Positions 1 to 64,000 of a stretch of 64,000 nt of DNA are shown in pieces. The translations under genes and the position numbers were made by a program. Below the pieces are notes generated by a model. That model was given only the letters and a program-made list of their open reading frames with translations. It had not been told where the DNA came from and made no database searches. Positions within the stretch are counted from its first letter, which is position 1; the number at the start of each line of letters is the position of its first letter. Location of the stretch: positions 124,001 through 188,000 of the IMG/VR virus record IMGVR_UViG_3300030098_004828. One strand, 5' to 3'.

Positions 1-145
1 TAATCTTTTTTCCATCAATATCTTCAAATCTAACTTCATCTATACATCCATCATCACCACCACCATTATATTCTACTTCTATATTTGCTATATTGTGATC
101 TTTAATCACTTGAACTGCTACATTTCTTTTTAGTTTTTTTTCCAT
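1..145 (-). CDS. Partial hypothetical protein (DUF6878-like), runs off window start
   Basis: Manual translation from ATG at 145: MEKKLKRNVAVQVIKDHNIANIEVEYNGGGDDGCIDEV...; the VEYxGGGDxG motif resembles DUF6878; not in the ORF track. Confidence 0.65.
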   Translation of the reverse strand, partial: MEKKLKRNVAVQVIKDHNIANIEVEYNGGGDDGCIDEVRFEDIDGKKI

Positions 146-509
146 TTTTTATTAATTTAATTTCTACACCTGGATTTTCCTTATCATATTCATAAGGTTC
201 AAATACAGGTATAATGTTTTCACAATTATCATCATCAATCCAATTATGTTTAACCATATCATCTTGCACTGTCTGTGCAGGATTAATATAGTCAAACTTA
301 TGTTTGGATCCTCTGATGAATTTAAATGATATTTTTACCGGTAATTCTAGTTTAGCCAATTGCTTCCTAAAGCCCTTTCTAAACTGATCATAGTATTTAG
401 CTGTTTCTTTTCTATACTTAGTTGTTGCTTTACTGGACACGAAATATCTTCCTGTCCATCTTCTTCCATTTTTACTACTTGGTACGTTACCTGGTATAAA
501 CCATTTCAT
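102..509 (-). CDS. RusA-like Holliday junction resolvase
   Basis: N-terminal IPGNVPSSKN, then DYIN...QDDM...IDDD acidic motif and C-terminal PGVEIKL, as in RusA-fold phage proteins. Confidence 0.7.
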   Translation of the reverse strand: MKWFIPGNVPSSKNGRRWTGRYFVSSKATTKYRKETAKYYDQFRKGFRKQLAKLELPVKISFKFIRGSKHKFDYINPAQTVQDDMVKHNWIDDDNCENIIPVFEPYEYDKENPGVEIKLIKNGKKTKKKCSSSSD

Positions 510-1486
510 AGAATACTTTTAAGTTTAACTTTAATTTCTTTATGAGCATCAGCAAAACCTTTCTCTTTTACAAGATCAGCAATGTCTTTGCTACTATCTA
601 ACCATGTGCCTTTTATGTCATATAACTGTTCATATTTATTAACAGCATTATGTCCAGCAACATCATTATCAAATAAAGTTACAACTTTTTTATACTTTTT
701 CTTAAGATTTTCAATAATATACGGTTTTATTACAGTATTTTCTGAGTCAGGTGCAATAACTTCTAAATTGTATCCAAATTGTTTTAGACACATTGCATCT
801 TTCAAAGAAGAACATATAACAAGATAAGGTTGATTATACTCTAATTGATCTATACCTTGAAGATGAGGTTTAACTTTTATGAATTTAAACTTCTTATTTT
901 TTGGTTGATAAATCTTATAGATGTTACCATCTTTATCAAAATAACCATATATATAAGTTTTAGCTAATAATGCACCAATAGTTCTTTGATCTATTGATTC
1001 TTCACTTTCTTTTACCATACGGTAAAAATTAAGTGGTTGAACATTATATTTATTAAGAATATCTTCACCAATATTAAAACTTAACCAAAATTCTCTGTCC
1101 CAATCAGACCATCTTCTTGGATTTACAGATTCTACTTTAAATTTTGCTTCTGGTTTTATAGTTGATTGTTTATATTCTCCTTTTTCTGTAATAAACTTGT
1201 TATAATCTTGACCTATTTTAAATACAGCTTTAGAAAAGTCTATTTTAAATAGTTCTTTAACTAAATCAATTTTATTACCACCTTTACCTGTTGAAAAATC
1301 TTTAAACTTATATTGACCTTTATCCGCAAATATCCACATGCTTGGAGTTCTTTCTGTAGGATGAAATACAGATTTAATCTGCACATTCTGTCCATTTAGT
1401 CTTTCTGGTAGATCCAGATAGAACTCAAACACCCATGTACTTGGAACTTTAGATCCATCTAATATGAGATTCTTTGTACTTATCAT
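506..1486 (-). CDS. DNA primase (TOPRIM)
   Basis: ERTPS and FKDFSTGKGG N-terminal motifs; SSLKDAM; LFDND; KDIAD. Confidence 0.85.
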   Translation of the reverse strand: MISTKNLILDGSKVPSTWVFEFYLDLPERLNGQNVQIKSVFHPTERTPSMWIFADKGQYKFKDFSTGKGGNKIDLVKELFKIDFSKAVFKIGQDYNKFITEKGEYKQSTIKPEAKFKVESVNPRRWSDWDREFWLSFNIGEDILNKYNVQPLNFYRMVKESEESIDQRTIGALLAKTYIYGYFDKDGNIYKIYQPKNKKFKFIKVKPHLQGIDQLEYNQPYLVICSSLKDAMCLKQFGYNLEVIAPDSENTVIKPYIIENLKKKYKKVVTLFDNDVAGHNAVNKYEQLYDIKGTWLDSSKDIADLVKEKGFADAHKEIKVKLKSIL

Positions 1487-1497
1487 AATCTTAAAAA

Positions 1498-1525
1498 ATA
1501 TAGGGACAAGTAAGTGCCCCTATAT
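1498..1525 (-). terminator. Terminator-like hairpin just upstream of primase
   Basis: ATATAGGG(1498-1505)/CCCTATAT(1518-1525) stem followed by a T-run on the minus strand. Confidence 0.5.
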
Positions 1526-1537
1526 ATTAAAAACTAT

Positions 1538-1620
1538 CTATTAACTGCTATTATGCGGTCCGTATTAAAAACCGTTGCAGGACAGTTAATAGTCCTCTTA
1601 CTAGGTATATTATCCTGCAA
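1538..1620 (-). ncRNA. Putative pseudoknotted RNA element
   Basis: Crossing stems 1538-1547/1583-1592 (10 bp) and 1575-1582/1613-1620 (8 bp), plus 1556-1559/1571-1574. Confidence 0.5.
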
Positions 1621-1622
1621 AA

Positions 1623-2333
1623 TTATAATTCAAAATCAGAACCTGATCCTGAATCTGCTTTAAATGGTATTTCTTCAGTAGTAGATGAAGAATCTTTCTT
1701 AACTAAAGCTTTAACATGTACTCCACGGTCAAACTTAAGTAATCTAGAATTTTCTTTATCTAATGCTTCCATAGCAATACCATCTTTAGATATACGTGGT
1801 AAATAAAGATCATTATTTATATAACCTTCTTTATTTTCCCACTCACGACCGCCAATACACATGTTAATAAGTTTAGAACCACCCATTAATCTATTACATT
1901 CAGTCATAAATTCTTCTATAGTTTGTGCTTCAATAGAATCTAATCCATCTCTCATATCTAATGTTTCAGCTAAAGTAATCATATGCTTTAAGATTTCTTG
2001 ATCTCTGCTAATTTCTCTACCACTTGGTAATGTAGTGTCTTTAAATGGAAAAGGACTTATTCTTACTCTACCAACTTGACCATCATATCTTCCTTTAGAT
2101 TGATCATTATAATCTCTAAAGAAACCTTCAAAATCACCTCCAACAGGTGCAGTTTCTACGTGTAAATGTATATTGTATGAATCTGCATCATACGGTGTTT
2201 GATCTAATGTAATAGAATTAATTTTTACTACATGATTTCCTGGTTCTAATACAGGTTTAATTCGTCCACTTCCTGCAGACATGTCTTTAGTATTTAACAT
2301 AACTTTCTTATTTTTTAAATTTACTTCACTCAT
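1623..2333 (-). CDS. Putative single-stranded DNA-binding protein (DUF669-like)
   Basis: LEPGNHVVKI start typical of DUF669-type SSBs, low-complexity tail ending SDFEL, position between AAA ATPase and primase. Confidence 0.6.
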   Translation of the reverse strand: MSEVNLKNKKVMLNTKDMSAGSGRIKPVLEPGNHVVKINSITLDQTPYDADSYNIHLHVETAPVGGDFEGFFRDYNDQSKGRYDGQVGRVRISPFPFKDTTLPSGREISRDQEILKHMITLAETLDMRDGLDSIEAQTIEEFMTECNRLMGGSKLINMCIGGREWENKEGYINNDLYLPRISKDGIAMEALDKENSRLLKFDRGVHVKALVKKDSSSTTEEIPFKADSGSGSDFEL

Positions 2334-2339
2334 TTTTTA

Positions 2340-3023
2340 TTAATTTTCATATTCAATAATTGCATCTTTAACAACTTTTAATGAATTATCTATACGTGCA
2401 TCATCAAACATTCCTGCTGGTGATTTGCAAGTATTTTCTCCATTATTAGCTGTTTCAAATACATAACTTAATTTATCATCTTCTCCTTTGACTACTTTGC
2501 CAAATAAAACTATAGAAAATAGACCTTCTAAAGTTAAAGCATTATCTATCATTTTACCTACAGTTTTTGCTTTTACTTTTCTATGTCCATTCACATCTGT
2601 TGATTCTTCTGAATGTGTTAAAAAGAATATATATAAATCATCTCTCATATCTTTAGGCATCTTAGCAACTTGTGCTAGATTCTTTGCAATTGAGGTAAAT
2701 TTATCATAACCCTTTTCATCAGCTCTATCAAAATATTCAAAACTTGACATATATTGCCAATCATCTATTACTAGATTTTTTATATGAGGCATTTTATCAT
2801 TAACATGCATCATAGCTTTCATAATCCCTGCGGCAGATGACACTCCTGTCATATTTCCTTTTTGATTATCTTTGCCAATCATTGTATAATTCTTTTTCCA
2901 TCCTTTAAATGGTAAAGGTTTATTTGCAATGTTAATAATAAATGTCTCTTTAGGATCTAAATCCCTAATTGATGTAGATTTACCTGACCCTGAGTCAGCT
3001 ATAACTAATACAGATTGTGCCAT
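2340..3023 (-). CDS. AAA_24/Sak4-like ATPase
   Basis: Walker A ADSGSGKST, Walker B LVIDD, FLTH and KSP motifs. Confidence 0.85.
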   Translation of the reverse strand: MAQSVLVIADSGSGKSTSIRDLDPKETFIINIANKPLPFKGWKKNYTMIGKDNQKGNMTGVSSAAGIMKAMMHVNDKMPHIKNLVIDDWQYMSSFEYFDRADEKGYDKFTSIAKNLAQVAKMPKDMRDDLYIFFLTHSEESTDVNGHRKVKAKTVGKMIDNALTLEGLFSIVLFGKVVKGEDDKLSYVFETANNGENTCKSPAGMFDDARIDNSLKVVKDAIIEYEN

Positions 3024-3024
3024 T

Positions 3025-3513
3025 TTATTTATTTAATTTTTGGTTTATACTCAATAATGCTTTTTCAATTCCTTTAAGAACATCTACTATGTCTCTTTTA
3101 TCTGGATTAGTTATTGGTGTTATACAGTCACTAACTTTAGGTTTAAATTGTTCCATTCTATTAGTTACATCATTAATAACTTTTAATTCAGATACAGGTA
3201 CAATATGTCTTTCAAATCCTGAACTACTTGTTACTGTTTCATATTCTTCAGCCCAATGAGGATTATGTTTAAATAAATATAATGTTCTTTTTGGATCTTC
3301 TGAGTTATATTCTATACTAACAAACTCAGTATAAATATCTCTACTTTTTTGTAATTCACTTGGAAAGAAAGATATATGTAACTCATCTTTTCCTGATGGT
3401 CTATATGCCATCTTTGGTATGTATAGTGCATTTATATTACCAGATTTTTGGAAATAATCTTCATGCTCTTCTTTTAATTTTAATACTTTTGCTTTACGCT
3501 CTTGTGGTGTCAT
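3025..3513 (-). CDS. Hypothetical protein (replication module)
   Basis: ORF track 3025..3555; ATG at 3513 (MTPQER) avoids overlap with the helicase. Confidence 0.7.
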   Translation of the reverse strand: MTPQERKAKVLKLKEEHEDYFQKSGNINALYIPKMAYRPSGKDELHISFFPSELQKSRDIYTEFVSIEYNSEDPKRTLYLFKHNPHWAEEYETVTSSSGFERHIVPVSELKVINDVTNRMEQFKPKVSDCITPITNPDKRDIVDVLKGIEKALLSINQKLNK

Positions 3514-3517
3514 ATAA

Positions 3518-4471
3518 TTATCTTCTTTGTTCTTGAGGTGGTGTGTCCATCTCACTTATTTGCATTCTTTCAAATTCTGCTTTGAAAAAACTCATACGTG
3601 TATCACCATTTCTTGCTTTAAGGAAATGTAATACAAGAGTTCTATCATTTTCTATTATATATCTATCAGGACCATAATATCTAATCTTTTGTTTAGCAGG
3701 ACGGTTGATACCTATTAAAGTATCAGCATGCTGTAACATTGCATCTGAACCAAATATATCTGATTCTAATACATAATTACCATACTTACCATTAGTTGCT
3801 CTCTCTGGATTATCTATATTCCTATTTAATTGTGATAAACATATAAACATACAAGGATATTTACGTTTCATCTCTGTAAAAAACTCACCTAATTCAAATA
3901 ACATGTCTAATCTGTTATTTTGATATGGTGCTCTTTTTACAAGAATACTATGATCTAATGTGATAATAGTTTTCTTTTGATGTTGATTCATATAAATATC
4001 AACTTGATCTCTCATCTGGTTAACAGTCATTGGTGTAGTTATTTGATCTACAGGACTTTTAATTCTATCTTTAGCATACACATGACATTTATCAAATGTA
4101 TTTTTATCTAAAATAGTTCCTGCACTACATAATTGTTTATAAGTTTTACCAGTAATAGATGAAAACTCTCTTAATGCTGTAGTTCTTCCTACCATTTCAA
4201 AGCTAAATTCTAATACTCTGAAATCTTCTTCAGGATTTAGAATGAAAGATTCTCTTATTATCTGATCCTTGATCAAGGTTTTCCCTGATCCAGGTCTTCC
4301 CCCGATGACAGTAAGAGTATTCCATTCTAATCCATCAGTTACAGCATCATTAAACTTAGGCCATGGAGTTTGTATAGATTTCTCTGTACCACTTTGCCTA
4401 GCAAGCATATATTTTAATGCATCATTAAATGCTTGATATTGTCCGTCCCATGCTGGTTTAACTTTACTCAT
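3518..4471 (-). CDS. dnaB: DnaB-like replicative helicase (SF4, C-terminal domain only)
   Basis: GGRPGSGKT, FSFEM, LDH, LSQLNR, QHAD, LKARNG motifs. Confidence 0.92.
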   Translation of the reverse strand: MSKVKPAWDGQYQAFNDALKYMLARQSGTEKSIQTPWPKFNDAVTDGLEWNTLTVIGGRPGSGKTLIKDQIIRESFILNPEEDFRVLEFSFEMVGRTTALREFSSITGKTYKQLCSAGTILDKNTFDKCHVYAKDRIKSPVDQITTPMTVNQMRDQVDIYMNQHQKKTIITLDHSILVKRAPYQNNRLDMLFELGEFFTEMKRKYPCMFICLSQLNRNIDNPERATNGKYGNYVLESDIFGSDAMLQHADTLIGINRPAKQKIRYYGPDRYIIENDRTLVLHFLKARNGDTRMSFFKAEFERMQISEMDTPPQEQRR

Positions 4472-5064
4472 ACCACTTTTTCTTTAAATGGTTGATCATC
4501 ATCTATTTCTACACCATCACGGATCATGTCACAATAATCAGCTAATTCTGAATGCTTTACTTTATATTTATCTTGTTTACATATAAAATATTGACTTGTT
4601 TTCATATACATGTAATCTTTATTTTTATATTCATTTATATACATAACTGTTGCATGTGCAACTTCTTCCCATGTATAGTCATATACTTGAAAAAACCAAC
4701 TAAATGCATTTTCTAAAGTTTTAATATTTTGTCTTGCTGGTTTACCGCTTGGTAATTTACCTGCAGGCCATGCTTCTCTATATATTTTAAGCATTTCCAT
4801 ATATCCTTTACCTAGTAATTGAGTATTAGTTTTCTTTTTTCTTATAGCATATAAATTATTATATTTTGCACAAATTCTTTTACCTTTTGCAGTTAATGTA
4901 AACTTTGGTTTTTTATATACTAACAATCCTAACTCAATTAATTTTTTTGCATCATCTTCTTTATTTTCTACAGGAAAAGAAATACTATTCTTTATCCCAT
5001 ACAAGAGAAGTAATTGGTTCGGTGTAAGTTTGTCTTTTAATATCTTCTGGAATAGTTCTAACAT
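4468..5064 (-). CDS. Winged-helix protein, possible replication initiator or helicase loader
   Basis: N-terminal wHTH-like segment (LIELGLL...LTAKGK); ATGA-coupled to the helicase. Confidence 0.5.
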   Translation of the reverse strand: MLELFQKILKDKLTPNQLLLLYGIKNSISFPVENKEDDAKKLIELGLLVYKKPKFTLTAKGKRICAKYNNLYAIRKKKTNTQLLGKGYMEMLKIYREAWPAGKLPSGKPARQNIKTLENAFSWFFQVYDYTWEEVAHATVMYINEYKNKDYMYMKTSQYFICKQDKYKVKHSELADYCDMIRDGVEIDDDQPFKEKVV

Positions 5065-5536
5065 AATTTTTAATATTTTCTTTTAATTTATTATATGCTT
5101 CACATACTTGTATATCACCTACATCTAATAAACCTTTAGTTTGTCTAATACTATGTATTACACTTGCGTGATGTTTATTAATATGAGCTCCTGTATACTG
5201 TAATGTAAATCCTATTTTATTACATATATAACAAAAGAGTTGTTTGAATATTACAAATTCTCTTCTCCTACATTCTTTACCTAAAGATCTCCAACCTTTA
5301 AATTCAGGATACAATTCTCTCATTGTTCCTATTACTAATTTTTCAACTATTTCTATAGTTTTAATTTGATGTGCTTCTTTCATTGCAACTATTTCATCTT
5401 CCCATTGTCTTATATCTACAGTTACATCTGATTTATCACTAACTAGTATATTAATATTTTTTTCATACTTTGATTCAAATTCATTTTTAAATTTTTGAAT
5501 CTCATTTGTCATTTTTAAAATATCTTCTTGAAACAT
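4985..5536 (-). CDS. DnaA domain IV (Bac_DnaA_C)-like DNA-binding protein
   Basis: RRREFVIFKQLFCYI...TLQYTGAHINKHHASVIHS matches the R..RQ.AMYL...SL..IG...RDHTTV.H signature; no AAA+ domain. Confidence 0.7.
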   Translation of the reverse strand: MFQEDILKMTNEIQKFKNEFESKYEKNINILVSDKSDVTVDIRQWEDEIVAMKEAHQIKTIEIVEKLVIGTMRELYPEFKGWRSLGKECRRREFVIFKQLFCYICNKIGFTLQYTGAHINKHHASVIHSIRQTKGLLDVGDIQVCEAYNKLKENIKNYVRTIPEDIKRQTYTEPITSLVWDKE

Positions 5537-5556
5537 ATTGGTTTATTTAAGGTTTG

Positions 5557-5584
5557 TAAAGATACTAAAAATATTGTATCTTTA
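5557..5584. promoter_or_regulatory. Back-to-back Bacteroidota-type -7 elements forming a 9-bp inverted repeat
   Basis: TAAAGATAC(5557-5565)/GTATCTTTA(5576-5584); each arm reads TATCTTTA (near TAnnTTTG) toward a divergent gene. Confidence 0.55.
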
Positions 5585-5605
5585 TGTTAATAAATACTAT
5601 TAATT

Positions 5606-6136
5606 ATGACTAAAAAGAAAACTAATAAAATGCCTAAAAAAGCTTCTACTAAACAGCAGAAAATTGAAGCAATAGATAAGCTTTCTAAAGTTGCTAAAGG
5701 TAAAGTAGTTACAATACCTGATGATGCAATTATAAATCTACCTATATCAGGTGATTTTAAAAAAGCTATAGAAGAAACTTTGCATTTTGTCATGTCTGAT
5801 ATGGCTGTTGCTGAAATAATAGTTGCAATGAAAAGGATTAGAGAAGGTTTTAAAGGTGTTGATCCTGCAACAGTTACTAATGCTGAAAGAGCTTGTTGGG
5901 TTTTAATGTCTCTTGTTTCAGAAATAAATCATCAAGCTGCTATACAAGAAAAAACTGTTATTACAGATGAAAATGTAAATGAAAAACTGGCTGATGCTAT
6001 AAATGCACTTGATACTGATGCTGCTATTGCAGATATAATAAGTGAAAATGTAGAATACAGAAATTATAGATCTGAAAGAGATAAAGTTATAGATGATTTA
6101 ACTAAATCTCAAGATAATAAGGATGAAAATGATTAA
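5606..6136 (+). CDS. Hypothetical protein, only plus-strand gene in the replication arm
   Basis: 176-aa ORF filling the gap between minus-strand genes, with its own promoter-like element. Confidence 0.8.
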   Translation: MTKKKTNKMPKKASTKQQKIEAIDKLSKVAKGKVVTIPDDAIINLPISGDFKKAIEETLHFVMSDMAVAEIIVAMKRIREGFKGVDPATVTNAERACWVLMSLVSEINHQAAIQEKTVITDENVNEKLADAINALDTDAAIADIISENVEYRNYRSERDKVIDDLTKSQDNKDEND

Positions 6137-6516
6137 CGTAAGTTAATTCCAGTAAAATCCCCCATTTCAATTAAGGACTGTATTACCAAGTTTAATTCTT
6201 GTTTACTACAGTCCTTAAATGATTTACAATATTCTTGACTATCTTTAACAAAACATAATCCTGTTTTTCTTTTAGCTTCTAATTTTATTTCAGCAAACGT
6301 ATGTCCTATATCATTTGCTAATTCTCTAATCATAGCATGAATCTTTGCAAGTTGTGCATTAGTTCCATCTTCACCAGATACACTAGCAAATATTTCTATT
6401 TTAGTTCCTTCAGGTAATTCTTGTATCCAATTTTTATAAAGAGTACCTTTAGCTTTTATGGTGTGGATAAGTTCTCCATCCACTTTTTTTAGTATTGAAA
6501 AGAAGTTGTTTTTCAT
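6133..6516 (-). CDS. NinB/YbcN-like recombination protein
   Basis: TNAQLAKIHAMIRELANDIGHT...SFKDCSKQELNLVI pattern; likely ATG at 6516. Confidence 0.6.
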   Translation of the reverse strand: MKNNFFSILKKVDGELIHTIKAKGTLYKNWIQELPEGTKIEIFASVSGEDGTNAQLAKIHAMIRELANDIGHTFAEIKLEAKRKTGLCFVKDSQEYCKSFKDCSKQELNLVIQSLIEMGDFTGINLR

Positions 6517-6593
6517 CTTGTAAGTATTGGTATTAATAAAAGTATTAACCAACATAACATTAACATTATGAAGAGATAATCATCTTTTTTCAT
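6513..6593 (-). CDS. 26-aa membrane microprotein
   Basis: MKKDDYLFIMLMLCWLILLLIPILTR; ATGA overlaps with both neighbours. Confidence 0.55.
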   Translation of the reverse strand: MKKDDYLFIMLMLCWLILLLIPILTR

Positions 6594-6715
6594 GATACTA
6601 AATATAAAAGAAAGCATCCTAATCCAATAATTATTGCTCCTATTATTATTTTTTTTATATCTTGATCAGCTTCTTTAGCTTCTTCTTCCCATTCTTGAAG
6701 TTCTTTATCAGTCAT
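6590..6715 (-). CDS. 41-aa tail-anchored membrane microprotein
   Basis: MTDKELQEWEEEAKEADQDIKKIIIGAIIIGLGCFLLYLVS. Confidence 0.6.
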   Translation of the reverse strand: MTDKELQEWEEEAKEADQDIKKIIIGAIIIGLGCFLLYLVS

Positions 6716-6717
6716 AA

Positions 6718-6975
6718 TTATAAATTTTCATGTTCCTCCACTATTTCTTTTTCTATTTCATACATAGTTTCTGGACACAGTTCATAAAAAAAATCAGCCA
6801 TATCTACTTGTTCATCAGTTGATGTATTATATTCATCATTCCATAAATAAATTGCTTCTACTTCAACAGTAGCTCCTGTACCAGGATAATCATGTGTACT
6901 TGGCTCAGCCGGTATATATTGATATTCTATATCTATTTCCCAATTATTTATTTTTTTTGAATAAGTTTGTCTCAT
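6718..6975 (-). CDS. Acidic hypothetical protein
   Basis: ORF track; likely start at 6975 (MRQTY); YIPAEPSTHDYPG motif of small phage proteins. Confidence 0.7.
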   Translation of the reverse strand: MRQTYSKKINNWEIDIEYQYIPAEPSTHDYPGTGATVEVEAIYLWNDEYNTSTDEQVDMADFFYELCPETMYEIEKEIVEEHENL

Positions 6976-7052
6976 TTTCCTTTCATTATATATGATATCA
7001 TAGCTCCAGTTATAAATGCAACTGCAGCTACACAAATTATTGTTAATGCCAT
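6972..7052 (-). CDS. 26-aa membrane microprotein
   Basis: MALTIICVAAVAFITGAMISYIMKGK; ATGA overlap with downstream gene. Confidence 0.55.
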   Translation of the reverse strand: MALTIICVAAVAFITGAMISYIMKGK

Positions 7053-7053
7053 T

Positions 7054-7227
7054 TTATTTATTTGTTAATATTAATCTTGCAGGAAGTACTTTGTTAAAAT
7101 TACATATTGTACAACATCTTCCTTCTTTATTATATAATGGTGATGGATTATGACCATAACCTGTAAATTCTTCTTTACATATACAACAAATTTTTATTTC
7201 TTCTTTTTTATCTGTCTGTTTATCCAT
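7054..7227 (-). CDS. Small zinc-finger protein
   Basis: CCIC...GYGHNPSP...CCTICN...VLPAR; likely start at 7227. Confidence 0.7.
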   Translation of the reverse strand: MDKQTDKKEEIKICCICKEEFTGYGHNPSPLYNKEGRCCTICNFNKVLPARLILTNK

Positions 7228-7316
7228 GATCCTAATTGTGTTGTTACATAAATTCCTAATGCGAAGCACGCTCCACCAAAGATGAAGAGTGCTCCTAATT
7301 CTAATATATTAATCAT
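7194..7316 (-). CDS. 40-aa membrane microprotein
   Basis: MINILELGALFIFGGACFALGIYVTTQLGSWINRQIKKKK. Confidence 0.55.
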   Translation of the reverse strand: MINILELGALFIFGGACFALGIYVTTQLGSWINRQIKKKK

Positions 7317-7620
7317 ATTTTAATTTCATTGAATCTAATTGATGTCCTAAATCCATTATTTCTATATATAATGAATCTATAGTTTTAATTTTTTTACCAC
7401 ATTCATGTTGTAAAGCTTCATCCATGTGACCTACTTGATTTATCCAGAAATTTTCAGTTAATATTCTAACTTCTTCATTTAAATTTTTAATTTCTTTTGA
7501 TTTACCATGAGATATAAGTAATAATATTATTATAATGCATACAAATGCTGTTATAATTGGACTACATTTATGCCCTATAATATTTAATATCCAGTTTTTA
7601 AATTTATTTATTAATTTCAT
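7309..7620 (-). CDS. Single-pass membrane protein with coiled coil
   Basis: Hydrophobic IITAFVCIIIILLLIS followed by a heptad-like segment. Confidence 0.65.
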   Translation of the reverse strand: MKLINKFKNWILNIIGHKCSPIITAFVCIIIILLLISHGKSKEIKNLNEEVRILTENFWINQVGHMDEALQHECGKKIKTIDSLYIEIMDLGHQLDSMKLKYD

Positions 7621-8726
7621 CTTTCTAAAGGGTTAAAGTATTTAATTTTATTATTATCAAAATTACTAAGTGCGGAGTTCACCCATTTTACATCTTGAGT
7701 ATTCTTATAACATAATATATGACATGTTGCAGTCTCACTTGGATTAAGTCTTAGCAGCCGACCTATTCTTTGTGCTGACTTACGTTCATTACCATATGCA
7801 TGCATAATAATACCTTGACGTAAATTAGGTATAGTAACTCCTTCACTCAGTTGTAATACACAAGACAGCTTATCTATTCTACCATCACTGAATAACTGTA
7901 AGTTATCTTCTGATGCGGTATTTTTAGAATGATAGCTGTGATTACACATTCTATCTGCTTGTGCTTGTGTATTAGCAAAGACAATACATTTTTCACCTAT
8001 ATTTTTCATCAAACCTTTAGCATATGCTTCTTTAGTAGGATAATCCATCATAGATTTCATTCTCATAATAGAGAGATATTGTCTTTGTTTTGGTGTTTGA
8101 GCATCTCCTAATGCTCCAGTAAAATAACCATAGTCTGCTTTTTCAGAAGTATACCAAAATCCTCCATCTTTTTTAGTTTTCTTAACATTCTTTATTCCTG
8201 ATAATTCTAATTCATGCACTATGATCTGATAATCATTAAGTATATCATTGTCTGCTGCATCATCTACACTAAATGTATATTTAACAGGACAATACTTATT
8301 GACCATCTTTAATTTCTCTCCTAATTTAGGTGGTGTACCAGTTAGTCCCAGTATTCTACCTTTAAATTCAGACAGAAATGTTTCATGTGTTTCCAATAGA
8401 CTATGACATTCATCTAAATAAACTATATCATAATCTTTTGGATTCTTTTTATTTAATGATAAATATGTTGTATAAATTATATGATTTTCTCCTATTTCTG
8501 ATTTACCTAATAGTTCTAGTTCTTTAATCCAAACAGTCATTACTGACCATTTTGGAACAACAACTAATACTCTTATGAATGGATCATATAATTTTAATAA
8601 ATGGTTAATGGCAATTCTTGTTTTACCAACACCCATAGATATACCGAGCGTTGCTCTGTTGTTATTAATTGCTATATCTAAAGCATCTTGTTGTACTTTA
8701 TCTCTTGATATTTCTTTCACTTCCAT
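7617..8726 (-). CDS. Superfamily 2 helicase (DExH)
   Basis: MGVGKT, DECH, LTGT, LSEG, QRIGRLLR. Confidence 0.92.
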   Translation of the reverse strand: MEVKEISRDKVQQDALDIAINNNRATLGISMGVGKTRIAINHLLKLYDPFIRVLVVVPKWSVMTVWIKELELLGKSEIGENHIIYTTYLSLNKKNPKDYDIVYLDECHSLLETHETFLSEFKGRILGLTGTPPKLGEKLKMVNKYCPVKYTFSVDDAADNDILNDYQIIVHELELSGIKNVKKTKKDGGFWYTSEKADYGYFTGALGDAQTPKQRQYLSIMRMKSMMDYPTKEAYAKGLMKNIGEKCIVFANTQAQADRMCNHSYHSKNTASEDNLQLFSDGRIDKLSCVLQLSEGVTIPNLRQGIIMHAYGNERKSAQRIGRLLRLNPSETATCHILCYKNTQDVKWVNSALSNFDNNKIKYFNPLER

Positions 8727-8794
8727 TTGTTATTTAATATATGTTGACTTATAATAAGTATTGTTACAAGTATTATTACTGCTATTATTTTCAT
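8717..8794 (-). CDS. 25-aa membrane microprotein
   Basis: MKIIAVIILVTILIISQHILNNKWK; abuts both neighbours. Confidence 0.45.
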   Translation of the reverse strand: MKIIAVIILVTILIISQHILNNKWK

Positions 8795-9057
8795 TAGTTT
8801 AATCCTATATTATTATCTTTTAATATTCTATGTAATTCTTCATGTTTATCCATTTCTTTAAAGTGTTCTTGAATTTTATCAAGTCTTTCACTTAATTCTT
8901 GTGGTAATACATGCATTTCAAAGTCATTAACTTCATTTATTATATGTAATAAAGTTTCTTGATCTATAATGTCAGGATTATCTGACAAAAACATTGCAAG
9001 ATTATATAAATCTTCTTTTTCTAAATTATTTGCTAAGTATTTAAGTAATTTTATCAT
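8794..9057 (-). CDS. Hypothetical protein
   Basis: ORF track; coupled to neighbours. Confidence 0.7.
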   Translation of the reverse strand: MIKLLKYLANNLEKEDLYNLAMFLSDNPDIIDQETLLHIINEVNDFEMHVLPQELSERLDKIQEHFKEMDKHEELHRILKDNNIGLN

Positions 9058-9317
9058 ATTCTTTTAATTGAAAATCCTAATTCTTCTGCTTCTATTGGAT
9101 TAAGTTCTATCCAATTGTGGCAGTTTCTACATACTGATAACCAGGTACTTATATCATTATGATATATACCTCTACCTTTTTTATGATGTACATCTGTTGA
9201 TTTATGAGTACATCTAGGTAATGCAGCTTGACACATAGGATAGTCAGTAAGGAATACCCTCCTTAACTTACTATACTTTGCATCAGTTCTCTGCATTTTC
9301 CTAGACTTGCTTTTCAT
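9054..9317 (-). CDS. Small HNH endonuclease (NinG-like)
   Basis: CQ...C...DVHHKKGRG...VCRNCHNWI. Confidence 0.8.
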   Translation of the reverse strand: MKSKSRKMQRTDAKYSKLRRVFLTDYPMCQAALPRCTHKSTDVHHKKGRGIYHNDISTWLSVCRNCHNWIELNPIEAEELGFSIKRI

Positions 9318-9823
9318 TTTACACTTAAATAGTTTTTTGGTAAAAGTCCTACACTCATAAACTTTAAGATTACATCTTCATAGTTTATACCTAATTCTTG
9401 AAGTGTCATTTTATTCTTATAATCAGGAATATATTCAAATGGCATTTCATATATTTCTTTACCTAATTCTGATTTAGCAAATATACGAAAAATTGGTTGA
9501 ACTTGTTTATAAGAAATAAGTTGTTTAAACTCATTTAAAGTGTTTTGACCCTTCTTCCACACTTTAGTTATTCTTCTCTTTTTATCCCAATGCATTTTAG
9601 ATATTTCATCTTGTTTATACATTTTTAATCCATGTAATATTCTTTTAAATAAGAAATGTTGTTTGGGATTTAGTTTTGAATATACTAATTGTTGTTTAGG
9701 TTCTTTTAGATATAATTGATATTCAGATAATAATCCTAAATATTCATATCTAGCTCTTTTTCTTTGTTCTTCTAATTTATTTAAATGAGGTTGTAATTCA
9801 TCATATTGATCTTGTGTAAGCAT
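9314..9823 (-). CDS. Hypothetical protein
   Basis: ORF track, 169 aa. Confidence 0.75.
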   Translation of the reverse strand: MLTQDQYDELQPHLNKLEEQRKRARYEYLGLLSEYQLYLKEPKQQLVYSKLNPKQHFLFKRILHGLKMYKQDEISKMHWDKKRRITKVWKKGQNTLNEFKQLISYKQVQPIFRIFAKSELGKEIYEMPFEYIPDYKNKMTLQELGINYEDVILKFMSVGLLPKNYLSVK

Positions 9824-9854
9824 AATATTCTATTTTTAAGTGGGTTTGTGAAAT

Positions 9855-9888
9855 AGAAAAGGGCAGCCGGTTCCGGATCTGCCCTTCT
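9855..9888 (-). terminator. Intrinsic terminator-like hairpin
   Basis: AAGGGCAG...CTGCCCTT GC-rich stem in an intergenic gap downstream of 9941..10480. Confidence 0.6.
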
Positions 9889-9940
9889 CAAAAAAATTTA
9901 AACTAGTATTATTACTAGGATCAGTTAAGGTTGATCATTC

Positions 9941-10480
9941 CTATAATTCAAATGTTTCATCTTCTACTTCAACTGCTTCTTCTTTAACAGTTTTAAGTTC
10001 TTCCTTTTCTTTCTTAGACATAGGTTTTTCTTCAGATACATTTGCTGATACTGAAACACCATTTGCTGCTCTTATATCATCACCATTTGTATGAGATATT
10101 AATGCATCTTGTTCAGTTGGATCTAATGTATAGAATGTTCTTCTATATATTGGTTCACCATGTTTGCAACATACTATACCAGTGTCACCAGCATATTTTA
10201 AATCTCTATCAGGATCATTTTCATTAAATGGTTGTAATTGTTCTTTAGTTACAATTTTACCTTCTAATTGTTGACCTGCTGTATAACCTAATGTTGTTAA
10301 GTCTTCCACTTTACCGTGGATTAATGTACTAAGTTGTTTGTTATTTACCCAACCTTGTGTGCTGAATATAACTCTATCTTGTACCATTCTAATGTGACCA
10401 AATTCTGGATTTTTCTTTGATACTCTAATTACGTTGTTTTGTTCATCTGCTTGAACAGTTACTTTACTATTACTAGTCAT
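9941..10480 (-). CDS. Hypothetical protein, possible OB-fold/SSB-like
   Basis: Beta-rich body with a disordered acidic tail ending EDETFEL. Confidence 0.6.
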   Translation of the reverse strand: MTSNSKVTVQADEQNNVIRVSKKNPEFGHIRMVQDRVIFSTQGWVNNKQLSTLIHGKVEDLTTLGYTAGQQLEGKIVTKEQLQPFNENDPDRDLKYAGDTGIVCCKHGEPIYRRTFYTLDPTEQDALISHTNGDDIRAANGVSVSANVSEEKPMSKKEKEELKTVKEEAVEVEDETFEL

Positions 10481-10528
10481 GTTTAAAAAATTTTGTGTGT
10501 TAATAAATTGATTGATTAATTGTTGTGA

Positions 10529-10804
10529 TTATATATCATCACGATGGAAATAATTGTCTTCCATTTTTTCTATATCCTTGATTTCATCAAGACTTGGTTC
10601 TCTTTCCTGAAATTCCCATATTTCTGGTTGATCAGGTTTCTCTTTTTTATTATTAGCAAGAGTAGATTTATAAAAAGGATTAGTTATATCTGAAGTGAAT
10701 TCTTTACCAAGACCATTAAGCTCTCTAAAATCTTGATCATCTAATTCAAGATATTGTTCTAGAGACATCTCTATTATTCTGCCATTTGGTAATTGATAAA
10801 TCAT
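10529..10804 (-). CDS. Acidic hypothetical protein
   Basis: ORF track; ATG at 10804 (MIYQLPNG). Confidence 0.7.
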   Translation of the reverse strand: MIYQLPNGRIIEMSLEQYLELDDQDFRELNGLGKEFTSDITNPFYKSTLANNKKEKPDQPEIWEFQEREPSLDEIKDIEKMEDNYFHRDDI

Positions 10805-10807
10805 ACG

Positions 10808-10815
10808 CAAATGTA
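10808..10815 (-). promoter_or_regulatory. Bacteroidota sigmaA -7 element
   Basis: TACATTTG exactly matches TAnnTTTG and lies 3 nt before the ATG (near-leaderless). Confidence 0.5.
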
Positions 10816-10883
10816 TACTATTTTATTTACTTTACATAGTCAAAAATGTTGACCATTGAATAAATATTATAGTAGTATAGCTA

Positions 10884-11123
10884 TCACTTTACAATAAATT
10901 TTCTACCAATCCTTTTAATATATCCTTTTTCCTTTAATTCTTTAATTTTTCTATGAATTGTTCTTGGATGAACATTACATAAATCTGCTATAGTATTAAT
11001 TGAAGGAAAACAAGTTCTTTCTTTATTACAATAGGTACATATAATAGCATATACACCTTTTGCTTGTATAGATAATTCTGGATCAGTAACTATATCTTTA
11101 TTTACTATTCCAAACCGCTCCAT
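10884..11123 (-). CDS. Helix-turn-helix protein (HTH_36-like)
   Basis: LSIQAKGVY...CFPSINTIADLCNVHPRTIHRKIKELKEKGYI. Confidence 0.8.
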   Translation of the reverse strand: MERFGIVNKDIVTDPELSIQAKGVYAIICTYCNKERTCFPSINTIADLCNVHPRTIHRKIKELKEKGYIKRIGRKFIVK

Positions 11124-11533
11124 AATTTTATAATATTAGATCTTTTTACTCTAACTTCTTTAAAGTTAGGCCATCCATCATCTTTAAATCCTATATAAGC
11201 ATTTATTTTGTATTCCGTTGCATAAGGATTGCACTCATCTCTATAATTAGTATCATTCATAATTATACCTTTGATATGCCCTTCTTTATTCATAAGTTTC
11301 TTATCCTTCATTATATCTTCTTCAAATAAATCTTTAAGATCATATTTGTTATCTTTAGGATCAAACCATACTTTATCTTCTTTCTTAAATAGTATATGTT
11401 CTTTTTCATTTACTATCTCATCCATAACTGCTGCTTTTTGATCATCAGAAAGATATGATATCATCATTCTTAGTATAAATTCATCATCTACTGAATCTTT
11501 TATTATCTTATATGTTATTTTATCTATATTCAT
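11105..11533 (-). CDS. Hypothetical protein
   Basis: ORF track, 142 aa. Confidence 0.7.
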   Translation of the reverse strand: MNIDKITYKIIKDSVDDEFILRMMISYLSDDQKAAVMDEIVNEKEHILFKKEDKVWFDPKDNKYDLKDLFEEDIMKDKKLMNKEGHIKGIIMNDTNYRDECNPYATEYKINAYIGFKDDGWPNFKEVRVKRSNIIKLWSGLE

Positions 11534-11726
11534 ATGACACTATTTATTAAAAAGGTTTGGAGTAAATGCTTTGATTGTAGCACCTAAATTAATTAGTACA
11601 TTTACTCCTTACCTACCCACTCAAATAGAATATACAGTCTCCTGTACACTCATCTTTATCCACTATTATTAAATAGTGGTATTGTTAGGGTGACACTTAT
11701 GTCTCTTTTAAACTTTATTACTTAAT

Positions 11727-12374
11727 TTATATTTTATAATTTATTATTTGCCATCCCGTTGCTGACCATTCATCACCTACTCTAGTTTCTCTAAATTCTA
11801 AGTGATTAATGTCAACTCCTTTAAACCATTTTCTGAACTTAGACAATATATGTCTATTTTCAGTTATCATATGTATATTTCTTCTATGACCATACATTAC
11901 CATACCTATAGTTTCAGTTCTATCAACTAGTCTTGCACCAAAATCATCAACTTCAATTGATTTACTTTGATCTAATTTGATATGTATGTTACCATTTAAC
12001 TTATAAAGCTTTTTAATGCTATAAACTTTTTTCATATACCATTTAGGTGCATCAAAATTAACCATTACTGACATATCTGTCACACCTTGATTTACATTAT
12101 AATAATATCCTACAAAACCTCCTAAATATTTATTCATTATACTTAATGTAGAATTATTACCTTCATTAGTTAAGTGAATATTTGCTTCATGTCCTTTAAA
12201 TGACTTTCCACGATCTACTCTTAATAAATTTTCAGATACATATTCTGTATTTGTATTACTAGCTTTAGGCATTGGTTTTCTTATTGATTCAGCCAAATCT
12301 GACAGTATTTCTACTGCCAAACTTGGATTTGAATATTTAAAATTATCTTTTTTATTTCCTGTACTTATAAACAT
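11727..12374 (-). CDS. Hypothetical protein
   Basis: ORF track, 215 aa. Confidence 0.7.
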   Translation of the reverse strand: MFISTGNKKDNFKYSNPSLAVEILSDLAESIRKPMPKASNTNTEYVSENLLRVDRGKSFKGHEANIHLTNEGNNSTLSIMNKYLGGFVGYYYNVNQGVTDMSVMVNFDAPKWYMKKVYSIKKLYKLNGNIHIKLDQSKSIEVDDFGARLVDRTETIGMVMYGHRRNIHMITENRHILSKFRKWFKGVDINHLEFRETRVGDEWSATGWQIINYKI

Positions 12375-12396
12375 ATTTATTCTATTTTAGTGGTTA

Positions 12397-12594
12397 TTAT
12401 TTTAATTTTTCAGCTACTACATTAAGTGTAAATAAACCTAAAGTTAATAGGCCTACTCCCATTATAAATATTAATACAGATGTCCATGCGTGTATTAATG
12501 AATAAATTAATGCATATATTCCAACACCAATAGATGTTATCATTGCACTTAATACTAGTAAAAACTTGATCATGTTAAAAATTTTATCTTTCAT
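12397..12594 (-). CDS. Small two-TM membrane protein
   Basis: Two long hydrophobic segments. Confidence 0.65.
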   Translation of the reverse strand: MKDKIFNMIKFLLVLSAMITSIGVGIYALIYSLIHAWTSVLIFIMGVGLLTLGLFTLNVVAEKLK

Positions 12595-12606
12595 GGGTTA
12601 ATTATT

Positions 12607-12714
12607 TTATATGGTTAAACTTGCTATTATTATTGCTATATGTATTAATAACATTATAATGTATAATACACATAGTATTGGGTTTTCTTTATACCATCTT
12701 TCAAATTGTTTCAT
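12607..12714 (-). CDS. 35-aa membrane microprotein
   Basis: MKQFERWYKENPILCVLYIIMLLIHIAIIIASLTI; the longer start in the ORF track runs through a regulatory element. Confidence 0.5.
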   Translation of the reverse strand: MKQFERWYKENPILCVLYIIMLLIHIAIIIASLTI

Positions 12715-12761
12715 AGGTAATAATACTATACGGTTAGACTTTTTGATTTTAAAAAAAACTG

Positions 12762-12813
12762 ACAAGGTGACGAAGGAACCGCAGGAAGTCAACAACAGGT
12801 GAACGAAGTGAAC
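12762..12813 (-). promoter_or_regulatory. ACAAGGT + GNA-loop DNA hairpin element (variant copy)
   Basis: Plus strand GGT-GA-C-GAA-G-GA-ACC (12766-12780) and GT-GA-AC-GAA-GT-GA-AC (12799-12813). Confidence 0.55.
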
Positions 12814-12833
12814 ACCATAGCAGAAGAAGAGAA

Positions 12834-12956
12834 TTACTCCTCTTCCATATCTTCTAAGATACATTGTTGACAAATATGTACTTCATCACAAGTACATGTC
12901 AATTCAGGATTTATTTTATAGAGTTCATACATAAACTCTGCTTCTTCAAACATCAT
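12834..12956 (-). CDS. 40-aa acidic Cys-rich (Zn-binding) microprotein
   Basis: MMFEEAEFMYELYKINPELTCTCDEVHICQQCILEDMEEE. Confidence 0.6.
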   Translation of the reverse strand: MMFEEAEFMYELYKINPELTCTCDEVHICQQCILEDMEEE

Positions 12957-13073
12957 ATGATATAATTTTAAATTATTGATATACTGCCGGAACCATTTGC
13001 AGATGTGTATAGCAACGCGCCACTCACTATACTAAATCCGGCTTTGTTTTAAACAGTTTACTCTGTTATGATA

Positions 13074-13475
13074 AATAGTACAATGAGTGATGAGCAAACT
13101 ACTCTCATAATGATGACTCTTGGGATTCCCCCTTAGATATTCATTAACCCTATGCAGGTGATTAACCTTTATACTTATACTCAATTAACAATGATTAGTT
13201 GCCAATATCATACATCATATAGCTCTGTTAAGAACTTCATAAGTTGTCAGGGCTTTGAGATATCCCTATAACATTAATGATTTTCAAAGTAAGTTGTTAA
13301 TAAAATTACTTTGTTCATCATACTTCTGCTTATACACTACATACGACAATACAATCATTTGATTATACTATCAGGCATCACACCAAACAGAATGCACTAA
13401 CCCCTTTGAAAAAAAGATTTATTGTGCGACACTCAGGATACTGTGGTAGCTAACCGTTGTATCCTTTGTACTATT
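13074..13475 (-). ncRNA. Putative ~400-nt structured ncRNA
   Basis: No ORF; 10-bp closing stem 13074-13083/13466-13475; nested stems; 12-bp hairpin 13345-13372 with three G-U pairs only on the minus strand. Confidence 0.6.
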
Positions 13476-13625
13476 AATTTTATGTATTGGAATTATATGA
13501 CCAGAGAGATAATATTACACACTTACTATGAAAATATATCAATGTAAGTATACTGACCATTATAATTCCAAATGAGGTTGCGGATACTATTATCCTATAG
13601 AACAAATAACAAATACTACATAGTA

Positions 13626-13790
13626 CTAATACCTATTCTTATGTTTATTCTTTCTTGTATACTTTTTCTTATTACGAACTACTGTATGTGTAGTACAAGA
13701 ACTCTCTATCATCTCTTTAGCCTGTCTTCTACCTGCATTTCTCTTGATTTTATCAATATCTGATTGTTTGAGTGTTATACTTAGTTTCAT
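13626..13790 (-). CDS. 54-aa basic peptide with ArfA-like C-terminus
   Basis: MKLSITLKQSDIDKIKRNAGRRQAKEMIESSCTTHTVVRNKKKYTRKNKHKNRY. Confidence 0.6.
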   Translation of the reverse strand: MKLSITLKQSDIDKIKRNAGRRQAKEMIESSCTTHTVVRNKKKYTRKNKHKNRY

Positions 13791-13999
13791 AGCTATATTA
13801 TTAATAATGTGAAGTGAAAATATTTAAGTGGTAAAAAGTGGTAATAATAGACTATTTGAGGTATCATTCAGAAACTTTAACACACAAACAAGAATAAAAC
13901 ACTATAAAATGTGAACACATATCAAATCAATGGAGTGTTGAGGGATTTTGAGTGGATTATTCTTATTTGAGTGGATATTTCATTGGATTAAACCCTGAA

Positions 14000-14452
14000 T
14001 TAACAAGGTTTAGTCCAATATAAGTTAGGAACAGGTATTTCATTACCATTTTCATCTAACTTGTTGTTTCCGTTTTCATCTCTTTCTACAACAGGATTGT
14101 CCAAATCTATCATAAAACCTTTTAGGAATTGGTCAGATTGAAACTTGTAGTTTATGTCTGATGGATTAATTGCAACTTTTTTACCTGATGCGTCTTCAGT
14201 GTAAAATGTATGTAATCCATAAACTACTTTACCATTACCACGGTTGAACAACTTAAGTTCTTTACCATCTGCTGTCTTATAAGTGATACCTCCGTCAAAC
14301 ATATCATCAGATGCGAAAGATACATTTCTAACTGTGATTGATTTTGACTTTGGATTATCAGGATAAGAGTGAAAGTATGAACCTGTTGTTGGTACTGTTA
14401 TGTCTTGAGTGTTTGTTTTAGTAGTGTTCTCTACTGTAGAATTGTTTTCCAT
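14000..14452 (-). CDS. Hypothetical (putative early) protein
   Basis: ORF track; preceded by the conserved hairpin element. Confidence 0.75.
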   Translation of the reverse strand: MENNSTVENTTKTNTQDITVPTTGSYFHSYPDNPKSKSITVRNVSFASDDMFDGGITYKTADGKELKLFNRGNGKVVYGLHTFYTEDASGKKVAINPSDINYKFQSDQFLKGFMIDLDNPVVERDENGNNKLDENGNEIPVPNLYWTKPC

Positions 14453-14483
14453 AATATTTAATTTAGTTTAATTTATATCATTA

Positions 14484-14551
14484 TTGAACAAGGTGGATAG
14501 GAAGAGAAGAGCGAACGCAGTGAGCTGGAACGGAGCGAAGCGGAGTGACAG
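14484..14551 (-). promoter_or_regulatory. ACAAGGT + purine spacer + GNA-loop DNA hairpins (candidate early promoter)
   Basis: ACAAGGT 14488-14494; AGC-GA-AC-GCA-GT-GA-GCT (14510-14526); CTG-GA-AC-GGA-GC-GAA-GC-GGA-GT-GA-CAG (14525-14551). Confidence 0.65.
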
Positions 14552-14645
14552 ATGTAGTACAAATACCACAGTGATAATAGTAATGATAGTGAGAAGTGGG
14601 TGGGTAATAATGTAGGGTGGGATAATTAAAAGGAAGAAAGCCCAA

Positions 14646-14903
14646 TTATGAGCTTCCGTCCTTATCTTTAACTTTTGCTTTAATCTCTTTACCTAACATA
14701 AGGTCTTTAACAAGCAATTCTTTATTAATCTCCATTTTAGCTTTGGCAATTAATAACTGTTGTCTTTTAGATTTGATAGTTTTTGTAATATCTTCTATTT
14801 TCCATTCAGCCTTCTCAAGCTTTGCAAGTTTTAATTTTGCTTGTAATAATTTAATATTTTGTTCAATAGCAGTAATGTTAGTATAGTCATAATAATAATC
14901 CAT
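14646..14903 (-). CDS. Basic coiled-coil hypothetical protein
   Basis: ORF track, 85 aa. Confidence 0.65.
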   Translation of the reverse strand: MDYYYDYTNITAIEQNIKLLQAKLKLAKLEKAEWKIEDITKTIKSKRQQLLIAKAKMEINKELLVKDLMLGKEIKAKVKDKDGSS

Positions 14904-14948
14904 AATAATAATAATTTAAGTTTATAAATAAAGAAAAAAAACCAGCTA

Positions 14949-15116
14949 CTATTTCTTCACTGGTTTTTCCCGTCTTGCCAAATAACAAAACACGTGTCCT
15001 TTAGTGTGAGGACAAGGAGTTATTGACTGGACTTTGAATACATACTTATGTCTCCATTGATTTAATGTCTTTTGAACATTAATAGATGATAAGTGTAAGA
15101 TTTGATTTTCCCACAT
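14949..15116 (-). CDS. 55-aa hypothetical protein
   Basis: MWENQILHLSSINVQKTLNQWRHKYVFKVQSITPCPHTKGHVFCYLARREKPVKK; below the track cut-off; preceded by the conserved element. Confidence 0.65.
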   Translation of the reverse strand: MWENQILHLSSINVQKTLNQWRHKYVFKVQSITPCPHTKGHVFCYLARREKPVKK

Positions 15117-15145
15117 AGTTTAAAATTTTAAAGTTAATATCAGTG

Positions 15146-15187
15146 TTGTACAAGGTTGTTAAGAATAGAAATATGAGCGTAGCGAAT
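15146..15187 (-). promoter_or_regulatory. ACAAGGT + purine spacer + GNA-loop DNA hairpin (candidate early promoter)
   Basis: ACAAGGT 15150-15156; AT-GA-GC-GTA-GC-GA-AT (15173-15187). Confidence 0.65.
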
Positions 15188-15570
15188 TAATAATAATACG
15201 GAAAACACCCTCCACAAGTTCCTTTGTAACCTAAGTTACTTTATCAGATGTTTTTACTGGCTAAACCGTATTATCATAATTAGAAAGTTACACAAACAGT
15301 GACCCTTTACCCAGACCAATTAGGAATGGTAAACTCAAGATTTAATCATCACATTGAGGTGTGTTTGTTTAATCATTACTGTACACATAATGAAGATAAC
15401 TTTCCAAATAACTATAATGTCATATCAAATAACTTGACAAAGACAAAGAATAAAATAGTACAAATTAACATAATATAAAATTTTAATTACTTATGTCTAA
15501 TGTCCCACAGTGTACATGACCATACATACAATCAAGTTGATGGTGAGAGGTACACTATTTGAGTGGGTTA

Positions 15571-15723
15571 TTAGAATTCAATTGAGTAAGTTGAATGTAG
15601 TTTATCAATCTTGTCTTTGATTAATTGGATGTCTGATGTATTCTCAGGACAATAGTCCATTAACCAATTGAGTTCAAGTTCAAGATTGTTTAATTCAATT
15701 ACAATGTTTTTAATATTTGACAT
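15571..15723 (-). CDS. 50-aa hypothetical protein
   Basis: ATG at 15723 (MSNIKNIV...); first gene of the minus-strand arm. Confidence 0.6.
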   Translation of the reverse strand: MSNIKNIVIELNNLELELNWLMDYCPENTSDIQLIKDKIDKLHSTYSIEF

Positions 15724-15745
15724 AAGTATAAGTTTTAGTTCATGA

Positions 15746-15809
15746 GTGTACAAGGTTGTAGGATGAGAAGGAACCCGTCAGGGTTCTGACCCGTAGCGTA
15801 GCGGAGGGT
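15746..15809 (-). promoter_or_regulatory. ACAAGGT + purine spacer + GNA/GNNA-loop DNA hairpins (candidate early promoter)
   Basis: ACAAGGT 15750-15756; GAACCC-GTCA-GGGTTC (15771-15786); ACCC-GTA-GC-GTA-GC-GGA-GGGT (15789-15809). Confidence 0.65.
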
Positions 15810-15895
15810 GCTGGGTGAGGTGTTGGCTTGTTTCTTTTTGAGCGTGAGATTTTTTTTGAGTGATCTGTGAGACCAGAAGCGTGTGTTGTTTTAAA

Positions 15896-15930
15896 GGGGG
15901 GGCAGGGGCTGTTGGCCAACGGGCCGGGGG
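15896..15930 (+). other. G-tract cluster (potential G-quadruplex) at the strand switch
   Basis: G7-CA-G4-CTGTTGGCCAAC-G3-CC-G5. Confidence 0.55.
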
Positions 15931-16096
15931 AGTTTTATGTAGAACCTTCTCACAACTTAAAACATACAAAACTTTTATATAGGGTAAAATTTCACTATAT
16001 TATATATAAGAGGCCCTGGACCATTTTCCTATAAAAAGGTTTGTGAAAGGATCCCTCCCGAGTGTAAATTAATTATTAATGTAAAAATTAAATGTT

Positions 16097-16495
16097 ATGA
16101 ACAAATATTTATATTTTCAAACTGCTACAGGTATTGACGGTACAGATACTGATGAAGAAGCAATAATGGTACCAGCTGATAGTCTAATTGCTATTGAGGC
16201 TGGTGCTGCTGATGAAGACAAGCTTTGGATGCATTTTGCTGGTAAAGGGATTGGTGATGTAGATGCTGCTACTGATGTTATTTCAGTTAAGTTATCTGTA
16301 ACTGAAGAGAACTTCCAAGAATTCTGCAGACAAATTGCTAAATTTATCAATGCTGACGTATTGAATAGAGATAACTCTGCGTATTCAAAAGATGGATTCT
16401 TAGTTGTTGCTTGTTCTTTATCTGGATCTGTGTCTTACTTCCACAGTTCAGTTACTGCTTGTGACTTAATTCAAATTAAAACTGCTGCTGCATAG
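16097..16495 (+). CDS. Hypothetical protein, first gene of the plus-strand arm
   Basis: ORF track; preceded by TATATTATA motif, followed by a terminator. Confidence 0.8.
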   Translation: MNKYLYFQTATGIDGTDTDEEAIMVPADSLIAIEAGAADEDKLWMHFAGKGIGDVDAATDVISVKLSVTEENFQEFCRQIAKFINADVLNRDNSAYSKDGFLVVACSLSGSVSYFHSSVTACDLIQIKTAAA

Positions 16496-16523
16496 TAGTG
16501 TTTTAATTATTTTGTTTAGTTTT

Positions 16524-16547
16524 GTGGTGCTGCTTCGGTGGCACCAC
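16524..16547 (+). terminator. Hairpin with cUUCGg tetraloop
   Basis: GTGGTGCTGC-TTCG-GTGGCACCAC. Confidence 0.7.
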
Positions 16548-16574
16548 TTAACTATTAACCTTTAAAAATTAACT

Positions 16575-16898
16575 ATGTCAGAAGAAAATGAAAAAAATGA
16601 TCCTTTTAATGATTTAAGTGAATCAGAAAAATATCATGTAGAGCAGATGATGATAGATAGAGCGTATGAAAACTCGTATAAATTAATAACGAAGAAAACA
16701 ACGTTTGAAGATTTGATGGATGCTAGATCAGTGTATGAATCAAAAGATAAATCAATTGAATTTAGAAGTATATTGATATATGATCCTTCAGAAGGATGGG
16801 ATGATTTACATTTAGAAGATATGATTGATTATTTTGAAGAAACGGAGGAATATGAGAAATGTGCTGAATTGAAAAAAATATTAGATAGTTATGTATAA
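16575..16898 (+). CDS. Hypothetical protein with C-terminal UVR-like motif
   Basis: FEETEEYEKCAELKKILD. Confidence 0.7.
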   Translation: MSEENEKNDPFNDLSESEKYHVEQMMIDRAYENSYKLITKKTTFEDLMDARSVYESKDKSIEFRSILIYDPSEGWDDLHLEDMIDYFEETEEYEKCAELKKILDSYV

Positions 16899-17271
16899 TT
16901 ACAATGCAAAGTGTATTAGAGTAGTGGATGGTGACACTATTGATGCAGAAATAGATCTTGGTTTTGATATCAAGGTAACTAAAAGAATAAGGTTAGGTGG
17001 GATCAACGCACCTGAATCTAGAACAAGAAATAAAGTTGAAAAGAAATTAGGGTTAGCTGCTAAGGAGAGATTAAAGGAAATGTTAGAGGGAGCTGCTAAT
17101 TGTTTTGAACTAGAATCCAAAGAACTCGGTAAGTTTGGTAGGGTTATTGGTAAACTGCATATAGATAAAATTGCTGGAAAAGATGTAATAACTAAAGTTT
17201 GCGTAAATGATTGTCTCGTAAAAGAAGGTTATGCAGTGGAATATGACGGGGGCAAACGTAAAAGTATTTAA
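16891..17271 (+). CDS. Thermonuclease (SNase-like) nuclease
   Basis: RVVDGDT, IRLGGINAPE, GKFGRVIG, LVKEGYA. Confidence 0.9.
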   Translation: MYNYNAKCIRVVDGDTIDAEIDLGFDIKVTKRIRLGGINAPESRTRNKVEKKLGLAAKERLKEMLEGAANCFELESKELGKFGRVIGKLHIDKIAGKDVITKVCVNDCLVKEGYAVEYDGGKRKSI

Positions 17272-17274
17272 AAA

Positions 17275-17487
17275 ATGAATATATTTAAAGACAATAATGA
17301 TTGGAACGAAAAAGCTATAGTCGGATTTGTAGCTTTTATAATAATGTGTATAATAATGATTGCTGATCTTGCCACTGGTTGGTACGGTTATGATCTTGTA
17401 ATTAATGAATTTGTATATGATTCATTTGTTTGGGTTGTTCTCGGCTGCTTTGGTATTAGCGGTGTAGAGAAATTTGCCAAAAAATGA
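17275..17487 (+). CDS. Two-TM protein, holin candidate
   Basis: Two hydrophobic helices, basic C-terminus EKFAKK. Confidence 0.55.
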   Translation: MNIFKDNNDWNEKAIVGFVAFIIMCIIMIADLATGWYGYDLVINEFVYDSFVWVVLGCFGISGVEKFAKK

Positions 17488-18449
17488 AATACGTAGGTAA
17501 GCATAAACTATTTGATGATCTAATGATAGGAGGAGTTCTTCTTACTCCACCAGATCCTGCTACATATGCTTATGAATTAACCCTTCCTAATGATGATGGT
17601 ACATCAAATCAAGTATTAACTACTGATGGTAATGGTGTTTTAACTTGGACTACTGTTAGTTCAGGAACTACATATTCAGCTGGAGATGGTTTAGATCTTT
17701 CTGGTACTACATTTAGTACTGATATTAAAGCAAACAGTGGATTAGTTATAGATTCTACAGAATTATCAATGGATCTAGGAGCTTCCAGTATTACAGGAAC
17801 ATTAGCTGTAGGTGATGGAGGAACAGGAGCAACTTCTTTAACTGATAACGCTATATTATCTGGAACTGGTAGTAGTGCTATAACAGCTGAAGATACAAGT
17901 ATATCAAGTGGTGTAATTTCACGATCTGGAACTATAGAATTAGCTGGAACAACTGTGACATTAGATTCTGCAGGAGATATAGAATTAGAAGTTGGTGCTG
18001 TTACTAATTATGTAGATACAGATGGAATATTTAGAGGATATAATGTAGGATCAATATCTGATGGCTTTATTCCATTGATGCCTATTGATTTTGCAGTTGC
18101 TGATAGTTTTAGACAATATGGTAGTATGGGATTAAATGGACATTTTATGGCACCTAGTGCTGATAGAAACGTGTATGTTGCTCAAAAAATAATACCAAGA
18201 GGATATACTGCTAGTTCTGTTGTAGTAAATGGATTAGATGCCAATGGAAATGCAACATATAGATGTTATGTAGGAGATATTACTGGAACAACCCCAGTTG
18301 CCGTATCCTCATCTACAGCATTAAATAGTGTTGCTACATTTAGTTCAAATATTGTAGGAGATGGATCAAAATATTGTACAATAGTATATGATCCAGGTGA
18401 CACAGTAGATGTAATTTATGGAGGAAAAATTAATATAGCTAAAACATAA
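17484..18449 (+). CDS. Fibre/spike-like virion protein
   Basis: LTLPNDDGTSNQVLTTDGNGVLTW, YSAGDGLDLSGTTFS and LAVGDGGTGATS fibre-shaft motifs. Confidence 0.7.
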   Translation: MKYVGKHKLFDDLMIGGVLLTPPDPATYAYELTLPNDDGTSNQVLTTDGNGVLTWTTVSSGTTYSAGDGLDLSGTTFSTDIKANSGLVIDSTELSMDLGASSITGTLAVGDGGTGATSLTDNAILSGTGSSAITAEDTSISSGVISRSGTIELAGTTVTLDSAGDIELEVGAVTNYVDTDGIFRGYNVGSISDGFIPLMPIDFAVADSFRQYGSMGLNGHFMAPSADRNVYVAQKIIPRGYTASSVVVNGLDANGNATYRCYVGDITGTTPVAVSSSTALNSVATFSSNIVGDGSKYCTIVYDPGDTVDVIYGGKINIAKT

Positions 18450-18459
18450 AAGTAATAAT

Positions 18460-18804
18460 ATGGCAACAATAACAGTAAATTTATCAGGAACAACACCACA
18501 ACGTGTAACACCAGCATTAGATGCTTTAAGTAAACAAACAAAAATTAATTCTTTAATAATAGCTAATACACATAATGCTACTATAGGAGTTAAAGTATTC
18601 TTAGATACTGATGGTGCAGGTGCAAATCCAGATTATTATATTTTAGGAGGTGCATCAGCATCACATAGACTTGCTACAGGTTATAGTATTGATGTATTTG
18701 AAGATACACCTTTTGAGATTCCATCTAGTACAGCAATATGGGTTAGTTTAACTGCTAATACTGCAAGTGCTATCTGTAATTATACTACTATAGATAGTTT
18801 TTAA
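18460..18804 (+). CDS. Small beta-rich putative virion protein
   Basis: ORF track, 114 aa. Confidence 0.7.
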   Translation: MATITVNLSGTTPQRVTPALDALSKQTKINSLIIANTHNATIGVKVFLDTDGAGANPDYYILGGASASHRLATGYSIDVFEDTPFEIPSSTAIWVSLTANTASAICNYTTIDSF

Positions 18805-18844
18805 ATTTTTTTCTTCTAAACTTTTTTTATTTAAACTTTTTATA

Positions 18845-18852
18845 TATATTTG
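18845..18852 (+). promoter_or_regulatory. Bacteroidota sigmaA -7 element
   Basis: TATATTTG (TAnnTTTG) 29 nt upstream of the ATG at 18882. Confidence 0.55.
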
Positions 18853-18881
18853 CCTATTATTAATTTTAAAATTTAAAAATC

Positions 18882-19259
18882 ATGGCAGATAACACTGTGA
18901 ATTCTGGAGATACTCCAGAAACTCTATCTCCAGAAGAGATGGCAAAAAGAAGAGCTGAAATTACAGCTTATTATGAAGAACATATTCCTTCATTAAAAAT
19001 TCAATTACAATATGAAGAGCTTTTAAGAGACATTGAAAAAATGCGTGCTGAAAGATTACAAGCTCAAATGTTTATAACTAAATCTATGGCGGAACCACCA
19101 ACTGGACCAACTACACCTCCAATGCCAGGAAAACCTGCGCAAAAGGAATTTAATAAAGCTAAAGCAGCTAATACTATAGCTAATATGCCAGAAAAAAAAG
19201 GTGATTGTCCTGGATGTGATAAGAAAAAAGAAAAAGCTTTAAAAGATGCAACTAAGTAG
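18882..19259 (+). CDS. Coiled-coil hypothetical protein
   Basis: ORF track. Confidence 0.75.
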   Translation: MADNTVNSGDTPETLSPEEMAKRRAEITAYYEEHIPSLKIQLQYEELLRDIEKMRAERLQAQMFITKSMAEPPTGPTTPPMPGKPAQKEFNKAKAANTIANMPEKKGDCPGCDKKKEKALKDATK

Positions 19260-19866
19260 AGAAAAAATTCAAGAAACCATCAAACGTAAAACAGATTATC
19301 TGTGGTTTAGCAAAGGTGATTACAATCTTAATATTGTGGGTGTAAGAAACTCAGATACTAAGAATGAAGTTACAAACCGTTTTGATGATAAAATAACTCT
19401 TTCTTATAAAGTTAATGGTGAATGGCAATTCCATTGTTTTGATTGTACAACAGATCCAGGAACACACTGGGTTGAAAATATCATGAGAAAAGATGGAGTT
19501 GCAATCCTTAAACCTGGTCAATATAGAGGAAGTCATATTATTAGAAAACATCAAGGTAGATATGAAGCTTTAGGACAAGATAGACCTGTAAAAGTATATA
19601 GAGATGATAATAGAGATCATATGTATAATCTTTATGAATCTGCAGTACAAGAGGGAAATTTTGGAATAAATATTCATAGAGCTACTAAATATGCTGGTAA
19701 AAAATCTACACAAGTAGATAAATGGTCAGCAGGTTGTCAAGTAATTGCAGCTAATGATGATTGGAAATTATTTATGAAAATCTGTAGAAAAGCCAGAGAT
19801 GAATGGGGTAATAGATTTACTTATACTTTATTGGAAAGTAAAGATATATTACATTCATGGCTATAG
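19246..19866 (+). CDS. Putative peptidoglycan-active enzyme (L,D-transpeptidase/YkuD-like), endolysin candidate
   Basis: GINIH...WSAGCQV His/Cys motif (HxnSxGC), LNIVGVR, TTDPG. Confidence 0.65.
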   Translation: MQLSREKIQETIKRKTDYLWFSKGDYNLNIVGVRNSDTKNEVTNRFDDKITLSYKVNGEWQFHCFDCTTDPGTHWVENIMRKDGVAILKPGQYRGSHIIRKHQGRYEALGQDRPVKVYRDDNRDHMYNLYESAVQEGNFGINIHRATKYAGKKSTQVDKWSAGCQVIAANDDWKLFMKICRKARDEWGNRFTYTLLESKDILHSWL

Positions 19867-20228
19867 TTAATAAAGTAGACAAGAAAGTTAAAATGAGTAA
19901 GGATCAGGTAATTAAATATCAGATCCTTACCCATTGCTTTTTAAATGATATACAAATCAGTGCATCAGATCTTTTATGTTTAACAGAATTATCAAAATTA
20001 AATGATAAAGAGTTAACAGAATTTTGTAAATTAATATCTGAAAAAAAGATATTTAAAAGTGCACAATCTTGTAGAAACGCCCTTACAAAAGCAGAAAAAA
20101 AAGGTCTAATAATTAAAAATGGATCTAATAAAAAAACTATATCTTTAAATCCTGATATGAATATTCAGATAGAAGGTACAATTTTATTAGACTATAAAAT
20201 TTTAGGAATTGAAACCAAAAAGTCATAA
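19857..20228 (+). CDS. Winged-helix DNA-binding protein
   Basis: SAQSCRNALTKAEKKGLIIK...ISLNP. Confidence 0.6.
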   Translation: MAIVNKVDKKVKMSKDQVIKYQILTHCFLNDIQISASDLLCLTELSKLNDKELTEFCKLISEKKIFKSAQSCRNALTKAEKKGLIIKNGSNKKTISLNPDMNIQIEGTILLDYKILGIETKKS

Positions 20229-20568
20229 AGCTTTTTTTGAAGAAGTGGCAAAAGAAATAGGAGTACATAAAGATGTAGTAGATGATTTAGTAACTTTTTA
20301 TTATGGTAAAGTTAGAAAGAGTTTATCAGAATTAGAAGATACACATATTAGTATTGCAAATTTAGGAACTTTTATTTTAAGAAAAAGCAAATTGGAAAAA
20401 GCAATTAAAAGACAAAAAGATATTTTAGGAAATCTTGAAAAAATGACATATAAAGGTTATGATAAATATGTTCCTGTAAAAGAAAAAATAAAATCCTTAG
20501 AAAAAGCATTAGAACTTGTTAAGGATAAATTAAAAAAGAAAAAAGATTTTAAAAATGAAAATAAATAA
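20209..20568 (+). CDS. HU/IHF-like DNA-binding protein
   Basis: EEVAKEIGVHKDVVDDLV...ISIANLGTF. Confidence 0.65.
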   Translation: MKPKSHKAFFEEVAKEIGVHKDVVDDLVTFYYGKVRKSLSELEDTHISIANLGTFILRKSKLEKAIKRQKDILGNLEKMTYKGYDKYVPVKEKIKSLEKALELVKDKLKKKKDFKNENK

Positions 20569-20890
20569 AATTATAGGTGCTCTTGGTAATATGGGTCAAA
20601 TAATGGAAGGTATTAAAAATAAAGTTTTTAAAGATGAAGATGTAGAAGAAATTGCAAGAGAAAGATGGGTAATATGTGCAGAATGTGAATATTTAGATGA
20701 AATTGGAAATAAATGTGCAGTAAAAGCTACTAAACCCTGTTGTGGTAAATGTGGTTGTAGTTTAGGATTAAAACTTAGAGCATTATCTTCAGGTTGTCCT
20801 GTAGGTAAATGGAAACATGTTACAGATATAAAAACAGAACGTGCACTTAAAGAACAAATAAAACAAAAAGAAGATGCCAATAATATTTAA
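20555..20890 (+). CDS. Cys-rich zinc-binding protein
   Basis: CAEC...C...CCGKCGC...CPVGKW. Confidence 0.75.
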   Translation: MKINKIIGALGNMGQIMEGIKNKVFKDEDVEEIARERWVICAECEYLDEIGNKCAVKATKPCCGKCGCSLGLKLRALSSGCPVGKWKHVTDIKTERALKEQIKQKEDANNI

Positions 20891-21707
20891 ATCAGACGGT
20901 CATGTATATGAAACACTTAATGAAGATCTTGAAAAAGACCAGATTAAGTGGACAAGTGTTACATCATTTGTAGGTATGTTTAAACCTAAATTTGATGCAG
21001 AAGCACAAGCTAAAAAATCTTCTAAAAATAAAAGATCTAAATGGTATAAAATACCTCCAAAAGAAATATTAGCTATTTGGAACAAAGAATCTGAAAGAGC
21101 TATTACATTAGGTAATTGGTATCATGATGAAAGAGAAAAGAGATTAGTGGAATTTAAAACTATTGAAAGAGATGGTGTTGAAGTTCCAATAATAAAACCA
21201 ATAATAGATCAAAATGGTATAAAAATTGCACCTGAACAAAAATTATCTGCAGGTGTATATCCAGAACATTTTGTTTATTTAAAATCATTAGGTATTTGTG
21301 GACAAGCAGATCTTGTAACAATAGTTAATAATAAAATAAATATACTTGATTATAAAACAAATAAAGAAATTAAAGAAAAAGGATTTACTAATTGGGAAGG
21401 TATTACATCTAAAATGTATAAACCTGTTAGTAATTTAGATGATTGCAATCTTAAACATTATAATTTACAATTAAGTTTATATGCATATATAATTAAAAAA
21501 CATAATCCTAAACTTAAAATAGGAGAATTAACTATTCAACATGTTATATTTGAAAAAGAAGGAGATGATAAACATGGATATCCTATAACAAAATATAATG
21601 ATCAAAATGAACCAATTATAAAAGATATTAAAATATATAATCTTCCATATCTAAAGCAAGAAGTACAAAGTTTAGTGATGTGGTTAAAAGACAATCCACT
21701 ATGTTAA
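20874..21707 (+). CDS. PD-(D/E)XK exonuclease
   Basis: SVTS, GNWYH, E...GQADL...ILDYKT, YNLQLSLY. Confidence 0.85.
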   Translation: MPIIFKSDGHVYETLNEDLEKDQIKWTSVTSFVGMFKPKFDAEAQAKKSSKNKRSKWYKIPPKEILAIWNKESERAITLGNWYHDEREKRLVEFKTIERDGVEVPIIKPIIDQNGIKIAPEQKLSAGVYPEHFVYLKSLGICGQADLVTIVNNKINILDYKTNKEIKEKGFTNWEGITSKMYKPVSNLDDCNLKHYNLQLSLYAYIIKKHNPKLKIGELTIQHVIFEKEGDDKHGYPITKYNDQNEPIIKDIKIYNLPYLKQEVQSLVMWLKDNPLC

Positions 21708-22219
21708 TAAAATTATTTGATATACAAAATGACAAAGTTGTTCCTAGCGAGCACTGTTATACATTAAAATCTCTTAAAAAAATAATGGATGAGTATCCAG
21801 ATACATATTTATCTATATATCAATATGTATTTTACATGACTTGTCCAGATCCAGATATGAATCCTTTTTTTAATCTACCTGAACATGAAAAAGAAGATAT
21901 GATTATAGAAGAAATAGGATTAGAAGAATCTACAGAAGATGGTGCAATAAGACATGCTGTAGATACTTGCAAAGAATTATATGAAACTCCTACATATAGA
22001 GCATACAAAGGTATAAAGAGTATGTTAGATAGATTGGCTAGATATATGGAAACTACAGCTATTGATCACGGTAGAGATGGTAATTTAACTGCATTAGTTA
22101 ATACTGCTGCTAAGTTTGATCAAATTAGACAATCATTTAAAGGAGCTTATAATGATATGAAAGATGAACAAAAAAGCCATGTCCGCGGTGGACAAGGATT
22201 AGCTTATGATCAATTATAA
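21701..22219 (+). CDS. Helical protein upstream of terminase (small-terminase candidate)
   Basis: ORF track (ATG 21701); position; C-terminal VRGG. Confidence 0.5.
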   Translation: MLIKLFDIQNDKVVPSEHCYTLKSLKKIMDEYPDTYLSIYQYVFYMTCPDPDMNPFFNLPEHEKEDMIIEEIGLEESTEDGAIRHAVDTCKELYETPTYRAYKGIKSMLDRLARYMETTAIDHGRDGNLTALVNTAAKFDQIRQSFKGAYNDMKDEQKSHVRGGQGLAYDQL

Positions 22220-22230
22220 AATTTAAAACT

Positions 22231-22515
22231 ATGTCAAAACAAAAAGTAACACCAATTGGTAAAAGATTATTAATTAAAATGGTTCCTATTGTAGAAGAAA
22301 CAGCTTCAGGAATTTATTTACCAGAATCTCAACAACAACAAAAACCACAAGGTTGGATTGTAGCAAAAGGTACTAGTGCTACAGATGAATTATCTGTTGG
22401 AGATTTTGTTGAATGGGAATTTATGGATACAAAAGGACATGAATATATACATGAAGGAGAAACTCATATAATACTATTTGATAATGCCATAAAGGTAAAA
22501 TTAGAGGATGTATAA
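22231..22515 (+). CDS. groES: Co-chaperonin GroES-like
   Basis: PIGKRLLIK, mobile loop TASGIYLP, GWIVAKG, VGDFV. Confidence 0.88.
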   Translation: MSKQKVTPIGKRLLIKMVPIVEETASGIYLPESQQQQKPQGWIVAKGTSATDELSVGDFVEWEFMDTKGHEYIHEGETHIILFDNAIKVKLEDV

Positions 22516-24697
22516 AAAAATACCCACTTATAAAGATGGGAAGTGGGATCATAAAGAATTCAAAACCAAACAAGACTTTATTGATTTCCTTCTTACTATT
22601 TTCAAAGAACCAGGGCAGTATCAATTTGATGAAACTGCTCTGTTGTTCAATGAAGAAGCTAAAAAATTTAATTCTAAAGGATATTATTGTTCTAAACCTT
22701 TCAGATCAAAAGATTATATAAAATATTGGAATGATCAAAAAGAAAAGTGTAGAGAAGGTGTTATATATTATGGTGAAAAACATATATGGTATATAACAAG
22801 AGATTATTATATGTGGTTAAATTTTCTTCCTATTTTTGATAAAGAAGAAAGACATTATGGTTTTGCTAAAGTAAGAGATGCACAATATCACATGGCGTTA
22901 TATGAAATCTTAGCAGAATTACATCACAGACACGTAGCTATTCTTAAAAAACGTCAGATAGCTTCTTCTTATTTTCATATGGCAAAAGTTATAAATCAAT
23001 TTTGGTTTGAAGAAGGATCTATATGTAAAATAGGTGCATCACTTAAAGATTATATAAATGATAAAGGTTCATGGAAATTTTTAGAAGAATATAAAACATT
23101 CCTTAATGAACATACTGCTTGGTATAGACCAACTAATCCGGCAAAAGTATTATTATGGGAACAAAAAATAGAAGTAAGAGTTAATGATAGAAAAACACAT
23201 AAAGGTTTAATGTCAAAAATTCAAGGTGCTTCCTTTGAGAAAAATCCAACTACTGGTGTTGGTGGACCTTGTACTTACTTCTTTCATGAAGAGGCGGGTA
23301 TTGCCCCTAAAATGGATCAAACATTTGAGTATATTAGACCTGCAATGACATCAGGTATGATGACTACAGGTATGTTTATTGCTGCTGGTTCAGTGGGTGA
23401 TCTTGATCAATGTGAACCTTTAAAGCAAATGATATTAAATCCACAAGGAAATGATATATACGGTGTTGAAACTAATTTAATGGATGATAAAGGTACTATA
23501 GGTGTATGTGGTTTGTTTATTCCAGAACAATGGTCTATGCCTCCACATATAGATAAATATGGTAATTCATTAGTTGAACAAGCTTTAAAAGCTATAGAAG
23601 AAGAAAGAGCACAATGGAAAAAAGATCTTGCACCTGAACAATACCAATTACGTATATCACAAAAACCAATTGATATTGCAGAAGCATTTGCATATAGACA
23701 AGAAGCAGTTTTTCCACAAAGCATAATAACAAAACAAATAAAGAAAATAGAAGATAAAGAATATGCTTATGAGTTAATAAAATTAGAAAGAGATCAAGAT
23801 GGAATTAAACATAGCAGAACTAAAAAATTACCTATATCTAAATTTCCAGTAGATAAAAAAATGGAAGATAAAACAGGATCTATAGTTGTATGGGAAAGAC
23901 CTGCTAAAAATCCTACATTTAGTATGTATTATGCATCTATTGACCCTGTATCAGAAGGTAAAACAACTACATCAGATTCTTTATGTAGTATATTTGTTTA
24001 TAAGAATCCTATTGAAGTAACAAAACAAACATCTGAAGGTTTAGAGCATTATACGGAAAGAGATAAAATTGTTGCTGCATGGTGTGGTAGATTTGATGAT
24101 ATAAATAAAACACATGAAAGACTTGAACTTATAATAGAATGGTATAATGCTTGGACATTAGTTGAGAATAATATATCTCTTTTTATTCAACATATGATTG
24201 CTAAAAGAAAACAAAAGTATTTAGTACCTAAACAACAAATAGTATTCTTAAAAGATCTTGGATCTAATCAAAATGTATTTCAAGAATATGGTTGGAAAAA
24301 TACAGGAACACTATTTAAAAATCATCTTATATCTTATGCAATTGAATTTGTAAGAGAAGAAATAGATCAAGAGTTTGATGAGAGTGGAGAAGTTGTATCA
24401 TCCATGCTTGGAGTAGAAAGAATTCCAGATAAAATGTTACTTACAGAAATGCTTCAATACTTTCCTGGATTAAATGTGGATAGGTTAGTTGCATTTTCTG
24501 CATTGATAGCATTTGCAAAGCTACAACAAGCTAATAGAGGTTATATTAAGCGTCTAGATAAAGATAAGTCTCTAGATAACTTGGATAACTCACAAAAAAT
24601 GTATAAATTATCTAGTAGGCCTTTTAAAAATTTAGGCAGAAGTAAAAAAGCTTTTGGTAAGGGTTTTAAGAAGTCTCCATATAAAAACTTAAAGTGA
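22508..24697 (+). CDS. terL: Terminase large subunit
   Basis: LKKRQIASSY Walker A variant, FHEEAG Walker B, nuclease SIDP...D, VENN, NVDR. Confidence 0.92.
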   Translation: MYKKIPTYKDGKWDHKEFKTKQDFIDFLLTIFKEPGQYQFDETALLFNEEAKKFNSKGYYCSKPFRSKDYIKYWNDQKEKCREGVIYYGEKHIWYITRDYYMWLNFLPIFDKEERHYGFAKVRDAQYHMALYEILAELHHRHVAILKKRQIASSYFHMAKVINQFWFEEGSICKIGASLKDYINDKGSWKFLEEYKTFLNEHTAWYRPTNPAKVLLWEQKIEVRVNDRKTHKGLMSKIQGASFEKNPTTGVGGPCTYFFHEEAGIAPKMDQTFEYIRPAMTSGMMTTGMFIAAGSVGDLDQCEPLKQMILNPQGNDIYGVETNLMDDKGTIGVCGLFIPEQWSMPPHIDKYGNSLVEQALKAIEEERAQWKKDLAPEQYQLRISQKPIDIAEAFAYRQEAVFPQSIITKQIKKIEDKEYAYELIKLERDQDGIKHSRTKKLPISKFPVDKKMEDKTGSIVVWERPAKNPTFSMYYASIDPVSEGKTTTSDSLCSIFVYKNPIEVTKQTSEGLEHYTERDKIVAAWCGRFDDINKTHERLELIIEWYNAWTLVENNISLFIQHMIAKRKQKYLVPKQQIVFLKDLGSNQNVFQEYGWKNTGTLFKNHLISYAIEFVREEIDQEFDESGEVVSSMLGVERIPDKMLLTEMLQYFPGLNVDRLVAFSALIAFAKLQQANRGYIKRLDKDKSLDNLDNSQKMYKLSSRPFKNLGRSKKAFGKGFKKSPYKNLK

Positions 24698-24798
24698 TGA
24701 ATAAATATTGGACAACTACATCAACAGGACTAAATACTGAATGGACTACATCTTCTTCATATGAAAATATCTCCATAAACTACTTAATTAAAAAATAA
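24697..24798 (+). CDS. 33-aa micro-ORF between terminase and portal
   Basis: MNKYWTTTSTGLNTEWTTSSSYENISINYLIKK; TGATG overlap; ends 3 nt before the portal ATG. Confidence 0.45.
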   Translation: MNKYWTTTSTGLNTEWTTSSSYENISINYLIKK

Positions 24799-24801
24799 TA
24801 T

Positions 24802-27576
24802 ATGAGGGTACTTAACGCCTTACAATTAAAAAAGGGAGCAAAAGCTGATAGTAAAGGATATCCTACTAGTTCCAGTTTAACTCAACCTATGCAATTTTTA
24901 CCAGCTAAAGATAAAGATAAGGATTGGGCTGCGTGGAATTTAGATTGGTTAGAATTGCAAGGAATACAGTATTTAAGGAAGACTGCTAGAAAAATGCTCA
25001 AAAATTATAAGCTAGCTAAAGGTATTATTGATAAAACTGATTATGTAGTTGAAGAAGATAATGATTATAAAGATTTAATGGATATTTTAACTAAAGAAGA
25101 TTCTTCTGCTTTAGAGCTTAAATTTTATCCTATCATTCCTAACGTTGTTAATGTACTATGTGGTGAATTCTCTAAAAGAAATGCAAAAGTTCAGTTTAGA
25201 GCAGTAGATGATTTATCATATAATGAAATGCTTGAAAAGAAAAGATCATTAGTTGAAGAAAATTTATTAGCAGATGCTCAAGCAAAAATGACCATGCAAA
25301 TGATTGAAATGGGTATGGATCCTGAGTCAGAAGAAGCTAAACAGCAAATATCAAAAGATAAGTTAAAAACACTTCCTGAAATAGAAAGTTTTTTTGCAAA
25401 AGATTATAGAAGTTTAGTAGAAGAATGGGCATCACATCAATTAGTAGTAGATCAAGAAAGATTTAAAATGCATGAGCTTGAAGAAAGAGCTTTTAGAGAT
25501 ATGCTTATTGTTGATAGAGAATTTTGGCATTTTAAAATGACTGAAGATGATTATGATGTTGAACTATGGAACCCAGTACTAACGTTCTATCAAAAATCTC
25601 CAGATACAAGATATATATCTGATTCAAATTATGTTGGTAAACTTGAGATGATGACTGTTGCAGATGTTATAGATGCATATGGATATTTAATGGATGAAAA
25701 ACAATTAAGATCTCTTCAAAATATATATCCTGCAAAATCTTCTATGTATCAAGTAGGTGGTCATCAAAATGATGGTTCTTATTATGATCCTACTAGATCT
25801 CATAAATGGAACACAGATATGCCTTCATTACAATATAGACAATTTGTTAGTAATTGGCAAAGAGGTCCTATGCAAGGTAATGATGTAGTTAATTGGATAC
25901 TAAATGAAGGAGAAGATGTATATAATTGGGGTGAAGGAGAAATGATGAGAGTTGCAACAGTATATTGGAAAACACAAAGAAAATTAGGACATTTAACAAG
26001 AGTTGATGAAACAGGTGATGTAACACAAAAAGTAGTTGATGAATCATTTAAATTAACTGAAAAACCTGTATATAATACAACTTTATTTAAACAAAAAACA
26101 AAAGATAATCTTGCTTTTGGAGAACATGTAGATTGGATATGGATTAATGAAGTATGGGGTGGTGTTAAAATTGGACCTAATTTACCAGCTACATGGAGAC
26201 AAGGATCAACAGAATTAAATCCTATATATCTTGGTATAAATAGAAAAGAACCAGGTAGATTAGAATTTCAATTTAAAGGAGATAATAATTTATATGGATG
26301 TAAATTACCTGTAGAAGGTAGAGTATTTTCAGATAGAAATACCAGATCAACATCTCTTGTTGATTTAATGAAATCATATCAAGTTGGTTATAATATGGTT
26401 AACAATCAAATTGCAGATATACTTGTAGATGAACTTGGAACTGTAATTATGTTTGATCAAAATTCATTACCGCGTCATTCAATGGGAGAAGATTGGGGTA
26501 AGAATAATATGGCAAAAGCATATGTAGCAATGAAGGATTTTGGTATGCTACCTTTAGATACTTCTATTACTAATACAGAAAATGCTACAAACTTTAATCA
26601 TTATCAAACTTTAAATTTAGAACAAACAAATAGATTAATGAGTAGAATTCAATTAGCAACTCATTTTAAACAACAAGCTTTTGAAACTATTGGTATTAAT
26701 ATGCAAAGAATGGGACAACCTATAGCACAACAAACAGCTACAGGTGTTACACAAGCTATGAATCAATCATATTCACAAACTGAAATGTATTTTGTACAAC
26801 ATTCAGATCATCTTATGCCTAGAGTACATCAAATGAGAACTGATCTTTCACAGTATTATCATAGTAAAAAACCAAGCGTTAGATTAAATTATATGTCAAG
26901 TGAAGCAGAAAAAGTTAATTTCACTATTAATGGAACTGATCTTTTAATGAGAGAATTTAATATTTTTTGTACAACTAGAACAAATCATAAAGCTATTTTA
27001 GATCAATTAAAACAATTAGCAATGAGTAATAATACAACAGGTGCTAGTATTTTTGATCTTGGTAATCTTATTAAAGCTGATTCAATTGCTGAAGTTTCTC
27101 ACATACTTAAAGAAGCTGAAACTAAACAAATGCAACAACAACAAGCTCAGCAAGAATCTCAACAAAAAATGCAAGAACAAAAACTTGCTGCTGAAAAACA
27201 AGAAAAAGATGCACAAAGAGCATTTGAAGTTGAAGAATCAGAGAAAGAAAGACAAAAAGATCTTATGGTTGCTGAAATACGTGCTTCAGGATATGGTGCA
27301 CAAACAGATGTTGATCAAAATCAACAAAGTGATTTTAGAGATCATATGAAAGATATGCAACAAAGAGAGCAATATCAAGATCAAATGGATTTTAAAAGAA
27401 CTCAAGCAGGTGTGAAGAATTCTATGGACCGTCAAAAAATGGATATGGAAAGGCAGAAGATGAATACACAGCGTGCAGTAGCAGAAAATAACTTAAAAAT
27501 TGCTAAAGAAAATAAAAATAGATTTGATGCTCCAAAGCAGAAAGAACCAAAAGCAGGAAAGAAAAAGAAGACTTAG
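24802..27576 (+). CDS. Portal protein
   Basis: 924 aa after TerL; YPIIPNVVNVLCGE, WINEVW motifs and long C-terminal coiled coil as in crAss-like portals. Confidence 0.88.
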   Translation: MRVLNALQLKKGAKADSKGYPTSSSLTQPMQFLPAKDKDKDWAAWNLDWLELQGIQYLRKTARKMLKNYKLAKGIIDKTDYVVEEDNDYKDLMDILTKEDSSALELKFYPIIPNVVNVLCGEFSKRNAKVQFRAVDDLSYNEMLEKKRSLVEENLLADAQAKMTMQMIEMGMDPESEEAKQQISKDKLKTLPEIESFFAKDYRSLVEEWASHQLVVDQERFKMHELEERAFRDMLIVDREFWHFKMTEDDYDVELWNPVLTFYQKSPDTRYISDSNYVGKLEMMTVADVIDAYGYLMDEKQLRSLQNIYPAKSSMYQVGGHQNDGSYYDPTRSHKWNTDMPSLQYRQFVSNWQRGPMQGNDVVNWILNEGEDVYNWGEGEMMRVATVYWKTQRKLGHLTRVDETGDVTQKVVDESFKLTEKPVYNTTLFKQKTKDNLAFGEHVDWIWINEVWGGVKIGPNLPATWRQGSTELNPIYLGINRKEPGRLEFQFKGDNNLYGCKLPVEGRVFSDRNTRSTSLVDLMKSYQVGYNMVNNQIADILVDELGTVIMFDQNSLPRHSMGEDWGKNNMAKAYVAMKDFGMLPLDTSITNTENATNFNHYQTLNLEQTNRLMSRIQLATHFKQQAFETIGINMQRMGQPIAQQTATGVTQAMNQSYSQTEMYFVQHSDHLMPRVHQMRTDLSQYYHSKKPSVRLNYMSSEAEKVNFTINGTDLLMREFNIFCTTRTNHKAILDQLKQLAMSNNTTGASIFDLGNLIKADSIAEVSHILKEAETKQMQQQQAQQESQQKMQEQKLAAEKQEKDAQRAFEVEESEKERQKDLMVAEIRASGYGAQTDVDQNQQSDFRDHMKDMQQREQYQDQMDFKRTQAGVKNSMDRQKMDMERQKMNTQRAVAENNLKIAKENKNRFDAPKQKEPKAGKKKKT

Positions 27577-27638
27577 CTATATACTATCAAAAATATTTTC
27601 ATTTGAAAAAATTTTTAAGGTTTAATGCTAAAACTTTC

Positions 27639-27654
27639 GTATATTATATATATA
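27639..27654 (+). promoter_or_regulatory. Putative late promoter motif (T-run)GTATATTAT
   Basis: Same motif recurs at about 15996, 33301, 34887, 38940, 43453, 44735 and 61930, all intergenic. Confidence 0.6.
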
Positions 27655-27676
27655 ACCATTAAAAACCAAAATAATT

Positions 27677-28969
27677 ATGGCTGATAAAGAAACCAAAACA
27701 GTTGAAGAAACAAAAGTTGAACAAGTAGATGTCAACCTTGATGAAATATTTAACGCAGCTCCTGGAGGTGAATCAGTAACATTACCTGAAGGAGAAAAAG
27801 AGAAACCAAATTTTTTTAGTAGAAAGAAAGTTGATACTTCCTTTTTAGATCCAGATGCAAAAAAAGAAGAGAAAGTAGAAGAAGAAAAAAAAGAAGAGGA
27901 TAATAAAGAAGAAAAAGAAGAAGTAAAAGAAGCTACTAAAGAAGAAAAACCTAAAGAAAAAGTTAATGTTGATGAAATCTTAGGTCTTAATGAAGAAAAA
28001 TCAACAGAAGAAGAAACAACTACCGTTAAAAAAGGTAGAAAGCCAATAGAAGGAATAGGAGATGTCTTTAGTAAATTAATTAAAGAAGATAAAATAGTTC
28101 CTTTTGATGATGATAAACCGCTTGATGAATATACTCCTAAAGATTGGGAGGAATTAATTCAAGCTAATTTAGAGGAGAAAGCAAATGAAGCTAGACGTGA
28201 GACTCCTCAAAAGTTCTTTGAAAGTTTGCCTGAAGAACTCCAAATTGCAGCTAGATATGTTGCAGATGGAGGAACTGATCTTAAAGGATTATTTGGTGCT
28301 CTAGCAACTGTAGAAGAGACTAGAGAACTTGATGTAAAGAATTCATCTGATCAAAGAAAAATTATAACTGAATACTTAACTGCCACTGGATATGGTAATG
28401 AACAAGAGATTCAGGAAGAAATAGAAGTTTGGGAAGATTTAGGAAAGCTTGAAAAACAAGCTAATAAGTTTAAACCAAAATTAGATAAGATGCAAGAAAA
28501 AGTTGTTGCAAGAAGATTAAAAGAACAAGAGATGAAAAAGAAACAACAACAACAAGCATCAGAAAATTATATGAAAAGTGTATATGAAACACTTAAAGAT
28601 GGTAAGATTGGAGAAACAAAAATAGATAGAAAGACGCAATCATTATTATATAATGGTTTAGTTAACCCAAGTTATCCATCTATAAACGGAAAAAATACTA
28701 ATTTGTTGGGACATCTTTTAGAGAAATACCAATTTGTAGAACCAAATTATGATATAATAACTGAAGCATTATGGTTACTTGCTGATCCAAAAGGATATAA
28801 ATCACAATTAGTAAAGCAGGGAGAAAATAAAGCAGTTGAACAAACAGTGAGAAAGCTTAAAACTGCACAAGCAAGTAAAACAACTTCAGCAAGCGGTGTA
28901 CAAAAAGAAGAAACAACAACGGCAAAAAGAAAATTGCCGAGACAAAGAAATATATTTAAAAGGTTTTAA
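27677..28969 (+). CDS. Putative scaffolding/capsid assembly protein
   Basis: Acidic disordered N-terminus, coiled coil, between portal and MCP. Confidence 0.65.
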   Translation: MADKETKTVEETKVEQVDVNLDEIFNAAPGGESVTLPEGEKEKPNFFSRKKVDTSFLDPDAKKEEKVEEEKKEEDNKEEKEEVKEATKEEKPKEKVNVDEILGLNEEKSTEEETTTVKKGRKPIEGIGDVFSKLIKEDKIVPFDDDKPLDEYTPKDWEELIQANLEEKANEARRETPQKFFESLPEELQIAARYVADGGTDLKGLFGALATVEETRELDVKNSSDQRKIITEYLTATGYGNEQEIQEEIEVWEDLGKLEKQANKFKPKLDKMQEKVVARRLKEQEMKKKQQQQASENYMKSVYETLKDGKIGETKIDRKTQSLLYNGLVNPSYPSINGKNTNLLGHLLEKYQFVEPNYDIITEALWLLADPKGYKSQLVKQGENKAVEQTVRKLKTAQASKTTSASGVQKEETTTAKRKLPRQRNIFKRF

Positions 28970-29014
28970 TATATAGTTTAATTAATGTTTAACAAATAAA
29001 AATGAATTTCAATT

Positions 29015-30637
29015 ATGGCAACTCCAGTTTTAAATAACGGGCTGTTTCTCAGGGATACAAACTATAATGCTAGTTCCCATGTTGATTCTTATCACTTAAC
29101 CCAAATGCTTGGTTCTTCGGAACCTATGGATATGGGGCCAATTGATATTTGGGCTATGGCTCAAAAGGTAGAAATGCCTCTATATCAATTAGCATCATTT
29201 GGTGGAAAGAATACAATCATGGTGGATAATGCACGTGGTGAGTATAAATGGCAAACAGCTGTCAATCAAGATTTGCCTTACATTATGGTGGACCACAATG
29301 GTGGTACAGCAGTAGGGTTAGATGGTACAACATTTGGACTTCTCTTCAATAAAAGAGAGTTTGGACATGGTGACATCATTACTTATGACAAATATAATGG
29401 TATAGAAATTTACATTACTGCGGATGAAATAGTTCCAATGGGTGGTGGATGGCTTTACCAATGTCAATTAGTAAATAATAATAGTGCAGCTTCTTTAGCA
29501 GCTTCTTACCAAACAATTGGTACTAAGTACTTTAGAAAAGGTTCTGCACGTGGTGAATATGGTGAAAGATTTTCAGATCTTACAACTCAAACAGGTTTCA
29601 GAGAATTCTACAACTTTGTAGGAGGAGCTGAAGCACACGTTCATTATTCTATTTCTTCTAGAGCAGACTTAATGCTTAAAGGAGGAATGAATGCTGACGG
29701 GTCTATTCCTGTTACTGAGATTTGGAGAACTTTTGATCCTAATGTTAATCCATCTGTAACTTCACTTGAAAGTATGGTAGAAATAATGGGAGCAGACTAT
29801 GTAAGACGAGCATTTGATAATGGCGAGCTTAGTAGAACGTTCTTAACTAATATGGAAGCAGCACATCTTTCTAAGATTGCTATGGACATAGAGACATACT
29901 TAATGTGGGGACACGGAGGTAGAGTTAAGCAAGATGGACCAGATGATATTAGATTATCTGTTGGTCTTTGGAAGCAATTAGATAACTCATTTAAGCGTGT
30001 ATATAATAAAGGAAACTTTAGCTTAGACATGTTCAAAAATGAATTATATAACTTCTACCAAGGTAAAGTTGAATTAAATGGCCCAGATCCTCAACGTACA
30101 CTAGTTATCCAAACGGGTATTGGTGGTATGAAGATGATCAATAAAGCTATTTCATCTGAAGTTAATGGTTTAGGTGGTCAATATATTATTAATGCGGAAA
30201 CAAAAGGAATTGTTAGTGGTAACAATCCAATGGATCTAGGATTTGGTTATGCATATACTTCATTTGTAATACCATTCTTAGCAAACTGTCAGTTCGTTCT
30301 GAATCCTGCATTTGATAATTTACATACTAATGATATTGAGAATCCATTAGTAGATGGACGTCCATTAAGTTCTTATTCATTTATAATCTTTGATGTAACT
30401 GATGAAGGTAATGACAACATTCACTTGTTGAAACTTTCATGGGATAATCAATTGAAATGGTTCTACCAAAATGGAACTATGGATTATATGGGAAGAACTC
30501 AAGGATTCCAATCTTCTGGAAACTTCAATGGCTATAGAGTTTATATGACTCAAACCATGCCGGCAATATGGGTGAAAGACCCTACCAAGGTATTGAAAAT
30601 AGTTATGAAGAATCCAATTACGGGTGGTTCATTCTAA
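29015..30637 (+). CDS. Major capsid protein
   Basis: 540 aa; position; EYKW, YLMWG, TGIGG, NPAFD and WVKDPTK motifs as in crAss-like MCPs; followed by a terminator. Confidence 0.88.
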   Translation: MATPVLNNGLFLRDTNYNASSHVDSYHLTQMLGSSEPMDMGPIDIWAMAQKVEMPLYQLASFGGKNTIMVDNARGEYKWQTAVNQDLPYIMVDHNGGTAVGLDGTTFGLLFNKREFGHGDIITYDKYNGIEIYITADEIVPMGGGWLYQCQLVNNNSAASLAASYQTIGTKYFRKGSARGEYGERFSDLTTQTGFREFYNFVGGAEAHVHYSISSRADLMLKGGMNADGSIPVTEIWRTFDPNVNPSVTSLESMVEIMGADYVRRAFDNGELSRTFLTNMEAAHLSKIAMDIETYLMWGHGGRVKQDGPDDIRLSVGLWKQLDNSFKRVYNKGNFSLDMFKNELYNFYQGKVELNGPDPQRTLVIQTGIGGMKMINKAISSEVNGLGGQYIINAETKGIVSGNNPMDLGFGYAYTSFVIPFLANCQFVLNPAFDNLHTNDIENPLVDGRPLSSYSFIIFDVTDEGNDNIHLLKLSWDNQLKWFYQNGTMDYMGRTQGFQSSGNFNGYRVYMTQTMPAIWVKDPTKVLKIVMKNPITGGSF

Positions 30638-30652
30638 TATCTAATTTTTTTG

Positions 30653-30679
30653 AAAGGGGGATCTTAGGATCCCTCTTTT
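30653..30679 (+). terminator. Intrinsic terminator after MCP
   Basis: AAAGGGGGATC-TTAG-GATCCCTCTTTT. Confidence 0.7.
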
Positions 30680-30720
30680 AAATTTTAATAAACTAATAAT
30701 AATTAAAAAAACCTTTTAAA

Positions 30721-31830
30721 ATGGCAAAGAAAAAAACTAAAAAAGAAGAATCTGTAGTAGAAAATACTTCAGTTATTGAAGAAAAATTTGTTGAAACATT
30801 AGAAAAACCTAGTGTACAACAAGTAGATAATACAACATTTAAAGATCTGAATCAACAAAAAGATCAGACTATTGCAATACGTCCTTATTTTAATCCTGAT
30901 ATAGAAAATATGGGATTAGAAAAATATAGAATGAATCTTTATGATGGTGTATATCATGAAGAGCAATTAACATGTTTAGAAATTAATGGTGTAAAGAGAT
31001 ATGTTACAGGATTAAATGAATTTGCTCCTGAAGTAAAAGTTCTTCCACCAGAATTAAGAAAAGAAAAAATAAAAGAAATAAGAAGAGTAGTAACTCAATT
31101 AGAAGCAGAGTTAGCTCAAAATATATTGGATCCAGAAGCTCCTGATTTTTGGAATAAAGTTAAATTACTTAAACCTGATAATGATGCATTATGGTCTAAG
31201 TTAACTATAAGAGCAGGTAATGAACCTCTTTATCTTGATCCAAAAGTAGATCCTTATGATCTAATAAAATTATATGCTATTGAAGCTGGTGGTTTTTCAA
31301 TAGTTGCTAGAAATTTAAATGAAGCTAAAACAGATGAAAAAATAAAGTTTTATTTAGATAAAGCTAGAGATACTGCAAGTACTAGAGCAAGTATTACTAA
31401 ATTAAGAAATAAAGCTTTAGGATCATTACAAAGCATGTATGATACTAATGCTACTAAATTATTTTATGTTACTAAGCTTATAGATAATATTAGTACACAA
31501 TATAAAAAGTCAACACCAAATGATATTATGTATTCTATGTTAGATGAATATATATATGGAACAGGTGGAGAAAGAAGTGCTAGAAAATGTGCAGAAAGAT
31601 TTTTAGAAATTGCTAGACATGATTTAGGAACACTTAAAGTTTTAACTGTAATGAAAGATGCTACAGAAATGAAACTTTTAAAAAGCCAAAGAGGAGAAAT
31701 TGTAGATGTTGCAACTGGTTTTAAATTAGGTAAAACTAAAGAAGCAGTTTATTCATCTTTAATTGATCCTTTAAATGAAGATATATTAAGGGATTTAATA
31801 GATAAAGTTGAAGAATATTGGAATAGATAA
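30721..31830 (+). CDS. Conserved crAss-like protein downstream of MCP
   Basis: Position, RYVTGL and FW motifs. Confidence 0.65.
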   Translation: MAKKKTKKEESVVENTSVIEEKFVETLEKPSVQQVDNTTFKDLNQQKDQTIAIRPYFNPDIENMGLEKYRMNLYDGVYHEEQLTCLEINGVKRYVTGLNEFAPEVKVLPPELRKEKIKEIRRVVTQLEAELAQNILDPEAPDFWNKVKLLKPDNDALWSKLTIRAGNEPLYLDPKVDPYDLIKLYAIEAGGFSIVARNLNEAKTDEKIKFYLDKARDTASTRASITKLRNKALGSLQSMYDTNATKLFYVTKLIDNISTQYKKSTPNDIMYSMLDEYIYGTGGERSARKCAERFLEIARHDLGTLKVLTVMKDATEMKLLKSQRGEIVDVATGFKLGKTKEAVYSSLIDPLNEDILRDLIDKVEEYWNR

Positions 31831-32135
31831 TGTGGTTTAAAGCTAAAATTAGTGCAACAGATATATATCTTGCTAGAGCAGATAAACATATACTTATTAA
31901 TACAATAGGTACAAATGTTGTAAATTTAGTTTTTGAAGTAGATCAGAAGTCACAGTTAGTTATAACGCTAACTGTGAATGCTGGTAAAGAAGAAGAAGTT
32001 TTACAATGTATTAATAATACTACAGCTAAAATGAATGTTATTAATGATCCTTTTATTATGTTAATGGATAAAGTTACAGGTTATAAAATCTGTCCTGATA
32101 TTACAGATATAGCAATAAGTAAAAGAGAAATATAA
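31830..32135 (+). CDS. Hypothetical protein
   Basis: ORF track; TAATG overlaps on both sides. Confidence 0.7.
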   Translation: MWFKAKISATDIYLARADKHILINTIGTNVVNLVFEVDQKSQLVITLTVNAGKEEEVLQCINNTTAKMNVINDPFIMLMDKVTGYKICPDITDIAISKREI

Positions 32136-33274
32136 TGAATAATAGTACTCTTCAATTAAAATTTAAACAAAGACTAAATAAAATTGCTAGTAATGATTAT
32201 GATAATATAGAGTGCTGGCAAATAGTTGAAACGTTTAATAAAGCTCAAATTTCTTGGTGTAGAAGACAATTACATGGAACTAATCAATATAGAGAAGGTG
32301 ATGAAGCTTCTAAAAGAAGAATAGATGATTTACAAATTCTTTTAACAACAATTGAATTAACAGGTACAGATATTCCTTATGACGAAAAATATGGATATTT
32401 TCAATCTGATAATTTTAATTTAATTTATAATCCTAGTCTTGGTGGTGATTATTTAGAATATAAAAGATTAGAAGTAAAAGCTGTTCAAGCTTTAGAATAT
32501 GTTCCAGAAATACCACCAGAGTATGAAACAATAGAATATGGATCTTATATGTATTGGGCTCGTTGTCCATCTGATAATATGAATAATCCTTGTTCCACTA
32601 ATCCGTGGAAACATTATTGTAATTATTGGGTTCAAACTAATGATCCAGAAGCATGGAATGAATCAACCCTGCAATTAGATCCTAGTGATCCTCTTTTTGG
32701 AGCTTTTATTTCAACTGAAGAAGATTTACCAACATACATGATTGAAGAATGTTTAGAAGAGGAAGGAAATCAAATTTTTAATAATGGTTATGGACCGTTC
32801 CTAGAAGAAGATTCAGAAGATGTTCTTATTCCAGGAACAGGAGTACCAGCTGTAGAAGCAGCAATGGCTCCTGGTGCTAGTAAAGAAAAGTGTTGTAAAG
32901 AACCTAGAACTATGACGGTATATCTATCTGAGGTAGCAAATACAGATATTATTTTAAGAGATCCTCTTAAAGATCCAGATTTTGAATGGGGAGAAACAAT
33001 TTGTACTTTTCAAGATAATGAAGTTAGAATATGGAGAAAAGATTTCTTCATATTAAGAGCAGATTTAATATATTATAGAAAACCTAGATTCATACAAATT
33101 GAAGGTTGTGTAGACCCTTATACAAGTCAACAAGCAACTGAAGATATTGAATGTGAATTTAAGGATGATATTGTAGAATTAATGATAGATGAAGCAATTA
33201 GTATACTTGCTGGAGATATTTCTGATCCTAATCAGTTTCAGAGAGGGGATTCTTTAAGTGAGAAAAACAATTAA
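32135..33274 (+). CDS. Head-tail adaptor / ring protein with internal insertion
   Basis: FNKAQ, RIDDLQIL, YYRKP, CEF...IDEAI motifs of crAss ring proteins. Confidence 0.7.
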   Translation: MNNSTLQLKFKQRLNKIASNDYDNIECWQIVETFNKAQISWCRRQLHGTNQYREGDEASKRRIDDLQILLTTIELTGTDIPYDEKYGYFQSDNFNLIYNPSLGGDYLEYKRLEVKAVQALEYVPEIPPEYETIEYGSYMYWARCPSDNMNNPCSTNPWKHYCNYWVQTNDPEAWNESTLQLDPSDPLFGAFISTEEDLPTYMIEECLEEEGNQIFNNGYGPFLEEDSEDVLIPGTGVPAVEAAMAPGASKEKCCKEPRTMTVYLSEVANTDIILRDPLKDPDFEWGETICTFQDNEVRIWRKDFFILRADLIYYRKPRFIQIEGCVDPYTSQQATEDIECEFKDDIVELMIDEAISILAGDISDPNQFQRGDSLSEKNN

Positions 33275-33383
33275 TATTCAGAGAGTTTAATTAATTTTTT
33301 GTATATTATATATATAGATAAAAACCAGACCCGGTAGATATGGGTTTATCTACTTTATTTATAAATTTTAAAAAAGAAAAATT

Positions 33384-34805
33384 ATGTCACATTTTAATCA
33401 TAGCTTTCATAAAAGCTTTTACATTGACCGGTTGGTTAATAATGCTGCTAAGAAAACAAAAGACTTAGCAATTGATGCTAACGGTACACAGTTAGCTGGA
33501 GGATTATATAAATCCACAGATTATACTAATATTAATAACGTAGCTGCACTTCAAGCATATGCTGCTGCAACACCAGCAGGTGCTAAGAAAAAATTTATTA
33601 TAGCTTCTGAATCACCACGTTCTAGTACTTTAAGTTCTACAACTAGTGCTACAGGATGGCAAAATCATGGTGGATATGATGAGTCTATTAAGTCTAAAGA
33701 TATTCAAATGAATTTTATTAATGCTTTAGGAAGAGCAGATGCTGCTGTAGGTGTAGGTCAAACTTATGAGTTTCAAGCTTTTGGTGGTGCTTCTTCTACA
33801 AGCTGTTGGCCATGCGGTTCTGATCCAATGGTACGAATTGATCTTAAAGGATCTGATGCACTAAGAATGTTAGGGCACAATGCTTATAGACAATTTGATA
33901 TTGGTGGAGTATGTAACTGTTGTGGAGATGATGGAGATTATATTGATCCAGTTAAAGCAATGGCAATGATAGCTAAAAATATTGCTGATGATCCAATTTT
34001 AGGTCCATTGTTAGATACATCTGCTACAGGTGCTGTTGCAACTACATACTTTGCAACTACAGTTGATGGTGGTACTACTTGGGTTGAAGTTGCGGTTGCT
34101 GATCTTGATGCAGTTGCTTGTGCAGCTACATGGGATGCAAACCGTGGTGCAGTTATTAGAATTAAGCCTGGTGTTGTTGATACTGAATTTGGTAATTGTT
34201 CATGGGATACTAGAGATTTCAAAAACTATGAGCCTTTATTAGCAAATGTTGAAGTTCTTGATGAATCAGGAAATTCGTGTGATCTTTGTTTAGCTACTCA
34301 TAATCCATTAGGTGCTGCATCATATAATAATGGTGCTCCTAGTACATTAGGACAGTTCTTTTATAATGCAACAAGTACTGCTGGTGCTCAGTTTAATGCT
34401 GTTGTTCCTGTTCATGATTTAGGAGGAGGTGATGGAGTATTTAAAGATCTTATATTGTCAGATGCTTATATGCAAATGCCGTATAACCAAGGTCTTAGAG
34501 ATTCTGCAAGATTCCGAGAAATTGAACAATCAGATAGGTTATTAAGTAATATAACAGCTGCTAATAGAAGCTATTGGTATACGTTATACTATTTAACACA
34601 TAGTGTGCCTAGATACAATAATCCTACAGGTGTATTTGATAATGATCAATATACTTATACGGTTGCTGTACCTAAGTGGACTGCTCTTGGTGCAACAATT
34701 GCTGCTGGAGATCTTGTAATTAATGGTACTGGTACTTCAGATTTCAACTCATTATGGGATGAAATAGCAACATTAAGTGGTGCAACAATGGTTACTCCAT
34801 CTTAA
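33384..34805 (+). CDS. Probable abundant structural protein (auxiliary capsid-like)
   Basis: Own promoter motif and terminator; Ala/Thr-rich; YYLTH...NPTGVFDND. Confidence 0.6.
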   Translation: MSHFNHSFHKSFYIDRLVNNAAKKTKDLAIDANGTQLAGGLYKSTDYTNINNVAALQAYAAATPAGAKKKFIIASESPRSSTLSSTTSATGWQNHGGYDESIKSKDIQMNFINALGRADAAVGVGQTYEFQAFGGASSTSCWPCGSDPMVRIDLKGSDALRMLGHNAYRQFDIGGVCNCCGDDGDYIDPVKAMAMIAKNIADDPILGPLLDTSATGAVATTYFATTVDGGTTWVEVAVADLDAVACAATWDANRGAVIRIKPGVVDTEFGNCSWDTRDFKNYEPLLANVEVLDESGNSCDLCLATHNPLGAASYNNGAPSTLGQFFYNATSTAGAQFNAVVPVHDLGGGDGVFKDLILSDAYMQMPYNQGLRDSARFREIEQSDRLLSNITAANRSYWYTLYYLTHSVPRYNNPTGVFDNDQYTYTVAVPKWTALGATIAAGDLVINGTGTSDFNSLWDEIATLSGATMVTPS

Positions 34806-34830
34806 TAGCTAATACTATTATATAACTTTA

Positions 34831-34862
34831 AAAAGGGGTAGAGTGAATTCTATCCCTTTTTT
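34831..34862 (+). terminator. Intrinsic terminator
   Basis: AAAAGGGGTAGA-GTGAAT-TCTATCCCTTTTTT. Confidence 0.7.
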
Positions 34863-34923
34863 ATTTCTATTTACCTCATATTTTTTGTATATTATTTATA
34901 AGTAGTGTACTAATATAATTCTT

Positions 34924-35478
34924 ATGGCTAAAAAACATATCTTAAGTTTAGAAATACCAACTGTTGCAAATTGTGAAATATTTACTATTTGGGATACTAG
35001 TGAGTATACTTCAGAAATACCTATAGATTGTCCTACATTAAGTATAGTTCCTCCAGGATTTCAAAATCCTATTTCTATTGAACAGAATGAAAATTTCCAT
35101 AGAGATTTTTCTACTTGTGCTTTTGGTTTGCAAACAATGGATTGTTCAAATACAAGAAATACTTTTCCTGATGGAATATATATCATAAGATGGAGTGTTG
35201 CTCCACATGATAAAGTATATGTAGAATATAATCATATGAGAATTACAACAATACTTTCTGCATATTATGCAAAACTTTGTGAGTTAGAAGTTAAACCTTG
35301 TGAGCCAAGTTCTGATATGTTAGATGTAATGTCAGAAATGAAGTATATAAGAACATTAATTGATGCAGCAAAATCAAAAGTTGAATATTGTCATGAACCA
35401 AATGCAGGCATGCAATTATATGATTATGCAAAGAAAAGATTAGAAAAGATAACTTGTGAAGTTGTCTGTTGTAAATAA
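34924..35478 (+). CDS. Cys-containing virion protein (tail hub-like)
   Basis: FPDGIYIIRWSV Ig-like segment plus helical C-terminus. Confidence 0.55.
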   Translation: MAKKHILSLEIPTVANCEIFTIWDTSEYTSEIPIDCPTLSIVPPGFQNPISIEQNENFHRDFSTCAFGLQTMDCSNTRNTFPDGIYIIRWSVAPHDKVYVEYNHMRITTILSAYYAKLCELEVKPCEPSSDMLDVMSEMKYIRTLIDAAKSKVEYCHEPNAGMQLYDYAKKRLEKITCEVVCCK

Positions 35479-35489
35479 AATAAAAACAG

Positions 35490-38400
35490 ATGCATAAGAA
35501 ACCTTATACATATACTCAATCTAATCAAGAACTTATTAAAAGAATTGAATTAGAGAAAGAATTTTCTAAATACATTGCAAAAGATGTAATGGCATCAAGG
35601 TATGGTGTAACTACATATTGTTCTGTAAATAAGTATGATTCCACTCTTTTAAAAAAAGAAATATGTGATTGGCAAAATTTAAAAAAACCTATTCAGTCAA
35701 GAGAATATAGTAATACAGTTTGGGTAAGAAATTTATATTATGATCCTATTCCACAATGGGTGCAATGGGGATCAGAAACACCATGTTGTTCTGGTAATCC
35801 TTGTGAAAGTGAATTTACAGATCCTATAGGAAGTGCAAGTTATATACAATTAGACATTCCTCTTACATATATATTAGATCAAAATTATTTTCCAAATTTT
35901 AGTGGTCAAGCTCAATTATATGCTTTTTCAAGTTCTGATGGTAATAGTCCATGGACAACAGTTGGTAAAGGTACCATTCCTACTAATGCTAGTGGAACTA
36001 ACTTAGGAGGGGCCTTAATAGTTAATATTAATGGAGAATTATTTTATAGATATCAAGTCTATATAGATAATGGTAACCTTCCTGTTAATGGGGCAATTCT
36101 AAATGATCAAATTAAATTTATTTTAATTGATGGAAATCTTAGATTTAATATAACTTTTGCAAATCAAGATTGGCCAACATTTGGAGCTAGTGATCCGGGT
36201 AATAATATAGTTCCTGCTCCTACAGTTGTTGATGGATGTTTTACTTGCTATACTAATATTACAATTAATACAGGTCCTAGTAGCTATTTAATATGTTCTA
36301 CTACAAATCAAGATTGCTGGTATTGTGGTATGATACCAGTTTATCCAGAAAATCCATGTCCTACTAGTGAAGAGGTTGCTGATAATCCAGATCTTTATCC
36401 TGCTTTTATATGTGAAAATGATCAAGAATGTATATATATTGAAGTATATGATCAATACTTTAATCCAATTCCTAATTACCAACTTATTATAGATGGTGAA
36501 CTTATTGGTTATACTAATGAAGATGGAATTTTTAAATTTACAATTCCTCAAGCTTCAACTAATAATTTCCATACAATAAATGATTGTGAATTTTGCTTTT
36601 ATACAACGGGTAGTTGTAATCAACAAAAAATAACTATAAAAATAAATACTGGAGAAGCAAAAGCTCCATGTACAATAAGAGCAATGAAATTAGATTGTAA
36701 AGAAGGTACATATGTTGATGCTACTATTGTTGATGAACCTGTACCAGAAGATGTAAATACAAGTTGGGCATGTGATTCATCTAGTAATACAGGCATATAT
36801 AATGGTTGTGTAGAAATTATTGATAGTGAAGGAGTGTTAGGATATGCTACACAAGAAGAATGTATAGAAAATTGTCAAAGTGTAGAATATACAATATGGA
36901 GATGTACTCCACAAGGTGGTCAAAATGGTGAATGTATTTGTTCACCAACTTATTCAGCAGTTCCAGCAAATCCTCCTATTACTTTTGCTTCTGAAGAAGA
37001 TTGTTATAATTGTGGAGATTGTTGTTGTAATCCACCTCCAGATATGGAAAGAATTTGGACATGTTTTAAAGATACATCAATTCCAATTCCTCAAGGAGCA
37101 GATGATTGTGTGCAAGAATCTTGTATATCACAATTAGTTGAAGGACCTATTAATTGGGATGATATACCACTTGGATTCTATCCAACCTCAGCTAATTGTG
37201 TTAGTGCTGGATGCGGATGTGATGATGATCCCGTAGAAATAATTTCAGCTTATTGCCAAAATGGTGAATGTGTACCAGTACAAGATCCAAGTTTAATTCC
37301 TCCATGGATTGGACTTGATGCACAATTTACTAGTATGGAAAGTTGTGAATCATTGTGTGGATCACGAGGAGGTCAAGCACAAAAATGGGTACCTGAATAT
37401 TATGCACCTGGTGTAATTCTTGATCTGTCTACTGGATCAACCAGTTTTGGTTCAGTAGGTGCAAATTATTTTGATGGTAATGAAGATGGCATGTGTTGTG
37501 TTTTTGAAGGATATGTACCAGAAGATTATAATTACGCACAATTAGAATATTCTGATCAACAATCTTGTGAAGCAGTAATAGGAAGCTGTTTTAGTTCTGG
37601 AGTAACGGATCCATTAACTGAGTTCCCATATATTTGTTTAGAAAGTCAAGGTACTCCACAGGAAGGTTTATTTGTATGGACAGCTGATGTACTTGCAAAC
37701 TTATCCTCATGGGGCGCTGGTGATATGACTTTACAACAAAGATTAGCAGATGATTTCTATTGTAAATATTATGATGGGTTTGATCATTCTGGTTGTAGTG
37801 CTGATGGGGTAGATTGTTCAGGTTGGGATTATCCTGGATCATACAGACAAATGGGAAATCTTAAAGATGCAGATCCTAATAGATTATTTGAAGAAAATAC
37901 TAAATTTGTAATAATACCTATATTCTTTAGCCAAAATGGAAATCCTTGGGATGGTACAATACCGGAATCTTCTGATGTGACGGCATATGGTAATCCTGAT
38001 GCTTATGGAACTGGTGGTAATTATTATCAAATGCATCCACAATCAATGGGTTTTCCTCCAGCAGATTGTAGTTCTTTATATAATACCGGTTCTATATTTG
38101 ATACTGTTGATTATGGAGGTACTAGTGATTATGATGTATATATGAGAAGTGATAATATATCAAGTGGAACTACTGGTGGATTTTATAGTAAACAATGTAA
38201 AATATATCCATTAAATCAAGAACGAAGAAATCAATTAAAAATTTTTACTGGAGCAATAGCTCCAACTTATAATAGTCAATTTTATTATGATGAAGATCCT
38301 ACATTTACTCCGGTTTGTACAGACGGTGATTGTGAACAAATGCAAGGATTAACTCTTGATCCTGAACTTACAGCATTAATTAATAGTACACATGTTAAAA

Positions 38401-38906
38401 ATACTATAGCTACAGAAGCTTCTGATAAAATAGCTGTTAATTATTGGGATTGGGTTTTTCAAGAAAGTACTCAAAATTCAGAAGCACATGGTATAAGAAC
38501 AGGAGGTACTACAAATTTTTATCAACCGCATGCACTTCGTTTTGGACCATTAGATAGTAGTTATTCTGGCGGAACAATAGATGGTATGACAATAAGTGTT
38601 CAAATACATTATGATGCTGTAAATTACAATGATGATGGGACGCTCATGAATCATGCACATAGACCTTCATCATGGACAGGAGCTGATTTTTGGAGAATGG
38701 GTGGACCATATATATGGTTAGCATTTACTCTTGATGAAGGATTTGAAGAAGGGGGTATAGATAATATTGCTAGTATGTTTATAACTAATGTAGCAGTTGA
38801 TATGATATGTAATGGTGAAACCTGTTCAGCATCTGCTGATAAAAGTATAGATTGTGCGTGGGGAGCACCATATCAATATAATATAAACCCAGACCAAACA
38901 TTATAA
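35490..38906 (+). CDS. Large Cys-rich virion protein with tandem small Cys modules
   Basis: About five W/YxC...C...(F/Y)xS/TxExC..C modules at ~36760-37600. Confidence 0.75.
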   Translation: MHKKPYTYTQSNQELIKRIELEKEFSKYIAKDVMASRYGVTTYCSVNKYDSTLLKKEICDWQNLKKPIQSREYSNTVWVRNLYYDPIPQWVQWGSETPCCSGNPCESEFTDPIGSASYIQLDIPLTYILDQNYFPNFSGQAQLYAFSSSDGNSPWTTVGKGTIPTNASGTNLGGALIVNINGELFYRYQVYIDNGNLPVNGAILNDQIKFILIDGNLRFNITFANQDWPTFGASDPGNNIVPAPTVVDGCFTCYTNITINTGPSSYLICSTTNQDCWYCGMIPVYPENPCPTSEEVADNPDLYPAFICENDQECIYIEVYDQYFNPIPNYQLIIDGELIGYTNEDGIFKFTIPQASTNNFHTINDCEFCFYTTGSCNQQKITIKINTGEAKAPCTIRAMKLDCKEGTYVDATIVDEPVPEDVNTSWACDSSSNTGIYNGCVEIIDSEGVLGYATQEECIENCQSVEYTIWRCTPQGGQNGECICSPTYSAVPANPPITFASEEDCYNCGDCCCNPPPDMERIWTCFKDTSIPIPQGADDCVQESCISQLVEGPINWDDIPLGFYPTSANCVSAGCGCDDDPVEIISAYCQNGECVPVQDPSLIPPWIGLDAQFTSMESCESLCGSRGGQAQKWVPEYYAPGVILDLSTGSTSFGSVGANYFDGNEDGMCCVFEGYVPEDYNYAQLEYSDQQSCEAVIGSCFSSGVTDPLTEFPYICLESQGTPQEGLFVWTADVLANLSSWGAGDMTLQQRLADDFYCKYYDGFDHSGCSADGVDCSGWDYPGSYRQMGNLKDADPNRLFEENTKFVIIPIFFSQNGNPWDGTIPESSDVTAYGNPDAYGTGGNYYQMHPQSMGFPPADCSSLYNTGSIFDTVDYGGTSDYDVYMRSDNISSGTTGGFYSKQCKIYPLNQERRNQLKIFTGAIAPTYNSQFYYDEDPTFTPVCTDGDCEQMQGLTLDPELTALINSTHVKNTIATEASDKIAVNYWDWVFQESTQNSEAHGIRTGGTTNFYQPHALRFGPLDSSYSGGTIDGMTISVQIHYDAVNYNDDGTLMNHAHRPSSWTGADFWRMGGPYIWLAFTLDEGFEEGGIDNIASMFITNVAVDMICNGETCSASADKSIDCAWGAPYQYNINPDQTL

Positions 38907-38994
38907 AAAATAATAACTTGGTTGTAAATTAAAAATTTTGTATATTATTATATATAGTGAATATAAAATTTTACAACTGTAAATATAAGATAAT

Positions 38995-41900
38995 ATGATT
39001 CCAAGTACTAATGGAAATTCTGCTCCAAAAGGATGTAACCCAGTTTCTTCTAATTGTGTAATTTGGCAAGGTCCAGATTTACCTTGCATTGATTTATGTA
39101 CAGGAGATAGTATTAGTGCTGTATTAGCAAAACTTTGTGAACAATTAGTTGCAATTCAAACAATTGATGGAAATACTGCTGGAATAGATATAAGCGCCTT
39201 ATCTCCAGGTTGTTTACAAGATGCATATCCAGATATGACTTTTGAAAGTTTAGAAGATTATATTAATGCTCTTGTTTCTTATGTTTGTACTTTAGAAGGT
39301 GAAGGTTTTATAATCACTCCTCCAAAAGCAAAAACACCAATTGTAAAAGTACCAGATTGTTTTGCTAATTCTGTAAAAGTAACGAATGGTAAAAAAATTA
39401 TTAAATCAATAACAAATATAGCAATTGCAAGTACACATAATGTTATTGAACCTTTTGTATTGGCAACTGAATCTCAAATTGAAATATATACTAAATATCT
39501 AAATGGTGAAATTGATGATCCAGGATTTACTTTAAACACAACTATGGAAAAAGTAGATTTTATGGTTCTTAATACTACTAATTCTAGTTTATATACAGTA
39601 AGTTCTGATGCTGGTGCAAATAATAATGTTGCACCTTTTCATGGTGAATATAGTGGTTGGGGAGATCTTATGGGTAAAGCAACATGTGAACTAATTAATT
39701 GTACACAACAATGTTTAACAACTAGTAATCTTATAACAGGTGGTGGTGAAATGCAACCACCAGATGATCCAAAAGAGACACCAACTAAACCCCTTTCTAA
39801 AGCTAATAAGTTGGTGATAGATAGAATGATTAAAAATCAGGTTCAAAAAAGTACAACATCTCTTCCTAAAGTAGTTTCAAAATATGTTTTACCTGATAAA
39901 AAAGCTGTAGCAGTAAATGTATTATTAACTGCTCTTGAAAAAGAATTTGGAATATTAAGAAATATGTCCGGTACTGTATCTGATATGCGAAATGCTATCA
40001 TGAAAGAACCAATGAATTTATCTAATGAAAGCGTTTTAAATGGAAATACTAAAATGGGATTACTTCCAGGATGGTATAAAACTCCTAATAATTTATCACA
40101 ATCAGTGGCAAATGCATGGATGACAATTGCAGATATGAGAAATGCTGTTTCAGATATACAAAAGAATTTCTTTGGAAATACAACATGTCAAGATATTACA
40201 TATGATGTTAAAGGTTCATTAGCAACTACACAAACAGGTGTAGTTACTGGAATAAAATTAGATTTTTCTGGTACAAAAGTAAGATTACCTTTTAAAGATT
40301 GCGGAGCTCAAGGTTGTAAAGTTACAGTAGAAGATACTGATTTTAATAGTATAACAAAATATGTTAATGTTGTTTCTGAATCACAAGCAAAAGGTGGAAC
40401 TAATATATCATTTCAAGGTTCAAATATAAATACAGCAAGTAATTATAAAGTTAGTGTTGATATGTGCTTTACTGATGGTGATTCACAATGTGCTAAATCA
40501 GTTCAATTTAATGTAGAAAATAATCAATCTTGTCCTACAATTACATTTCCTAAAGCAACTAAAGATTCAATTACATTTAAACTTACAGGTGTTAATGGTG
40601 GCGCATATGATTTAACATTAGTTTGTGAAGGTCAAGGAGGTGGTGAGTTTGGTAGAAGAGTTTATGATGCACCTAAAAATATTATAAATGGACAGTTTAC
40701 AGGATTACCAGCAGGTAAAACTTTTAATATATATGCTGAATTAAGATCTAAAGGATCAGGAGTAGTTACAAAATGTCCATCAGTTAGTACAACAACTGTT
40801 ACCCCAGCATGTGTAACATCTAATGTTTTATCTTCAGAATTTAAAACTAAAGCATCTTTATTATCTGGTAAAAGTTTAAATATTGCTTGTTATAATGATT
40901 CAAGTGTAACTTACTCTACTAAAGCAGGATTTGATACAGATGGTAATTTTATAGTGGTAAAATGTAATGATTGTGATAATAAAATAAATTGTGATAAAGG
41001 AGAATCCATAACATCATATGGTAGTTTTATCTCTGATACATCTTCTACATCTTTAGTCATTAAATCAAGATTATTTGCTTCAACAGTTGGTGCTGGTAAG
41101 GAAGATAGTGGATGGAAATATGTAGGTACATTAGTTAATCCTTTTAATACTACTATATATGTATATGCTTTAGTTAATAAAGATAATAATAGCATAGATC
41201 AAGTTGTAGGATCTTGTGATTGTTCATTAAACTTTACAAATGTTAAACCTATGAACTATTGTGTAGATAGTGGTTCCGTTTTATGTAAAGTTAATGTAAT
41301 AGGATTTGAAAGTGAGTTTTCTCAAAATCAAGTTAAAATTACAGGAAATCCTTATAAAGGTACTGTACAATATGATACAGGTTTAAGCACTAAAAATACT
41401 TTAGTATTTACTTATAATAACAATAGTCCTAATGATTGGACATCTGATTCTTTTAAATTTACTGTCAATACTTCTTGTGGTATAAGTTCAGAAATGATAG
41501 TTCCTATAACTAGAGCTGAAAGACAATATTCTACAAGTGATGATATTTATGTTTATGTAAATACAACTACAATGACTTATACTGATGCTGTAGATTTAAA
41601 AGCTACATTTGAAGCTATAAAACTTAAAATGCAAAGTACTTGTATTAATTGGACAGGATCAATTTATTATATACCTGTTGACTCAACAACTGATTCAGGT
41701 GATTATTTAAATTATCCAAAATCATTGATTGATATGAAAGCAGGAGCAAGTGGTAGTATTAGTGTATCATCAGGAACATGGAGCAGTTGGAAATCTATTC
41801 CATCTTATTGGTCATCTGGAAGTAAGGAATCTCCACCAACTTCAGTAACTATAATTGCGTTTACTAACACAACATCTACAAATGCTGGTTATGGATTTAC

Positions 41901-42738
41901 TAATTTATCTGATGGTCTTATAGGACAACCTACACCTGATTATCAAACACAATACGAAGAATTACAAGATCTTTTAACAGGAACTGAAGTTACAGCATGG
42001 GGTACAACAAATAATACTTCATTAAAATACTTTGGAAATGCTGGAATTAGATTTAGCCAAATTCTAATTCCTATTATAGATTCTACAACAGGAGAAAGTG
42101 CAGCATCTGCATTACAAATGCTTGCAGCAATTTATGGTAGAAAATTAAAACTTGCAGAATCTGATGGTCTTAAGGTAGGAGCTGGTAAATATCCTGTAAG
42201 TATAAGTAAATATTTATATGAAAATTCATCTGAAGCAGATGCCCCATATGATATAGTTACATCTAACAATATTACTTTAACAGGATTGTCAAGTTCTAAC
42301 TTTAGCATTGGAACTTGGATAGATGCAGGAGTAACTCTTAGTACAGCTAATATAAGTCTTCAAGCTAATTTAATGGCAGTTTTAGGAATAGATCCTAACT
42401 TATTTGGAACAAACTGTTCAATAACAACAGAATGCTCTAAAAGAATGACTGATGGATCTACAGTTCTTTGGGGATATAGTGCTGTTAATCATGGTACTGC
42501 TTGTACAGTTGCTAATACAGCATCAAATTGTATGGAAATATATCATCCTTCAACTACTGTTCCGTTTACAGGTATATCATATAAATCAGCAGCAGGTGCG
42601 TGTGCTGCAGATGCCAGTGATGAAATAGAAACTGGATATTATGCATTACATGATGGATCAGGAGGTAAAAAATGGGATCAATATACAAAAACTGTAGGAT
42701 GGTCTGGAGTTGCTGGAACAGGTAGTGGAACATGTTAA
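38995..42738 (+). CDS. Large Cys/Thr/Ser-rich fibre-like virion protein
   Basis: SSNCVIWQGPDLPC N-terminal module, FN3-like segment (TGLPAGKTFNI), beta-rich C-terminal domains. Confidence 0.75.
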   Translation: MIPSTNGNSAPKGCNPVSSNCVIWQGPDLPCIDLCTGDSISAVLAKLCEQLVAIQTIDGNTAGIDISALSPGCLQDAYPDMTFESLEDYINALVSYVCTLEGEGFIITPPKAKTPIVKVPDCFANSVKVTNGKKIIKSITNIAIASTHNVIEPFVLATESQIEIYTKYLNGEIDDPGFTLNTTMEKVDFMVLNTTNSSLYTVSSDAGANNNVAPFHGEYSGWGDLMGKATCELINCTQQCLTTSNLITGGGEMQPPDDPKETPTKPLSKANKLVIDRMIKNQVQKSTTSLPKVVSKYVLPDKKAVAVNVLLTALEKEFGILRNMSGTVSDMRNAIMKEPMNLSNESVLNGNTKMGLLPGWYKTPNNLSQSVANAWMTIADMRNAVSDIQKNFFGNTTCQDITYDVKGSLATTQTGVVTGIKLDFSGTKVRLPFKDCGAQGCKVTVEDTDFNSITKYVNVVSESQAKGGTNISFQGSNINTASNYKVSVDMCFTDGDSQCAKSVQFNVENNQSCPTITFPKATKDSITFKLTGVNGGAYDLTLVCEGQGGGEFGRRVYDAPKNIINGQFTGLPAGKTFNIYAELRSKGSGVVTKCPSVSTTTVTPACVTSNVLSSEFKTKASLLSGKSLNIACYNDSSVTYSTKAGFDTDGNFIVVKCNDCDNKINCDKGESITSYGSFISDTSSTSLVIKSRLFASTVGAGKEDSGWKYVGTLVNPFNTTIYVYALVNKDNNSIDQVVGSCDCSLNFTNVKPMNYCVDSGSVLCKVNVIGFESEFSQNQVKITGNPYKGTVQYDTGLSTKNTLVFTYNNNSPNDWTSDSFKFTVNTSCGISSEMIVPITRAERQYSTSDDIYVYVNTTTMTYTDAVDLKATFEAIKLKMQSTCINWTGSIYYIPVDSTTDSGDYLNYPKSLIDMKAGASGSISVSSGTWSSWKSIPSYWSSGSKESPPTSVTIIAFTNTTSTNAGYGFTNLSDGLIGQPTPDYQTQYEELQDLLTGTEVTAWGTTNNTSLKYFGNAGIRFSQILIPIIDSTTGESAASALQMLAAIYGRKLKLAESDGLKVGAGKYPVSISKYLYENSSEADAPYDIVTSNNITLTGLSSSNFSIGTWIDAGVTLSTANISLQANLMAVLGIDPNLFGTNCSITTECSKRMTDGSTVLWGYSAVNHGTACTVANTASNCMEIYHPSTTVPFTGISYKSAAGACAADASDEIETGYYALHDGSGGKKWDQYTKTVGWSGVAGTGSGTC

Positions 42739-42756
42739 TAATTAAAATGTAAAAAA

Positions 42757-43356
42757 ATGAGTGCTTGTAATACATGTGGAAATAATACTTCTTTGCCTTG
42801 TGGATGTGAAGATATAGCTTTAGCTATGAATTGTACAAATCATATAGGTATAAATTGTCCTATTAATGCTAATCAATGTGCTTCTGTAGAATGTGTTGAG
42901 TGTGTTAAAATATGTAATGAAGAAGATATGTGGGTTACAGTTGAAGGTCAATATCCTGTATGGTGGCAACAAGGATGGAGTTTATCACAATTTTTACAAT
43001 CTTTTGCTTTAAGTACAACAATAGGTCAAGCTACTATATATGGTTTTTTTCCTTATTTTTCATGTACTAATGTAACAACTGGAAGTGCTTCATTTGTTTG
43101 GTCATATCTTCAACAAGCTAGTGTATATCCTGCAACAGCTTTTCAACTTGAATGGCAAGACCCTGCTGCACCTGGTGTTTGGAATATAGCAGCCACTATT
43201 CCTTTAACTCAAAATCAGTATACAATAAATGCAGGTAATCTTGGTCTTGTTCCTGGAATGCAATACCTTTTTAGAATGAGAACTGTAGATGCAGGTGGTG
43301 GTTATAATTTAGTGAATACTCAATCTGTTACGTTATATGTGACTATACCAAATTAA
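42757..43356 (+). CDS. Cys-rich protein with C-terminal FN3-like domain
   Basis: Cys-rich N-terminus; W...FQLEW...GLVPGMQYLFRMRT. Confidence 0.7.
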   Translation: MSACNTCGNNTSLPCGCEDIALAMNCTNHIGINCPINANQCASVECVECVKICNEEDMWVTVEGQYPVWWQQGWSLSQFLQSFALSTTIGQATIYGFFPYFSCTNVTTGSASFVWSYLQQASVYPATAFQLEWQDPAAPGVWNIAATIPLTQNQYTINAGNLGLVPGMQYLFRMRTVDAGGGYNLVNTQSVTLYVTIPN

Positions 43357-43406
43357 AAAGCAAAACGTGGAGGTTTTTGTTGGTTTTAACTTCGCAAATT
43401 GCTCTG

Positions 43407-43438
43407 AACCCTAGGTGAAAGCTTAGGGTTCTTTTTTT
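43407..43438 (+). terminator. Intrinsic terminator
   Basis: GAACCCTAGGT-GAAA-GCTTAGGGTTC followed by a T-run. Confidence 0.75.
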
Positions 43439-43487
43439 ATTGCTAATTTTTTTATATATTAGCAGCACTAATTAATATAGCTATCTT

Positions 43488-44696
43488 ATGAATTTAAAAG
43501 AAAAAGTAAAAAATGCTTTAAAATGGAAAAAGAATTCAGAGTATTGTGCAGATAGAATAGGAATAACAGAAGAAGAATTTGATAAAATAAAAAAAGTAAT
43601 ACAAGCAGAAGAAAGAGAAAAAAGAAAAGAAGAAAGAGAAATGGGTTATGCAACAGATGATTGCACATCCTCATATGATATAGAAAGTGGTCAAGGAAAG
43701 ATTACTGGAATATCTCAAACAGAACCTAAATCCCCAGAAGAAATTATAAAAATATTAAATATTGATACAACACAATGGAAGTTATCTCAATATTGGAATA
43801 AACAAATGTCAGATCACTGGCGTATATCAGCTTTAATTACAAAGCTTAAAAATGATGATACTGCTCACATAGAACAATTACTTGAGAACTGGAAACCAAA
43901 AAAATTCTCTCCAGTTAAAAGAATTAAAAGTGAAGGTAAAAAAGATGTATGTGCTGTTTTATCATTACAAGATATTCATTTTGGTAAACAAGGTAATGAA
44001 ACTATAGATAAAGATTTTGAAGAAACTATTATGGATCTTGTAGAAAGAGCACATGCTAGTCATAATCTTAAAAAAATATTTTATGTAGTGGGAGGAGATC
44101 TAATGAATATGGATAGTTGGGCTGGTACTACTACAAGTGGTACTCCATTAGATAATTGCTCTACTGCTACGGAAGCATATACACAAGCATTTGATGCAAT
44201 ATATTGGAGTATAAATTTTATAAAGCAATATTGTGATGATCTGCAAGTAGTATATATACCAGGTAATCATGATAGGTTATCTTCATTCCATTTAACTCAC
44301 GCTTTATCTAGAGCTATAGATGATCCTAATATACTTTGGGATGTAACATATCTTGAAAGAAAAGTATATACATGGGGTGATAACTTTTTTGCTTTTGAAC
44401 ATGGGGATGTAAACACTAAAAATTCACTTTTACTTTATGCTACAGAGTTTCCACAACAATGGGGTATAACTAAAAATAGAACTTTATTTACAGGTCATTT
44501 GCATCATAAAAAGAAAGTAGAATATATTACTACAAATGAACGTACAGGCTTTATGTTAAAGATACTTCCAAGTCTTTCTAGAACAGATTATTGGCATTAT
44601 CATAACAAATTTGTAGGATCTAAAAGATCAGGTGTTATAGAACTTCATGACTATAATAAAGGTAATATATGTGAACTTACTTATTCTCCTGATTAA
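43488..44696 (+). CDS. Calcineurin-like metallophosphoesterase
   Basis: DIH, GD, GNHD, HGD, GHLHH motifs. Confidence 0.85.
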   Translation: MNLKEKVKNALKWKKNSEYCADRIGITEEEFDKIKKVIQAEEREKRKEEREMGYATDDCTSSYDIESGQGKITGISQTEPKSPEEIIKILNIDTTQWKLSQYWNKQMSDHWRISALITKLKNDDTAHIEQLLENWKPKKFSPVKRIKSEGKKDVCAVLSLQDIHFGKQGNETIDKDFEETIMDLVERAHASHNLKKIFYVVGGDLMNMDSWAGTTTSGTPLDNCSTATEAYTQAFDAIYWSINFIKQYCDDLQVVYIPGNHDRLSSFHLTHALSRAIDDPNILWDVTYLERKVYTWGDNFFAFEHGDVNTKNSLLLYATEFPQQWGITKNRTLFTGHLHHKKKVEYITTNERTGFMLKILPSLSRTDYWHYHNKFVGSKRSGVIELHDYNKGNICELTYSPD

Positions 44697-44753
44697 TCTA
44701 TCTGGTTTAAACTTTTATTAATCCCCTTTTTTTTGTAAATTATATTGTATAGT

Positions 44754-45272
44754 ATGATAAGTAATTTTAAAGCTCCAAACCTTAAAGCTCCTAGGTATAG
44801 GGAAAAAGTATTAGGATTATTGAATATTAATCTTATAAACGAGTTTAAAGAAAAATATCCAATATATGCTAATATAGATAAGGATAAGCTTAAAAATATT
44901 GTTAAACTATATAATAAAAAACTTTGGGAGGAAGTTATTAATAATAGATCAGGTGTAGAATTACCTGACTCTCTAGGTTATTTATTTATTGGAACGTGTC
45001 CAACTGCAAAGAGTGTAAATACAAATTATGCATTATCTAAAAAATATGGTAAGGTATTGCAAAATATGAATTTAGACACAGATGGTAAACTTGCTAAAAT
45101 ATTCTATACAAATCTATCAACTAAATATAGATTTAAAAATAGAGAATTATGGCAATTTAAAGCGGTTAGACAATTTAAAAGAACTGTAGCTGAAGTATAC
45201 CCTAAGCAATGGAATAAATACATTGTTATGGAAAATAGAACAAGGGTAGCTGAAATGTATAAAAATAAATAA
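44754..45272 (+). CDS. IHF/HU-like basic protein
   Basis: GVELPDSLGYLFI and FKAVRQFKR; crAss-like position before the ring/muzzle genes. Confidence 0.6.
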   Translation: MISNFKAPNLKAPRYREKVLGLLNINLINEFKEKYPIYANIDKDKLKNIVKLYNKKLWEEVINNRSGVELPDSLGYLFIGTCPTAKSVNTNYALSKKYGKVLQNMNLDTDGKLAKIFYTNLSTKYRFKNRELWQFKAVRQFKRTVAEVYPKQWNKYIVMENRTRVAEMYKNK

Positions 45273-45278
45273 AATACT

Positions 45279-45950
45279 ATGACAACAATAGGAGACGTAG
45301 TATCCAGAGTCAGAAGCCAAATAAAAGCAGAGATTCAAGATGCTTTTGTTACTGACAGATACTTATATAGTTTAATCACAAAGAGTGCTCAACTTCTTAT
45401 GAGACGTCAAGATTCTGCTAATAAATTAAAAAAGTTTAATAGTGTATGGAAAACACTCCCATTTGTAGAATTAGAAGAAGTTGATAAGATAGAAGCTTGT
45501 TGTACAGGTATAGAGAGCGGTATGCTTATTAAGCGTACTAAATTAAAACTTCCAACTTTTATGGAAGGATATTGGGGACCACTTATTAGAACAGTTTCTT
45601 CTATTGATGGAAGTATAGAACTACAAGCAACACAACCTGGTACTTTTACATCAATGACAAAAACAACTTCTTTTAAATATAACAAAACAAAATATTTCTG
45701 GTTTATAGATGGTCATTTATATTTTCCAAATATAGACTGGGATGCTGTAAAAGTTGAAGGTATTTTTCAAGAAGATATTTCTTTATGGTTATGTAATGAT
45801 GAAGATAAATGTGTTCCAAGGTATAGACAAGAATGTAATATACCAGAATTTTTATTTGCAGAAATAGAACAACAAGTATTACAACAATTGATGGCAACTA
45901 TAAATGTTCCACAAGAAGATTCAGATAATAAACAAAATGTAAATAGATAA
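45279..45950 (+). CDS. Tail ring protein
   Basis: YFWFIDGHLYFPN...VEGIF; position. Confidence 0.65.
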   Translation: MTTIGDVVSRVRSQIKAEIQDAFVTDRYLYSLITKSAQLLMRRQDSANKLKKFNSVWKTLPFVELEEVDKIEACCTGIESGMLIKRTKLKLPTFMEGYWGPLIRTVSSIDGSIELQATQPGTFTSMTKTTSFKYNKTKYFWFIDGHLYFPNIDWDAVKVEGIFQEDISLWLCNDEDKCVPRYRQECNIPEFLFAEIEQQVLQQLMATINVPQEDSDNKQNVNR

Positions 45951-46870
45951 TGGGAAATAGTGTATCACAAAAATATAGAACGTTTAATCAATTATTAGAA
46001 GATGTTAGTATTGATTTTTCTGGACATGCTCTAGAAGGAAAAATAGAACCTCAACAACTTATCAAAGTTGCAACTAGGGTTAACTATGATTTAGGATTAA
46101 GAATTCATAGAACTAAAGAATATATATTAGATGTTGAACATAGTAAAGCTAAATTACCTGCAGATTTTGCATATTTAAATTATGCTTGGAGTTGTGGATC
46201 ATATACTGTTAGTCAAACAATGCCTTCAGGAACTCATGTAGATACTACTCAACCTAAATATGTTCCAGCTCCAGATGGAGGAGATACAGGGCCTTGTGAA
46301 GATCCTGGATGTAAAGATGTATGTGTTGTTCAAACTTGTCCCACTAAAAATACAGATGGTACAACAACGTATAATAATGAATACATGGTTGTTCAATATA
46401 TGGGTGCAGAACAATACCGTACATATTCTCAATTTTTTCCTCTTAGAATAAAAGAAACATCTCAAGTTCAATGTGATTGTCCTAACATAGGTATTAAGTC
46501 TGTAGATATTGCAGAAATTAGAGATGGTTTTTTATTTACAAGTTTTGAAACAGGTAAAGTATATTTAAATTATCAAGGAGCTATGGAAGATCATGAAGGT
46601 AATTTATTAGTATTAGATCATCCTTATTGTAATGAATATTATGAATATGCTATAAAAGAAAGAATATTAGAAAATATGATTTGGGATGGAGAAAATGTAT
46701 CTCAACAATTAGGGTTAATACAACAAAAATTAAGAGCTGCTAGAAATAATGCTTTAGGTTTTGTTAATACACCAAACTTTAAAGAATATCAAAAATGGCA
46801 TGAGCTTAATAGAAAAGCTCAATATCATAATTATTATAATATGTTTAAAAGTACTCCAACTATAAGATAA
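45950..46870 (+). CDS. Tail ring/tubular protein
   Basis: KAKLPADF, FLFTSFETGKVYLNY motifs; directly upstream of the muzzle. Confidence 0.65.
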   Translation: MGNSVSQKYRTFNQLLEDVSIDFSGHALEGKIEPQQLIKVATRVNYDLGLRIHRTKEYILDVEHSKAKLPADFAYLNYAWSCGSYTVSQTMPSGTHVDTTQPKYVPAPDGGDTGPCEDPGCKDVCVVQTCPTKNTDGTTTYNNEYMVVQYMGAEQYRTYSQFFPLRIKETSQVQCDCPNIGIKSVDIAEIRDGFLFTSFETGKVYLNYQGAMEDHEGNLLVLDHPYCNEYYEYAIKERILENMIWDGENVSQQLGLIQQKLRAARNNALGFVNTPNFKEYQKWHELNRKAQYHNYYNMFKSTPTIR

Positions 46871-46875
46871 TTATA

Positions 46876-49800
46876 ATGGCACGAAAGAAACAACAACAGA
46901 GACCGGATGTCCCTAGACCTGAATTACAAAATACATCTAATGTAGATACAGATGTATTTGTAAAAGGTATGACTAAGGATATGGATGTTGCCTTGACCAA
47001 TAAAGAAAATTGGACTCATGCTGTTAATGCTATTAATAATTCTCATCAAGGTGATGCAGGAACTATAGGAAATGAACCTGCTAATTTAGGATGTGCAGCA
47101 ATACCCTATACCATTATAGGTATGATTCATCTATATGGTGATAAATGGGCTATATTTTCAACAGATGATGTTAATAGTCAAATAGGAATATTTGATGATA
47201 GTCATTGTAAATATGATATTGTTGTTAATGATCCTTGTTTAAATTTTAACAAACGTTATTTAATTACAGGAGCTTCTAAGGAAAGTTTTGAGTGTCAGTG
47301 GTGGGTATACTGGGATGATGGTATAAATCCTTCTAGAGCTCTTAATACAGCGGATGTACCATATATTCAAACTAGTTATACAGAAGATGATGGATGTGTT
47401 ATATATGAAGATCAAATACCTTTAAGACTTGATTGTGAAAAAATAAGATTAAATCCTATCCTTGATGTTCCATGTATTAAGTTGTCAAAAGCAAAAGATG
47501 GTGGTCAATTACAAAATGGATCTTATGAAGCTTATATTGCATATGTAGTAGATGATAATAAAGTAACGGATTATTATAAATCTAATATACAAACTCTTTG
47601 GGATCATCAAGATAATGCAGGATCACTAGATATAGATATTGAAAACTTAGATAAACAATTTGAAAGTTATCAATTAGTTATCTATACAAATGCAGGTATG
47701 AATTCATATGCTGTAGTAGTAGGAACATATAGTACAGAACAATCTCATATTAATATTGATATGATAGATATGTCTGCTTCTACACCAGGTCTTGTAGATC
47801 AATTACCATTATATACTCCTATTTTTGAAAAGTCTGAAAAGATGTATGCGGTTAATGACTATCTTCTAAGACAAGGTCCCACTACAAATTTTGATTTTAA
47901 TTATCAATGTCAAGCTAATAATATAACAGCTAAATGGGTTTCTGTAGAGTATCCGGCAGATTATTATGTAAAAGGTGGTAACAAACCAACTTTTATGAGA
48001 GATGAACAATATTCTTTCTTTATAAGATTTGTTTATAATACAGGTAATAAATCTTCTTCTTATCATATACCAGGACGTGCTGCTGTTGGTATACCTGCAA
48101 ATGATATGGGTGTTCCTCCTGATATGAATCAAACATTATCTGGTGAAGCCGGGTTTCCAAATTGGAAAATAAATAATACTGCATTTCAAACAATGTCTAT
48201 AGATGCAGGTGGTGGTGAAAATATAGGAACATATACAGATGATGGAGGATTAATTGTTGCAAAAGGATGGATGGGATATTGGGAATCAACAGAAAGATAT
48301 CCTAATGATCCAGTTAGATGGTGTGATCTATGTAACACTCCTATAAGACATCATAAATTTCCTGAAGAAGGAACAAGTATTTGGACACAAAGAAACAATC
48401 CAAATAATCAATTTATATATGTATTAGGTGTAGACTTTGATAATATAGAATGGCCAAGATATATAGATAAGGATGGTTTTGATGTACCAATACCAAATAT
48501 AGTTGGTTATGAAATACTAGTGGGATCTAGACAAGGTAATAAATCTATTATAGCAAAAGGTCTTGCTAGAAACATGAGAAGGTATGATATTCAAAATGCT
48601 CAAGGTGAACGTGGTATTGCTGATGCTGAAGGTGGTGATGATAACTTAGAAGGATTAATGCCTAACTATCCATTTAATGATTTAGATAGAGATCCATATT
48701 TATCACAACAAGAAGTTATAAGACAAAGTGATTATGTACCTTATGGTCCTAATTATACAATGCATAATATATTTACATTCCATTCTCCAGATACTTCGTT
48801 TGATAGACCTTTCTTAAGTCCATCTGAAATTAAAAGTTATGGTGTAACAGGAGGATATTCTTTAGGTAGATTTAAAAGATCAGAGGATCATCCTAAACAT
48901 AAATTAATAAGAGATATTGCAGCTATTATTGCAGCTATTATTGGTGCAGGTTATGCTATTATGGAAATGCGTGGTGAAAAGGTTCAAAAAGTAAAAGGAT
49001 CTAAAGCATTATCTATTGGTCAAGATCCAGGACCATATAATCAATCAGATGCACTTAAAGATGAATCAACTATTGATACTACTGCTGGTACAGGTACAGG
49101 TGGTGTAAGTATTGCAGGTGTTTATGCTTCAGGGGGTACAGGTACAGGTGGTACTGCTAATGTTGATATGGATGTTAGTAATGATTCAGGACTTGAAGGT
49201 ACAAACCCTGCTGCTACCGATGATGATGGAATTACTAATCAAGACCTACAAAATATAAGCCCTACTCTTCCTCCTGATCCTAGTGGTGTTGATACTGATA
49301 CAGGTATAGAAACAGTAAATGGTGGTGGTGCAGCTCCAGGTATGGCTGGTAATATAAGTATAACTGATCCAGGTCCTGTTGGTTTTATACCTCCAAGTAT
49401 TGTTACTCAAACATTAACAGCAGATGGTGCTACTGCTGATTATCAGTTAACTTATGGTCCTAGTACATCTCAAGCACAATTAAATGCATATGAAAATATG
49501 CAAGCTTTTAATACCGCACAAGAAAATGATGCACCAGGAACTCCAGCAGGTCAAGAAGGTCAACAAGGATCAGGTGGTACAAGTTCAGGTAATCTTAACA
49601 TTATATCAGGTATTAATATTAATGATATTGCTAATGGATTTCAACCAACACAAGAAAGTGAATTTTCAATGTCTACTACACCTATAGGTGATGCAACTAA
49701 TCTTATTCTTACTGGTGGTCTTCCTAATAGTGTTTCAGGTGCAGAAGAAGATTTCTTACATGATATAAAAAGTAAGGGTGATAATGCTGCAATGCAAACA

Positions 49801-52800
49801 ACTGGTTATACAGGATCTAGTAGAGATGTTGAAATGAAAGGGAGTAAGTATAAATCATTACCAGGATTTTTACAAATAATGTTTAAGACATATTCATTCT
49901 TAAACTTCATGGTTGAAGGTGGTGAAGGAATTATAGAGATGATTTATGAATTTATGAATCCTCAAGACTATGCATATAAATATAATTCTTATGGTATGTA
50001 TAGTGGTAATTTTATTCCACAAATGGGTGATAGACATAGAATAGAATGTAAAAGAGCTAGATACTTATCAAGTGCATTTCAAAATCTTGGACCAGAATAT
50101 AAAATAAATAATTTACATAGACCTAAAACAGTTGTTTTACAAGGAGTTGAAAATCTTGTATCTCCTTCTTCTCCACAATACTGGAGAGATAATTCAAAAT
50201 ATGTATTAGGAGAACTTCCTTCATGGGTATTGCAAAATCCTACACAACCTGTAACAACTAAAATATCCGCTCACTATGTAGGATTAAAATATAGAATAGA
50301 TAATCAATATGGTCAAATACAAAGTATAAGACAACTACCTGTAAAATGTGCAGGGATTTTTAGAAACGCAGCTTTTCCTAGTTCTGCTGATGTTAATAAT
50401 GCAGAACCAAATGAAACTATATGTACTACTTGTGATGAAGAGACAGGACTTATATTTGATGAAAATACTAGATTTAGATCAGAAGTCATATTTGGTGGTG
50501 ATTGTTTCATTAATAGATATAGTGAAAAAGTTATAATGCCATTCTTTTGGGATTTCTTAAAAGGAGAACCAGATGGATATACTTTTGATTATAGATTGCA
50601 TCAAAATGTTCCTTTTGTTAGATTCTGGTATAATTCACAAAAATATGAATTATCTGGATTTGTTAGACCTATTACAGATTTAAGTTTTTCTTGGTTATCT
50701 GATCCTAGTGATCCAGGATTACCTTCAGCTCTTCATAACTTAGATAGAATAGGTAGTGGTAACTATAATGCTATAGATGAAGGATGGTTATCTGGTACTC
50801 CTAATAATGAAGATGATTGGTGGATGACTGCAAACTCAGAAAGTCAATCAGGTATGTTTGGTGATGGATTTGGTGGTCTAGGTGGTGGAACAGGTTGGGG
50901 TTCAGGTACTGATGCTAATACTACTGGTACAACTTATACAGATGGTGGTCCACCTGATACATCAGGAGATAGTGTATCACAATCAACTTCTAACTGGGCA
51001 AGTTCAGGAGGACAAGCAACAAAATCTAATGGAATCTTTACATTAAAGAATGCTTATTGCTATTTACATTCTAGTGGTATAAATGAATTCTTTGTAGAGT
51101 CAGAATTAAACATGGCTCAAAGAGATTGGGATGATAAACCTGCAGGTAGACATTATGATTGGCAAGAGTTTACAGATGTTAATGCATTATTTCATGCAGA
51201 TATTATTAAAGATGGAAACTTTTATAAGTTTGATAGATCTTTAATGTGGAGAAATTTAGGAAGTCAATTATTATCATACGGTTTTGTACAACCATTAAGT
51301 TATGATCCAGTAGTTGCTGAAGAGTGTATGACACATTATCCAAAAAGAATAATGTATTCATTAAGAGCTCAGGATGAAGCTAAAAAAGATTTTTGGAGAG
51401 TTTTCCTTCCATTTAATAAAGAAGACTTTAAAGAGCCTGTAACTACTATTAAACCTATAAATAAAACAGGTGCTGTAATATTATTTCCACATAGATCTCC
51501 TCAAATATGGCAAGGTGTAGATACATTACAAACAGAAGGTAACACTAAAGTTACAATAGGAGATGGAGGTTTATTTGCTGGACCAAGACAAAATATTACA
51601 AATTCAGATCTTCCAAATGAATATGGTTCTTGTGAAAATATGCTTAGTGCAATTAATACACCAGCTGGTTTATTTTATATATCACAACAACAAGGTAAAA
51701 TATTTAACTATACGGGCGGTTTAGAAAATATTGCTGATAGAGGAATGAAACAATGGTTTAATAATTTTCTTCCTTCTAGACTATTAATGGAGTTTCCTGA
51801 AATGGAAGGTTCTATAGATGCAGACAATCCAATTATGGGTATTGGAACTCAATCAGTTTATGATGCTAAACTTGATTTAGTTTACTTTATGAAAAAAGAT
51901 TATGCATTATGTGATCATTCAGGATGTATACAATGGACAGAAGATGATGGATTTGTTTATAATAATACATTATGTAATGATGCAGATCAAATAGCTTCAT
52001 GTCCTGATGGTTATACATTGTATGAAGCTGGAGATGTGCATCCTGGAACAGGAGAAGTTTTAACAGAAGATACTTGTTGTAATATAGTTAGAGATGATTA
52101 TCAAGAGTTTGAAGAAGCTACTATGGATTGTAATACAACAGTTTATGTAGTCCCTGAAATTTTTAATTTTGAAAGACTCCCTAATGATGAAGTTTTAACT
52201 AAGCATGAAAAAAATACAGTTCTTTTTAATGTATCTGATGATGTATTTGAAAACATCAGAGAAAAGAAACCTATGAAAGTTAAACTAAATATTCCTTTCA
52301 TAGATGGTAGAAGAATAAATTTAACTTTAAAGAACTTTGAACCTCATAGAAAAAATACTAGAGTTTTAACAAAAAGTAAAGATGGAACTGTAGAAAGAAA
52401 TTATGTACCTAATATACGTGCATATAGAATAAGAAATAAAGAAATACTTAAAAATGGTAAAGAAGTAAAAGCTACTGGATCCATTATTTTCTCTAGAAAA
52501 GCATTTACAGGTTTCATAACAATAGGTAATCAACAATATGAAATTAGAAGGCGTGGTCAAAATAAATACGCATTAATACATTCTTATGATGTTAAGGAAA
52601 GTCCTTTATTTGCTTGTGATACTAACACATCACACAGCATTCCTGATTCAGTTAAATTAGAAGATTTACCAAGAACAGCAAGACAACTTGCTAAAAGTGG
52701 TAATAGTTCACCTGATCATTGTATTAATTTAGCTGTTACAGTTGATTATTATACATATGATTTTCTTGGTCAAAATTATCAAGACACAAGTGATTGGGCA

Positions 52801-55800
52801 ATGATGTTAGTTGCAGCAGTGAATGAAATATATATGAATGATCTTAATATTTCAATTACAAGTGATTTTATTTATATTTATACAGATGAAAGTGTAGATC
52901 CATTTGCAGATTGTTGTGGAAGCAACCAAAATGATATGCTTCCGGTACTTAGAGATCAATGGGATGGTGATGAACCAGATTTTGATGGTGTTATTAGAAG
53001 TATAGCTACTTTATTTACTGCTAGGGGTTGTGGTGGAGTAGCATATACAGGTGGATTATGTTATAGAAATAATTGGGGTTACAGTGTTAATGGTTTTTGT
53101 GGAAATAACATGCCTTCAGGCACACTTCCAATACAAGGACAAACTACAGAAGGTTATGATATAGAAGATGGTTTTGTGAATCTTACTAATTCATTAACTG
53201 TAAAAATAACAGCTCATGAAATAGGTCATAATGTTGGTACATTACATACACATGATTGTGTATGGGAGCCAGATCCAGTTTATGGTTTTGGTGGATTTAC
53301 AGGTGATACAGGTCAAATTGATATTGGTGGTAACCTAGTTTATTCTATGTTTATAGATAATTGTGAAGACGATTGTGATGAAACAGCAACTGCTGATTGT
53401 GGATCAGAACCTATTGATTCAAGTTGTTGGCCATCTCCTTGGCCTATGCCTTATCAAGAAAATTTAACTAATACAGCATTTGAGTATACTACTTTAATGG
53501 GTTATAATGAAAATTTAGCTTTTCAGGGTTGTATAACTTATGATCAACTTAATGGGATTTTAGGATTTCATCCAATAGTTATGGAACAAGCTATAAACCC
53601 ATGGGTAGATGATGTACAAGCTAATAGTGGTACTTCATGGAATCTTTTTGGAAATCAAGAAGGTGAAACAAATTGTTTATCTTGTGCTGATGTAAATGGT
53701 GAAAATGGTGGAGGTGATGATGATCCTATTTATGAATGTGATGACTTACAAGAATTTTTAGATGCTACAATTAATTCTGAATTAGGATGGCTTGTTGAAC
53801 AAGGTGGATCAGGAGGTTATACACCAACTCAATATTGTAATTATTGTGATAATCCAGTTGCAGATAATATTAATGCAATAGAAGGTTCATTAGATCTATG
53901 TAATTGTTGTACAGGAGGAGAACTTATAGTGGAAGGTTGTACAAATCCAAATGCAACAAACTATAATCCTAATGCTAATGTAGATGATGGATCTTGTGAA
54001 ATTGTAGGTTGTACAGATCAGTTTGCAACTAACTATAATCCAAATGCAAATATGACATGTATGGGTGAAACCGGTTTTATAGAAAATGGTTGTTGTCTTT
54101 ATGATTATAGTTGTAATAATTATTATTTATGGGTTGATGCTACAATTAATTCACAATTAGGTTATGATTGGACTCCAAGTGATTATTGTACTTTTTGCTT
54201 AAATCAAGAATTTTATGCAGATGATCCTATAATGACTCTTGAAAATGCAACAGAATTCTGTAGTTGTTGTAATGGAGAAGATGTAGAGATTTTTGGATGT
54301 ATGGATTCAGAAGCAAATAACTTTAATCCATTTGCAACTACTCCATGTAATGGAACACAAGGAGAATATGGACCTACAATTTCAATTATAAACGGTACAT
54401 TTAGTGGAGGAATTACTATACCAGAAGGAATAGAAAATGTAAATGGAGATTCTGTTCCTGCTGGATATTATTCTCCTACATTTTATTTACCACCAGATGG
54501 ATGGCATGCATGTAAAAATGCTAATTTTAATCCTATTATGGGACAATTAGGTGAAGACTGGCCTAATATTACTACATATGCAAATTCTGGAGGAGGCACT
54601 GGTGGTGGTGGTGTAAACGTTGAAACTGGAGAATGTTGGAATTTTGTTTTACCAGCTTCAGATTTCTTTGGTGATGATAGCTTACCTGATTCTGGACCAC
54701 ATGGTAATATTACACCAGATAATTATACTGATTGGTTCTTTGATAATCTAGGGGATCCTGGAATATGTGGTGGATATTCCAGTATAATAGCAAATGATAT
54801 AATTAATTCAGGTATAAGTACTCACGCATATGGAGATGGTTTTATGGGTATGGCTTGGTCTCCAAGTTTTCGGGAAGATATGCCTTATTATGTTTTTGAA
54901 ACTGGTCAGGAATATGATGCAACTTGGGCGTATGAATGGCATAGAGAAGGAGTGGGACAAGAATTAAGTAGTCCAATGATAGCAAATGTTGAATATACAA
55001 TGAGTGTTGTTGTAGCTAATTCATCTGGTGGTTATATATTAGATGGTTATGAGTGGGAAGCTGCTGGTGTAAGAATATGGGGTGGTAATTGTGCTTGTCC
55101 TAATGATGATAATGGAGGTGAATTATTATGGGAGTCAGAACCTCAATCTGGAAGTTCCGATGTACCTATGGAATGGGTTACACGTACTGGAACATTTACA
55201 CCAACTCAAAATTTTACACATATAACTATAGAACCAGGTAATGGTGGTGAAACATGGAATGGACCATCTACACCTGGTAATGAATGGAATGGACAAACAA
55301 CTAATGGAGAGTCAGGTATATATGGTGCCGGTAATGACGTTTATATATTTTTAGATTATGTTAGTGATATAACTCCAACAGCTATATTAGGTGAAGATAA
55401 TGATTGTTGTGAATATGGATCTGAGGAAGAAGAAGAAGGAGGAGGAGAAGAAACATTAAGTTGTGAACAAATTCAAGAAGATCCTCAAGGTTATATTGAT
55501 ACATTAATTAATGATCCTATAGGTTTAAATTGGCCTCCAATTGAATTTTGTATGTTCTGTAATGGAAGTATACAAAATGAAGAGGTTGCTAGTATTGGTG
55601 AAGTTTGGAGTGCATGTAGTTGTCTTTGTACTGAAGAACCTAGACCTTTACCTGATTGTGATGACATGTGGACTTTTATTAATGATAATATTAATTCACT
55701 GGGAGTTAATTATAATTGGACAGTAGATAATTATTGTACATTTTGTTTAAATCCTTCATTATTTGGAGTTGTTCAAGATGTTGAAGGTGTTTTAGATTAT

Positions 55801-58800
55801 TGTGATTGTCCACAATGTGAGAATACTCCTTATGATCCAAGTAATGAAACAATAGATTGTGAATGTTTTTGTCCTGATGGTTATGATTTAGTATTTAATG
55901 ATCCACCAACTTATACATTAGCAGATCCAGAAATAGATTGCGTTGCTGATGTTATACCTCTTCTTGAAATGCCTACAGTTGAAATATGTGATACTACATT
56001 AGCTGAAAATGCAACATTTGTAACTAACCCAGGTTTAAATGTAGACGGTGGTACATTTGGTGAGATTGGACAAAATAAAACACCATCTCCTTGGATAGTA
56101 TGTATGAGAGGAAGTAATCAAGAGGCACCAGGTTATTATCCTGATGGCTTTTGTTATGACGGAATGGTAGAAGATGGTGTACAATATGATATGACATTTA
56201 CAACCGACACATGGACAGGACAAGGTAATGCTCTATCTGTAGATAATTTGGATTATGTAATGGATCCTTTTAATCAATATGCTATAGATCCTTATGAAGG
56301 AGATGCTTATGTTGGAATGCTTCATAGTTTTAGTTGTGATGGTCTATGTAGTGAAGGTTGTGATGTTGGTCTATGGCAAGAAGGAATGGCACAAGCATTA
56401 GAAGATGCAGATGGAAATCCTACATTTTTATTTGCAAACCAACAATATGTTGGTAAATTCTATGCAACACAATTAGTAGGTTGGAATACACGTCATAGAG
56501 GATACATAGATGAGGAAGAATTTTTAGAAGACGGTATAACTCCAAATCCAACTTTTGGTAATTTTATCTTAAATAATCCTTGGACTTATCCATTAGAAGA
56601 AAATTATCAAGAGCAAGGTGATTTTGCAGGATCTGTAGGATCTGCAGCTGGTGGGGATGCTGTTGATGCAGAAGGAAACCCTGTATCACACAGGATAACT
56701 CCTCAAATAGAAATATGGGGTGGTACTGATCAATGCGGAGTTCAAGGTGAAAACGGTTTATATTTAGGTGGAGAATTTAATTATGAAGGTAATTATAATT
56801 CTGAATTATTATGGAGTTCAGGTCCTATAATGTCTGCAGATAATTGGACAGAATATAATTATGAGTTTACTCCTACAAATGATTGGGCATGGATACATAT
56901 AAGAGTTCAATTACTAATAGATGGAGTTCCAGCAAAAACAGATGAAGATACCACTAATGGAGTTCCAGCAAGAGATAAAGCTACGTATGTAGTTATAGAT
57001 GGTTTTGTAGCTCCAACAGAAGATGTTAAATGCTGCACATGTCCTGAAGGTTATCAAAGAGTATTAAATGATGGAATATATCAAACACCTATATCAGAAC
57101 AAGAGTGTATAAAAGAACATGATGCGGATGGTGCTTACTTAACTTATTCAGATGAGTTTGATGTAATATGTGTAAAGTGGGAGCCTACAATGAATGACTT
57201 AGTATGTTTACAGCAATGGTCAGATATTACAGGTGATTGTGTAGATCCTCAATATGAAGATGATGTAGATCTTATTGAATTAACAGACGAACAATACTTT
57301 AAAGATGTTTCATGGACAGTAAGCTATGATCCAAAAATAAAAGGTTGGATTTCATTCCATGATTGGCATCCGGAACTTAGCATGCCAAGTTTAAATCACT
57401 TCTTAACAACTAATACTTTTGAAGTTGATGATATTTATTGTCCTCCTGGATGGGAATTAAATGATGGAATTTGTTGTCAAAATATTGTTGGTAGTTTTGA
57501 AGGTACTGAAATTATTGAAGAAGAAGATGTTACTATAGATCAAAATCCTGATGAACCTAGAGAAGAATTTTGTCCTATAGATATATATATAGCATTAGAT
57601 TTTTCAGGTTCAAATTTTTCCGTGCCAGGATTTCAAGGTAGTGGGGGTTCTGTTTTTAATGATTACTTTATTAGGGAATTTGTAGATACATTAGATATGC
57701 AAATGGATGGTTCAATTAGTGGAAATATGACAAATGCAACTAATCAAATACAAGTTGGTGTGGGTGCATGGACATCAATGTTACCAATGAATCTAGAACC
57801 TTTGTGTCCTTGGGGTGATTCTGATAGTGCTGGTATTATAAATCAAAATGTAACAGGTTTAACTAATAATGCATTAGAAATATATAATACAGCAAATAGT
57901 ATGATAAATAGTCAGCAGGCTATGTATGGTATAGCGGCTACTACTGGACCTGGAGATACTTATCAAGCGGCTATGTCAGTAGCTTATAATGAATTTAATA
58001 ATACTGTAGGTTCTTCACCTTTAGGTGATAGATCTGGTCAAAATGGTTATCAAAAACATTTAATTATTGTTACAGATGTAACATCTATTTCTCCTTGTAA
58101 TAATAATTGTACTTGTTGTGGTACTGGTAATCCTTATCCTGATCAATCTATGGATTATTATTTACAACTAGCACAAGCTGAAGGATTTACAGTTCATGTA
58201 GTTTGGTCAGGAGCTCCAGGGGGTCAAAGTCTCCAACAAATAATAGATAGAACTGAATGTTTACTTACTTATTCAAACGGACAACTTTATCAAATTGGTG
58301 TAAATAATATAAATGATACAGATGCTGTTGCTGCTAATACACAAGCTGTTGCACAAAATATTGCACGAGATTTAGATTGCACTCTTCCTCCTGATCCTAT
58401 AGAATGCTTATGCCCTGATGATACTTGGACAATGGTTTATTCAGCTGATGGTGGTGATACTTTTACATTAGAAGAAAATCCTGATCCAACTGCAGATTGT
58501 GAACCAGGTAGAACAGCTGTATGTAGAAAAATAAATTGTTATTGTGATGATTCACAAGTAGAATCTGATTTAACTGATATAGATATTACTACAACGGGTG
58601 AATGTAGTGATATTTATGAAGTGGGAGAAGAAGACTATGTTAATCCAAATCCTCTTTTCTGTAGTTATGATTCTGAATATTGTACAACAGGAAGTAATAT
58701 TAGAGGAGGATTATGGAGACATAATTATAGATGTAATTTATTTTCTAATTATTATGATGTTCAATATGGTTGGGAAATTGAAATGGTTGAATCAGTTGGT

Positions 58801-59529
58801 CAAACAGTTAATACTTTAAGAAGTATTGAATATGAAATGGAGGCTTATTTATATAGAAGACCTTTAGACTGTGAAGGAAATGCTATATGTGGATGGACTA
58901 CATGGGATGGTGGAACTCATCCAATATATACTCCTGGTCTTGACATGGATCAAGAATGTACAATGAGAGCTCATCAATTAGATTATAATTTTAATTGGGC
59001 TTATATTTATAATACAGAACAAGTTTCAGGTGATTTACATTTAACTTTGAAACCTAAAAATAATGCTCCAGAAATCAATAATTATCCACAGACAACTATT
59101 GATGAAGAATGTAATGAAAATAGTTTCTATGATATATTGTATGATAAGGTAGAACAAAAATATAGATTTAATCAATTCTGGGATATTACAGCTAATAGAG
59201 GTGAAAATATACAACCCGCAGGAAACTTTGATAGTGGTAGTGGTCCAGATCCTGTTCAACATATTATAAATTTACATTTAAATGGTTATACAAGAGTTTT
59301 AAATTCTTTAAATTTAGATTATGATAAACCACCACTTCAAAGAAAAAAATTCAGACATTATTGGAATAAAGTAACTTTAATGAGAAAACCAATTCCTGTA
59401 ACACCAACAAGTGATATGACGTATGGTGAAACTTATGTTTATGATAAAGATGGAAATCCAGTATTATTGGAAAGAACAAAAATGTTACTTAAATTAGATA
59501 ACGCAAAAATTAATGTATCCTTTAGATAA
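46876..59529 (+). CDS. Giant muzzle (tail stabilisation) protein with inserted metalloprotease, Cys repeats, CBM-like and vWA domains
   Basis: Muzzle-type motifs (FVKGMTKD, GNEP, YWDDGINP, FMRDEQYSF, FHSPD, FGGDCFI, FFVESE, WTVSY...WISFHDW, LWRHN) interrupted by HEIGHNVGTLH and DFSGS domains. Confidence 0.8.
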   Translation: MARKKQQQRPDVPRPELQNTSNVDTDVFVKGMTKDMDVALTNKENWTHAVNAINNSHQGDAGTIGNEPANLGCAAIPYTIIGMIHLYGDKWAIFSTDDVNSQIGIFDDSHCKYDIVVNDPCLNFNKRYLITGASKESFECQWWVYWDDGINPSRALNTADVPYIQTSYTEDDGCVIYEDQIPLRLDCEKIRLNPILDVPCIKLSKAKDGGQLQNGSYEAYIAYVVDDNKVTDYYKSNIQTLWDHQDNAGSLDIDIENLDKQFESYQLVIYTNAGMNSYAVVVGTYSTEQSHINIDMIDMSASTPGLVDQLPLYTPIFEKSEKMYAVNDYLLRQGPTTNFDFNYQCQANNITAKWVSVEYPADYYVKGGNKPTFMRDEQYSFFIRFVYNTGNKSSSYHIPGRAAVGIPANDMGVPPDMNQTLSGEAGFPNWKINNTAFQTMSIDAGGGENIGTYTDDGGLIVAKGWMGYWESTERYPNDPVRWCDLCNTPIRHHKFPEEGTSIWTQRNNPNNQFIYVLGVDFDNIEWPRYIDKDGFDVPIPNIVGYEILVGSRQGNKSIIAKGLARNMRRYDIQNAQGERGIADAEGGDDNLEGLMPNYPFNDLDRDPYLSQQEVIRQSDYVPYGPNYTMHNIFTFHSPDTSFDRPFLSPSEIKSYGVTGGYSLGRFKRSEDHPKHKLIRDIAAIIAAIIGAGYAIMEMRGEKVQKVKGSKALSIGQDPGPYNQSDALKDESTIDTTAGTGTGGVSIAGVYASGGTGTGGTANVDMDVSNDSGLEGTNPAATDDDGITNQDLQNISPTLPPDPSGVDTDTGIETVNGGGAAPGMAGNISITDPGPVGFIPPSIVTQTLTADGATADYQLTYGPSTSQAQLNAYENMQAFNTAQENDAPGTPAGQEGQQGSGGTSSGNLNIISGININDIANGFQPTQESEFSMSTTPIGDATNLILTGGLPNSVSGAEEDFLHDIKSKGDNAAMQTTGYTGSSRDVEMKGSKYKSLPGFLQIMFKTYSFLNFMVEGGEGIIEMIYEFMNPQDYAYKYNSYGMYSGNFIPQMGDRHRIECKRARYLSSAFQNLGPEYKINNLHRPKTVVLQGVENLVSPSSPQYWRDNSKYVLGELPSWVLQNPTQPVTTKISAHYVGLKYRIDNQYGQIQSIRQLPVKCAGIFRNAAFPSSADVNNAEPNETICTTCDEETGLIFDENTRFRSEVIFGGDCFINRYSEKVIMPFFWDFLKGEPDGYTFDYRLHQNVPFVRFWYNSQKYELSGFVRPITDLSFSWLSDPSDPGLPSALHNLDRIGSGNYNAIDEGWLSGTPNNEDDWWMTANSESQSGMFGDGFGGLGGGTGWGSGTDANTTGTTYTDGGPPDTSGDSVSQSTSNWASSGGQATKSNGIFTLKNAYCYLHSSGINEFFVESELNMAQRDWDDKPAGRHYDWQEFTDVNALFHADIIKDGNFYKFDRSLMWRNLGSQLLSYGFVQPLSYDPVVAEECMTHYPKRIMYSLRAQDEAKKDFWRVFLPFNKEDFKEPVTTIKPINKTGAVILFPHRSPQIWQGVDTLQTEGNTKVTIGDGGLFAGPRQNITNSDLPNEYGSCENMLSAINTPAGLFYISQQQGKIFNYTGGLENIADRGMKQWFNNFLPSRLLMEFPEMEGSIDADNPIMGIGTQSVYDAKLDLVYFMKKDYALCDHSGCIQWTEDDGFVYNNTLCNDADQIASCPDGYTLYEAGDVHPGTGEVLTEDTCCNIVRDDYQEFEEATMDCNTTVYVVPEIFNFERLPNDEVLTKHEKNTVLFNVSDDVFENIREKKPMKVKLNIPFIDGRRINLTLKNFEPHRKNTRVLTKSKDGTVERNYVPNIRAYRIRNKEILKNGKEVKATGSIIFSRKAFTGFITIGNQQYEIRRRGQNKYALIHSYDVKESPLFACDTNTSHSIPDSVKLEDLPRTARQLAKSGNSSPDHCINLAVTVDYYTYDFLGQNYQDTSDWAMMLVAAVNEIYMNDLNISITSDFIYIYTDESVDPFADCCGSNQNDMLPVLRDQWDGDEPDFDGVIRSIATLFTARGCGGVAYTGGLCYRNNWGYSVNGFCGNNMPSGTLPIQGQTTEGYDIEDGFVNLTNSLTVKITAHEIGHNVGTLHTHDCVWEPDPVYGFGGFTGDTGQIDIGGNLVYSMFIDNCEDDCDETATADCGSEPIDSSCWPSPWPMPYQENLTNTAFEYTTLMGYNENLAFQGCITYDQLNGILGFHPIVMEQAINPWVDDVQANSGTSWNLFGNQEGETNCLSCADVNGENGGGDDDPIYECDDLQEFLDATINSELGWLVEQGGSGGYTPTQYCNYCDNPVADNINAIEGSLDLCNCCTGGELIVEGCTNPNATNYNPNANVDDGSCEIVGCTDQFATNYNPNANMTCMGETGFIENGCCLYDYSCNNYYLWVDATINSQLGYDWTPSDYCTFCLNQEFYADDPIMTLENATEFCSCCNGEDVEIFGCMDSEANNFNPFATTPCNGTQGEYGPTISIINGTFSGGITIPEGIENVNGDSVPAGYYSPTFYLPPDGWHACKNANFNPIMGQLGEDWPNITTYANSGGGTGGGGVNVETGECWNFVLPASDFFGDDSLPDSGPHGNITPDNYTDWFFDNLGDPGICGGYSSIIANDIINSGISTHAYGDGFMGMAWSPSFREDMPYYVFETGQEYDATWAYEWHREGVGQELSSPMIANVEYTMSVVVANSSGGYILDGYEWEAAGVRIWGGNCACPNDDNGGELLWESEPQSGSSDVPMEWVTRTGTFTPTQNFTHITIEPGNGGETWNGPSTPGNEWNGQTTNGESGIYGAGNDVYIFLDYVSDITPTAILGEDNDCCEYGSEEEEEGGGEETLSCEQIQEDPQGYIDTLINDPIGLNWPPIEFCMFCNGSIQNEEVASIGEVWSACSCLCTEEPRPLPDCDDMWTFINDNINSLGVNYNWTVDNYCTFCLNPSLFGVVQDVEGVLDYCDCPQCENTPYDPSNETIDCECFCPDGYDLVFNDPPTYTLADPEIDCVADVIPLLEMPTVEICDTTLAENATFVTNPGLNVDGGTFGEIGQNKTPSPWIVCMRGSNQEAPGYYPDGFCYDGMVEDGVQYDMTFTTDTWTGQGNALSVDNLDYVMDPFNQYAIDPYEGDAYVGMLHSFSCDGLCSEGCDVGLWQEGMAQALEDADGNPTFLFANQQYVGKFYATQLVGWNTRHRGYIDEEEFLEDGITPNPTFGNFILNNPWTYPLEENYQEQGDFAGSVGSAAGGDAVDAEGNPVSHRITPQIEIWGGTDQCGVQGENGLYLGGEFNYEGNYNSELLWSSGPIMSADNWTEYNYEFTPTNDWAWIHIRVQLLIDGVPAKTDEDTTNGVPARDKATYVVIDGFVAPTEDVKCCTCPEGYQRVLNDGIYQTPISEQECIKEHDADGAYLTYSDEFDVICVKWEPTMNDLVCLQQWSDITGDCVDPQYEDDVDLIELTDEQYFKDVSWTVSYDPKIKGWISFHDWHPELSMPSLNHFLTTNTFEVDDIYCPPGWELNDGICCQNIVGSFEGTEIIEEEDVTIDQNPDEPREEFCPIDIYIALDFSGSNFSVPGFQGSGGSVFNDYFIREFVDTLDMQMDGSISGNMTNATNQIQVGVGAWTSMLPMNLEPLCPWGDSDSAGIINQNVTGLTNNALEIYNTANSMINSQQAMYGIAATTGPGDTYQAAMSVAYNEFNNTVGSSPLGDRSGQNGYQKHLIIVTDVTSISPCNNNCTCCGTGNPYPDQSMDYYLQLAQAEGFTVHVVWSGAPGGQSLQQIIDRTECLLTYSNGQLYQIGVNNINDTDAVAANTQAVAQNIARDLDCTLPPDPIECLCPDDTWTMVYSADGGDTFTLEENPDPTADCEPGRTAVCRKINCYCDDSQVESDLTDIDITTTGECSDIYEVGEEDYVNPNPLFCSYDSEYCTTGSNIRGGLWRHNYRCNLFSNYYDVQYGWEIEMVESVGQTVNTLRSIEYEMEAYLYRRPLDCEGNAICGWTTWDGGTHPIYTPGLDMDQECTMRAHQLDYNFNWAYIYNTEQVSGDLHLTLKPKNNAPEINNYPQTTIDEECNENSFYDILYDKVEQKYRFNQFWDITANRGENIQPAGNFDSGSGPDPVQHIINLHLNGYTRVLNSLNLDYDKPPLQRKKFRHYWNKVTLMRKPIPVTPTSDMTYGETYVYDKDGNPVLLERTKMLLKLDNAKINVSFR

Positions 59530-61901
59530 TGAAAAATAAGAAAAAAGAATATGGCGGTTCGGGTGGAAGAACTACAGCTCTAAGAAACTTCATGTATGAT
59601 AAGAAGAGAAATAAACCATTTGGTGAAGATATTGATGATTTATATGAAGCTAGATTTGGTAGCTGGTTAAAAGATAAATGGGATGCTAATAAAGATACAA
59701 TTCAAAAATATGCAGACTATGCTTCTTATGTCCCTGTTATTGGAAAAGCTGCAGGTTTTGTTAGTGCAGGTATAGATACATATGATGCCTATCAAGCGTA
59801 TCAAGCAGGTGATATGGATACCTATAGAAAGGAAAGAAATAAAGCTCTTACAACTGCTATGTTTAGTGGTACACCTGGACAATATGTTAAAGGTGCAATT
59901 AAAACTGGTATAAAAAAAGCTACTCCACAATTAGCAACAAAGACTACTGCTCATGTAACTAAAACAGGAATTAAAGATGGGAGTAAAGAATTACAAGATA
60001 CAACACAAGAAAATCCTATTATTGATAGTTCAATACCAACAGGAGCAAATGTTAAAGATCCAAGAGAAATGGCTAGTATAGGTATAGAAACAAGAGAAAT
60101 TTTACATAATCAAATAACTAATCAACTTTTAAATCAAGTAGAAAATGAATGGACTACTGATCTTCAAAAAGATAGAAATAATGTTACAGGTAAAAGTTCT
60201 ACAGATTATACTGTAGATTTTATAGAAAATACACCAGAATATTCTTCATTAAATAATATAGAATTACCCTTTGGAAGTGTATCTGTAAACTCTCCCTTTA
60301 CTCATAAATCATATATAACTGAAGGTGGAAAATCAAATAAAGATGTTAATGATAAATATATAGAAAATATTAGTATTAATAATGATATATCTAAAGTAAA
60401 AAGTTTTAAAGAAGAATCAGATTTAACAATGGATACTTTATATAGAGAAGATGATTGGAGTGATTATAATGTTGCACAACATAATGATGTTATAAGAATA
60501 CAAAAAGAATTAGTAAATAATGGATATGATATTGGAGATTCTGATAATGAAATTGTAAATAGAACTATAGAACCTAGATATAAAAATAAAGGTGTAGATG
60601 CAAAGTTTGGAAATAAAACTAAAAAAGCATGGTTTGAATATCAATTTAATAAATTAAATATTCAAAATAAAAATTTAATGACAGCATCTTATTATGATAA
60701 ATTAGAAAATTCTGATGATGTAAATTGGAAATTTAATATATATAATTCTAAAAATAAAAAGTTTAATTATGAAAATGCCAGATCTAAAGAGTATAATCAA
60801 GATGATAAATTAGCTTATATAGAAAGTATTGATGGTATAATGTCTCCTGATGAATATAAAAATACTGAAGAAATTTTAAACTTCTTAGATAATAGTATAC
60901 CTGAATTAACTAAAGATATGTTGGTAGAGATAGATCATAATTGGGTAAGCAATACAGTTTTAGCAATGATTAAAGATAAAGTACCAGTAAATTTAGATAA
61001 AATTGATCCAGGTGTTTTAGAGTATTTTGATATAGATGAAATTAATATTAATACAGATCCTAAAAAATTAGCAGTATTAACTGCTTATAATCTTATAAAT
61101 AATTATTCTAAAATAAAATCACATTTAGAAACTTCTCAATCTTTATCAGAAAATATTGAAGAATATCAAATAAGAGATCTTGCTAGTTTTAAAATGGGTA
61201 ATAGATATATAGACCAAAGACCTGATGAATATACAGATAAAGAAATATTAGAAAATCAATTAATGACTGCAGAAAATTTAAGAAGGTTATTAGAGAATGA
61301 AACTGTTGCTGATAGAAATAAAATATTATCTACTGATAACGCTCAAGAAATTATAGCTAATGCAAAAAATGCTTTAAGTATTAGTACAGGAAATATTGAT
61401 AATATAGCTAATACTTCAAATATTAGAAATAAAATAAAAACTAAAGGTGGAGAAATAAAAGAACCAAAGTATACAGGAAAGTATGCAAAGTATGGATATC
61501 AACTTGATAAAGAATGGGCAGCAAAAAAAGAATATGAAAATGGTGGAGATATTGATTCAAAATTAGAAAAAACTTTATTAAGTAAAAAATGGATTAAACC
61601 TAGAGAACATAAGCATAAAAAATTTAATATGGCTTCGTTACCAACGCATATAATATTAAATTCTCTTGATTTAAAGTATATGAAAAGAGGAGGTGATTAT
61701 CCTGATATGGGAGTAAAAATTAAAATATATAATGATTATTTAAATGGTGTTTTTGATAAAATGGATAATAAAGAACATAAAAAGAAAGCGCATAAAATAG
61801 TTAATAAATTAAATAGATTTTATATGTATGATGCAAGAGATAATAATCAACATGTATTTGATTATATGAAATCACAGTTAAGTAAGCCTAAGAATAAATA
61901 G
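59529..61901 (+). CDS. Probable ejected (cargo) protein with peptidoglycan-binding-like domain
   Basis: DVIRIQKELVNNGYDIG...GVDAKFGNKTKKAWFEYQ (PG_binding_1-like); position after the muzzle. Confidence 0.6.
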   Translation: MKNKKKEYGGSGGRTTALRNFMYDKKRNKPFGEDIDDLYEARFGSWLKDKWDANKDTIQKYADYASYVPVIGKAAGFVSAGIDTYDAYQAYQAGDMDTYRKERNKALTTAMFSGTPGQYVKGAIKTGIKKATPQLATKTTAHVTKTGIKDGSKELQDTTQENPIIDSSIPTGANVKDPREMASIGIETREILHNQITNQLLNQVENEWTTDLQKDRNNVTGKSSTDYTVDFIENTPEYSSLNNIELPFGSVSVNSPFTHKSYITEGGKSNKDVNDKYIENISINNDISKVKSFKEESDLTMDTLYREDDWSDYNVAQHNDVIRIQKELVNNGYDIGDSDNEIVNRTIEPRYKNKGVDAKFGNKTKKAWFEYQFNKLNIQNKNLMTASYYDKLENSDDVNWKFNIYNSKNKKFNYENARSKEYNQDDKLAYIESIDGIMSPDEYKNTEEILNFLDNSIPELTKDMLVEIDHNWVSNTVLAMIKDKVPVNLDKIDPGVLEYFDIDEININTDPKKLAVLTAYNLINNYSKIKSHLETSQSLSENIEEYQIRDLASFKMGNRYIDQRPDEYTDKEILENQLMTAENLRRLLENETVADRNKILSTDNAQEIIANAKNALSISTGNIDNIANTSNIRNKIKTKGGEIKEPKYTGKYAKYGYQLDKEWAAKKEYENGGDIDSKLEKTLLSKKWIKPREHKHKKFNMASLPTHIILNSLDLKYMKRGGDYPDMGVKIKIYNDYLNGVFDKMDNKEHKKKAHKIVNKLNRFYMYDARDNNQHVFDYMKSQLSKPKNK

Positions 61902-61960
61902 CTATGTTAGATTATGTGGTTAGAATTTAGTATATTATAATATATAGTAGACTTTTTAAT

Positions 61961-64000
61961 ATGATGCAAAACCCAGAAAATATGATAAATCCCATGACTG
62001 CGGATATACAATCATGTCCTGTTGCTACACAGGATCCTGGTATACGAGCATCTAATACTGATCAAGCTGTTCAACTTGCTAATTATGGAGCAGCAAATAT
62101 GGAAGCAAAATGTGGTAAGTGTATATATTTTGATATATCAAAAAGAATGAAAAACTGTATAGATGAAGAAGATCCTGCAATAGGTTATTGTCATAGATGG
62201 CAATTTCAATGTCAAAAACAAAATACATGTGATGCTTGGGATGAGGGAGGTCCTATAAAATCTGAAAAACAATCATTACAAATGCAATCTGAATATCAAG
62301 AAGATGCTATAAGACAAGGACCACATGTTCCCAAAGAAGAAATAATGAGTTCTATTACTCCTGTTCAAGAAGAACAATTACCTGCTGAAGATATGAGTGC
62401 TGAAGAATATGTTACTGCTGCTAGACGAGGTGGTCAAGTTAGTAGCATTCTTAAAAAAAAAAGATTAGGTGGTATTAAAAAAGCACAAACAGGTTCGGGA
62501 TTACCTACTTATAAAGAATCTTGGGATGCAAATACAGATAATGTACAGAGTAAATATGATTCATATGAAGATTATGTAGCAGCTGCAGAACAATGGTGGG
62601 CAGATCAAGGAAGTAGTGATGATTCAGAAAATACAGAGAATACAGAAAACAATGAAGATACACCTTCAGATGAAAAAGGACCTTTAAAATGTGTTAAGTG
62701 TGTAGATGGTGCTATTGAACCAGTATTACCTCAAAAAGATAAAGAATTTTCTATATGTCCACAAGGATCATTTGATGCAAGTGTTGTACCAGATCCTTGT
62801 AATATGGAAAAGGATAAAAAAGATGATAAAAAAACAGAACCAGAAGATGTTGATATAAAAGCAACACAAAAAGGTAGACCTGGATCACCAAGTCCAGATC
62901 CTTATCATTTACCTTTTATGGATGATACTAATCTTGGTTTAGCTTTAGGAGCAGTTCATGGAACTCTTTATGATTTTGGTCTTATAGGGAATGAAAAAAA
63001 AGTAAAGGAAGAAGAAACAAAAAAAGAAGCAGATAAATTAGAAAATAAAGCAGAAGATGACGGAAGAGTTTCTTGTCAAAAATGTGAAGGAGGTTATCCA
63101 ATAAGCAATCTATTTAAAGACAAATGTCCAGAAGGTTGGGTTGAATCAAGTGATTCAAATCCTTGTGAAGAAGGTACAGATCCTGAAACAGATAAAAAAG
63201 AATCTACTGAAGATAGCACAGAAGAATCAAGCTTTGATAAAGCCTTTGCTGATGCAAGAGCTCAAGGATTAGATGAGTTTACTTGGAATGGTAAAAGATA
63301 TCATACTAAAACAAGAGAAGAAGTAGATGCTGAAAATGACCAAAAAACATTAGATATATTAGAAGGTGGAATACAACCACCTCAATCTCAATCTGAAATA
63401 GATATCCAAAATGAAAGAAATAAAATTTTATCAGGAGATGATCAATGGTGGAATCTAGATCCAAATCTTCAAAATCAATATAATGAAATAGATAGTAGAT
63501 CAACTACGGGAGCAAGATTAGGTCATGAATATAGTGCTTTACATGATTTTATAAAAAAAGCAACTCAAGGAACTGAAACAACAGATATAGAAAAATGGTA
63601 TCAAGGATATCTTCATAATATAGGTCAAGAAGAGCCTATGTCTTTTGAACAATGGAAACAAGATAAATTACCTTTTATGGATACATCACAGGTAGCTACT
63701 CCTAATGTAACTCCTCAAGATAATTCACAAGTTAACTTAACTGTTCCTCAAACAAATACTGCTGCTGACTTTAGTGTTATGGGAGAAGATGCTGATGGAG
63801 ATGGAATTCCTAATTCAATAGATTCAGATTTTGCAGGAACGACTCCAACTGTTGGACCAGAGAATCAACCGCCTCCAGCTCCAACAGAAATATTATCATG
63901 TCAATTTTGTGATAATGGATCTCCAAGAAGTGTACCACCTGTTGATGGTAAATGTCCAGAAGGAACAAGCCCAGAAGATGGTACAGATCCTTGTGCTAAG
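61961..64000 (+). CDS. Partial large cargo-like protein (runs off window end)
   Basis: Open frame from ATG 61961 (MMQNPENM...) to the window end; absent from the ORF track because it has no stop; contains SFDKAFADARAQGLDEFTWNGKRYHT and Cys modules. Confidence 0.85.
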   Translation, partial: MMQNPENMINPMTADIQSCPVATQDPGIRASNTDQAVQLANYGAANMEAKCGKCIYFDISKRMKNCIDEEDPAIGYCHRWQFQCQKQNTCDAWDEGGPIKSEKQSLQMQSEYQEDAIRQGPHVPKEEIMSSITPVQEEQLPAEDMSAEEYVTAARRGGQVSSILKKKRLGGIKKAQTGSGLPTYKESWDANTDNVQSKYDSYEDYVAAAEQWWADQGSSDDSENTENTENNEDTPSDEKGPLKCVKCVDGAIEPVLPQKDKEFSICPQGSFDASVVPDPCNMEKDKKDDKKTEPEDVDIKATQKGRPGSPSPDPYHLPFMDDTNLGLALGAVHGTLYDFGLIGNEKKVKEEETKKEADKLENKAEDDGRVSCQKCEGGYPISNLFKDKCPEGWVESSDSNPCEEGTDPETDKKESTEDSTEESSFDKAFADARAQGLDEFTWNGKRYHTKTREEVDAENDQKTLDILEGGIQPPQSQSEIDIQNERNKILSGDDQWWNLDPNLQNQYNEIDSRSTTGARLGHEYSALHDFIKKATQGTETTDIEKWYQGYLHNIGQEEPMSFEQWKQDKLPFMDTSQVATPNVTPQDNSQVNLTVPQTNTAADFSVMGEDADGDGIPNSIDSDFAGTTPTVGPENQPPPAPTEILSCQFCDNGSPRSVPPVDGKCPEGTSPEDGTDPCAK

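Follow-up and report, generated by a model that had tools for sequence, protein, structure and literature searches.

Candidate early-promoter cassettes with template-strand mini-hairpins in a marine crAss-like phage

The early promoters P1-P3 of coliphage N4 are clustered near the start of the early region and are read by the injected virion RNA polymerase, a T7-like single-subunit enzyme that is inactive on relaxed duplex DNA. P1 (GTTGC-GAA-GCAAC) and P2 (GAAGC-GGA-GCTTC) form small GCGNAGC hairpins on the template strand upstream of early genes, with uninterrupted stems of 5-7 bp, and transcription starts 11 nt from the loop centre after an AAAA linker (PMC13434306, PMC13492108). Mini-hairpins of the GCGNAGC or GCGNNAGC type also sit at the primase origins of G4, St-1 and alpha3 (complementary-strand origins) and in RSF1010 ssiA, which is read by RepB', where they lie on the strand that is copied into RNA and exclude SSB; d(GCGNAGC) melts at 76.5 C and binds SSB poorly (PMC13037366). 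[quoted passage not shown] Its polymerase gp66 transcribes single-stranded or denatured DNA but not duplex DNA and drives rifampicin-resistant early transcription of the replication module; no common motif was found upstream of early transcripts, and no promoter motif is known for gp66 (bioRxiv 10.1101/2020.03.07.982082). The P23-45 tail-fused virion two-barrel RNAP uses a strongly conserved AT-rich motif just upstream of pre-early start sites, with no hairpin component reported (bioRxiv 10.1101/2022.12.01.518664). In T4-type phages, PeSL (promoter-early stem-loop) cassettes reportedly place a stem-loop, an ordinary RNA terminator, and a sigma-70 type early promoter before small, strain-variable early genes, and are gained and lost between relatives (Arbiol et al. 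2010).

We analyzed a 64,000-nt stretch of DNA (the window; positions 124,001 to 188,000 of IMG/VR record IMGVR_UViG_3300030098_004828) from a marine phage that is a distant member of the crAss-like phages. A preliminary description of the window had reported three intergenic copies and one variant copy of a motif followed by a purine spacer and a hairpin on the template strand of minus-strand genes. This observation was confirmed and proved stronger than first described. Three units (14472-14551, 15134-15187 and 15734-15809) and a degenerate one shared a box of roughly 25 nt, a 12-14-nt purine spacer and one or two plus-strand hairpins, read directly from the sequence and built from C-GNA-G triloops, tandem G-A mismatches and GCGNAGC cores (Table 1). 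The 12-mer TGWACAAGGTKG occurred without mismatch at 14485, 15147 and 15747, and once inside a gene at 53796. ACAAGGT occurred 16 times against 7.65 expected, and no shuffle reached 16. The repeat was longer than previously reported, since a 23-25-nt block TTwAkwTCAnnnnTGwACAAGGTkG started at 14472, 15134 and 15734. The degenerate copy shared only ACAAGGTG and the hairpins, not the left half of the box. The ATGs of the genes following units 1, 2 and 3 were 36, 34 and 27 nt from the A of ACAAGGT, the purine spacers were 14, 14 and 12 nt after the 12-mer, and the proximal loop centres were 25, 24 and 22.5 nt from the T of ACAAGGT, all close to the values first given. The proximal hairpin of unit 1 had not been listed before. 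The hairpins sat on the template strand of real, conserved minus-strand genes.

Table 1. Features of the four units and of the genes that follow them, with observations in related contigs (L103, L107, L108, L109 and L110 are contigs of relatives)
Position	Strand	Feature	Sequence	Observations
15734..15758	-	Box of unit 3, the first unit of the minus-strand block	CAACCTTGTACA-N5-GAACTAAA (gene strand)	Direct repeat family; 14 orthologous or paralogous instances with consensus CCTTGTWCA-N5-GAWMT
15759..15770	+	Purine spacer of unit 3	TAGGATGAGAAG	Length 12-14 nt in all units and orthologues
15771..15786	+	Proximal hairpin of unit 3	GAACCC-GTCA-GGGTTC	Folded by both DNA and RNA energy models; at the same site CAAGAG-CTTG-CTCTTG in L103 and GTGAG-CTTG-CTCAC in L110
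15789..15809	+	Distal hairpin of unit 3, GCGTAGC core	ACCC-GTA-GC-GTA-GC-GGA-GGGT	In L108 the loop is GGA and the rest is unchanged
15134..15158	-	Box of unit 2		Same direct repeat family
15173..15187	+	Hairpin of unit 2	AT-GA-GC-GTA-GC-GA-AT	Orthologue in L109 is GC-GA-AC-GTA-GT-GA-GC; all three variable pairs are swapped and still pair
14472..14496	-	Box of unit 1		Same direct repeat family
14511..14525	+	Proximal hairpin of unit 1	GC-GA-AC-GCA-GT-GA-GC	L109 changes A-T to C-G; L110 in addition changes G-C to A-T; loop changes from GCA to GAA
14525..14551	+	Distal hairpin of unit 1	CTG-GA-AC-GGA-GC-GAA-GC-GGA-GT-GA-CAG	Minimum-energy fold with RNA parameters; loop GAA, GCA or GGA in orthologues and inner 21 nt invariant; outer CTG/CAG stem not maintained; 21-nt core recurs in 8 other viral contigs
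12762..12813	+	Degenerate unit, 48 nt upstream of the ATG at 12714	ACAAGGTG followed by three hairpins
12766..12780	+	Hairpin of the degenerate unit	GGT-GA-C-GAA-G-GA-ACC
12779..12785	+	Hairpin of the degenerate unit	CC-GCA-GG
12799..12813	+	Hairpin of the degenerate unit	GT-GA-AC-GAA-GT-GA-AC
15571..15723	-	50-aa gene after unit 3		Conserved in L103, L107, L108 and L110
14949..15116	-	55-aa gene after unit 2		Intrinsic-terminator-like stem with a T run overlaps its 3' end; cassette missing in L103 and L108
14000..14452	-	150-aa gene after unit 1		Orthologues 76-100% identical
12607..12714	-	35-aa hydrophobic peptide gene downstream of the degenerate unit

To estimate how often such elements arise by chance, the window was compared with expected counts and shuffled sequences. 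GCGNAGC occurred 5 times against 0.93 expected, and 3 of the 5 were in the units, whereas SCGNAGS occurred 13 times against 3.95 expected. A scan for GNA hairpins with purine mismatches and at least 4 Watson-Crick pairs gave 7 hits, all on the plus strand and 5 of them in the units, while shuffles gave a mean of 2.0. However, nearest-neighbour folding with either DNA or RNA parameters did not rate these hairpins as unusually stable; Z-scores ranged from +1.06 to -1.93 and only the perfect 15771-15786 stem was robust. Their stability rests on published work on short oligonucleotides. The units occurred only at the first about 3 kb of the minus-strand block, with none in the remaining 12 kb of that block in the window or in 10 kb further left, and each unit ended 11-20 nt before an ATG.

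Conservation of the hairpins in relatives and the presence of an RNAP gene in the genome had been named beforehand as tests, and both were found. Sister species from Tara and JGI metagenomes kept the hairpins through compensatory base-pair swaps. Only the middle loop base was varied (GAA/GCA/GGA in one loop and GTA/GGA in another), the G-A mismatches never changed, and three unrelated perfect stems occupied the 15771 site. In the alignment (A2) of the 15-nt module, 24 of 24 cells paired and 3 of 4 pairs changed on both sides, which 0 of 500 shuffles reached, and slid controls paired at 17-50%; the paralogous modules in this alignment were picked because they fold, which inflates that statistic. 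Orthologous comparisons alone gave five compensatory swaps and no disruption, although the outer stem of the 14525-14551 hairpin was broken in three relatives without compensation. In the box, the 14 instances kept CCTTGTWCA and GAWMT while the 5 nt between them varied at constant length, a pattern that fits a recognition site of T7-promoter size. The box did not fit the sigma-70 or Bacteroidetes consensus, whereas the plus-strand genes of the phage used a different, host-type class, GTATATTATWTATA, which resembles the host-RNAP middle promoter of phi14:2. The RNAP gene lay outside the window, as had been stated. A 5459-aa protein (P0096) starting about 6.6 kb beyond the window end carried the motif GSDFDID at residue 4131, and its family profile hit phi14:2 gp66 in three collinear stretches with E 9e-18 and no other phi14:2 protein.

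A second crAss-like lineage showed related elements. A 40%-GC contig (L113/L121) with the same TerL and portal PHROGs as the window had a different box before its small minus-strand genes, and plus-strand hairpins with the same GC-GA-GC-GNA-GC-GA-GC modules upstream of three of five boxes. Two of the five boxes had no hairpin, so hairpins are not obligatory for the box there. Closer relatives of the window phage (L004, L007 and L011) had neither box nor hairpins, and no GNA/G-A modules were found in the 37 kb of phi14:2 examined. The same modules also occurred in Microviridae intergenic DNA and in other unrelated phage contigs, sometimes inside coding sequence. They are therefore not specific to a crAss polymerase, which points to a more general single-strand signal, possibly read by host enzymes.

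Compared with N4, the hairpins shared the template strand, the position upstream of minus-strand genes near the start of the putative early region, the clustering and the GCGNAGC core, but the geometry and the enzyme were different. The N4 stems are uninterrupted, whereas here 2-bp steps were separated by G-A, GGA/GGA or GTA/GGA mismatches, and often two hairpins were present. Instead of a short linker, the purine spacer and the 25-nt conserved box intervened, so that the hairpins were 22-25 nt from ACAAGGT and about 38-40 and 58-59 nt from the conserved GA taken as the likeliest start, much further than in N4. The predicted enzyme is a gp66-like two-barrel polymerase with DFDID, unrelated to that of N4, although by analogy with gp66 it would, like the N4 enzyme, be carried in the virion and inactive on relaxed duplex DNA. 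The genome plan was the same as that of phi14:2, with long non-coding stretches among the first early genes and a gp66-type polymerase encoded after the tail and muzzle genes, but here the motif is explicit. For the box, the pre-early motif of P23-45 is a precedent, although its sequence is unrelated. In contrast to the primase signals, which act on genuinely single-stranded genomes or plasmid strands, the hairpins here belong to a double-stranded genome and were tied at fixed distance to a box and a gene start. In contrast to PeSL cassettes, the box was not sigma-70-like and the hairpins were strand-asymmetric purine structures.

The preliminary description had interpreted the elements as early promoters for a crAss-like virion RNA polymerase, convergent with N4, or else as single-strand signals used during injection or replication, and this interpretation was partly supported. 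Our preferred reading, held tentatively, is that these are early-promoter cassettes at the head of the replication, or early, gene block, N4-like in physics but not in geometry or enzyme. In this view, the bipartite box would position the start of RNA synthesis, most likely at the conserved GA, 18-27 nt before the ATG. The hairpins could form only on the plus (template) strand; they would be held together by C-GNA-G loops and sheared G-A pairs, so that the complementary pyrimidine strand could not fold. In negatively supercoiled or transiently unwound DNA they would snap out, resist single-strand-binding protein and hold open a bubble exposing the adjacent template strand, and the injected gp66-type polymerase, an enzyme type that transcribes only single-stranded DNA in vitro, would then bind the hairpin and box and start. 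The analysis itself established the elements, their strand, their selection for pairing, their fixed spacing to the box and to gene starts, and the presence of the polymerase gene. That the box is a promoter (from position and conservation only), where transcription starts, which polymerase uses it, and that the hairpins act as extruded DNA were inferred. If correct, this reading gives a concrete candidate for how the injected phage RNA polymerase finds its start sites.

A serious rival, although less favoured, is that the hairpins are single-strand initiation signals for a primase, either the DnaG-like enzyme of the phage or that of the host, marking where RNA primers are laid on the plus strand near a replication origin at the strand-switch region. 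The box would then be an ordinary promoter that happens to lie beside them, or its transcripts would double as primers. In addition to the mini-hairpins at known primase origins, the same two-hairpin tandem occurred in intergenic DNA of a microvirus (L125), and a covarying copy with AC/GT changed to AT/AT occurred in another microvirus (L124) on the gene-sense strand, which is the packaged strand. Microviruses encode no polymerase, so host enzymes must read their signals. The window encodes a DnaG-type primase, a DnaB helicase and a DnaA-like HTH protein, the cumulative GC skew had its minimum at 12-14 kb, and all hairpins were on one strand. However, the GC-skew switch coincided with the switch of coding strand and is not independent evidence for an origin, and no hairpins were found on the opposite strand for the rightward fork. 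The spacing of hairpin to box and of box to ATG was fixed in every cassette and orthologue, and cassettes came and went with their small genes, which is how promoters behave rather than an origin.

A more doubtful possibility is that the units are mobile regulatory cassettes of the PeSL kind, whose stem-loops act mainly as insulators or terminators, or as recombination landmarks between small early genes, with the purine-mismatch style as a by-product of composition. The small genes next to the units were strain-specific, without homologues in 80 TerL relatives, and whole cassettes were present or absent between sister species, as listed for unit 2 in Table 1; the 85-aa gene was likewise missing in L109. 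In L121 the hairpins lay just after the stop of the upstream gene and had a perfect 8-bp outer stem that would also fold in RNA. On the minus-strand RNA of the window phage, however, the hairpins would have UC/UC and UCC/UCC mismatches, a UNC loop and no U run. Canonical terminators already followed the upstream genes, unit 3 had no upstream gene to terminate, and the G-A mismatches were invariant rather than drifting or repaired.

It also seems unlikely that the box is a promoter for the host RNA polymerase, perhaps with an alternative sigma factor or an activator, and that the upstream purine-rich repeats are duplex binding sites for a protein, not hairpins. The hairpin sequences can be read as runs of pentamers with a 5-nt period of the form (GNAGC)n (GGAAC GGAGC GAAGC GGAGT in unit 1 and GTAGC GTAGC GGAGG in unit 3), some copies carried TGnTATAAA-like sequences at the downstream end of the box, and intrinsic terminators of the host type were used in this block. 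But the extended -10 resemblance was not conserved among the 14 instances, in which only GA was, the spacing between TTGTWC and the A/T hexamer was 8 nt, the host-type promoters of the phage looked different, and compensatory stem changes and three unrelated stems at one site are not expected for duplex protein sites.

Least likely, the hairpins work as RNA in plus-strand transcripts, for example antisense or small RNAs: RNA parameters recovered the proposed folds for units 1 and 3, a copy in contig L115 lay in the sense orientation between a perfect sigma-70-like promoter and a terminator, and the microvirus copies were also in the sense orientation, but there was no Rfam match, no plus-strand promoter or terminator bracketed the units in the window, the fixed spacing to a minus-strand box and ATG would be unexplained, and the orientation relative to genes differed between contexts, which fits a DNA-level, strand-specific role better.

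The genes on the minus strand ran from the left end of the window to the strand switch and included a DnaG-type primase, an AAA_24 ATPase, a DnaB-type helicase, a DnaA-like HTH protein and an SNF2 helicase, whereas the genes beyond the switch were on the plus strand and included the large terminase (phrog_6681), the portal (phrog_6547) and the major head protein. [quoted passage not shown] The best relatives of the portal were Leptolyngbya phage Lbo-JY46 and csAssE-Sib, followed by many Crassvirales and Cellulophaga phages, all below 33% identity, and the phage, which is uncultured, is therefore a distant crAss-like phage. Identical or near-identical contigs came from Tara Oceans and JGI marine metagenomes. 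The source contig in IMG/VR, of which bases 124001-188000 were analyzed, is 245,646 nt, while the Tara assemblies of the same phage are 96-104 kb and relatives are 110-126 kb. The box pattern occurred only once per contig, so the long contig is not a simple two-fold concatemer. No tRNAs were found.

The 12-mer TGWACAAGGTKG was exact at three sites, where it formed the right-hand part of a 23-25-nt repeat (the box), and a minus-strand ATG followed each copy. To the right of each box was a purine spacer of 12-14 nt, and after it came the hairpins. The repeated hairpin element claimed in the preliminary description was thus confirmed, with one hairpin added that had been missed there, the proximal hairpin of unit 1. 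All hairpins were on the plus strand and the genes were on the minus strand. The heptamer GCGNAGC occurred 5 times in 64 kb against 0.93 expected, and three of the five were in the units; GCGAAGC and GCGTAGC (twice) were among the forms present in the window. A scan for GNA-loop hairpins zipped by purine mismatches found 7, all on the plus strand and 5 of them in the units, whereas shuffles gave about 2. Nearest-neighbour folding of both strands with DNA and RNA parameters gave no significant stability and did not single these hairpins out, consistent with the statement in a review that standard models cannot account for mini-hairpin stability, and folding energies were therefore not used as evidence. 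Searches of Rfam at both gathering and permissive thresholds gave nothing relevant.

Positions of the features in the window, and of related elements in other contigs where stated
Feature	Position	Strand	Remark
Minus-strand genes, including the replication genes	left end to 15723	minus	
DnaG-type primase gene	506-1486	minus	
Plus-strand genes, including terminase, portal and major head protein	from 16097	plus	
GC-skew minimum	12-14 kb		coincides with the coding-strand switch
Exact copies of TGWACAAGGTKG	14485, 15147, 15747		
Starts of the 23-25-nt repeat	14472, 15134, 15734		
ATGs following the boxes	14452, 15116, 15723	minus	
Proximal hairpin of unit 1	14511-14525	plus	GC-GA-AC-GCA-GT-GA-GC
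Distal hairpin of unit 1	14525-14551	plus	outer stem CTG/CAG
Perfect stem of unit 3	15771-15786	plus	6 bp, loop GTCA
Only change in the units among population variants	14551		G>T
Promoter-like motif GTATATTATWTATA	15995, 27639, 33301, 34887	plus	looser copies at 18.85k, 38.96k, 43.45k
Candidate large structured RNA	13066-13481	minus	no ORF, roughly 400 nt
G-rich element	15905-15960; L004 2080-2130; L007 1540-1590; L011 160-215; L060; L070		
Short repeats after stops of minus-strand genes	13823-13845, 13947-13981, 15558-15573, 11617-11625		
Promoter-like site TAGCTATATTAT	13793	plus	
Long non-coding stretches	15190-15570 and 12957-13625		380 and 670 nt
4217-aa ORF	46876-59529		reprolysin-like domain at residues 1950-2130
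Perfect promoter and following stretch in L115	L115 1520-1850		

To examine conservation, the region was first compared with databases. A megablast against GenBank phages found nothing, and a search of IMG/VR with the strict 25-nt box pattern found only the source contig plus chance coding hits. The small genes beside the units had no homologues in 80 loci that share the terminase (TerL), and these relatives lacked the box; the nearest of those loci (L004, L007 and L011) had neither box nor hairpins. Population variants of the same phage from Tara samples were 99.8-100% identical and uninformative. The useful material came from sister species, of which L103 was reached through a 96%-identical terminase and L106-L110 through the 150-aa gene, at 100 to 76% identity. 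Together with the window they gave 14 boxes and their hairpins.

On the gene strand, the conserved letters of the box were CCTTGTWCA, then five free positions of constant number, then GAWMT, and the ATG followed 18-27 nt after the GA. One orthologue read CCTAGT. The resemblance of some copies to an extended -10 element was not conserved, and neither the sigma-70 nor the Bacteroidetes -33/-7 reading was conserved across the 14 instances; the spacing excludes a sigma-70 -35/-10 pair. The plus-strand genes of the same phage used a different and uniform class, GTATATTATWTATA, also found in looser forms. This promoter-like motif, (T)nGTATATTATWTATA, was often preceded by canonical hairpin-plus-T-run terminators and resembled the middle promoter P070 of the model crAss-like phage phi14:2, which host RNA polymerase reads.

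The hairpins were conserved by compensation in the sister species. In the proximal hairpin of unit 1, the inner A-T pair became C-G in L109 and L110, the outer G-C became A-T in L110, and the loop went from GCA to GAA. In unit 2, the window had AT-GA-GC-GTA-GC-GA-AT and L109 had GC-GA-AC-GTA-GT-GA-GC, so all three variable pairs were exchanged and still paired. Across six versions of the 15-nt module, all 24 cells paired and three of four pairs changed on both sides; no shuffle of 500 reached this, and slid controls paired at 17-50%. Although the paralogues in that set were chosen because they fold, the orthologues were chosen by position, and they alone gave five compensated swaps without a disruption. 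At the perfect stem of unit 3, three unrelated perfect stems occupied the same place: GAACCC/GGGTTC, CAAGAG/CTCTTG and GTGAG/CTCAC. The middle bases of the loops varied (GAA, GCA and GGA in one, GTA and GGA in another), whereas the G and A of the loops and every G-A mismatch were invariant. The outer stem of the distal hairpin of unit 1 was not kept. Selection therefore acts on pairing and on the purine mismatches. Only the plus strand can form such structures, because its complement would carry pyrimidine-pyrimidine mismatches.

The 4217-aa ORF in the window was tested as the RNA polymerase and rejected. Its relatives carry the crAss muzzle domain (PF25731), it holds an internal reprolysin-like metallopeptidase domain, its only DxDxD motif (NDLDRD) had no support, and it had no similarity to gp66, the virion RNA polymerase of phi14:2; its homologues variously carry von Willebrand A domains. 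Downstream of the window came genes of 828, 847 and 1168 aa and then a 5459-aa gene, whose product, P0096, had the DFDxD two-barrel catalytic motif as GSDFDIDT at residue 4131, against GSDFDIDK in gp66; by analogy with gp66 its polymerase part would span roughly residues 3200-4900. A profile built from 43 family members matched gp66 in three collinear stretches (E 9e-18 in a six-protein search) and matched no other phi14:2 protein; the identification of P0096 as a gp66-like polymerase is inferred from this motif and profile match. The statement in the preliminary description that the gene lies outside the window was correct, and the absence of an RNAP gene from the genome, which had been named beforehand as a refuting condition, was not observed. 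In phi14:2 this enzyme transcribes single-stranded but not duplex DNA in vitro and drives rifampicin-resistant transcription of the early, replication module, and no motif was found upstream of its transcripts. A search of 37 kb of phi14:2 for comparable hairpins found none.

The template-strand oligonucleotides of phage N4 used for recent structures carry GTTGC-GAA-GCAAC (P1) and GAAGC-GGA-GCTTC (P2), which have the same GCGNAGC core, a three-base purine-rich loop closed by C-G, as found here. As in N4, the hairpins lie on the template strand, upstream of genes presumed to be early. Like gp66, the enzyme of N4 is inactive on relaxed duplex DNA, and the extrusion of the N4 promoter hairpins depends on supercoiling and SSB. 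However, N4 promoter stems are 5-7 uninterrupted Watson-Crick pairs (5 bp in the P1 and P2 oligonucleotides), whereas the stems here were 2-bp steps interrupted by G-A or GGA mismatches, and the only perfect stem had a GTCA loop. The start of N4 lies 11 nt from the central loop base, on a short single-stranded linker, whereas here the conserved box began 12-14 nt beyond the hairpin foot, so the geometry probably differs; if RNA starts at the conserved GA, the loop centres lie at about -38 to -40 and -58 to -59. Two hairpins were frequently present. N4 promoters are read by a T7-like single-subunit virion RNAP, but the polymerase found here was gp66-like with DFDID, and no T7-like RNAP turned up in the parts of the genome examined. 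The interpretation in the preliminary description was supported only in part. The locus would work like N4 in physical principle but is not a member of that family.

The invariant 21-nt core of the distal hairpin, GAACGGAGCGNAGCGGAGTGA, had exact matches in eight further IMG/VR stretches (L113-L120, two of them sharing identical flanks) of 40-63% G+C, whereas its reversed sequence, which has the same composition and periodicity, had none. The contexts were mixed. In L114 and L116 the core encoded the last six codons and the stop of a gene, which in L116 is a methyltransferase, and in L120 several GCGNAGC units were clustered. In L115, a perfect TTGACA-17-TATAAT promoter was followed by about 290 nt with no ORF listed at the 60-aa cut-off, which contained the 21-mer and, 190 nt later, its near reverse complement just before a T run; it may be a small RNA or a hairpin-bracketed insert. 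Contig L113/L121 is a second crAss-like lineage, with the same TerL and portal PHROGs as the window (E values of 4e-169 and 4e-158) and no BLAST-level similarity to the window proteins. Its layout was the same, in that small minus-strand genes were each preceded by a conserved box that differed from that of the window. Upstream of three of the five boxes there were plus-strand hairpins, TATAGCAA...TTGCTATA, that enclosed GC-GA-GC-GNA-GC-GA-GC modules, while two boxes had no hairpin. A blastn of 14508-14553 against GenBank phages hit unannotated intergenic DNA of rodent-gut Microviridae (PQ006226 and PQ006546). Of the two microvirus loci, L125 carried the tandem GCGAACGATAGTGAGC-TGGAAAGGAGCGGAGCGACA, and L124 carried GGAATGGAGCGAAGCGGAATGAG, which is the distal hairpin with its AC/GT step changed to AT/AT; both lay on the gene-sense strand. 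The 15-nt module was otherwise absent from the 1.4 Mb of sequence searched.

Four observations argue that the units are promoters and the hairpins part of them: the fixed architecture of hairpin, spacer, box and ATG; its restriction to the head of the presumed early block; the contrast with the host-type promoters of the phage; and the recurrence in a second crAss-like lineage with a different box. The single-strand preference of gp66-type enzymes and the N4 precedent make the virion polymerase the most economical reader. This reading is favored over each alternative but only tentatively, as it remains somewhat less likely than not. The architecture, the strand and the selection on pairing came from the sequence comparisons themselves, whereas the promoter function, the start site, the early timing, the enzyme that reads the units and the extrusion of the hairpins from the duplex are inferred, and the hairpins were dispensable for some boxes in L121. 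The presence of the hairpins in Microviridae shows that the hairpin “word” is older and broader than crAss polymerases and may be read by primases. The strongest alternative, although unlikely, is a primase or origin signal. Mini-hairpins of the GCGNAGC or GCGNNAGC type, which are known at primase origins of G4-type phages and in RSF1010 ssiA, on the strand used as primer template, were present here, and related copies occurred in single-stranded DNA phages; the GC-skew minimum coincided with the coding-strand switch. Less likely still are insulators like the PeSL cassettes of T4-type phages. As in those cassettes, a stem-loop lay directly upstream of the putative promoter and flanked small variable ORFs, but PeSL promoters are of the sigma-70 type and the box lacked conserved -35 and -10 elements at workable spacing. 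A host-RNAP promoter with duplex protein sites appeared slightly less probable again, and an RNA-level role is very unlikely.

No paper describing a promoter or hairpin signal for crAss-like virion polymerases was found in our literature search. The kind of element, a template-strand mini-hairpin start signal, is known from N4 and G4, but the zipper architecture, the box and the association with a two-barrel polymerase would be new. The promoter specificity of crAss-like virion RNA polymerases is an open question, and this locus offers short, defined sequences, in which 70-90 nt of the plus strand would hold the hairpins, the spacer and the box and for which natural compensatory variants exist. 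If the hypothesis holds, two unrelated injected polymerases would have arrived at the same physical trick, and early promoters could be annotated in the very abundant crAss-like phages. If the primase reading holds instead, it would extend the G4-type mini-hairpin origin signal to large double-stranded phages and link those phages to Microviridae, which may share the same hosts. A broader possibility, more doubtful than the promoter reading itself, is that the two-barrel, QDE-1-like virion RNA polymerases of crAss-like phages find their early start sites through extruded template-strand mini-hairpins (GNA loops zipped by sheared G-A pairs) plus a lineage-specific box, convergent with the unrelated T7-like enzyme of N4. 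In this view, the same hairpin “word” would be a general mark for starting RNA on single-stranded DNA, shared with Microviridae origins.

Other elements were found around the units. The candidate large structured RNA was 87-88% identical in L004 and L109, although neighboring proteins were only 76-85% identical. RNAalifold on three sequences gave 132 pairs closed by a 10-bp long-range stem, with compensatory changes in 15 pairs, and the element would lie in the early transcript, reminiscent of the abundant early non-coding RNAs of phi14:2. A G-rich element, AGGGGGnA...GGGGAGCAGAAC..TAGGACCC, was conserved in the divergent region of several relatives, just upstream of the first minus-strand gene and beside the first plus-strand promoter, and could be an origin, a packaging site or a clade-wide early signal. 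Short repeats occurred just after the stops of minus-strand genes, TTTGAGTGGATTATTC three times and AAGTGGTAAAAAGTGG, and similar AAGTGGTA..TGTGG sequences occurred in L004 and L007, beside a plus-strand TAGCTATATTAT promoter-like site, although TTTGAGTGG was overall not over-represented in the window. Two unusually long non-coding stretches lay between the small early genes, and the first of them was absent together with unit 2 in L103 and L108.

Follow-up and report, generated by a model that had tools for sequence, protein, structure and literature searches.

A new structured RNA in marine crAss-like phages

Is a stretch of about 400 nt without open reading frames, located among small genes of a marine phage and closed by a 10-bp inverted repeat, the gene of a large structured RNA, and if so, is it related to any known RNA? 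We examined this question for positions 13074-13475 of a 64,000-nt stretch (hereafter the window; all coordinates refer to it unless stated otherwise), which corresponds to positions 124001-188000 of the 245,646-nt IMG/VR record IMGVR_UViG_3300030098_004828. The initial annotation, made from the sequence alone, proposed a large minus-strand phage non-coding RNA in the early region, of the same general category as GOLLD and ROOL RNAs but assigned to neither, and possibly of a new class. All the stems it named were indeed present: AATAGTACAA (13074-13083) with TTGTACTATT (13466-13475), TGAGTG (13084-13089) with CACTCA (13430-13435), GGATAC with GTATCC, CAAAGTAA with TTACTTTG, and a 12-bp hairpin at 13345-13372. 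A repeat search extended the closing repeat to 13071-13083 with 13466-13478 (13 nt, 92% complementary). No ORF of 60 aa or more lies in 12957-13625. When folded as a single RNA, the minus strand reached -105 kcal/mol (z -3.7) and the plus strand -85 kcal/mol (z -3.1), which is more than expected by chance.

The genome belongs to a marine crAss-like phage. Terminase, portal and major head protein are encoded on the plus strand, while a helicase and a DnaD-like initiator fragment are encoded on the minus strand. The terminase is 24-26% identical to those of crAss-like phages of Bacteroides, Flavobacterium and Cellulophaga, and the hosts are probably Flavobacteriia. More than 600 IMG/VR contigs carry closer relatives of this terminase, the complete ones being 110-123 kb long. 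Interestingly, the record contains two terminase genes (19270-21456 and 146508-148694 of the record) which lie 127 kb apart and are 84% identical. The record is therefore two related genomes of about 120 kb joined end to end, which is hidden by its CheckV completeness of 100%. We will call the genome containing the window W and its sister genome S.

Next, we searched for homologues. The first one found (88% identical) matched only window positions 13066-13481, and its flanks did not align. Pattern scans revealed five IMG/VR contigs and twelve metagenome contigs, giving 13 distinct full copies, 79-92% identical to the window and 394-402 nt long, plus two partial ones. Homology starts and stops at the edges of the block. 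The upstream sequences are unrelated between most copies right up to the first base of the element, except for a few copies sharing a flank (for example contigs L087 with L096, and L094 with L089). Downstream, most copies share only a 21-nt motif, TAACAGAGTAAACTGTTTAAA (13048-13068, minus strand), which contains a 5-bp inverted repeat. The distribution is patchy, as only 2 of 50 related records carried the element by blastn. A blastn search of the region against GenBank phages found nothing, and neither did a scan of 185,579 bacterial and archaeal genomes for an invariant 21-mer.

The terminal inverted repeats and the abrupt loss of homology at both ends could suggest a mobile or selfish element, such as a miniature inverted-repeat element, an ORF-less intron or a transposon-guide RNA. 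However, the element is present once in the 245-kb record, it always occupies the same syntenic place in the same orientation, and no target-site duplications were observed. The flanks are not exons of a conserved gene, no Rfam intron or HEARO hit was obtained, and no transposase, TnpB/IscB or reverse transcriptase lies nearby. Two neighbouring proteins (215 aa and 150 aa) led to no related loci and received no function from PHROGs and Pfam. The single copy, the fixed position and the lack of exon-like flanks, together with the covariation with strand-specific G-U pairs in the interior described below, largely refute the mobile element and intron readings.

The conservation of the fold was then evaluated. 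On 11 sequences, RNAalifold predicted 111 pairs, 19 of them with compensatory changes, and 98.2% of pair cells were standard pairs. With 13 sequences, 98.6% of 1391 cells were standard pairs and 20 pairs (73 cells) changed on both sides. None of 500 shuffles reached these values, and sliding of the 3' partners by one to three columns gave 35-47% pairing and 0-4 covarying pairs. The reverse complement of the 11-sequence alignment folded much worse (-56.1 against -92.9 kcal/mol, 74 against 111 pairs), and G-U cells outnumbered A-C cells 194 to 9. From this, the folded strand is the minus strand, the same as that of the neighbouring genes. The block is non-coding: variable columns fall 49/48/47 on the three codon positions, indels are mostly 1-2 nt, no frame is conserved, and the longest stop-free frames are short, antisense and in different frames. 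As the family is narrow, a part of the conservation reflects recent common descent.

The consensus is a multi-branched fold of about 15 helices, all on the minus strand. Hairpin P2 (13435-13465, AGGAUAC/GUAUCCU) has one pair that switches from A-U to U-A in two sequences, and its apical loop carries the palindrome UAGCUA (13447-13452), identical in 11 of 13 sequences and replaced by UAGCUG, which still self-pairs, in the other two. The long hairpin P5 (13324-13392) consists of a 9-bp base helix, a conserved internal loop and the 12-bp distal helix (13345-13372). Seven of nine pairs of the base helix show compensatory changes, with a partial copy adding a third sequence version, while the distal helix has three covarying pairs and several G-U pairs. 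Hairpin P7 (13285-13313, CAAAGUAA/UUACUUUG) is replaced by CAAGAUAA/UUAUCUUG in five sequences, yet its 8-bp stem is kept in all 11 sequences folded. The same two stem versions are visible in contigs L136 and L137, and the loop varies from 5 to 13 nt. In the central domain (13142-13279), P8 closes a multi-way junction with hairpins P9, P10, P11 and P12. Covariation was seen in P11 (four pairs) and P12 (one pair), whose loops both read UAAUCA, and P8 keeps pairing through G-U changes. P4 also has at least one compensatory pair. The short hairpin P13 (13122-13131), mostly with a GGAA (GNRA-type) loop, changes from GGG/CCC to GGC/GCC in two sequences. In contrast, the helices involving the 3' tail (13074-13125) never vary. 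These are P1 (13074-13083 with 13466-13475), P3 (13084-13089 with 13430-13435), the 7-bp AUGAUGA/UCAUCAU helix P6 (13110-13116 with 13315-13321) and hairpin P14 (13087-13108); the single exception is the innermost A-U pair of P1, which becomes A-C in L136 and L137. These helices are thus supported by conservation and thermodynamics only. A search for conserved pseudoknots of 5 bp or more among unpaired segments found none. Box C/D-like (UGAUG loop), hammerhead-like (AUGAUGA) and K-turn readings, considered by eye, lacked the partner motifs.

We also examined if the element is present in RNA samples. Words of the element occurred in 20 or more marine metatranscriptome runs from many studies; one run (X7) contained 78% of the element's words but only 45% of the words of an 801-nt stretch around it. 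Contigs of four RNA runs from three studies were then aligned to 11500-15500. In X7 and a second run, X19, summed depth was 13-21 over 13108-13509, but 0 in 13510-13911 and in 12036-12839, while other pieces of the same phage in X7, including neighbouring genes, matched with 0 differences at depth 2-6.5. A 340-nt contig identical to the window spans 13129-13468, and contigs of other variants start at 13126 and end at 13473, so that 13126-13473 is the covered part. No contig in any of the four runs covers 13033-13125. For the window's own variant, all 31-mers from 13077 to 13129 are variant-specific, so a graph branch does not explain this stop and coverage really drops there. This might indicate that i) the abundant species ends near 13120-13129, in or just after P13, in which case the mature RNA may lack the closing stem, or ii) the strongly paired 3' end is lost in library construction. 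As assembled contigs carry neither strand nor true ends, the strand assignment rests on the fold. No joints skipping the element were seen. One X19 contig continues 50 nt upstream of 13476 with unrelated sequence, which fits co-transcription with upstream DNA in that variant. Scans for sigma-70-type promoters and terminators were uninformative (20 found against 16 expected).

A replication element, such as a structured single-strand origin or a pre-primer transcript like ColE1 RNA II, might be considered, since the block lies about 1.5-2 kb upstream of the DnaD-like initiator fragment and the helicase, and the RNA contigs end at a G-run (13128-13132). However, the G-run is not conserved as such but co-varies as the P13 stem, there are no iterons or repeats, and many relatives replicate without the element, which in genome S is replaced by a GOLLD RNA (see below). 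We regard this possibility as very unlikely.

Clustering of ORFs around 13 copies showed a conserved position. In RNA sense, the divergent structural-side genes are followed by a few small variable ORFs, the element, more small ORFs, and then conserved replication-side genes (ORF clusters c3, c1, c4 (DnaD-like), c5, c9 and c10). The designation of this part as an early region is inferred from gene order and from the precedent of phage phi14:2 (see below). The 21-nt motif directly 3' of the RNA occurs once per genome, at the same syntenic point in many relatives with or without the RNA. It follows the 400-nt RNA in most copies, whereas in relatives lacking both this RNA and GOLLD it follows small hairpins or tRNA-like pieces, among them a T-arm remnant. 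It could be a terminator, a processing site or a recombination landmark. A degenerate copy (GACAAACTGTTCAA) lies upstream of the RNA in L087, L096 and L094.

This arrangement would allow for a cis-acting element of the early or replication-side operon, for example a processive antiterminator, an RNA-processing or stability module, or a long leader. The element lies inside a co-directional gene block, one RNA contig continues upstream of it, a conserved hairpin motif follows it directly, and the invariant 3' tail missing from RNA contigs could be a processing or termination signal. Against this, the genes on both sides differ between copies, so no specific gene is served, the element is far larger and more branched than known antiterminator RNAs, RNA contigs peak on it above its flanks, and many close relatives lack it altogether or carry GOLLD in its place with the same downstream genes. 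A cis-acting role thus appears unlikely. Comparably unlikely, although not separable from our main interpretation by sequence alone, is a decoy or sponge RNA that would bind and neutralise a host protein or defence factor, or recruit a host enzyme, early in infection, without assembling into GOLLD/ROOL-like particles. Location among small hypervariable genes typical of host-takeover regions, patchy distribution reminiscent of accessory counter-defence genes, and the UAAUCA loop displayed by two hairpins, as repeated protein-binding sites would be, are in agreement with it, but no partner is known and no resemblance to any host RNA family was found in Rfam.

Interestingly, the sister genome S carries a GOLLD-like RNA in the same slot. 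The motif lies there at 12345-12359 of the record, and the 931 nt upstream of and including it are ORF-poor and fold with z -6.5. The 3' half matches Rfam GOLLD (RF02032) over the full model (65 bits, E 7e-16). The RNA is about 765 nt long (1526-2290, minus strand, of locus L130, or about 12370-13134 of the record, outside the window). Two more distant relatives, G036 and G035, contain GOLLD-like RNAs scoring 132 and 106 bits. All of these are below the gathering score of 150, which suggests a divergent marine crAss-like GOLLD subgroup. Protein synteny between W and S is collinear on both sides of the slot. Moreover, an 81-nt element which matches only the two ends of the tmRNA model (E 1e-11) and is not called by ARAGORN folds as a 7-bp acceptor stem with a G-U third pair, a long hairpin and a T-arm. 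It lies 53-138 nt upstream of the 400-nt RNA in L087 (13103-13183, plus strand), L094 (4222-4302, minus strand) and L136, and directly upstream of the GOLLD-like RNA in S (L130, 2291-2369, minus strand), but is absent from the window's own genome. The slot is therefore bounded by shared landmarks, and it holds either GOLLD or this RNA. No GOLLD hit was found in five element-bearing records, although these are fragments and a first search also missed the 65-bit copy.

As for known RNAs, none of the 4227 Rfam 15 families, including GOLLD, ROOL, tmRNA, RNase P and introns, matched: the whole window gave no hit at gathering thresholds, and relaxed searches of the region and of the element alone gave only chance-level hits with E of 0.7 or more. 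GOLLD gave no hit at E up to 10 even when only 431 nt were searched, while the same search finds the GOLLD-like RNAs of S and of the two relatives. A profile HMM and covariance models of two domains (P4-P5 and the central domain) detected no remote homologue; the covariance models find all family members, but nothing significant in 45 related records, the GOLLD loci, phi14:2 or the syntenic regions of four complete relatives. The RNA is therefore not a detectable relative of GOLLD. A 2023 catalogue of 10,006 viral structured RNAs reported IMG/VR motifs of 29-151 nt, and overlap of the new RNA with such a sub-motif cannot be excluded. GOLLD and ROOL are large phage and prophage RNAs of unknown function, often found near tRNA islands, which form RNA-only nanocages held by kissing loops and A-minor contacts (PMC12286853). 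Compared with GOLLD (about 765-900 nt), the RNA described here is likewise large, multi-branched, phage-encoded and, in some genomes, located next to a tRNA-like gene, but it has half the size or less and a different helix layout. ROOL, which can also be abundant, is larger as well (659 nt for the env-120 RNA of solved structure; PMC12286853). tmRNA and RNase P RNA are similar in length and have 5' and 3' ends paired in a closing helix; however, we observed no T-arm, CCA-type end, tag ORF or conserved RNase P core sequences, and ARAGORN found no tRNA or tmRNA in the window.

Taken together, the interpretation of the initial annotation is supported in each of its parts, and the comparison with GOLLD and ROOL proved closer than could be known from the sequence alone. 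The block is a discrete, conserved, non-coding unit that encodes a new family of large structured RNA carried by a subset of marine crAss-like phages, and it is present in ocean RNA libraries well above its flanks. It can be inferred that the RNA is probably made as part of the leftward, replication-side transcription unit and then probably persists as a compact, nuclease-resistant species of about 350-400 nt. The most likely role, in the absence of direct evidence for any function, is that of a trans-acting 'ornate' phage RNA doing the same job as GOLLD/ROOL-type RNAs, and we would assign a probability of roughly 0.6 to this reading as a whole. The RNA would act as a folded particle, perhaps self-associating through the palindromic loop of P2 and the GNRA loop of P13, or bound to a host or phage protein; it is less likely to regulate an adjacent gene. 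Still, one palindromic loop among about 12 could be chance, and a slot shared with GOLLD shows interchangeability of position, not of function. The biochemical function is not known, as is also true of GOLLD and ROOL, which are among the largest bacterial and phage RNAs without one. A compact, unrelated RNA replacing GOLLD at the same position in sister phages represents a natural swap experiment, in which whatever the two RNAs share, such as partners, assembly or timing, points to the function, and a 400-nt molecule is much easier to study than an 800-nt one. We can only speculate that it represents a third, much smaller class of self-assembling ornate RNA, functionally interchangeable with GOLLD as a cassette in the early region of abundant ocean crAss-like phages and cut out of a precursor whose invariant 3' tail and closing helices serve only for processing; this remains doubtful.

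Marine crAss-like phages thus keep a dedicated RNA-gene slot, which in different genomes holds a tRNA-like element, tRNA-Arg, GOLLD or this RNA. A tRNA-Arg(TCT) gene lies in the same early region of relatives G015 (locus L127, 4232-4306, minus strand) and G009 (locus L106, 1725-1799, minus strand), in G015 about 280 nt downstream of the landmark motif. In the cultured marine crAss-like Cellulophaga phage phi14:2 (NC_021806.1), two long intergenic regions early in the genome (g004-g006), a few kb into the early or replication-side block, are transcribed above most genes and stay abundant, with function unknown (bioRxiv 10.1101/2020.03.07.982082). They show no sequence or model similarity to the new RNA. 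One of them, the g005-g006 region, contains a tmRNA gene not annotated in NC_021806.1 (4031-4500, plus strand; tag GSSVQKLAMVA), found by both ARAGORN and Rfam (46 bits, E 3e-16), whereas the other shows no excess folding (z about 0). In a complete 123-kb relative (G025, 112125-115556), the syntenic early region contains two stretches of 1.3 and 2.0 kb (626-1912 and 2099-4057 of locus L108) without an ORF of 60 aa or more and without an Rfam hit, which could be further non-coding RNAs or a sign of a recoded stop codon. Within the window, about 1 kb of ORF-poor sequence (15117-16096) at the point where the minus-strand and plus-strand gene blocks diverge is presumably the divergent promoter region. 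Finally, a single ORF of 4217 aa (46876-59529, plus strand) recalls, by its size and position, the giant virion-packaged RNA-polymerase-containing proteins of crAss-like phages.

What the first reader, a model, noticed from the sequence alone, without database searches (positions are those of the whole stretch)
15810..15975. G-quadruplex-capable GC island at the transcription divergence point
Seen: in a very AT-rich genome, four G-tracts (G7, G4, G3, G5 at 15896-15930) with a perfect palindrome GTTGGCCAAC in the middle loop. They follow a strongly G/T-skewed stretch and sit exactly between the minus and plus arms, next to the first hairpin element. Inference: the physical genome end, packaging site or replication origin. 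If it is the terminus, the early hairpin genes would be injected first.
Basis: partly seen in the sequence, partly recalled or inferred. Interest (0 to 1): 0.6.

Follow-up and report, generated by a model that had tools for sequence, protein, structure and literature searches.

The report
Conserved G-box genome-end signal, crAss-like phage
The G-rich island is this marine crAss-like phage's copy of a short, single-copy DNA signal: two G-runs 28 bases apart, which in cultured relatives sit at the very end of the packaged genome, so it most likely marks where the DNA is cut for packaging rather than acting as a G-quadruplex.

Summary
G7, G4, G3 and G5 lie at 15896-15930, with GTTGGCCAAC at 15911-15920. 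They sit in the 373-bp gap between the minus arm (replication genes) and the plus arm (TerL, portal, capsid) of a distant crAss-like phage.

Only two of the four G-tracts are conserved. G7 is "box 1" (GGGGGT) and G5 is "box 2" (GGGGAG). Their G's are the invariant columns in 20 aligned relatives. The boxes start 26-30 bp apart (mode 28) in 42 sequences and are followed by TAGRACC. G4, G3 and the palindrome are private to this genome. A four-tract quadruplex is therefore not the conserved feature.

The element is single-copy per genome. It sits in the same gap in Bacteroides phages DAC15, DAC17, crAss001, 'tikkala', crAss002, cr10_1 and Flavobacterium phage FpV4. In DAC15/DAC17 the annotated exact direct terminal repeat ends 13 nt after box 2, directly before TAGAACC or TAGTAACC. 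In 'tikkala' a 739-bp tandem duplication ends inside box 2.

Best reading: a terminase cut or recognition site at the right genome end, predicted near 15939/15940. Small minus-strand early genes would then enter the cell first. This could not be tested directly, because only contigs were available and no raw reads. The right half of the gap holds the first copy of the plus-arm promoter motif.

The parts
15571..15723 (-). First (promoter-proximal) small ORF of the minus arm, 50 aa, with no family match. It corresponds in position to the small minus-strand genes inside the DAC15 terminal repeat.
15724..15895 (.). Spacer specific to genome B, GC- and G/T-rich. It holds a hairpin (15770-15786) and a leftward promoter-like pair, GTAGCGTAGCG (15793-15803) and TGTACAAGGTTGT (15747-15759). 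That pair recurs once more upstream of the next minus ORF, near 15145-15157.
   Evidence: No homologue was found in 85 related loci or elsewhere in the record.
15896..15902 (+). Box 1, the first conserved G-run (G7 here; GGGG(G)T in relatives).
   Evidence: Invariant columns in alignment A3; spacing table.
15903..15925 (+). Variable filler between the boxes. In relatives this is a short hairpin of shifting register plus an A/T-rich linker. In B it holds the private G4 and G3 tracts and the palindrome GTTGGCCAAC (15911-15920).
15926..15932 (+). Box 2, the second conserved G-run (GGGGGAG). Its start is 30 nt from the start of box 1, and the run ends are 28 nt apart.
15933..15946 (+). Spacer TTTTATG followed by TAGAACC. 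The right genome terminus is predicted between 15939 and 15940, by alignment to the DAC15 repeat boundary (TTAAT | TAGAACC).
   Evidence: This is an inference by homology and was not measured.
15947..15972 (+). Block 3, a conserved A/C-rich stretch (ACTTAAAACAYACAAAA-like).
15986..16010 (+). First copy of the plus-arm promoter motif (TATATTAT at 15996-16003, then TATAAG). About 8 further copies lie in plus-arm intergenic gaps.
16028..16039 (+). Short conserved inverted repeat (CCTWTA..AAAGG) downstream of the promoter. It probably forms a stem at the 5' end of the transcript.
16097..16495 (+). First plus-arm gene, 132 aa, with no family match. It is only 25% identical between genomes A and B and is absent at this position in several relatives.
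16524..16547 (+). GC-rich stem-loop after the first plus gene, read here as a terminator.
   Evidence: the terminator scan of this region did not list it

Best explanation
The island is this phage's copy of a conserved, single-copy cis-element of crAss-like phages. Read 5' to 3' on the plus strand, the element is box 1 (GGGGGT), a short hairpin, a linker, box 2 (GGGGRG) about 28 bp after box 1, roughly 10 nt of spacer, TAGRACC, and an A/C-rich block. I infer that it is the site where the terminase recognises and cuts replicated DNA, creating the right end of a linear genome with direct terminal repeats. The packaged DNA would then end about 7-13 nt after box 2, at roughly 15939/15940. The two G-boxes would lie within the last ~45 bp of the molecule. 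The small minus-strand ORFs to the left (15723 downward) would be the first genes to enter the cell. What is shown: the anatomy, the conservation, the single-copy status, and the coincidence with the termini of cultured relatives. The extra G4 and G3 tracts and the palindrome are lineage-specific filler. The right part of the gap is an ordinary promoter for the plus arm.
For: (1) The phage is crAss-like. TerL, portal and major capsid protein match PHROG families. TerL is 23-26% identical to Crassvirales TerL. Primase, DnaB and helicase lie on the minus arm. (2) A profile of the gap finds the element in 23 related IMG/VR loci, and a pattern scan adds 17 more. The only invariant columns in the box region are the G's of the two boxes. 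Box starts are 26-30 bp apart, mode 28, in 42 sequences. (3) There is one copy per genome: 14028-14128 in genome A and 139891-139984 in genome B. (4) The same architecture occurs once in the strand-divergence gap, next to the first minus gene, in seven cultured or assembled relatives: crAss001 (133-167), DAC15 (1796-1849), DAC17, 'tikkala', crAss002 (92498-92528), cr10_1 (35275-35308) and FpV4 (358-389). (5) DAC15 and DAC17 are linear records with an 'Exact direct terminal repeat' of 1-1842 and 1-1839, derived with PhageTerm according to 10.1101/2020.03.04.977157. The repeat, and the record itself, end 13 nt after box 2 and directly before TAGAACC or TAGTAACC. By my own estimate, a random boundary would fall inside this 54-bp element with a chance of about 5e-4. 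(6) 'tikkala' carries a 739-bp tandem duplication whose unit ends inside box 2. (7) Genomes A and B each assemble as a closed circle, which fits terminal redundancy.
Against: There is no direct end mapping. All 20 runs are held as contigs, and the tool lists no places where molecules begin or end. Depth left and right of the site differs by only about 1.2-fold in X4. The profile built on marine relatives reaches crAss001 only at E = 0.003 and misses DAC15, so homology rests on shared architecture and position. crAss002, which also has the boxes, is reported to use headful packaging from a pac site (PMC8042965), so the element need not always mark a fixed end. Carjivirus communis and phi14:2 lack the strict pattern. 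The contig ends near the element look like assembly breaks at the G-rich or variable stretch, and none falls at the predicted cut (G006, L018, L080, L124, L148; X9 stops at 15838 and restarts at 15934). No left repeat boundary could be identified.
Confidence: 0.6

Rival explanations
1. The element is a transcription control site. It could be the promoter or loading site for the first leftward (early) transcript, perhaps read by a virion-delivered RNA polymerase. Or it could be an upstream operator for the divergent promoters. Under this reading its place at the genome end in DAC15 follows from early genes starting there.
For: It lies 40-220 nt upstream of the first minus-strand ORF in every genome examined. 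It also lies 60-100 nt upstream of the plus-arm promoter box. A short hairpin follows box 1 in most relatives. This recalls the hairpin early promoters at the N4 genome end, which I cite from my own knowledge.
Against: It is single-copy, whereas the plus-arm promoter motif recurs about 9 times. Genome B has its own repeated leftward motif between the boxes and the ORF. Early promoters of phi14:2 share no motif (10.1101/2020.03.07.982082). No metatranscriptome contig covers the gap. Strand folding is no better than shuffled sequence, z from -0.9 to +0.5, and RNAalifold finds no consensus structure. This reading does not explain why the DAC15 repeat ends inside the element.
Confidence: 0.2
2. 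The element is the replication origin. The two G-boxes would act as initiator binding sites, flanked by A/T-rich DNA that unwinds easily, at the point from which the two arms diverge.
For: Cumulative GC skew has its minimum at the gap in both genomes of the record. The element is unique and conserved, with two direct repeats and A/T-rich flanks. Replication genes begin on the adjacent arm. For Carjivirus communis, origins were predicted near the strand switch (PMC10983915).
Against: The skew switch coincides exactly with the switch in coding strand, so it is not independent evidence. Only two repeats are present, and no initiator gene was identified next to the gap. This reading does not predict that the DAC15 terminal repeat ends inside the element.
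Confidence: 0.12
3. The four G-tracts form an intramolecular G-quadruplex, and that structure is the functional feature.
For: Genome B has four tracts with loops of 2, 12 and 2 nt. Such motifs are rare in this genome. G-runs are enriched in the gaps of many relatives, although at varying positions, for example L053.
Against: Only two tracts are conserved, and they are 26-30 nt apart. Genome A, DAC15 and most relatives have no four-tract arrangement. There is no motif with loops of 7 nt or less. A folding model that allows quadruplexes did not place one in B's minimum-energy structure, though this was run with RNA parameters and is rough.
Confidence: 0.06

Closest known systems
Right boundary of the exact direct terminal repeat of Bacteroides phages DAC15 and DAC17 (MT074136, MT074138; Steigviridae)
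   Same: Both have box 1 (GGGGGT or GGGGGA) with a small hairpin, an A-rich linker, and box 2 27-28 bp after box 1. In both, box 2 is followed by a short spacer, TAG(A/T)AACC and an A/C-rich block. Both lie in the gap between the first small minus-strand gene and the plus arm, and both are single-copy apart from the repeat itself.
   Different: TerL is only about 24% identical. The spacer from box 2 to TAGAACC is 13 nt in DAC15 and 9 nt here. Termini were measured for DAC15 and not for this phage. B carries GC-rich filler and a 170-bp private spacer.
Gap element of crAss001, Kehishuvirus 'tikkala' and cr10_1
   Same: They have two G5 boxes 28 bp apart, with box 1 in a GGGG..CCCC hairpin, at the same genomic position. 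crAss001 is reported to have a 576-bp terminal repeat (PMC6235969). The 739-bp tandem repeat of 'tikkala' ends in box 2.
   Different: Box 2 is followed by GGTGGGGTTGG and TATATACT, not by TAGRACC. The position of the crAss001 repeat is not published in the text I could read.
Terminal-repeat cutting sites of T7-type phages
   Same: Both are unique sites in concatemeric DNA that fix the genome ends, with the repeat regenerated during packaging and early genes next to the end that enters first. This comparison rests on my own knowledge.
   Different: There is no sequence similarity. The reader protein here is unknown, and no small terminase gene was identified in the window.
Herpesvirus pac1 packaging signal
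   Same: As I recall it, pac1 is an A/T-rich core flanked by short G/C runs, with cleavage at a fixed distance to one side, read by a terminase related to phage TerL. This is a recalled resemblance and was not tested here.
   Different: The virus group, spacing and sequences all differ, and no homology is claimed.
Canonical G-quadruplex motifs
   Same: Genome B has four G-tracts of 3 or more on one strand.
   Different: One loop is 12 nt, the arrangement is not conserved, and no structural test was possible.

Membership tests
Phage genome terminus or terminase cleavage site (direct-terminal-repeat type) | Read starts pile up at the site and a block of two-fold coverage adjoins it. | not testable with these tools
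   All runs are held as contigs only; the table of places where molecules begin or end lists none.
Phage genome terminus or terminase cleavage site (direct-terminal-repeat type) | The sequence corresponds to experimentally mapped termini of relatives. | tested here: met
   The DAC15 and DAC17 repeats end inside the element. The 'tikkala' tandem unit ends in box 2. Correspondence is by architecture and position; profile support is marginal.
Phage genome terminus or terminase cleavage site (direct-terminal-repeat type) | The site is unique in the genome and conserved among relatives. | tested here: met
   One hit per genome. Found in 23 + 17 related loci. Box G's are invariant.
Intramolecular G-quadruplex motif | Four G-tracts of 3 or more with loops of 1-7 nt. 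| tested here: not met
   The loops are 2, 12 and 2 nt. The record has no motif with loops of 7 nt or less.
Intramolecular G-quadruplex motif | The four-tract arrangement is conserved in relatives. | tested here: not met
   Only two tracts are conserved, 26-30 nt apart.
Intramolecular G-quadruplex motif | The quadruplex forms in K+ (spectroscopy). | not testable with these tools
   This needs an experiment. A rough folding model did not favour a quadruplex.
Replication origin | A strand-composition switch that is independent of gene orientation. | tested here: inconclusive
   The skew minimum lies at the gap, but every gene also changes strand there.
Replication origin | An array of initiator repeats with an adjacent initiator gene. 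| tested here: inconclusive
   Only two G-boxes are present. Neighbouring ORFs have no family match.
Structured non-coding RNA | A match to a described RNA family, or a conserved secondary structure with covariation. | tested here: not met
   Rfam gave nothing at gathering score and only chance-level hits at E up to 10. RNAalifold predicted 0 pairs. Folding z-scores were near 0.
crAss-like phage (Crassvirales-related) | TerL, portal and major capsid protein of the crAss type, and two oppositely oriented arms. | tested here: met
   Matches to phrog_6681, phrog_6547 and phrog_11589. TerL hits in 154 records, nearly all from crAss-like phages and phages of Bacteroidetes hosts. Arm structure shown.
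crAss-like phage (Crassvirales-related) | A virion RNA polymerase with the DFDxD motif. | tested here: inconclusive
   The 4217-aa ORF matches only phrog_37948, has no PDB hit and has no DFDxD motif. The rest of the genome was not searched.

The most novel reading that the evidence does not exclude
The paired G-boxes are the shared packaging and terminus signal of a large part of the crAss-like phages, from gut Steigviridae, Intestiviridae and Suoliviridae to marine and Flavobacterium phages. They would be kept at a fixed 28-bp spacing while TerL has drifted to about 24% identity. Sitting in the last ~45 bp of the DNA that enters the cell first, they might also serve as the docking point for ejected virion proteins that start early transcription, possibly through a G-rich structure at the end.
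Probability: 0.15. Interest if true: 0.8.

Novelty: new variant of a known kind. Interest (0 to 1): 0.55.

Why it matters
How crAss-like phages package their DNA is stated to be unresolved (PMC10136315). Terminal repeats are reported for only a few isolates. A short sequence signature that marks the genome end would have three uses. Ends and entry polarity could be predicted for thousands of uncultured genomes. Circular or chimeric assemblies such as this record could be re-set. And terminase studies in DAC15 or crAss001 would gain a concrete target. I found no paper describing the element. For this window alone the result is modest: the G-quadruplex idea is not supported as the conserved principle.

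Tried and rejected
- **Rfam:** scans at gathering score and at E up to 10 gave nothing relevant.
- **tRNA scan:** none found.
- **Nucleotide search of phage records:** no near relative.
- **Consensus RNA structure:** RNAalifold on 20 relatives predicted no pairs. The hairpin after box 1 exists in most sequences but in shifting registers, so I did not build a covariance model.
- **Single-strand folding:** the gap and the core are no more stable than shuffled sequence.
- **Quadruplex-aware folding:** no quadruplex appeared in B's minimum-energy structure. The outputs for crAss001 and cr10_1 looked unreliable and were not used.
- **Read-based end mapping:** impossible, because only Logan contigs are held.
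- **Contig ends near the element** (G006, L018, L080, L075, L124, L148): I rejected these as evidence of termini. They do not coincide with the predicted cut, and X9 shows the G-rich stretch itself breaking assemblies.
- **Left repeat boundary:** ATAATGTGG lies 13-29 nt before the left boundary in DAC15/17 and 'tikkala'. Variants in this window (13803, 14608) are at chance level, and the motif is not conserved in the marine family.
- **Site variant versus TerL:** by eye, the TAGGACC and TAGAACC/AAGGTT site variants do not track TerL identity.
- **Position of the crAss001 repeat:** not found in the paper or its supplements.

Full report
**1. Setting**

The window is bases 124001-188000 of a 245,646-bp IMG/VR virus record. 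A self-comparison shows that the record is not one genome. It is two collinear relatives of about 122 kb, 70-90% identical, joined head to tail. Genome A runs from 1 to about 124,690 and genome B from about 124,783 to the end. The join lies at a stretch that looks identical for roughly 110 nt in the printed sequence. Five related near-complete IMG/VR genomes measure 110-123 kb, and one of them has end repeats. The finding lies in genome B. Genome A offers a built-in comparison at 14,011-14,305.

The phage is a distant crAss-like phage:
- TerL, portal and major capsid protein match phrog_6681, phrog_6547 and phrog_11589.
- TerL is 23-26% identical to Crassvirales TerL.
- Primase, DnaB-like helicase and a second helicase lie on the minus arm.
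- Sequencing runs that hold the region are marine metagenomes.

**2. The observation**

It is correct in every detail. G7, G4, G3 and G5 lie at 15896-15930. The palindrome lies at 15911-15920. A stretch of 42% T and 33% G precedes them. The site sits in the 373-bp gap between the first minus-strand ORF (ATG at 15723) and the first plus-strand ORF (ATG at 16097).

The motif is rare. The whole record has two relaxed quadruplex motifs against 0.35 expected, and none with loops of 7 nt or less. The palindrome by itself is unremarkable. Identical contigs from other samples span the site, so the sequence is real.

**3. What is conserved**

A TerL search gave 80 related loci. A profile of the gap found the element in 23 of them, and a pattern scan added 17 more. 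The alignments show this fixed order on the plus strand:
- box 1, GGGG(G)T;
- a short hairpin whose register shifts between genomes;
- a mostly A/T-rich linker;
- box 2, GGGGAG;
- 8-10 nt of spacer;
- TAGGACC, or the variants TAGAACC and AAGGTT;
- an A/C-rich block;
- then the box TATATTAT.

The only invariant columns in the box region are the G's of the two boxes. Box starts are 26-30 bp apart, mode 28, in 42 sequences.

In genome B, G7 is box 1 and G5 is box 2. G4, G3 and the palindrome fill the hairpin and linker positions and occur in no other genome. Genome A has a GGGGC/GCCCC hairpin there. The 170 bp to the left of box 1, which make up most of the 'GC island', are also private to B.

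The element occurs once per genome. No RNA family matches it. No consensus secondary structure is predicted. Folding stability is no better than for shuffled sequence.

**4. The rest of the gap**

The box with TATATTAT at 15996-16003 is the first of about nine copies of one motif, roughly TTTTTG TATATTAT aTATAg. All copies lie on the plus strand in plus-arm intergenic gaps, including those before capsid-region genes. It is therefore the plus-arm promoter.

GC-rich hairpins followed by T-runs close several plus-arm genes.

On the other side, B's private spacer holds a leftward motif pair that recurs once upstream of the next minus ORF.

**5. The link to genome ends**

A loose pattern for the two boxes hit Bacteroides phage crAss001 once, at 133-167. 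That is 46 nt upstream of the start of minus-strand gp1. The same architecture is present, once per genome and in the strand-divergence gap, in these phages:
- DAC15 and DAC17;
- 'tikkala';
- crAss002;
- cr10_1;
- Flavobacterium phage FpV4.

DAC15 and DAC17 are deposited as linear genomes with an 'Exact direct terminal repeat' of 1-1842 and 1-1839. The paper states that PhageTerm gave clear repeats (10.1101/2020.03.04.977157). The repeat holds four or five small minus-strand genes. It ends 13 nt after box 2, directly before TAGAACC in DAC15 and TAGTAACC in DAC17. The DAC15 record itself ends there, so both boxes lie in its last 50 bp.

In 'tikkala' a 739-bp unit is present twice in tandem and ends inside box 2. 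This is what a terminal repeat kept twice in a circularised assembly would look like. The paper reports no repeat for this phage (PMC10028833).

By my own estimate, a random boundary would fall inside a roughly 50-bp element in a 100-kb genome with a chance of about 5e-4. This has happened in two lineages.

**6. Interpretation**

The most economical reading is that the element is the site at which the packaging enzyme fixes the right genome end. By alignment, the end in genome B would be at about 15939/15940.

The small minus-strand ORFs left of the gap would then be terminal, and probably early. That matches DAC15, where transcription of the minus arm starts at the right end.

The quadruplex idea is not supported as the conserved principle.

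**7. Limits**

- No raw reads were available.
- Contig depths show no two-fold step.
- Contig ends near the element look like assembly breaks. In run X9 the relative's contigs stop at 15838 and resume at 15934.
- The marine profile reaches crAss001 only marginally and misses DAC15.
- crAss002 has the boxes but is reported as headful (PMC8042965). The element may therefore be a pac-type start site in some lineages.
- Carjivirus communis and phi14:2 lack the strict pattern.
- A role in early transcription or replication cannot be excluded, and these roles are not mutually exclusive. The skew switch is confounded with gene orientation.

**8. Operators' notes**

Read laying was given 5,901 letters in a single call. 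No other genetic code was used. No broken toxin gene or animal virus was involved.

Noticed in passing
window 1-783; whole record G000: The 245.6-kb record, rated 100% complete, is two related ~122-kb genomes joined head to tail at a shared, apparently identical stretch of roughly 110 nt. Window bases 1 to about 690 still belong to genome A. This is most likely a chimeric assembly of two co-occurring strains.
   Followed up: yes
L213 106-1583 (OQ198717 record 90765-92242): Kehishuvirus 'tikkala' carries a 739-bp tandem duplication (99.7% identical) that ends inside box 2. It is probably an unrecognised terminal repeat; the paper lists DTR as False.
   Followed up: partly
window 14598-14621: This is the only other relaxed G-tract cluster of the record (GGGTGGG, TAATAATGTA, GGGTGGG). 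It lies in a minus-arm intergenic gap 1.3 kb left of the boxes. It resembles the sequence just before DAC15's left repeat boundary and may be the left repeat boundary here. Statistically it is weak.
   Followed up: partly
window 15145-15157 and 15747-15759 (minus strand): Two copies of a leftward motif pair (CGCTACGCT ... ACAACCTTGTACA) lie 25-35 nt upstream of two small minus ORFs. They are candidate early promoters. An X4 contig spanning 15109-15776 ends at both copies and has a depth of 36, against 19-22 in the flanks.
   Followed up: partly
window 27640, 33302, 34888, 38941, 61931 (and 96617, 103357 in window-offset genome coordinates): A recurrent plus-arm promoter motif, TTTTTG TATATTAT aTATAg, lies in intergenic gaps before structural-region genes.
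   Followed up: partly
window 12957-13625 and 15117-15570: Two long stretches in the minus arm, 669 and 454 bp, are treated here as non-coding: only ORFs of 41-63 aa overlap them. They recall the abundant early non-coding RNAs reported for phi14:2.
   Followed up: no
window 13947-13981 and 15558-15573: Three copies of TTTGAGTGG(A/G)(T/A)TATT lie in minus-arm non-coding DNA. Their function is unknown.
   Followed up: no
window 46876-59529: A 4217-aa ORF matches only phrog_37948 (virion structural protein). It has no solved-structure relative by sequence and no DFDxD motif.
   Followed up: partly
window 16097-16495: The first plus-arm gene has its own promoter and a GC-rich stem-loop just downstream. 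It is only 25% identical between genomes A and B and is missing at this place in several relatives, which makes it a moron-like variable insert.
   Followed up: partly
L053 220-300: One relative has a dense G-run cluster (G5, G6, G3, G6 with short loops) between block 3 and the promoter box. G-runs recur in these gaps at varying positions.
   Followed up: no

Follow-up and report, generated by a model that had tools for sequence, protein, structure and literature searches.

A predicted metzincin zymogen embedded in the muzzle protein at a marine crAss-like phage's tail tip

Genomic locus and identity of the muzzle protein

We analysed a 64,000-nucleotide stretch of a metagenomic contig (hereafter the window; IMG/VR record IMGVR_UViG_3300030098_004828, positions 124,001–188,000). 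The phage is a marine crAss-like phage, and an ORF of 4217 amino acids is predicted to encode its muzzle (tail-tip) protein. The muzzle gene follows two tail ring genes, and its core is interrupted at two sites:

45279–45950, + strand: gene for tail ring protein 2 (R2 homologue), lying two genes 5′ of the muzzle gene
45950–46870, + strand: gene for tail ring protein 1 (R1 homologue), immediately 5′ of the muzzle gene
46876–59529, + strand: muzzle gene, 4217 aa, a single ORF with 0 internal stops
46876–51912, + strand: N-terminal part of the muzzle core (aa 1–1679), closing with the strand VYFMKKDY
51913–57285, + strand: site-1 insert (aa 1680–3470; ~1790 aa), within a hairpin of a predicted C-terminal propeller blade
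57286–57432, + strand: muzzle right flank (aa 3471–3519), DVSWTVSYDPKIKGWISFHDWHPE, located by BLASTP with the csAssE-Sib muzzle
57433–58680, + strand: site-2 insert (aa 3520–3935), VWA-like with a DFSGS MIDAS-type motif, 3′ of the right flank
58681–59529, + strand: C-terminal part of the muzzle core (aa 3936–4217), aligned by BLASTP with residues 2052–2187 of the csAssE-Sib muzzle

The products of the two upstream genes matched the Pfam families CrAss_Ring_2 (PF25702; E = 6.7e-17, 62.3 bits with a cut-off of 27) and CrAss_Ring_1 (PF24228; E = 8e-10), and the position of the muzzle gene after R2 and R1 corresponds to the phicrAss001 order gp40...gp43–gp44. The R2/R1/muzzle order also matches in a relative (L004), and the gene 3′ of the muzzle in relatives encodes LysM and YkuD cell-wall domains. 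An identical 4217-aa protein (P0172) is present in a 98-kb ENA contig.

Both flanks of the site-1 insert are homologous to muzzle proteins and lie in the ring-gene context, consistent with the original prediction that a protease had been inserted between the muzzle segments YFMKKDY (aa 1670; nt 51883–51903) and WTVSYDP (aa 3480; nt 57313–57333), both found where predicted. Pfam crAss_MUZ (PF25731; curated cut-off, 27 bits) was not reported when the undivided 4217-aa protein was searched; searches with pieces matched it to aa 25–218 (40.7 bits; piece aa 1–500) and aa 1581–1679 (33 bits, profile positions 1111–1192 of 1224; piece aa 501–1680). BLASTP with the csAssE-Sib ‘Muzzle protein’ aligned aa 1401–1711 with its residues 1704–2016, and aa 3467–3519 with residues 2012–2064, which are contiguous there with the left flank. 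Residues 1122–1252 of phicrAss001 gp44 matched the muzzle core (BLASTP, E = 2e-5), and the insert-free family aligned with gp44 residues 1084–1304 across the insertion site (hhalign, probability 87%, E = 4e-6). The insert-free C-terminal part was modelled poorly (pLDDT 49), and the sole significant PDB matches of this model were the muzzle chains 7qol_P (3e-4) and 7qok_A (4.6e-4). The right flank is almost invariant throughout the muzzle family, and aa 3936–4217 are conserved among its members. Given the crAss_MUZ matches, the ring genes upstream and the colinearity with gp44 and the annotated muzzle, we regard the protein that carries the protease as a genuine crassvirus muzzle homologue.

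Protease zymogen and accompanying modules

The flanks are separated by 1770 aa, compared with 11–40 aa in short homologues. The zymogen (aa 1756–2245; ~500 aa) accounts for only the first quarter of the multi-module site-1 insert:

51913–52140, + strand: entry linker (aa 1680–1755), acidic and Cys-containing (23.7% D+E, 6 Cys)
52141–52620, + strand: prodomain (aa 1756–1915), beta-rich and basic, ending FAC1914D (Cys codon, 52615–52617)
52621–52710, + strand: prodomain–catalytic linker (aa 1916–1945), flexible and basic (PRTARQLAK; pLDDT ~50)
52711–53610, + strand: catalytic domain (aa 1946–2245), identified by Pfam, profile and fold searches
53611–54375, + strand: post-catalytic Cys-rich modules (aa 2246–2500), including three short GCTxxxAxNYNPxAxxDDGSC-type motifs
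54373–55485, + strand: module A (aa ~2500–2870), probable beta-sandwich, hypervariable between strains
55513–57285, + strand: further Cys-rich modules, module B (aa ~3050–3390) and exit linker

The protease motifs lie at the positions originally given—FACD at aa 1912–1915 (52609–52620), the zinc motif HEIGHNVGTLH at aa 2114–2124 (53215–53247; H2114, E2115, H2118, G2121 and H2124) and the Met-turn TLM2208GY at aa 2206–2210 (53491–53505). The span proposed for the zymogen (52140–53610) does contain it, with the in-frame start at 52141 rather than 52140. The extended HExxHxxGxxH motif is present, its H, E, H and H being kept in 77/77 aligned sequences, and the Met of the Met-turn in 74/74. Both the HMM search and the structure prediction that had been suggested were run. 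Pfam Reprolysin_5, _4, _2 and _3 matched aa 1950–2131 (E = 1.5e-11 to 5e-7), all above the gathering score (Reprolysin_5, 45.3 bits against a threshold of 27), and a family profile matched snake-venom proteases (trimerelysin II, E = 6.6e-20) and the ADAM17 prodomain plus catalytic domain (E = 2.3e-18). Chance similarity would not reach such scores by a wide margin. The AF2 model of the zymogen (pLDDT 77.7, pTM 0.85; prodomain pLDDT ~90) has a metzincin fold; zymogen ADAM17 structures ranked top in the fold search (~440 columns, E = 6e-13), and Foldseek assigned a probability of 1.0 to ADAM17, ADAM8/22/33 and many snake-venom proteases (target TM-score ~0.6). These searches and the model indicate that aa 1756–2245 form a complete M12/reprolysin-type metzincin zymogen, as had been proposed, and a predicted endopeptidase.

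The prodomain is indeed basic (19.4% K+R versus 1.7% in the catalytic domain). Cys1914, which had been described as part of a cysteine-switch-like motif, is conserved in 78/79 aligned sequences and was placed by HMM alignment onto the Cys of the ADAM17 PKVCG cysteine switch; the ADAM17 propeptide chain was itself matched by the family profile (E = 3e-4). The module has a latency architecture with a cysteine-switch prodomain, in which Cys1914 is predicted to ligate the zinc. The linker at aa 1916–1945 is a candidate site for activating cleavage; such linkers are basic in the modules carried by muzzles; those of cellular relatives are N/S/G-rich.

The entry linker also occurs in a protease-less relative (P0173), with an alignment that reaches aa 1765. 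The GCT...DDGSC motifs adjoin the catalytic domain in cellular homologues too (for example, P0012 residues 417–490), and aa 2246–2500 are ~97% identical between strains. Module A is probably a CBM/galactose-binding-like beta-sandwich, for which atlas matches of 0.90–0.93 to Bacteroidota clusters (CBM_4_9/DUF642-like) provide a lead only; in strain X9, this module is a mosaic of replaced segments. The region 55513–57285 had 0 matches in Pfam, PHROG and NCBIfam, and the module B region is only weakly similar to module A (E = 0.024). At site 2, atlas matches to VWA clusters were obtained at 0.88, and Pfam VWA is present at this site in other family members. The insert array is strongly acidic and contains 59 Cys downstream of the catalytic domain. 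The ~1790-aa insert is a display array of which the metzincin zymogen is the first unit.

Independent assemblies and strain variation

Given the metagenomic origin of the window and the attraction of unrelated contigs by the short GCT...DDGSC motif, the arrangement might be an artefact, either a motif arising by chance or an assembly chimera of a bacterial protease gene with a phage tail gene. However, two studies provide contigs (12.4 and 10.3 kb) that span 51600–57500, including both junctions, with 0 differences, and a contig of a diverged, ~97%-identical strain from a third study crosses the left junction. These independent contigs rule out the chimera against which the original prediction had cautioned. 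With the identical protein in the ENA assembly and the module in frame in twelve other muzzles from other samples, an artefact of either kind is almost certainly not the explanation.

Between two strains, the catalytic domain carries 29 non-synonymous and 6 synonymous changes, and 273 core codons carry 0 non-synonymous and 3 synonymous changes. The dN/dS of ~1.2 between these strains comes from small counts, with homopolymer errors in the second strain’s contig, and could reflect a loosening of constraint instead of an arms race. The strain differences in the catalytic domain and the hypervariable module A fit an exposed, host-facing character.

Distribution and origin of the module

An exhaustive HMMER search yielded 844 relatives, and the best cellular-type relatives span both prodomain and catalytic domain (~33% identity, E = 1e-40). 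Presence and absence, another check that had been suggested, was scored across 186 marine muzzles related to this one. The module occurs in 13 of them, occupying site 1 in 8 and site 2 in 5; the remaining 173 lack it, including the 62%-identical P0173 and basal 1670-aa forms. This distribution needs at least 8 changes on the muzzle core tree, and the module is an optional accessory cassette, apparently mobile, at two muzzle loops. The prodomain is retained in 13/13 muzzle-borne modules, and Cys1914, H-E-H-H and the turn Met are kept in the 9/9 copies aligned over the catalytic domain, at ~30% mutual identity; three more have H-E-H-H by pattern and one ends before the motif. Two clade members have another residue in place of the zinc-motif Gly (P0158, Ala; P0208, Arg), such that some muzzle-borne copies may be impaired.

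The ten muzzle-borne modules that were placed in the tree group with two additional gene fragments in a single clade (SH-aLRT 98). Among cellular proteins, secreted proteases of marine Flavobacteriales lie nearest (27–37% identity), and the module is colinear with them from the prodomain through the catalytic domain to the post-catalytic motifs. The earlier suggestion of a host-derived protease holds loosely, in that the nearest cells are marine Flavobacteriales, but identities of no more than 37% and a separate phage clade do not favour a recent pick-up from a host; the single clade instead suggests that the module was captured once, long ago, and then spread from phage to phage. Metzincins were absent from 50,697 GenBank phage records and from PHROGs, and a literature search found no report of such a muzzle-borne protease module.

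Proposed function

The function that we propose, at roughly even chances, is that latent tail-tip proteases cut proteinaceous host-surface or matrix barriers. The muzzle of phicrAss001 is a hexamer; if this muzzle is also hexameric, six proteases per virion would be present at first contact with the cell. Ligation of zinc by Cys1914 would hold the enzyme latent during virion assembly in the reducing cytoplasm, and activation would occur outside the cell through cleavage of the basic linker and/or thiol oxidation. After cleavage, both halves would remain anchored in the propeller. Two points weigh against the proposal: a prodomain held in an internal insert might never come free, and Thr follows the third zinc His where adamalysins typically have Asp. 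The target would be a protein-rich matrix nearby or a proteinaceous barrier or receptor layer of the host, for which a marine Bacteroidota of the Flavobacteriia type is most likely, and the neighbouring variable binding modules would keep the tail tip on the surface.

The original prediction had also considered that the protease might process the muzzle and open the tail. In this reading it would cleave the muzzle itself or cargo proteins, maturing the tip or opening the channel for ejection of DNA and cargo. The protease is covalently part of the protein described for phicrAss001 as the gatekeeper, and the basic, flexible linker between prodomain and catalytic domain is a plausible intramolecular target. 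However, most homologous muzzles, the 62%-identical relative and the basal forms among them, lack the module, so that basic gating cannot depend on it, and the use of two different loops suits an accessory on display better than an internal mechanism that needs exact placement; self-processing is disfavoured, and we consider it improbable. A locked zymogen could alternatively act without catalysis, as a folded scaffold or binding surface like inactive ADAMs. Retention of the prodomain in every copy, the lack of an evident activating protease, the Gly replacements, a dN/dS of ~1 between strains and the resemblance of adjoining units to binding modules would all agree with such a role, but a pure scaffold is not expected to keep the H, E, H, H, turn Met and switch Cys that are invariant among the diverged aligned copies, and this makes non-catalytic adhesion rather unlikely.

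The evidence for an active displayed protease would apply equally to an enzyme with another timing or target, either one that destroys receptors or serves in release, so that progeny escape debris and decoys, or one that cuts envelope proteins in the periplasm once the tip has breached the outer membrane. Receptor-destroying roles are established for tailspike enzymes, and the LysM and YkuD gene after the muzzle in relatives shows that envelope-directed functions cluster here. Yet the acidic, disulfide-rich array looks made for the outside and not for periplasmic passage; we view these alternatives as conceivable, if on the unlikely side.

Comparison with known systems

The muzzle described here and phicrAss001 gp44 (crAss_MUZ; PDB 7QOK/7QOL) share a homologous core and the same place after R2 and R1, and in both cases insertions account for variation in length. 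With 1371 aa, gp44 has no enzyme domain, and its published insertions are in the crass and IG2 domains (residues 318–1021), whereas the inserts here fall within the predicted C-terminal propeller, at positions corresponding to gp44 ~1190 and ~1230–1240.

ADAM/adamalysin (M12B) zymogens, such as ADAM17, and snake-venom proteases likewise have HExxHxxGxxH, a Met-turn and an alpha/beta catalytic fold, and ADAM17 has an N-terminal beta-rich prodomain with a cysteine switch, but their identity to the phage module is 13–20%. Strict M12B membership requires Asp directly after the third zinc His (HExxHxxGxxHD). The phage module has Thr2125 (family consensus, H-T-H) in place of this Asp and is therefore filed as M12/reprolysin-like rather than strict adamalysin. 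In its Met-turn (T-L-M-G-Y), Tyr lies two residues past Met, as in astacins and serralysins. Unlike ADAMs, the module is embedded within another protein rather than N-terminal, and it lacks a disintegrin domain, a signal peptide and a membrane anchor.

Closest by sequence are the uncharacterized secreted reprolysin-like proteases (Pfam Reprolysin_2 to _5) of marine Flavobacteriales, RPG57662.1 from Flavobacteriales bacterium TMED191 being one example. In them, too, the prodomain precedes the catalytic domain, and the GCT...DDGSC motifs come last of the three. These are stand-alone proteins in which the match starts ~30 residues from the N terminus and which end in TSP_3, LRR or other tails, whereas the phage copies have no leader, have basic linkers, form their own clade and contain 17–21% K+R in the prodomain (9.8% in the cellular proteases).

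Baculovirus enhancin is a virion- or occlusion-associated zinc metalloprotease that digests insect gut mucin; as proposed for the phage module, a zinc protease associated with the virus particle removes a protein barrier ahead of entry. It is a separate protein of the M60-like family from another virus and host realm and has no cysteine-switch prodomain; a Pfam search of the 4217-aa protein gave no M60 match.

Tailspike glycosidases and lyases and virion peptidoglycan hydrolases (for example, M23 in tail proteins) are likewise enzymes fused to tail structural proteins, act at adsorption or penetration, and are modular and exchangeable between phages; here, the single ORF with muzzle flanks places the enzyme domain covalently within a virion tail protein. 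Those enzymes cut polysaccharide or peptidoglycan, have other folds and are not zymogens. Given the metzincin fold, as opposed to a polysaccharide-cleaving beta-helix or related fold, the module does not belong to the tailspike-type depolymerases, and the likeness is an analogy at most. By this analogy, the protease would be the proteolytic counterpart of tailspike depolymerases, suggesting that some phages cut protein barriers, and not sugar alone, during cell entry.

The muzzle ORF and the protease inserted in it

The muzzle gene (46876–59529, + strand) is one ORF without interruption that encodes 4,217 amino acids, and the five motifs behind the original prediction, a metzincin zymogen lying inside the tail muzzle protein, are all present (5/5) at the positions claimed:

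aa 1670, + strand: YFMKKDY, left flank
aa 1912–1915 (52609–52620), + strand: FACD, containing the switch cysteine Cys1914
aa 2114–2124 (53215–53247), + strand: HEIGHNVGTLH, zinc motif
aa 2206–2210, + strand: TLMGY, containing the turn methionine Met2208
aa 3480, + strand: WTVSYDP, right flank

The prodomain is indeed basic (lysine plus arginine (K+R) of 19.4%, compared with 1.7% in the catalytic domain). Profiles, predicted fold and flank homology all agree with the predicted anatomy, which proved both right and robust.

Both flanks are homologous to crassvirus muzzles. The two genes immediately 5′ of the ORF match the Pfam families CrAss_Ring_2 and CrAss_Ring_1, the same ring-gene order that precedes the muzzle gene of phicrAss001 (gp44), and further 5′ are the genes for terminase, portal and major capsid protein. 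Pieces of the ORF (aa 25–218 and aa 1581–1679) match Pfam crAss_MUZ above threshold, the second corresponding to profile positions 1111–1192 of 1224. The 'Muzzle protein' of csAssE-Sib, an epsilon crAss-like phage, is colinear by BLASTP (aa 1401–1711 with its residues 1704–2016; aa 3467–3519 with its residues 2012–2064); the two flanks are thus contiguous in the csAssE-Sib protein. Residues 1122–1252 of gp44 align to aa 1586–1727 (E = 2e-5), and a family profile free of inserts aligns to gp44 residues 1084–1304, spanning both insertion sites (hhalign probability 87%, E = 4e-6). The insert-free C-terminal part gave a poor model (pLDDT 49), whose sole significant PDB matches were phicrAss001 muzzle chains (7QOL_P and 7QOK_A). 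The homology to gp44 was detectable through BLASTP, hhalign and Pfam run on pieces; phmmer of the whole ORF protein and hmmsearch of the insert-free C-terminal profile, both against PDB sequences, returned no match. In gp44 the IG2/crass region extends no further than residue 1021, which puts the insert in the C-terminal propeller blades, away from the published insertions.

The insert is not an assembly chimera. A separate 98-kb ENA contig encodes an identical 4,217-aa protein, and two studies contributed runs with Logan contigs (12.4 and 10.3 kb) that span 51600–57500 without differences. A run from a third study contains an approximately 97%-identical strain with a contig that passes the left junction into the protease. 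Every sample holding the region (six or more, runs X1–X6 among them) was a marine metagenome. In the assembly of a second strain, X9 (contig L087), four single-base indels relative to 51390–53128 split the ORF; all of them fall in homopolymer runs and were read as sequencing noise, and pseudogenization was rejected. The IMG/VR contig that contains the window as its positions 124001–188000 (IMGVR_UViG_3300030098_004828) is 245.6 kb long, those of relatives are at most 123 kb (many 115–123 kb), and one Logan record with the region reaches 199 kb. Two copies of a genome of about 123 kb joined head to tail were considered, but a 40-mer of the protease was present only once in the 245,646 bp and left this idea unsupported; the contig may represent an unusually large crAss-like genome.

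Sequence and predicted fold of the protease

Four Pfam families (Reprolysin_5, _4, _2 and _3) match aa 1950–2131, each above its gathering score (best E = 1.5e-11). A word-based search with the protease sequence yielded nothing but a fragment from a strain, and relatives surfaced only in an exhaustive HMMER search, which yielded 844 for aa 1756–2260. The best cellular-type relatives (approximately 33% identity, E down to 5e-40) align over the prodomain and the catalytic domain; these proteins, of marine metagenomic origin (Flavobacteriales bacterium TMED191, for instance), are 400–1,000 aa long and have identical Pfam families, and the alignment starts around their residue 30. An alignment of 79 sequences shows Cys1914 conserved in 78/79, His2114, Glu2115, His2118 and His2124 in 77/77 and Met2208 in 74/74. 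The profile of this alignment matches snake-venom metalloproteinases (trimerelysin II, 6.6e-20), the prodomain plus catalytic domain of ADAM17 (2.3e-18) and the isolated ADAM17 propeptide (3e-4), and the ADAM17 cysteine switch PKVCG falls exactly on the 'nfsCg' of the family in the HMM alignment.

AlphaFold2 run on the same alignment (pLDDT 77.7, pTM 0.85) modelled the beta-rich prodomain and the metzincin-type catalytic domain with confidence, and the linker between them (aa 1916–1945) with low confidence. The top four Foldseek matches in the PDB were zymogen ADAM17 structures, with about 440 aligned columns that include the prodomain (E = 6e-13 to 1e-11), followed by dozens of snake-venom and ADAM catalytic domains. 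By profile and model, the module is a complete zymogen. Strict adamalysins have Asp after the third zinc histidine; because Thr occupies this position here, the module is classed by sequence as M12/reprolysin-like and not as strict M12B adamalysin. Short motifs of the type GCTxxxAxNYNPxAxxDDGSC follow the catalytic domain (aa ~2351–2495), as they do in cellular homologues, and the phage module is thus colinear with a secreted Flavobacteriales protease, but without its leader and C-terminal tail. The motif occurs three times in 53926–54360, is common in secreted proteins of Flavobacteriales, draws many unrelated metagenomic contigs and has no Pfam model match.

Insertion sites and the display array

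The loop between the two flanks (site 1) is a hot spot of insertion. The gap measures 11–40 aa in the shortest homologues (~1,670 aa), about 100–130, 350–530 or 560–950 aa in others, 1,192 aa in one and 1,770 aa in the window. The site-1 array and the second insert are composed as follows:

aa 1680–1755, + strand: acidic Cys linker
aa 1756–2245, + strand: zymogen
up to aa ~2500, + strand: Cys-rich modules
aa ~2500–2870, + strand: probable sugar-binding-like beta-sandwich (module A), its similarity matches a lead only
after module A, + strand: more Cys-rich modules, module B and exit linker
aa 3520–3935 (57433–58680), + strand: VWA-like domain with a DFSGS MIDAS-type motif, in the second hairpin (site 2), C-terminal to the right flank

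Many family members have a Pfam-recognized VWA domain at site 2, and five have the protease there. The insert modules gave no NCBIfam or PHROG match. The displayed modules of both inserts (51913–58680) are strongly acidic, with 59 Cys C-terminal to the catalytic domain and a K+R content of 1.6–2.2%, compared with 7.6–9.9% in the muzzle core. This depletion was considered as a shield against the phage's own protease and rejected: site-1 inserts of 81 protease-less muzzles are equally depleted (mean, 3.0%) and cellular catalytic domains are K/R-poor too. Since protease-less inserts show it as well, the depletion is a general property of such tail-tip arrays.

Distribution and origin of the protease

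Marine data hold more than 2,700 homologous muzzles. Among the 186 examined for presence of the protease, 13 carry it, 8 at site 1 and 5 at site 2, a pattern that needs at least eight changes on a tree of the core protein. The nearest relative informative at the insert, a protease-less muzzle of 62% identity, matches the window up to aa 1765 and then has other content until aa 3277. A quick protease tree placed ten aligned muzzle-borne modules and two 'orphan' matches, which turned out to be muzzle fragments, in one clade (SH-aLRT 98), with marine cellular-type proteases as sisters. In a scan of 185,579 species genomes made with an 11-sequence alignment, the best matches were uncultured marine Flavobacteriales at ≤37% identity. 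The proposed host derivation of the protease finds loose support, the nearest cellular relatives being secreted proteases of marine Flavobacteriales, but the low identity and the separate clade point to an old capture and not a recent one. We read these sequence relationships as a probable single old capture of a Bacteroidota-type secreted protease, followed by movement of the cassette among phages and between the two loops. The protease had no match in tblastn over 50,697 GenBank phage records or among PHROG and NCBIfam models, and full-text literature searches for a crassvirus or phage-tail reprolysin or metzincin turned up no earlier description.

Conservation and variation of the module

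The prodomain is kept in all 13 muzzle-borne copies. Nine copies could be aligned across the catalytic domain, and in all nine the switch Cys, the turn Met and all four catalytic residues are intact despite a mutual identity of about 30%, which argues for maintained, regulated catalysis. A pattern search found the H-E-H-H motif in three more copies; one copy ends before the motif, and the Gly of the zinc motif is replaced in two (by Ala and Arg). Phage prodomains (17–21% K+R) are about twice as basic as those of cellular relatives (9.8%). The linker between prodomain and catalytic domain is Asn/Ser/Gly-rich in cellular relatives, whereas in phage modules it is Arg/Lys-rich (PRTARQLAK in the window), so that cleavage may take place in this flexible basic segment.

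Between the window and the X9 strain, the catalytic domain has 29 non-synonymous and 6 synonymous substitutions, clustered in the loop aa 2012–2024 and leaving the catalytic residues untouched, compared with 0 and 3, respectively, in 273 muzzle-core codons; these counts are small and the X9 contig has homopolymer errors. Module A is swapped in mosaic fashion between the two strains, which are otherwise 97% identical: four segments of 63–409 nt within 54424–55341 (aa ~2517–2822) have given way to unrelated stretches that are similar in length. The variable sandwich looks like a host-specificity determinant, and we read the substitution excess, small as the counts are, together with the replacement in module A as marks of an exposed, host-facing part.

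Neighbouring genes

The gene 3′ of the muzzle (59529–61901) encodes a Lys-rich protein of 790 aa with no family match; its location suggests a possible cargo protein, comparable to phicrAss001 gp45. The gene in this position at the locus of a relative (L004) encodes 2,170 aa with LysM and YkuD domains. Another long ORF starts at 61960 and continues beyond the end of the window. Midway through the structural module, with genes for large virion proteins on one side and ring protein genes on the other, lies a gene for an SbcD-like DNA repair exonuclease (43488–44696; PHROG 704, E = 3e-48). In csAssE-Sib, from the human gut, a small separate gene a few genes upstream of the muzzle (L003, 2620–3081) is annotated 'periplasmic metallopeptidase, effector'.

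Proposed role of a displayed zymogen

In phicrAss001 the muzzle forms a hexamer at the tail tip, where contact with the cell surface is expected; if the homologue assembles likewise, it would display six zymogens at this point. The bond between Cys1914 and zinc would keep the enzyme silent as virions form in the reducing cytoplasm; after release, a cut in the basic linker and/or thiol oxidation would open the switch. Both proteolytic cleavage and thiol oxidation are established openers of cysteine switches in matrix metalloproteinases. A nicked linker would be tolerated because both halves would remain anchored in the propeller, and the active enzyme could then attack a coat, receptor layer or matrix made of protein, with the variable binding modules providing the grip.

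Such a protein-cutting function is plausible. The other role originally suggested for the protease, processing the muzzle to open the tail, is unlikely because most relatives (173 of the 186 muzzles) manage without the module. A purely adhesive role, in which the module would bind and not cut, is less likely given that the catalytic residues are invariant. With protein cutting as the favoured function, we tentatively put forward a fuller picture, which we regard as possible and still somewhat doubtful as a whole: a virion that brings its own zymogen, with six metzincins on the tail tip held latent by cysteine switches, silent in the host cytoplasm and armed only outside or on contact, that cleave proteinaceous receptors or coats on the surface of marine Bacteroidota, and that belong to a mobile cassette with a fast-evolving surface, hopping between two muzzle loops among phages.

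If this picture is true, protein barriers (surface coats, adhesin lawns, receptor decoys and marine gel proteins) join what phages actively remove, and zymogen latency through a eukaryote-style cysteine switch enters virion biology. The crassvirus muzzle emerges as a modular display platform, in which two propeller hairpins take protease, VWA or sugar-binding-like cassettes of up to 1,800 aa, and this modularity bears on how host range evolves in a phage group that ranks among the most abundant. The segment aa 1680–2500 is a clear recombinant target for a new marine protease. To our knowledge, the enzymes known on phage tails attack sugars (capsule, lipopolysaccharide and exopolysaccharide) or peptidoglycan; the muzzle protease would be a counterpart of the polysaccharide depolymerases that targets protein and carries its own activation control, a type not yet described in phages. 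The muzzle-borne protease extends the known theme of tail-mounted phage enzymes and is not a new kind of system.
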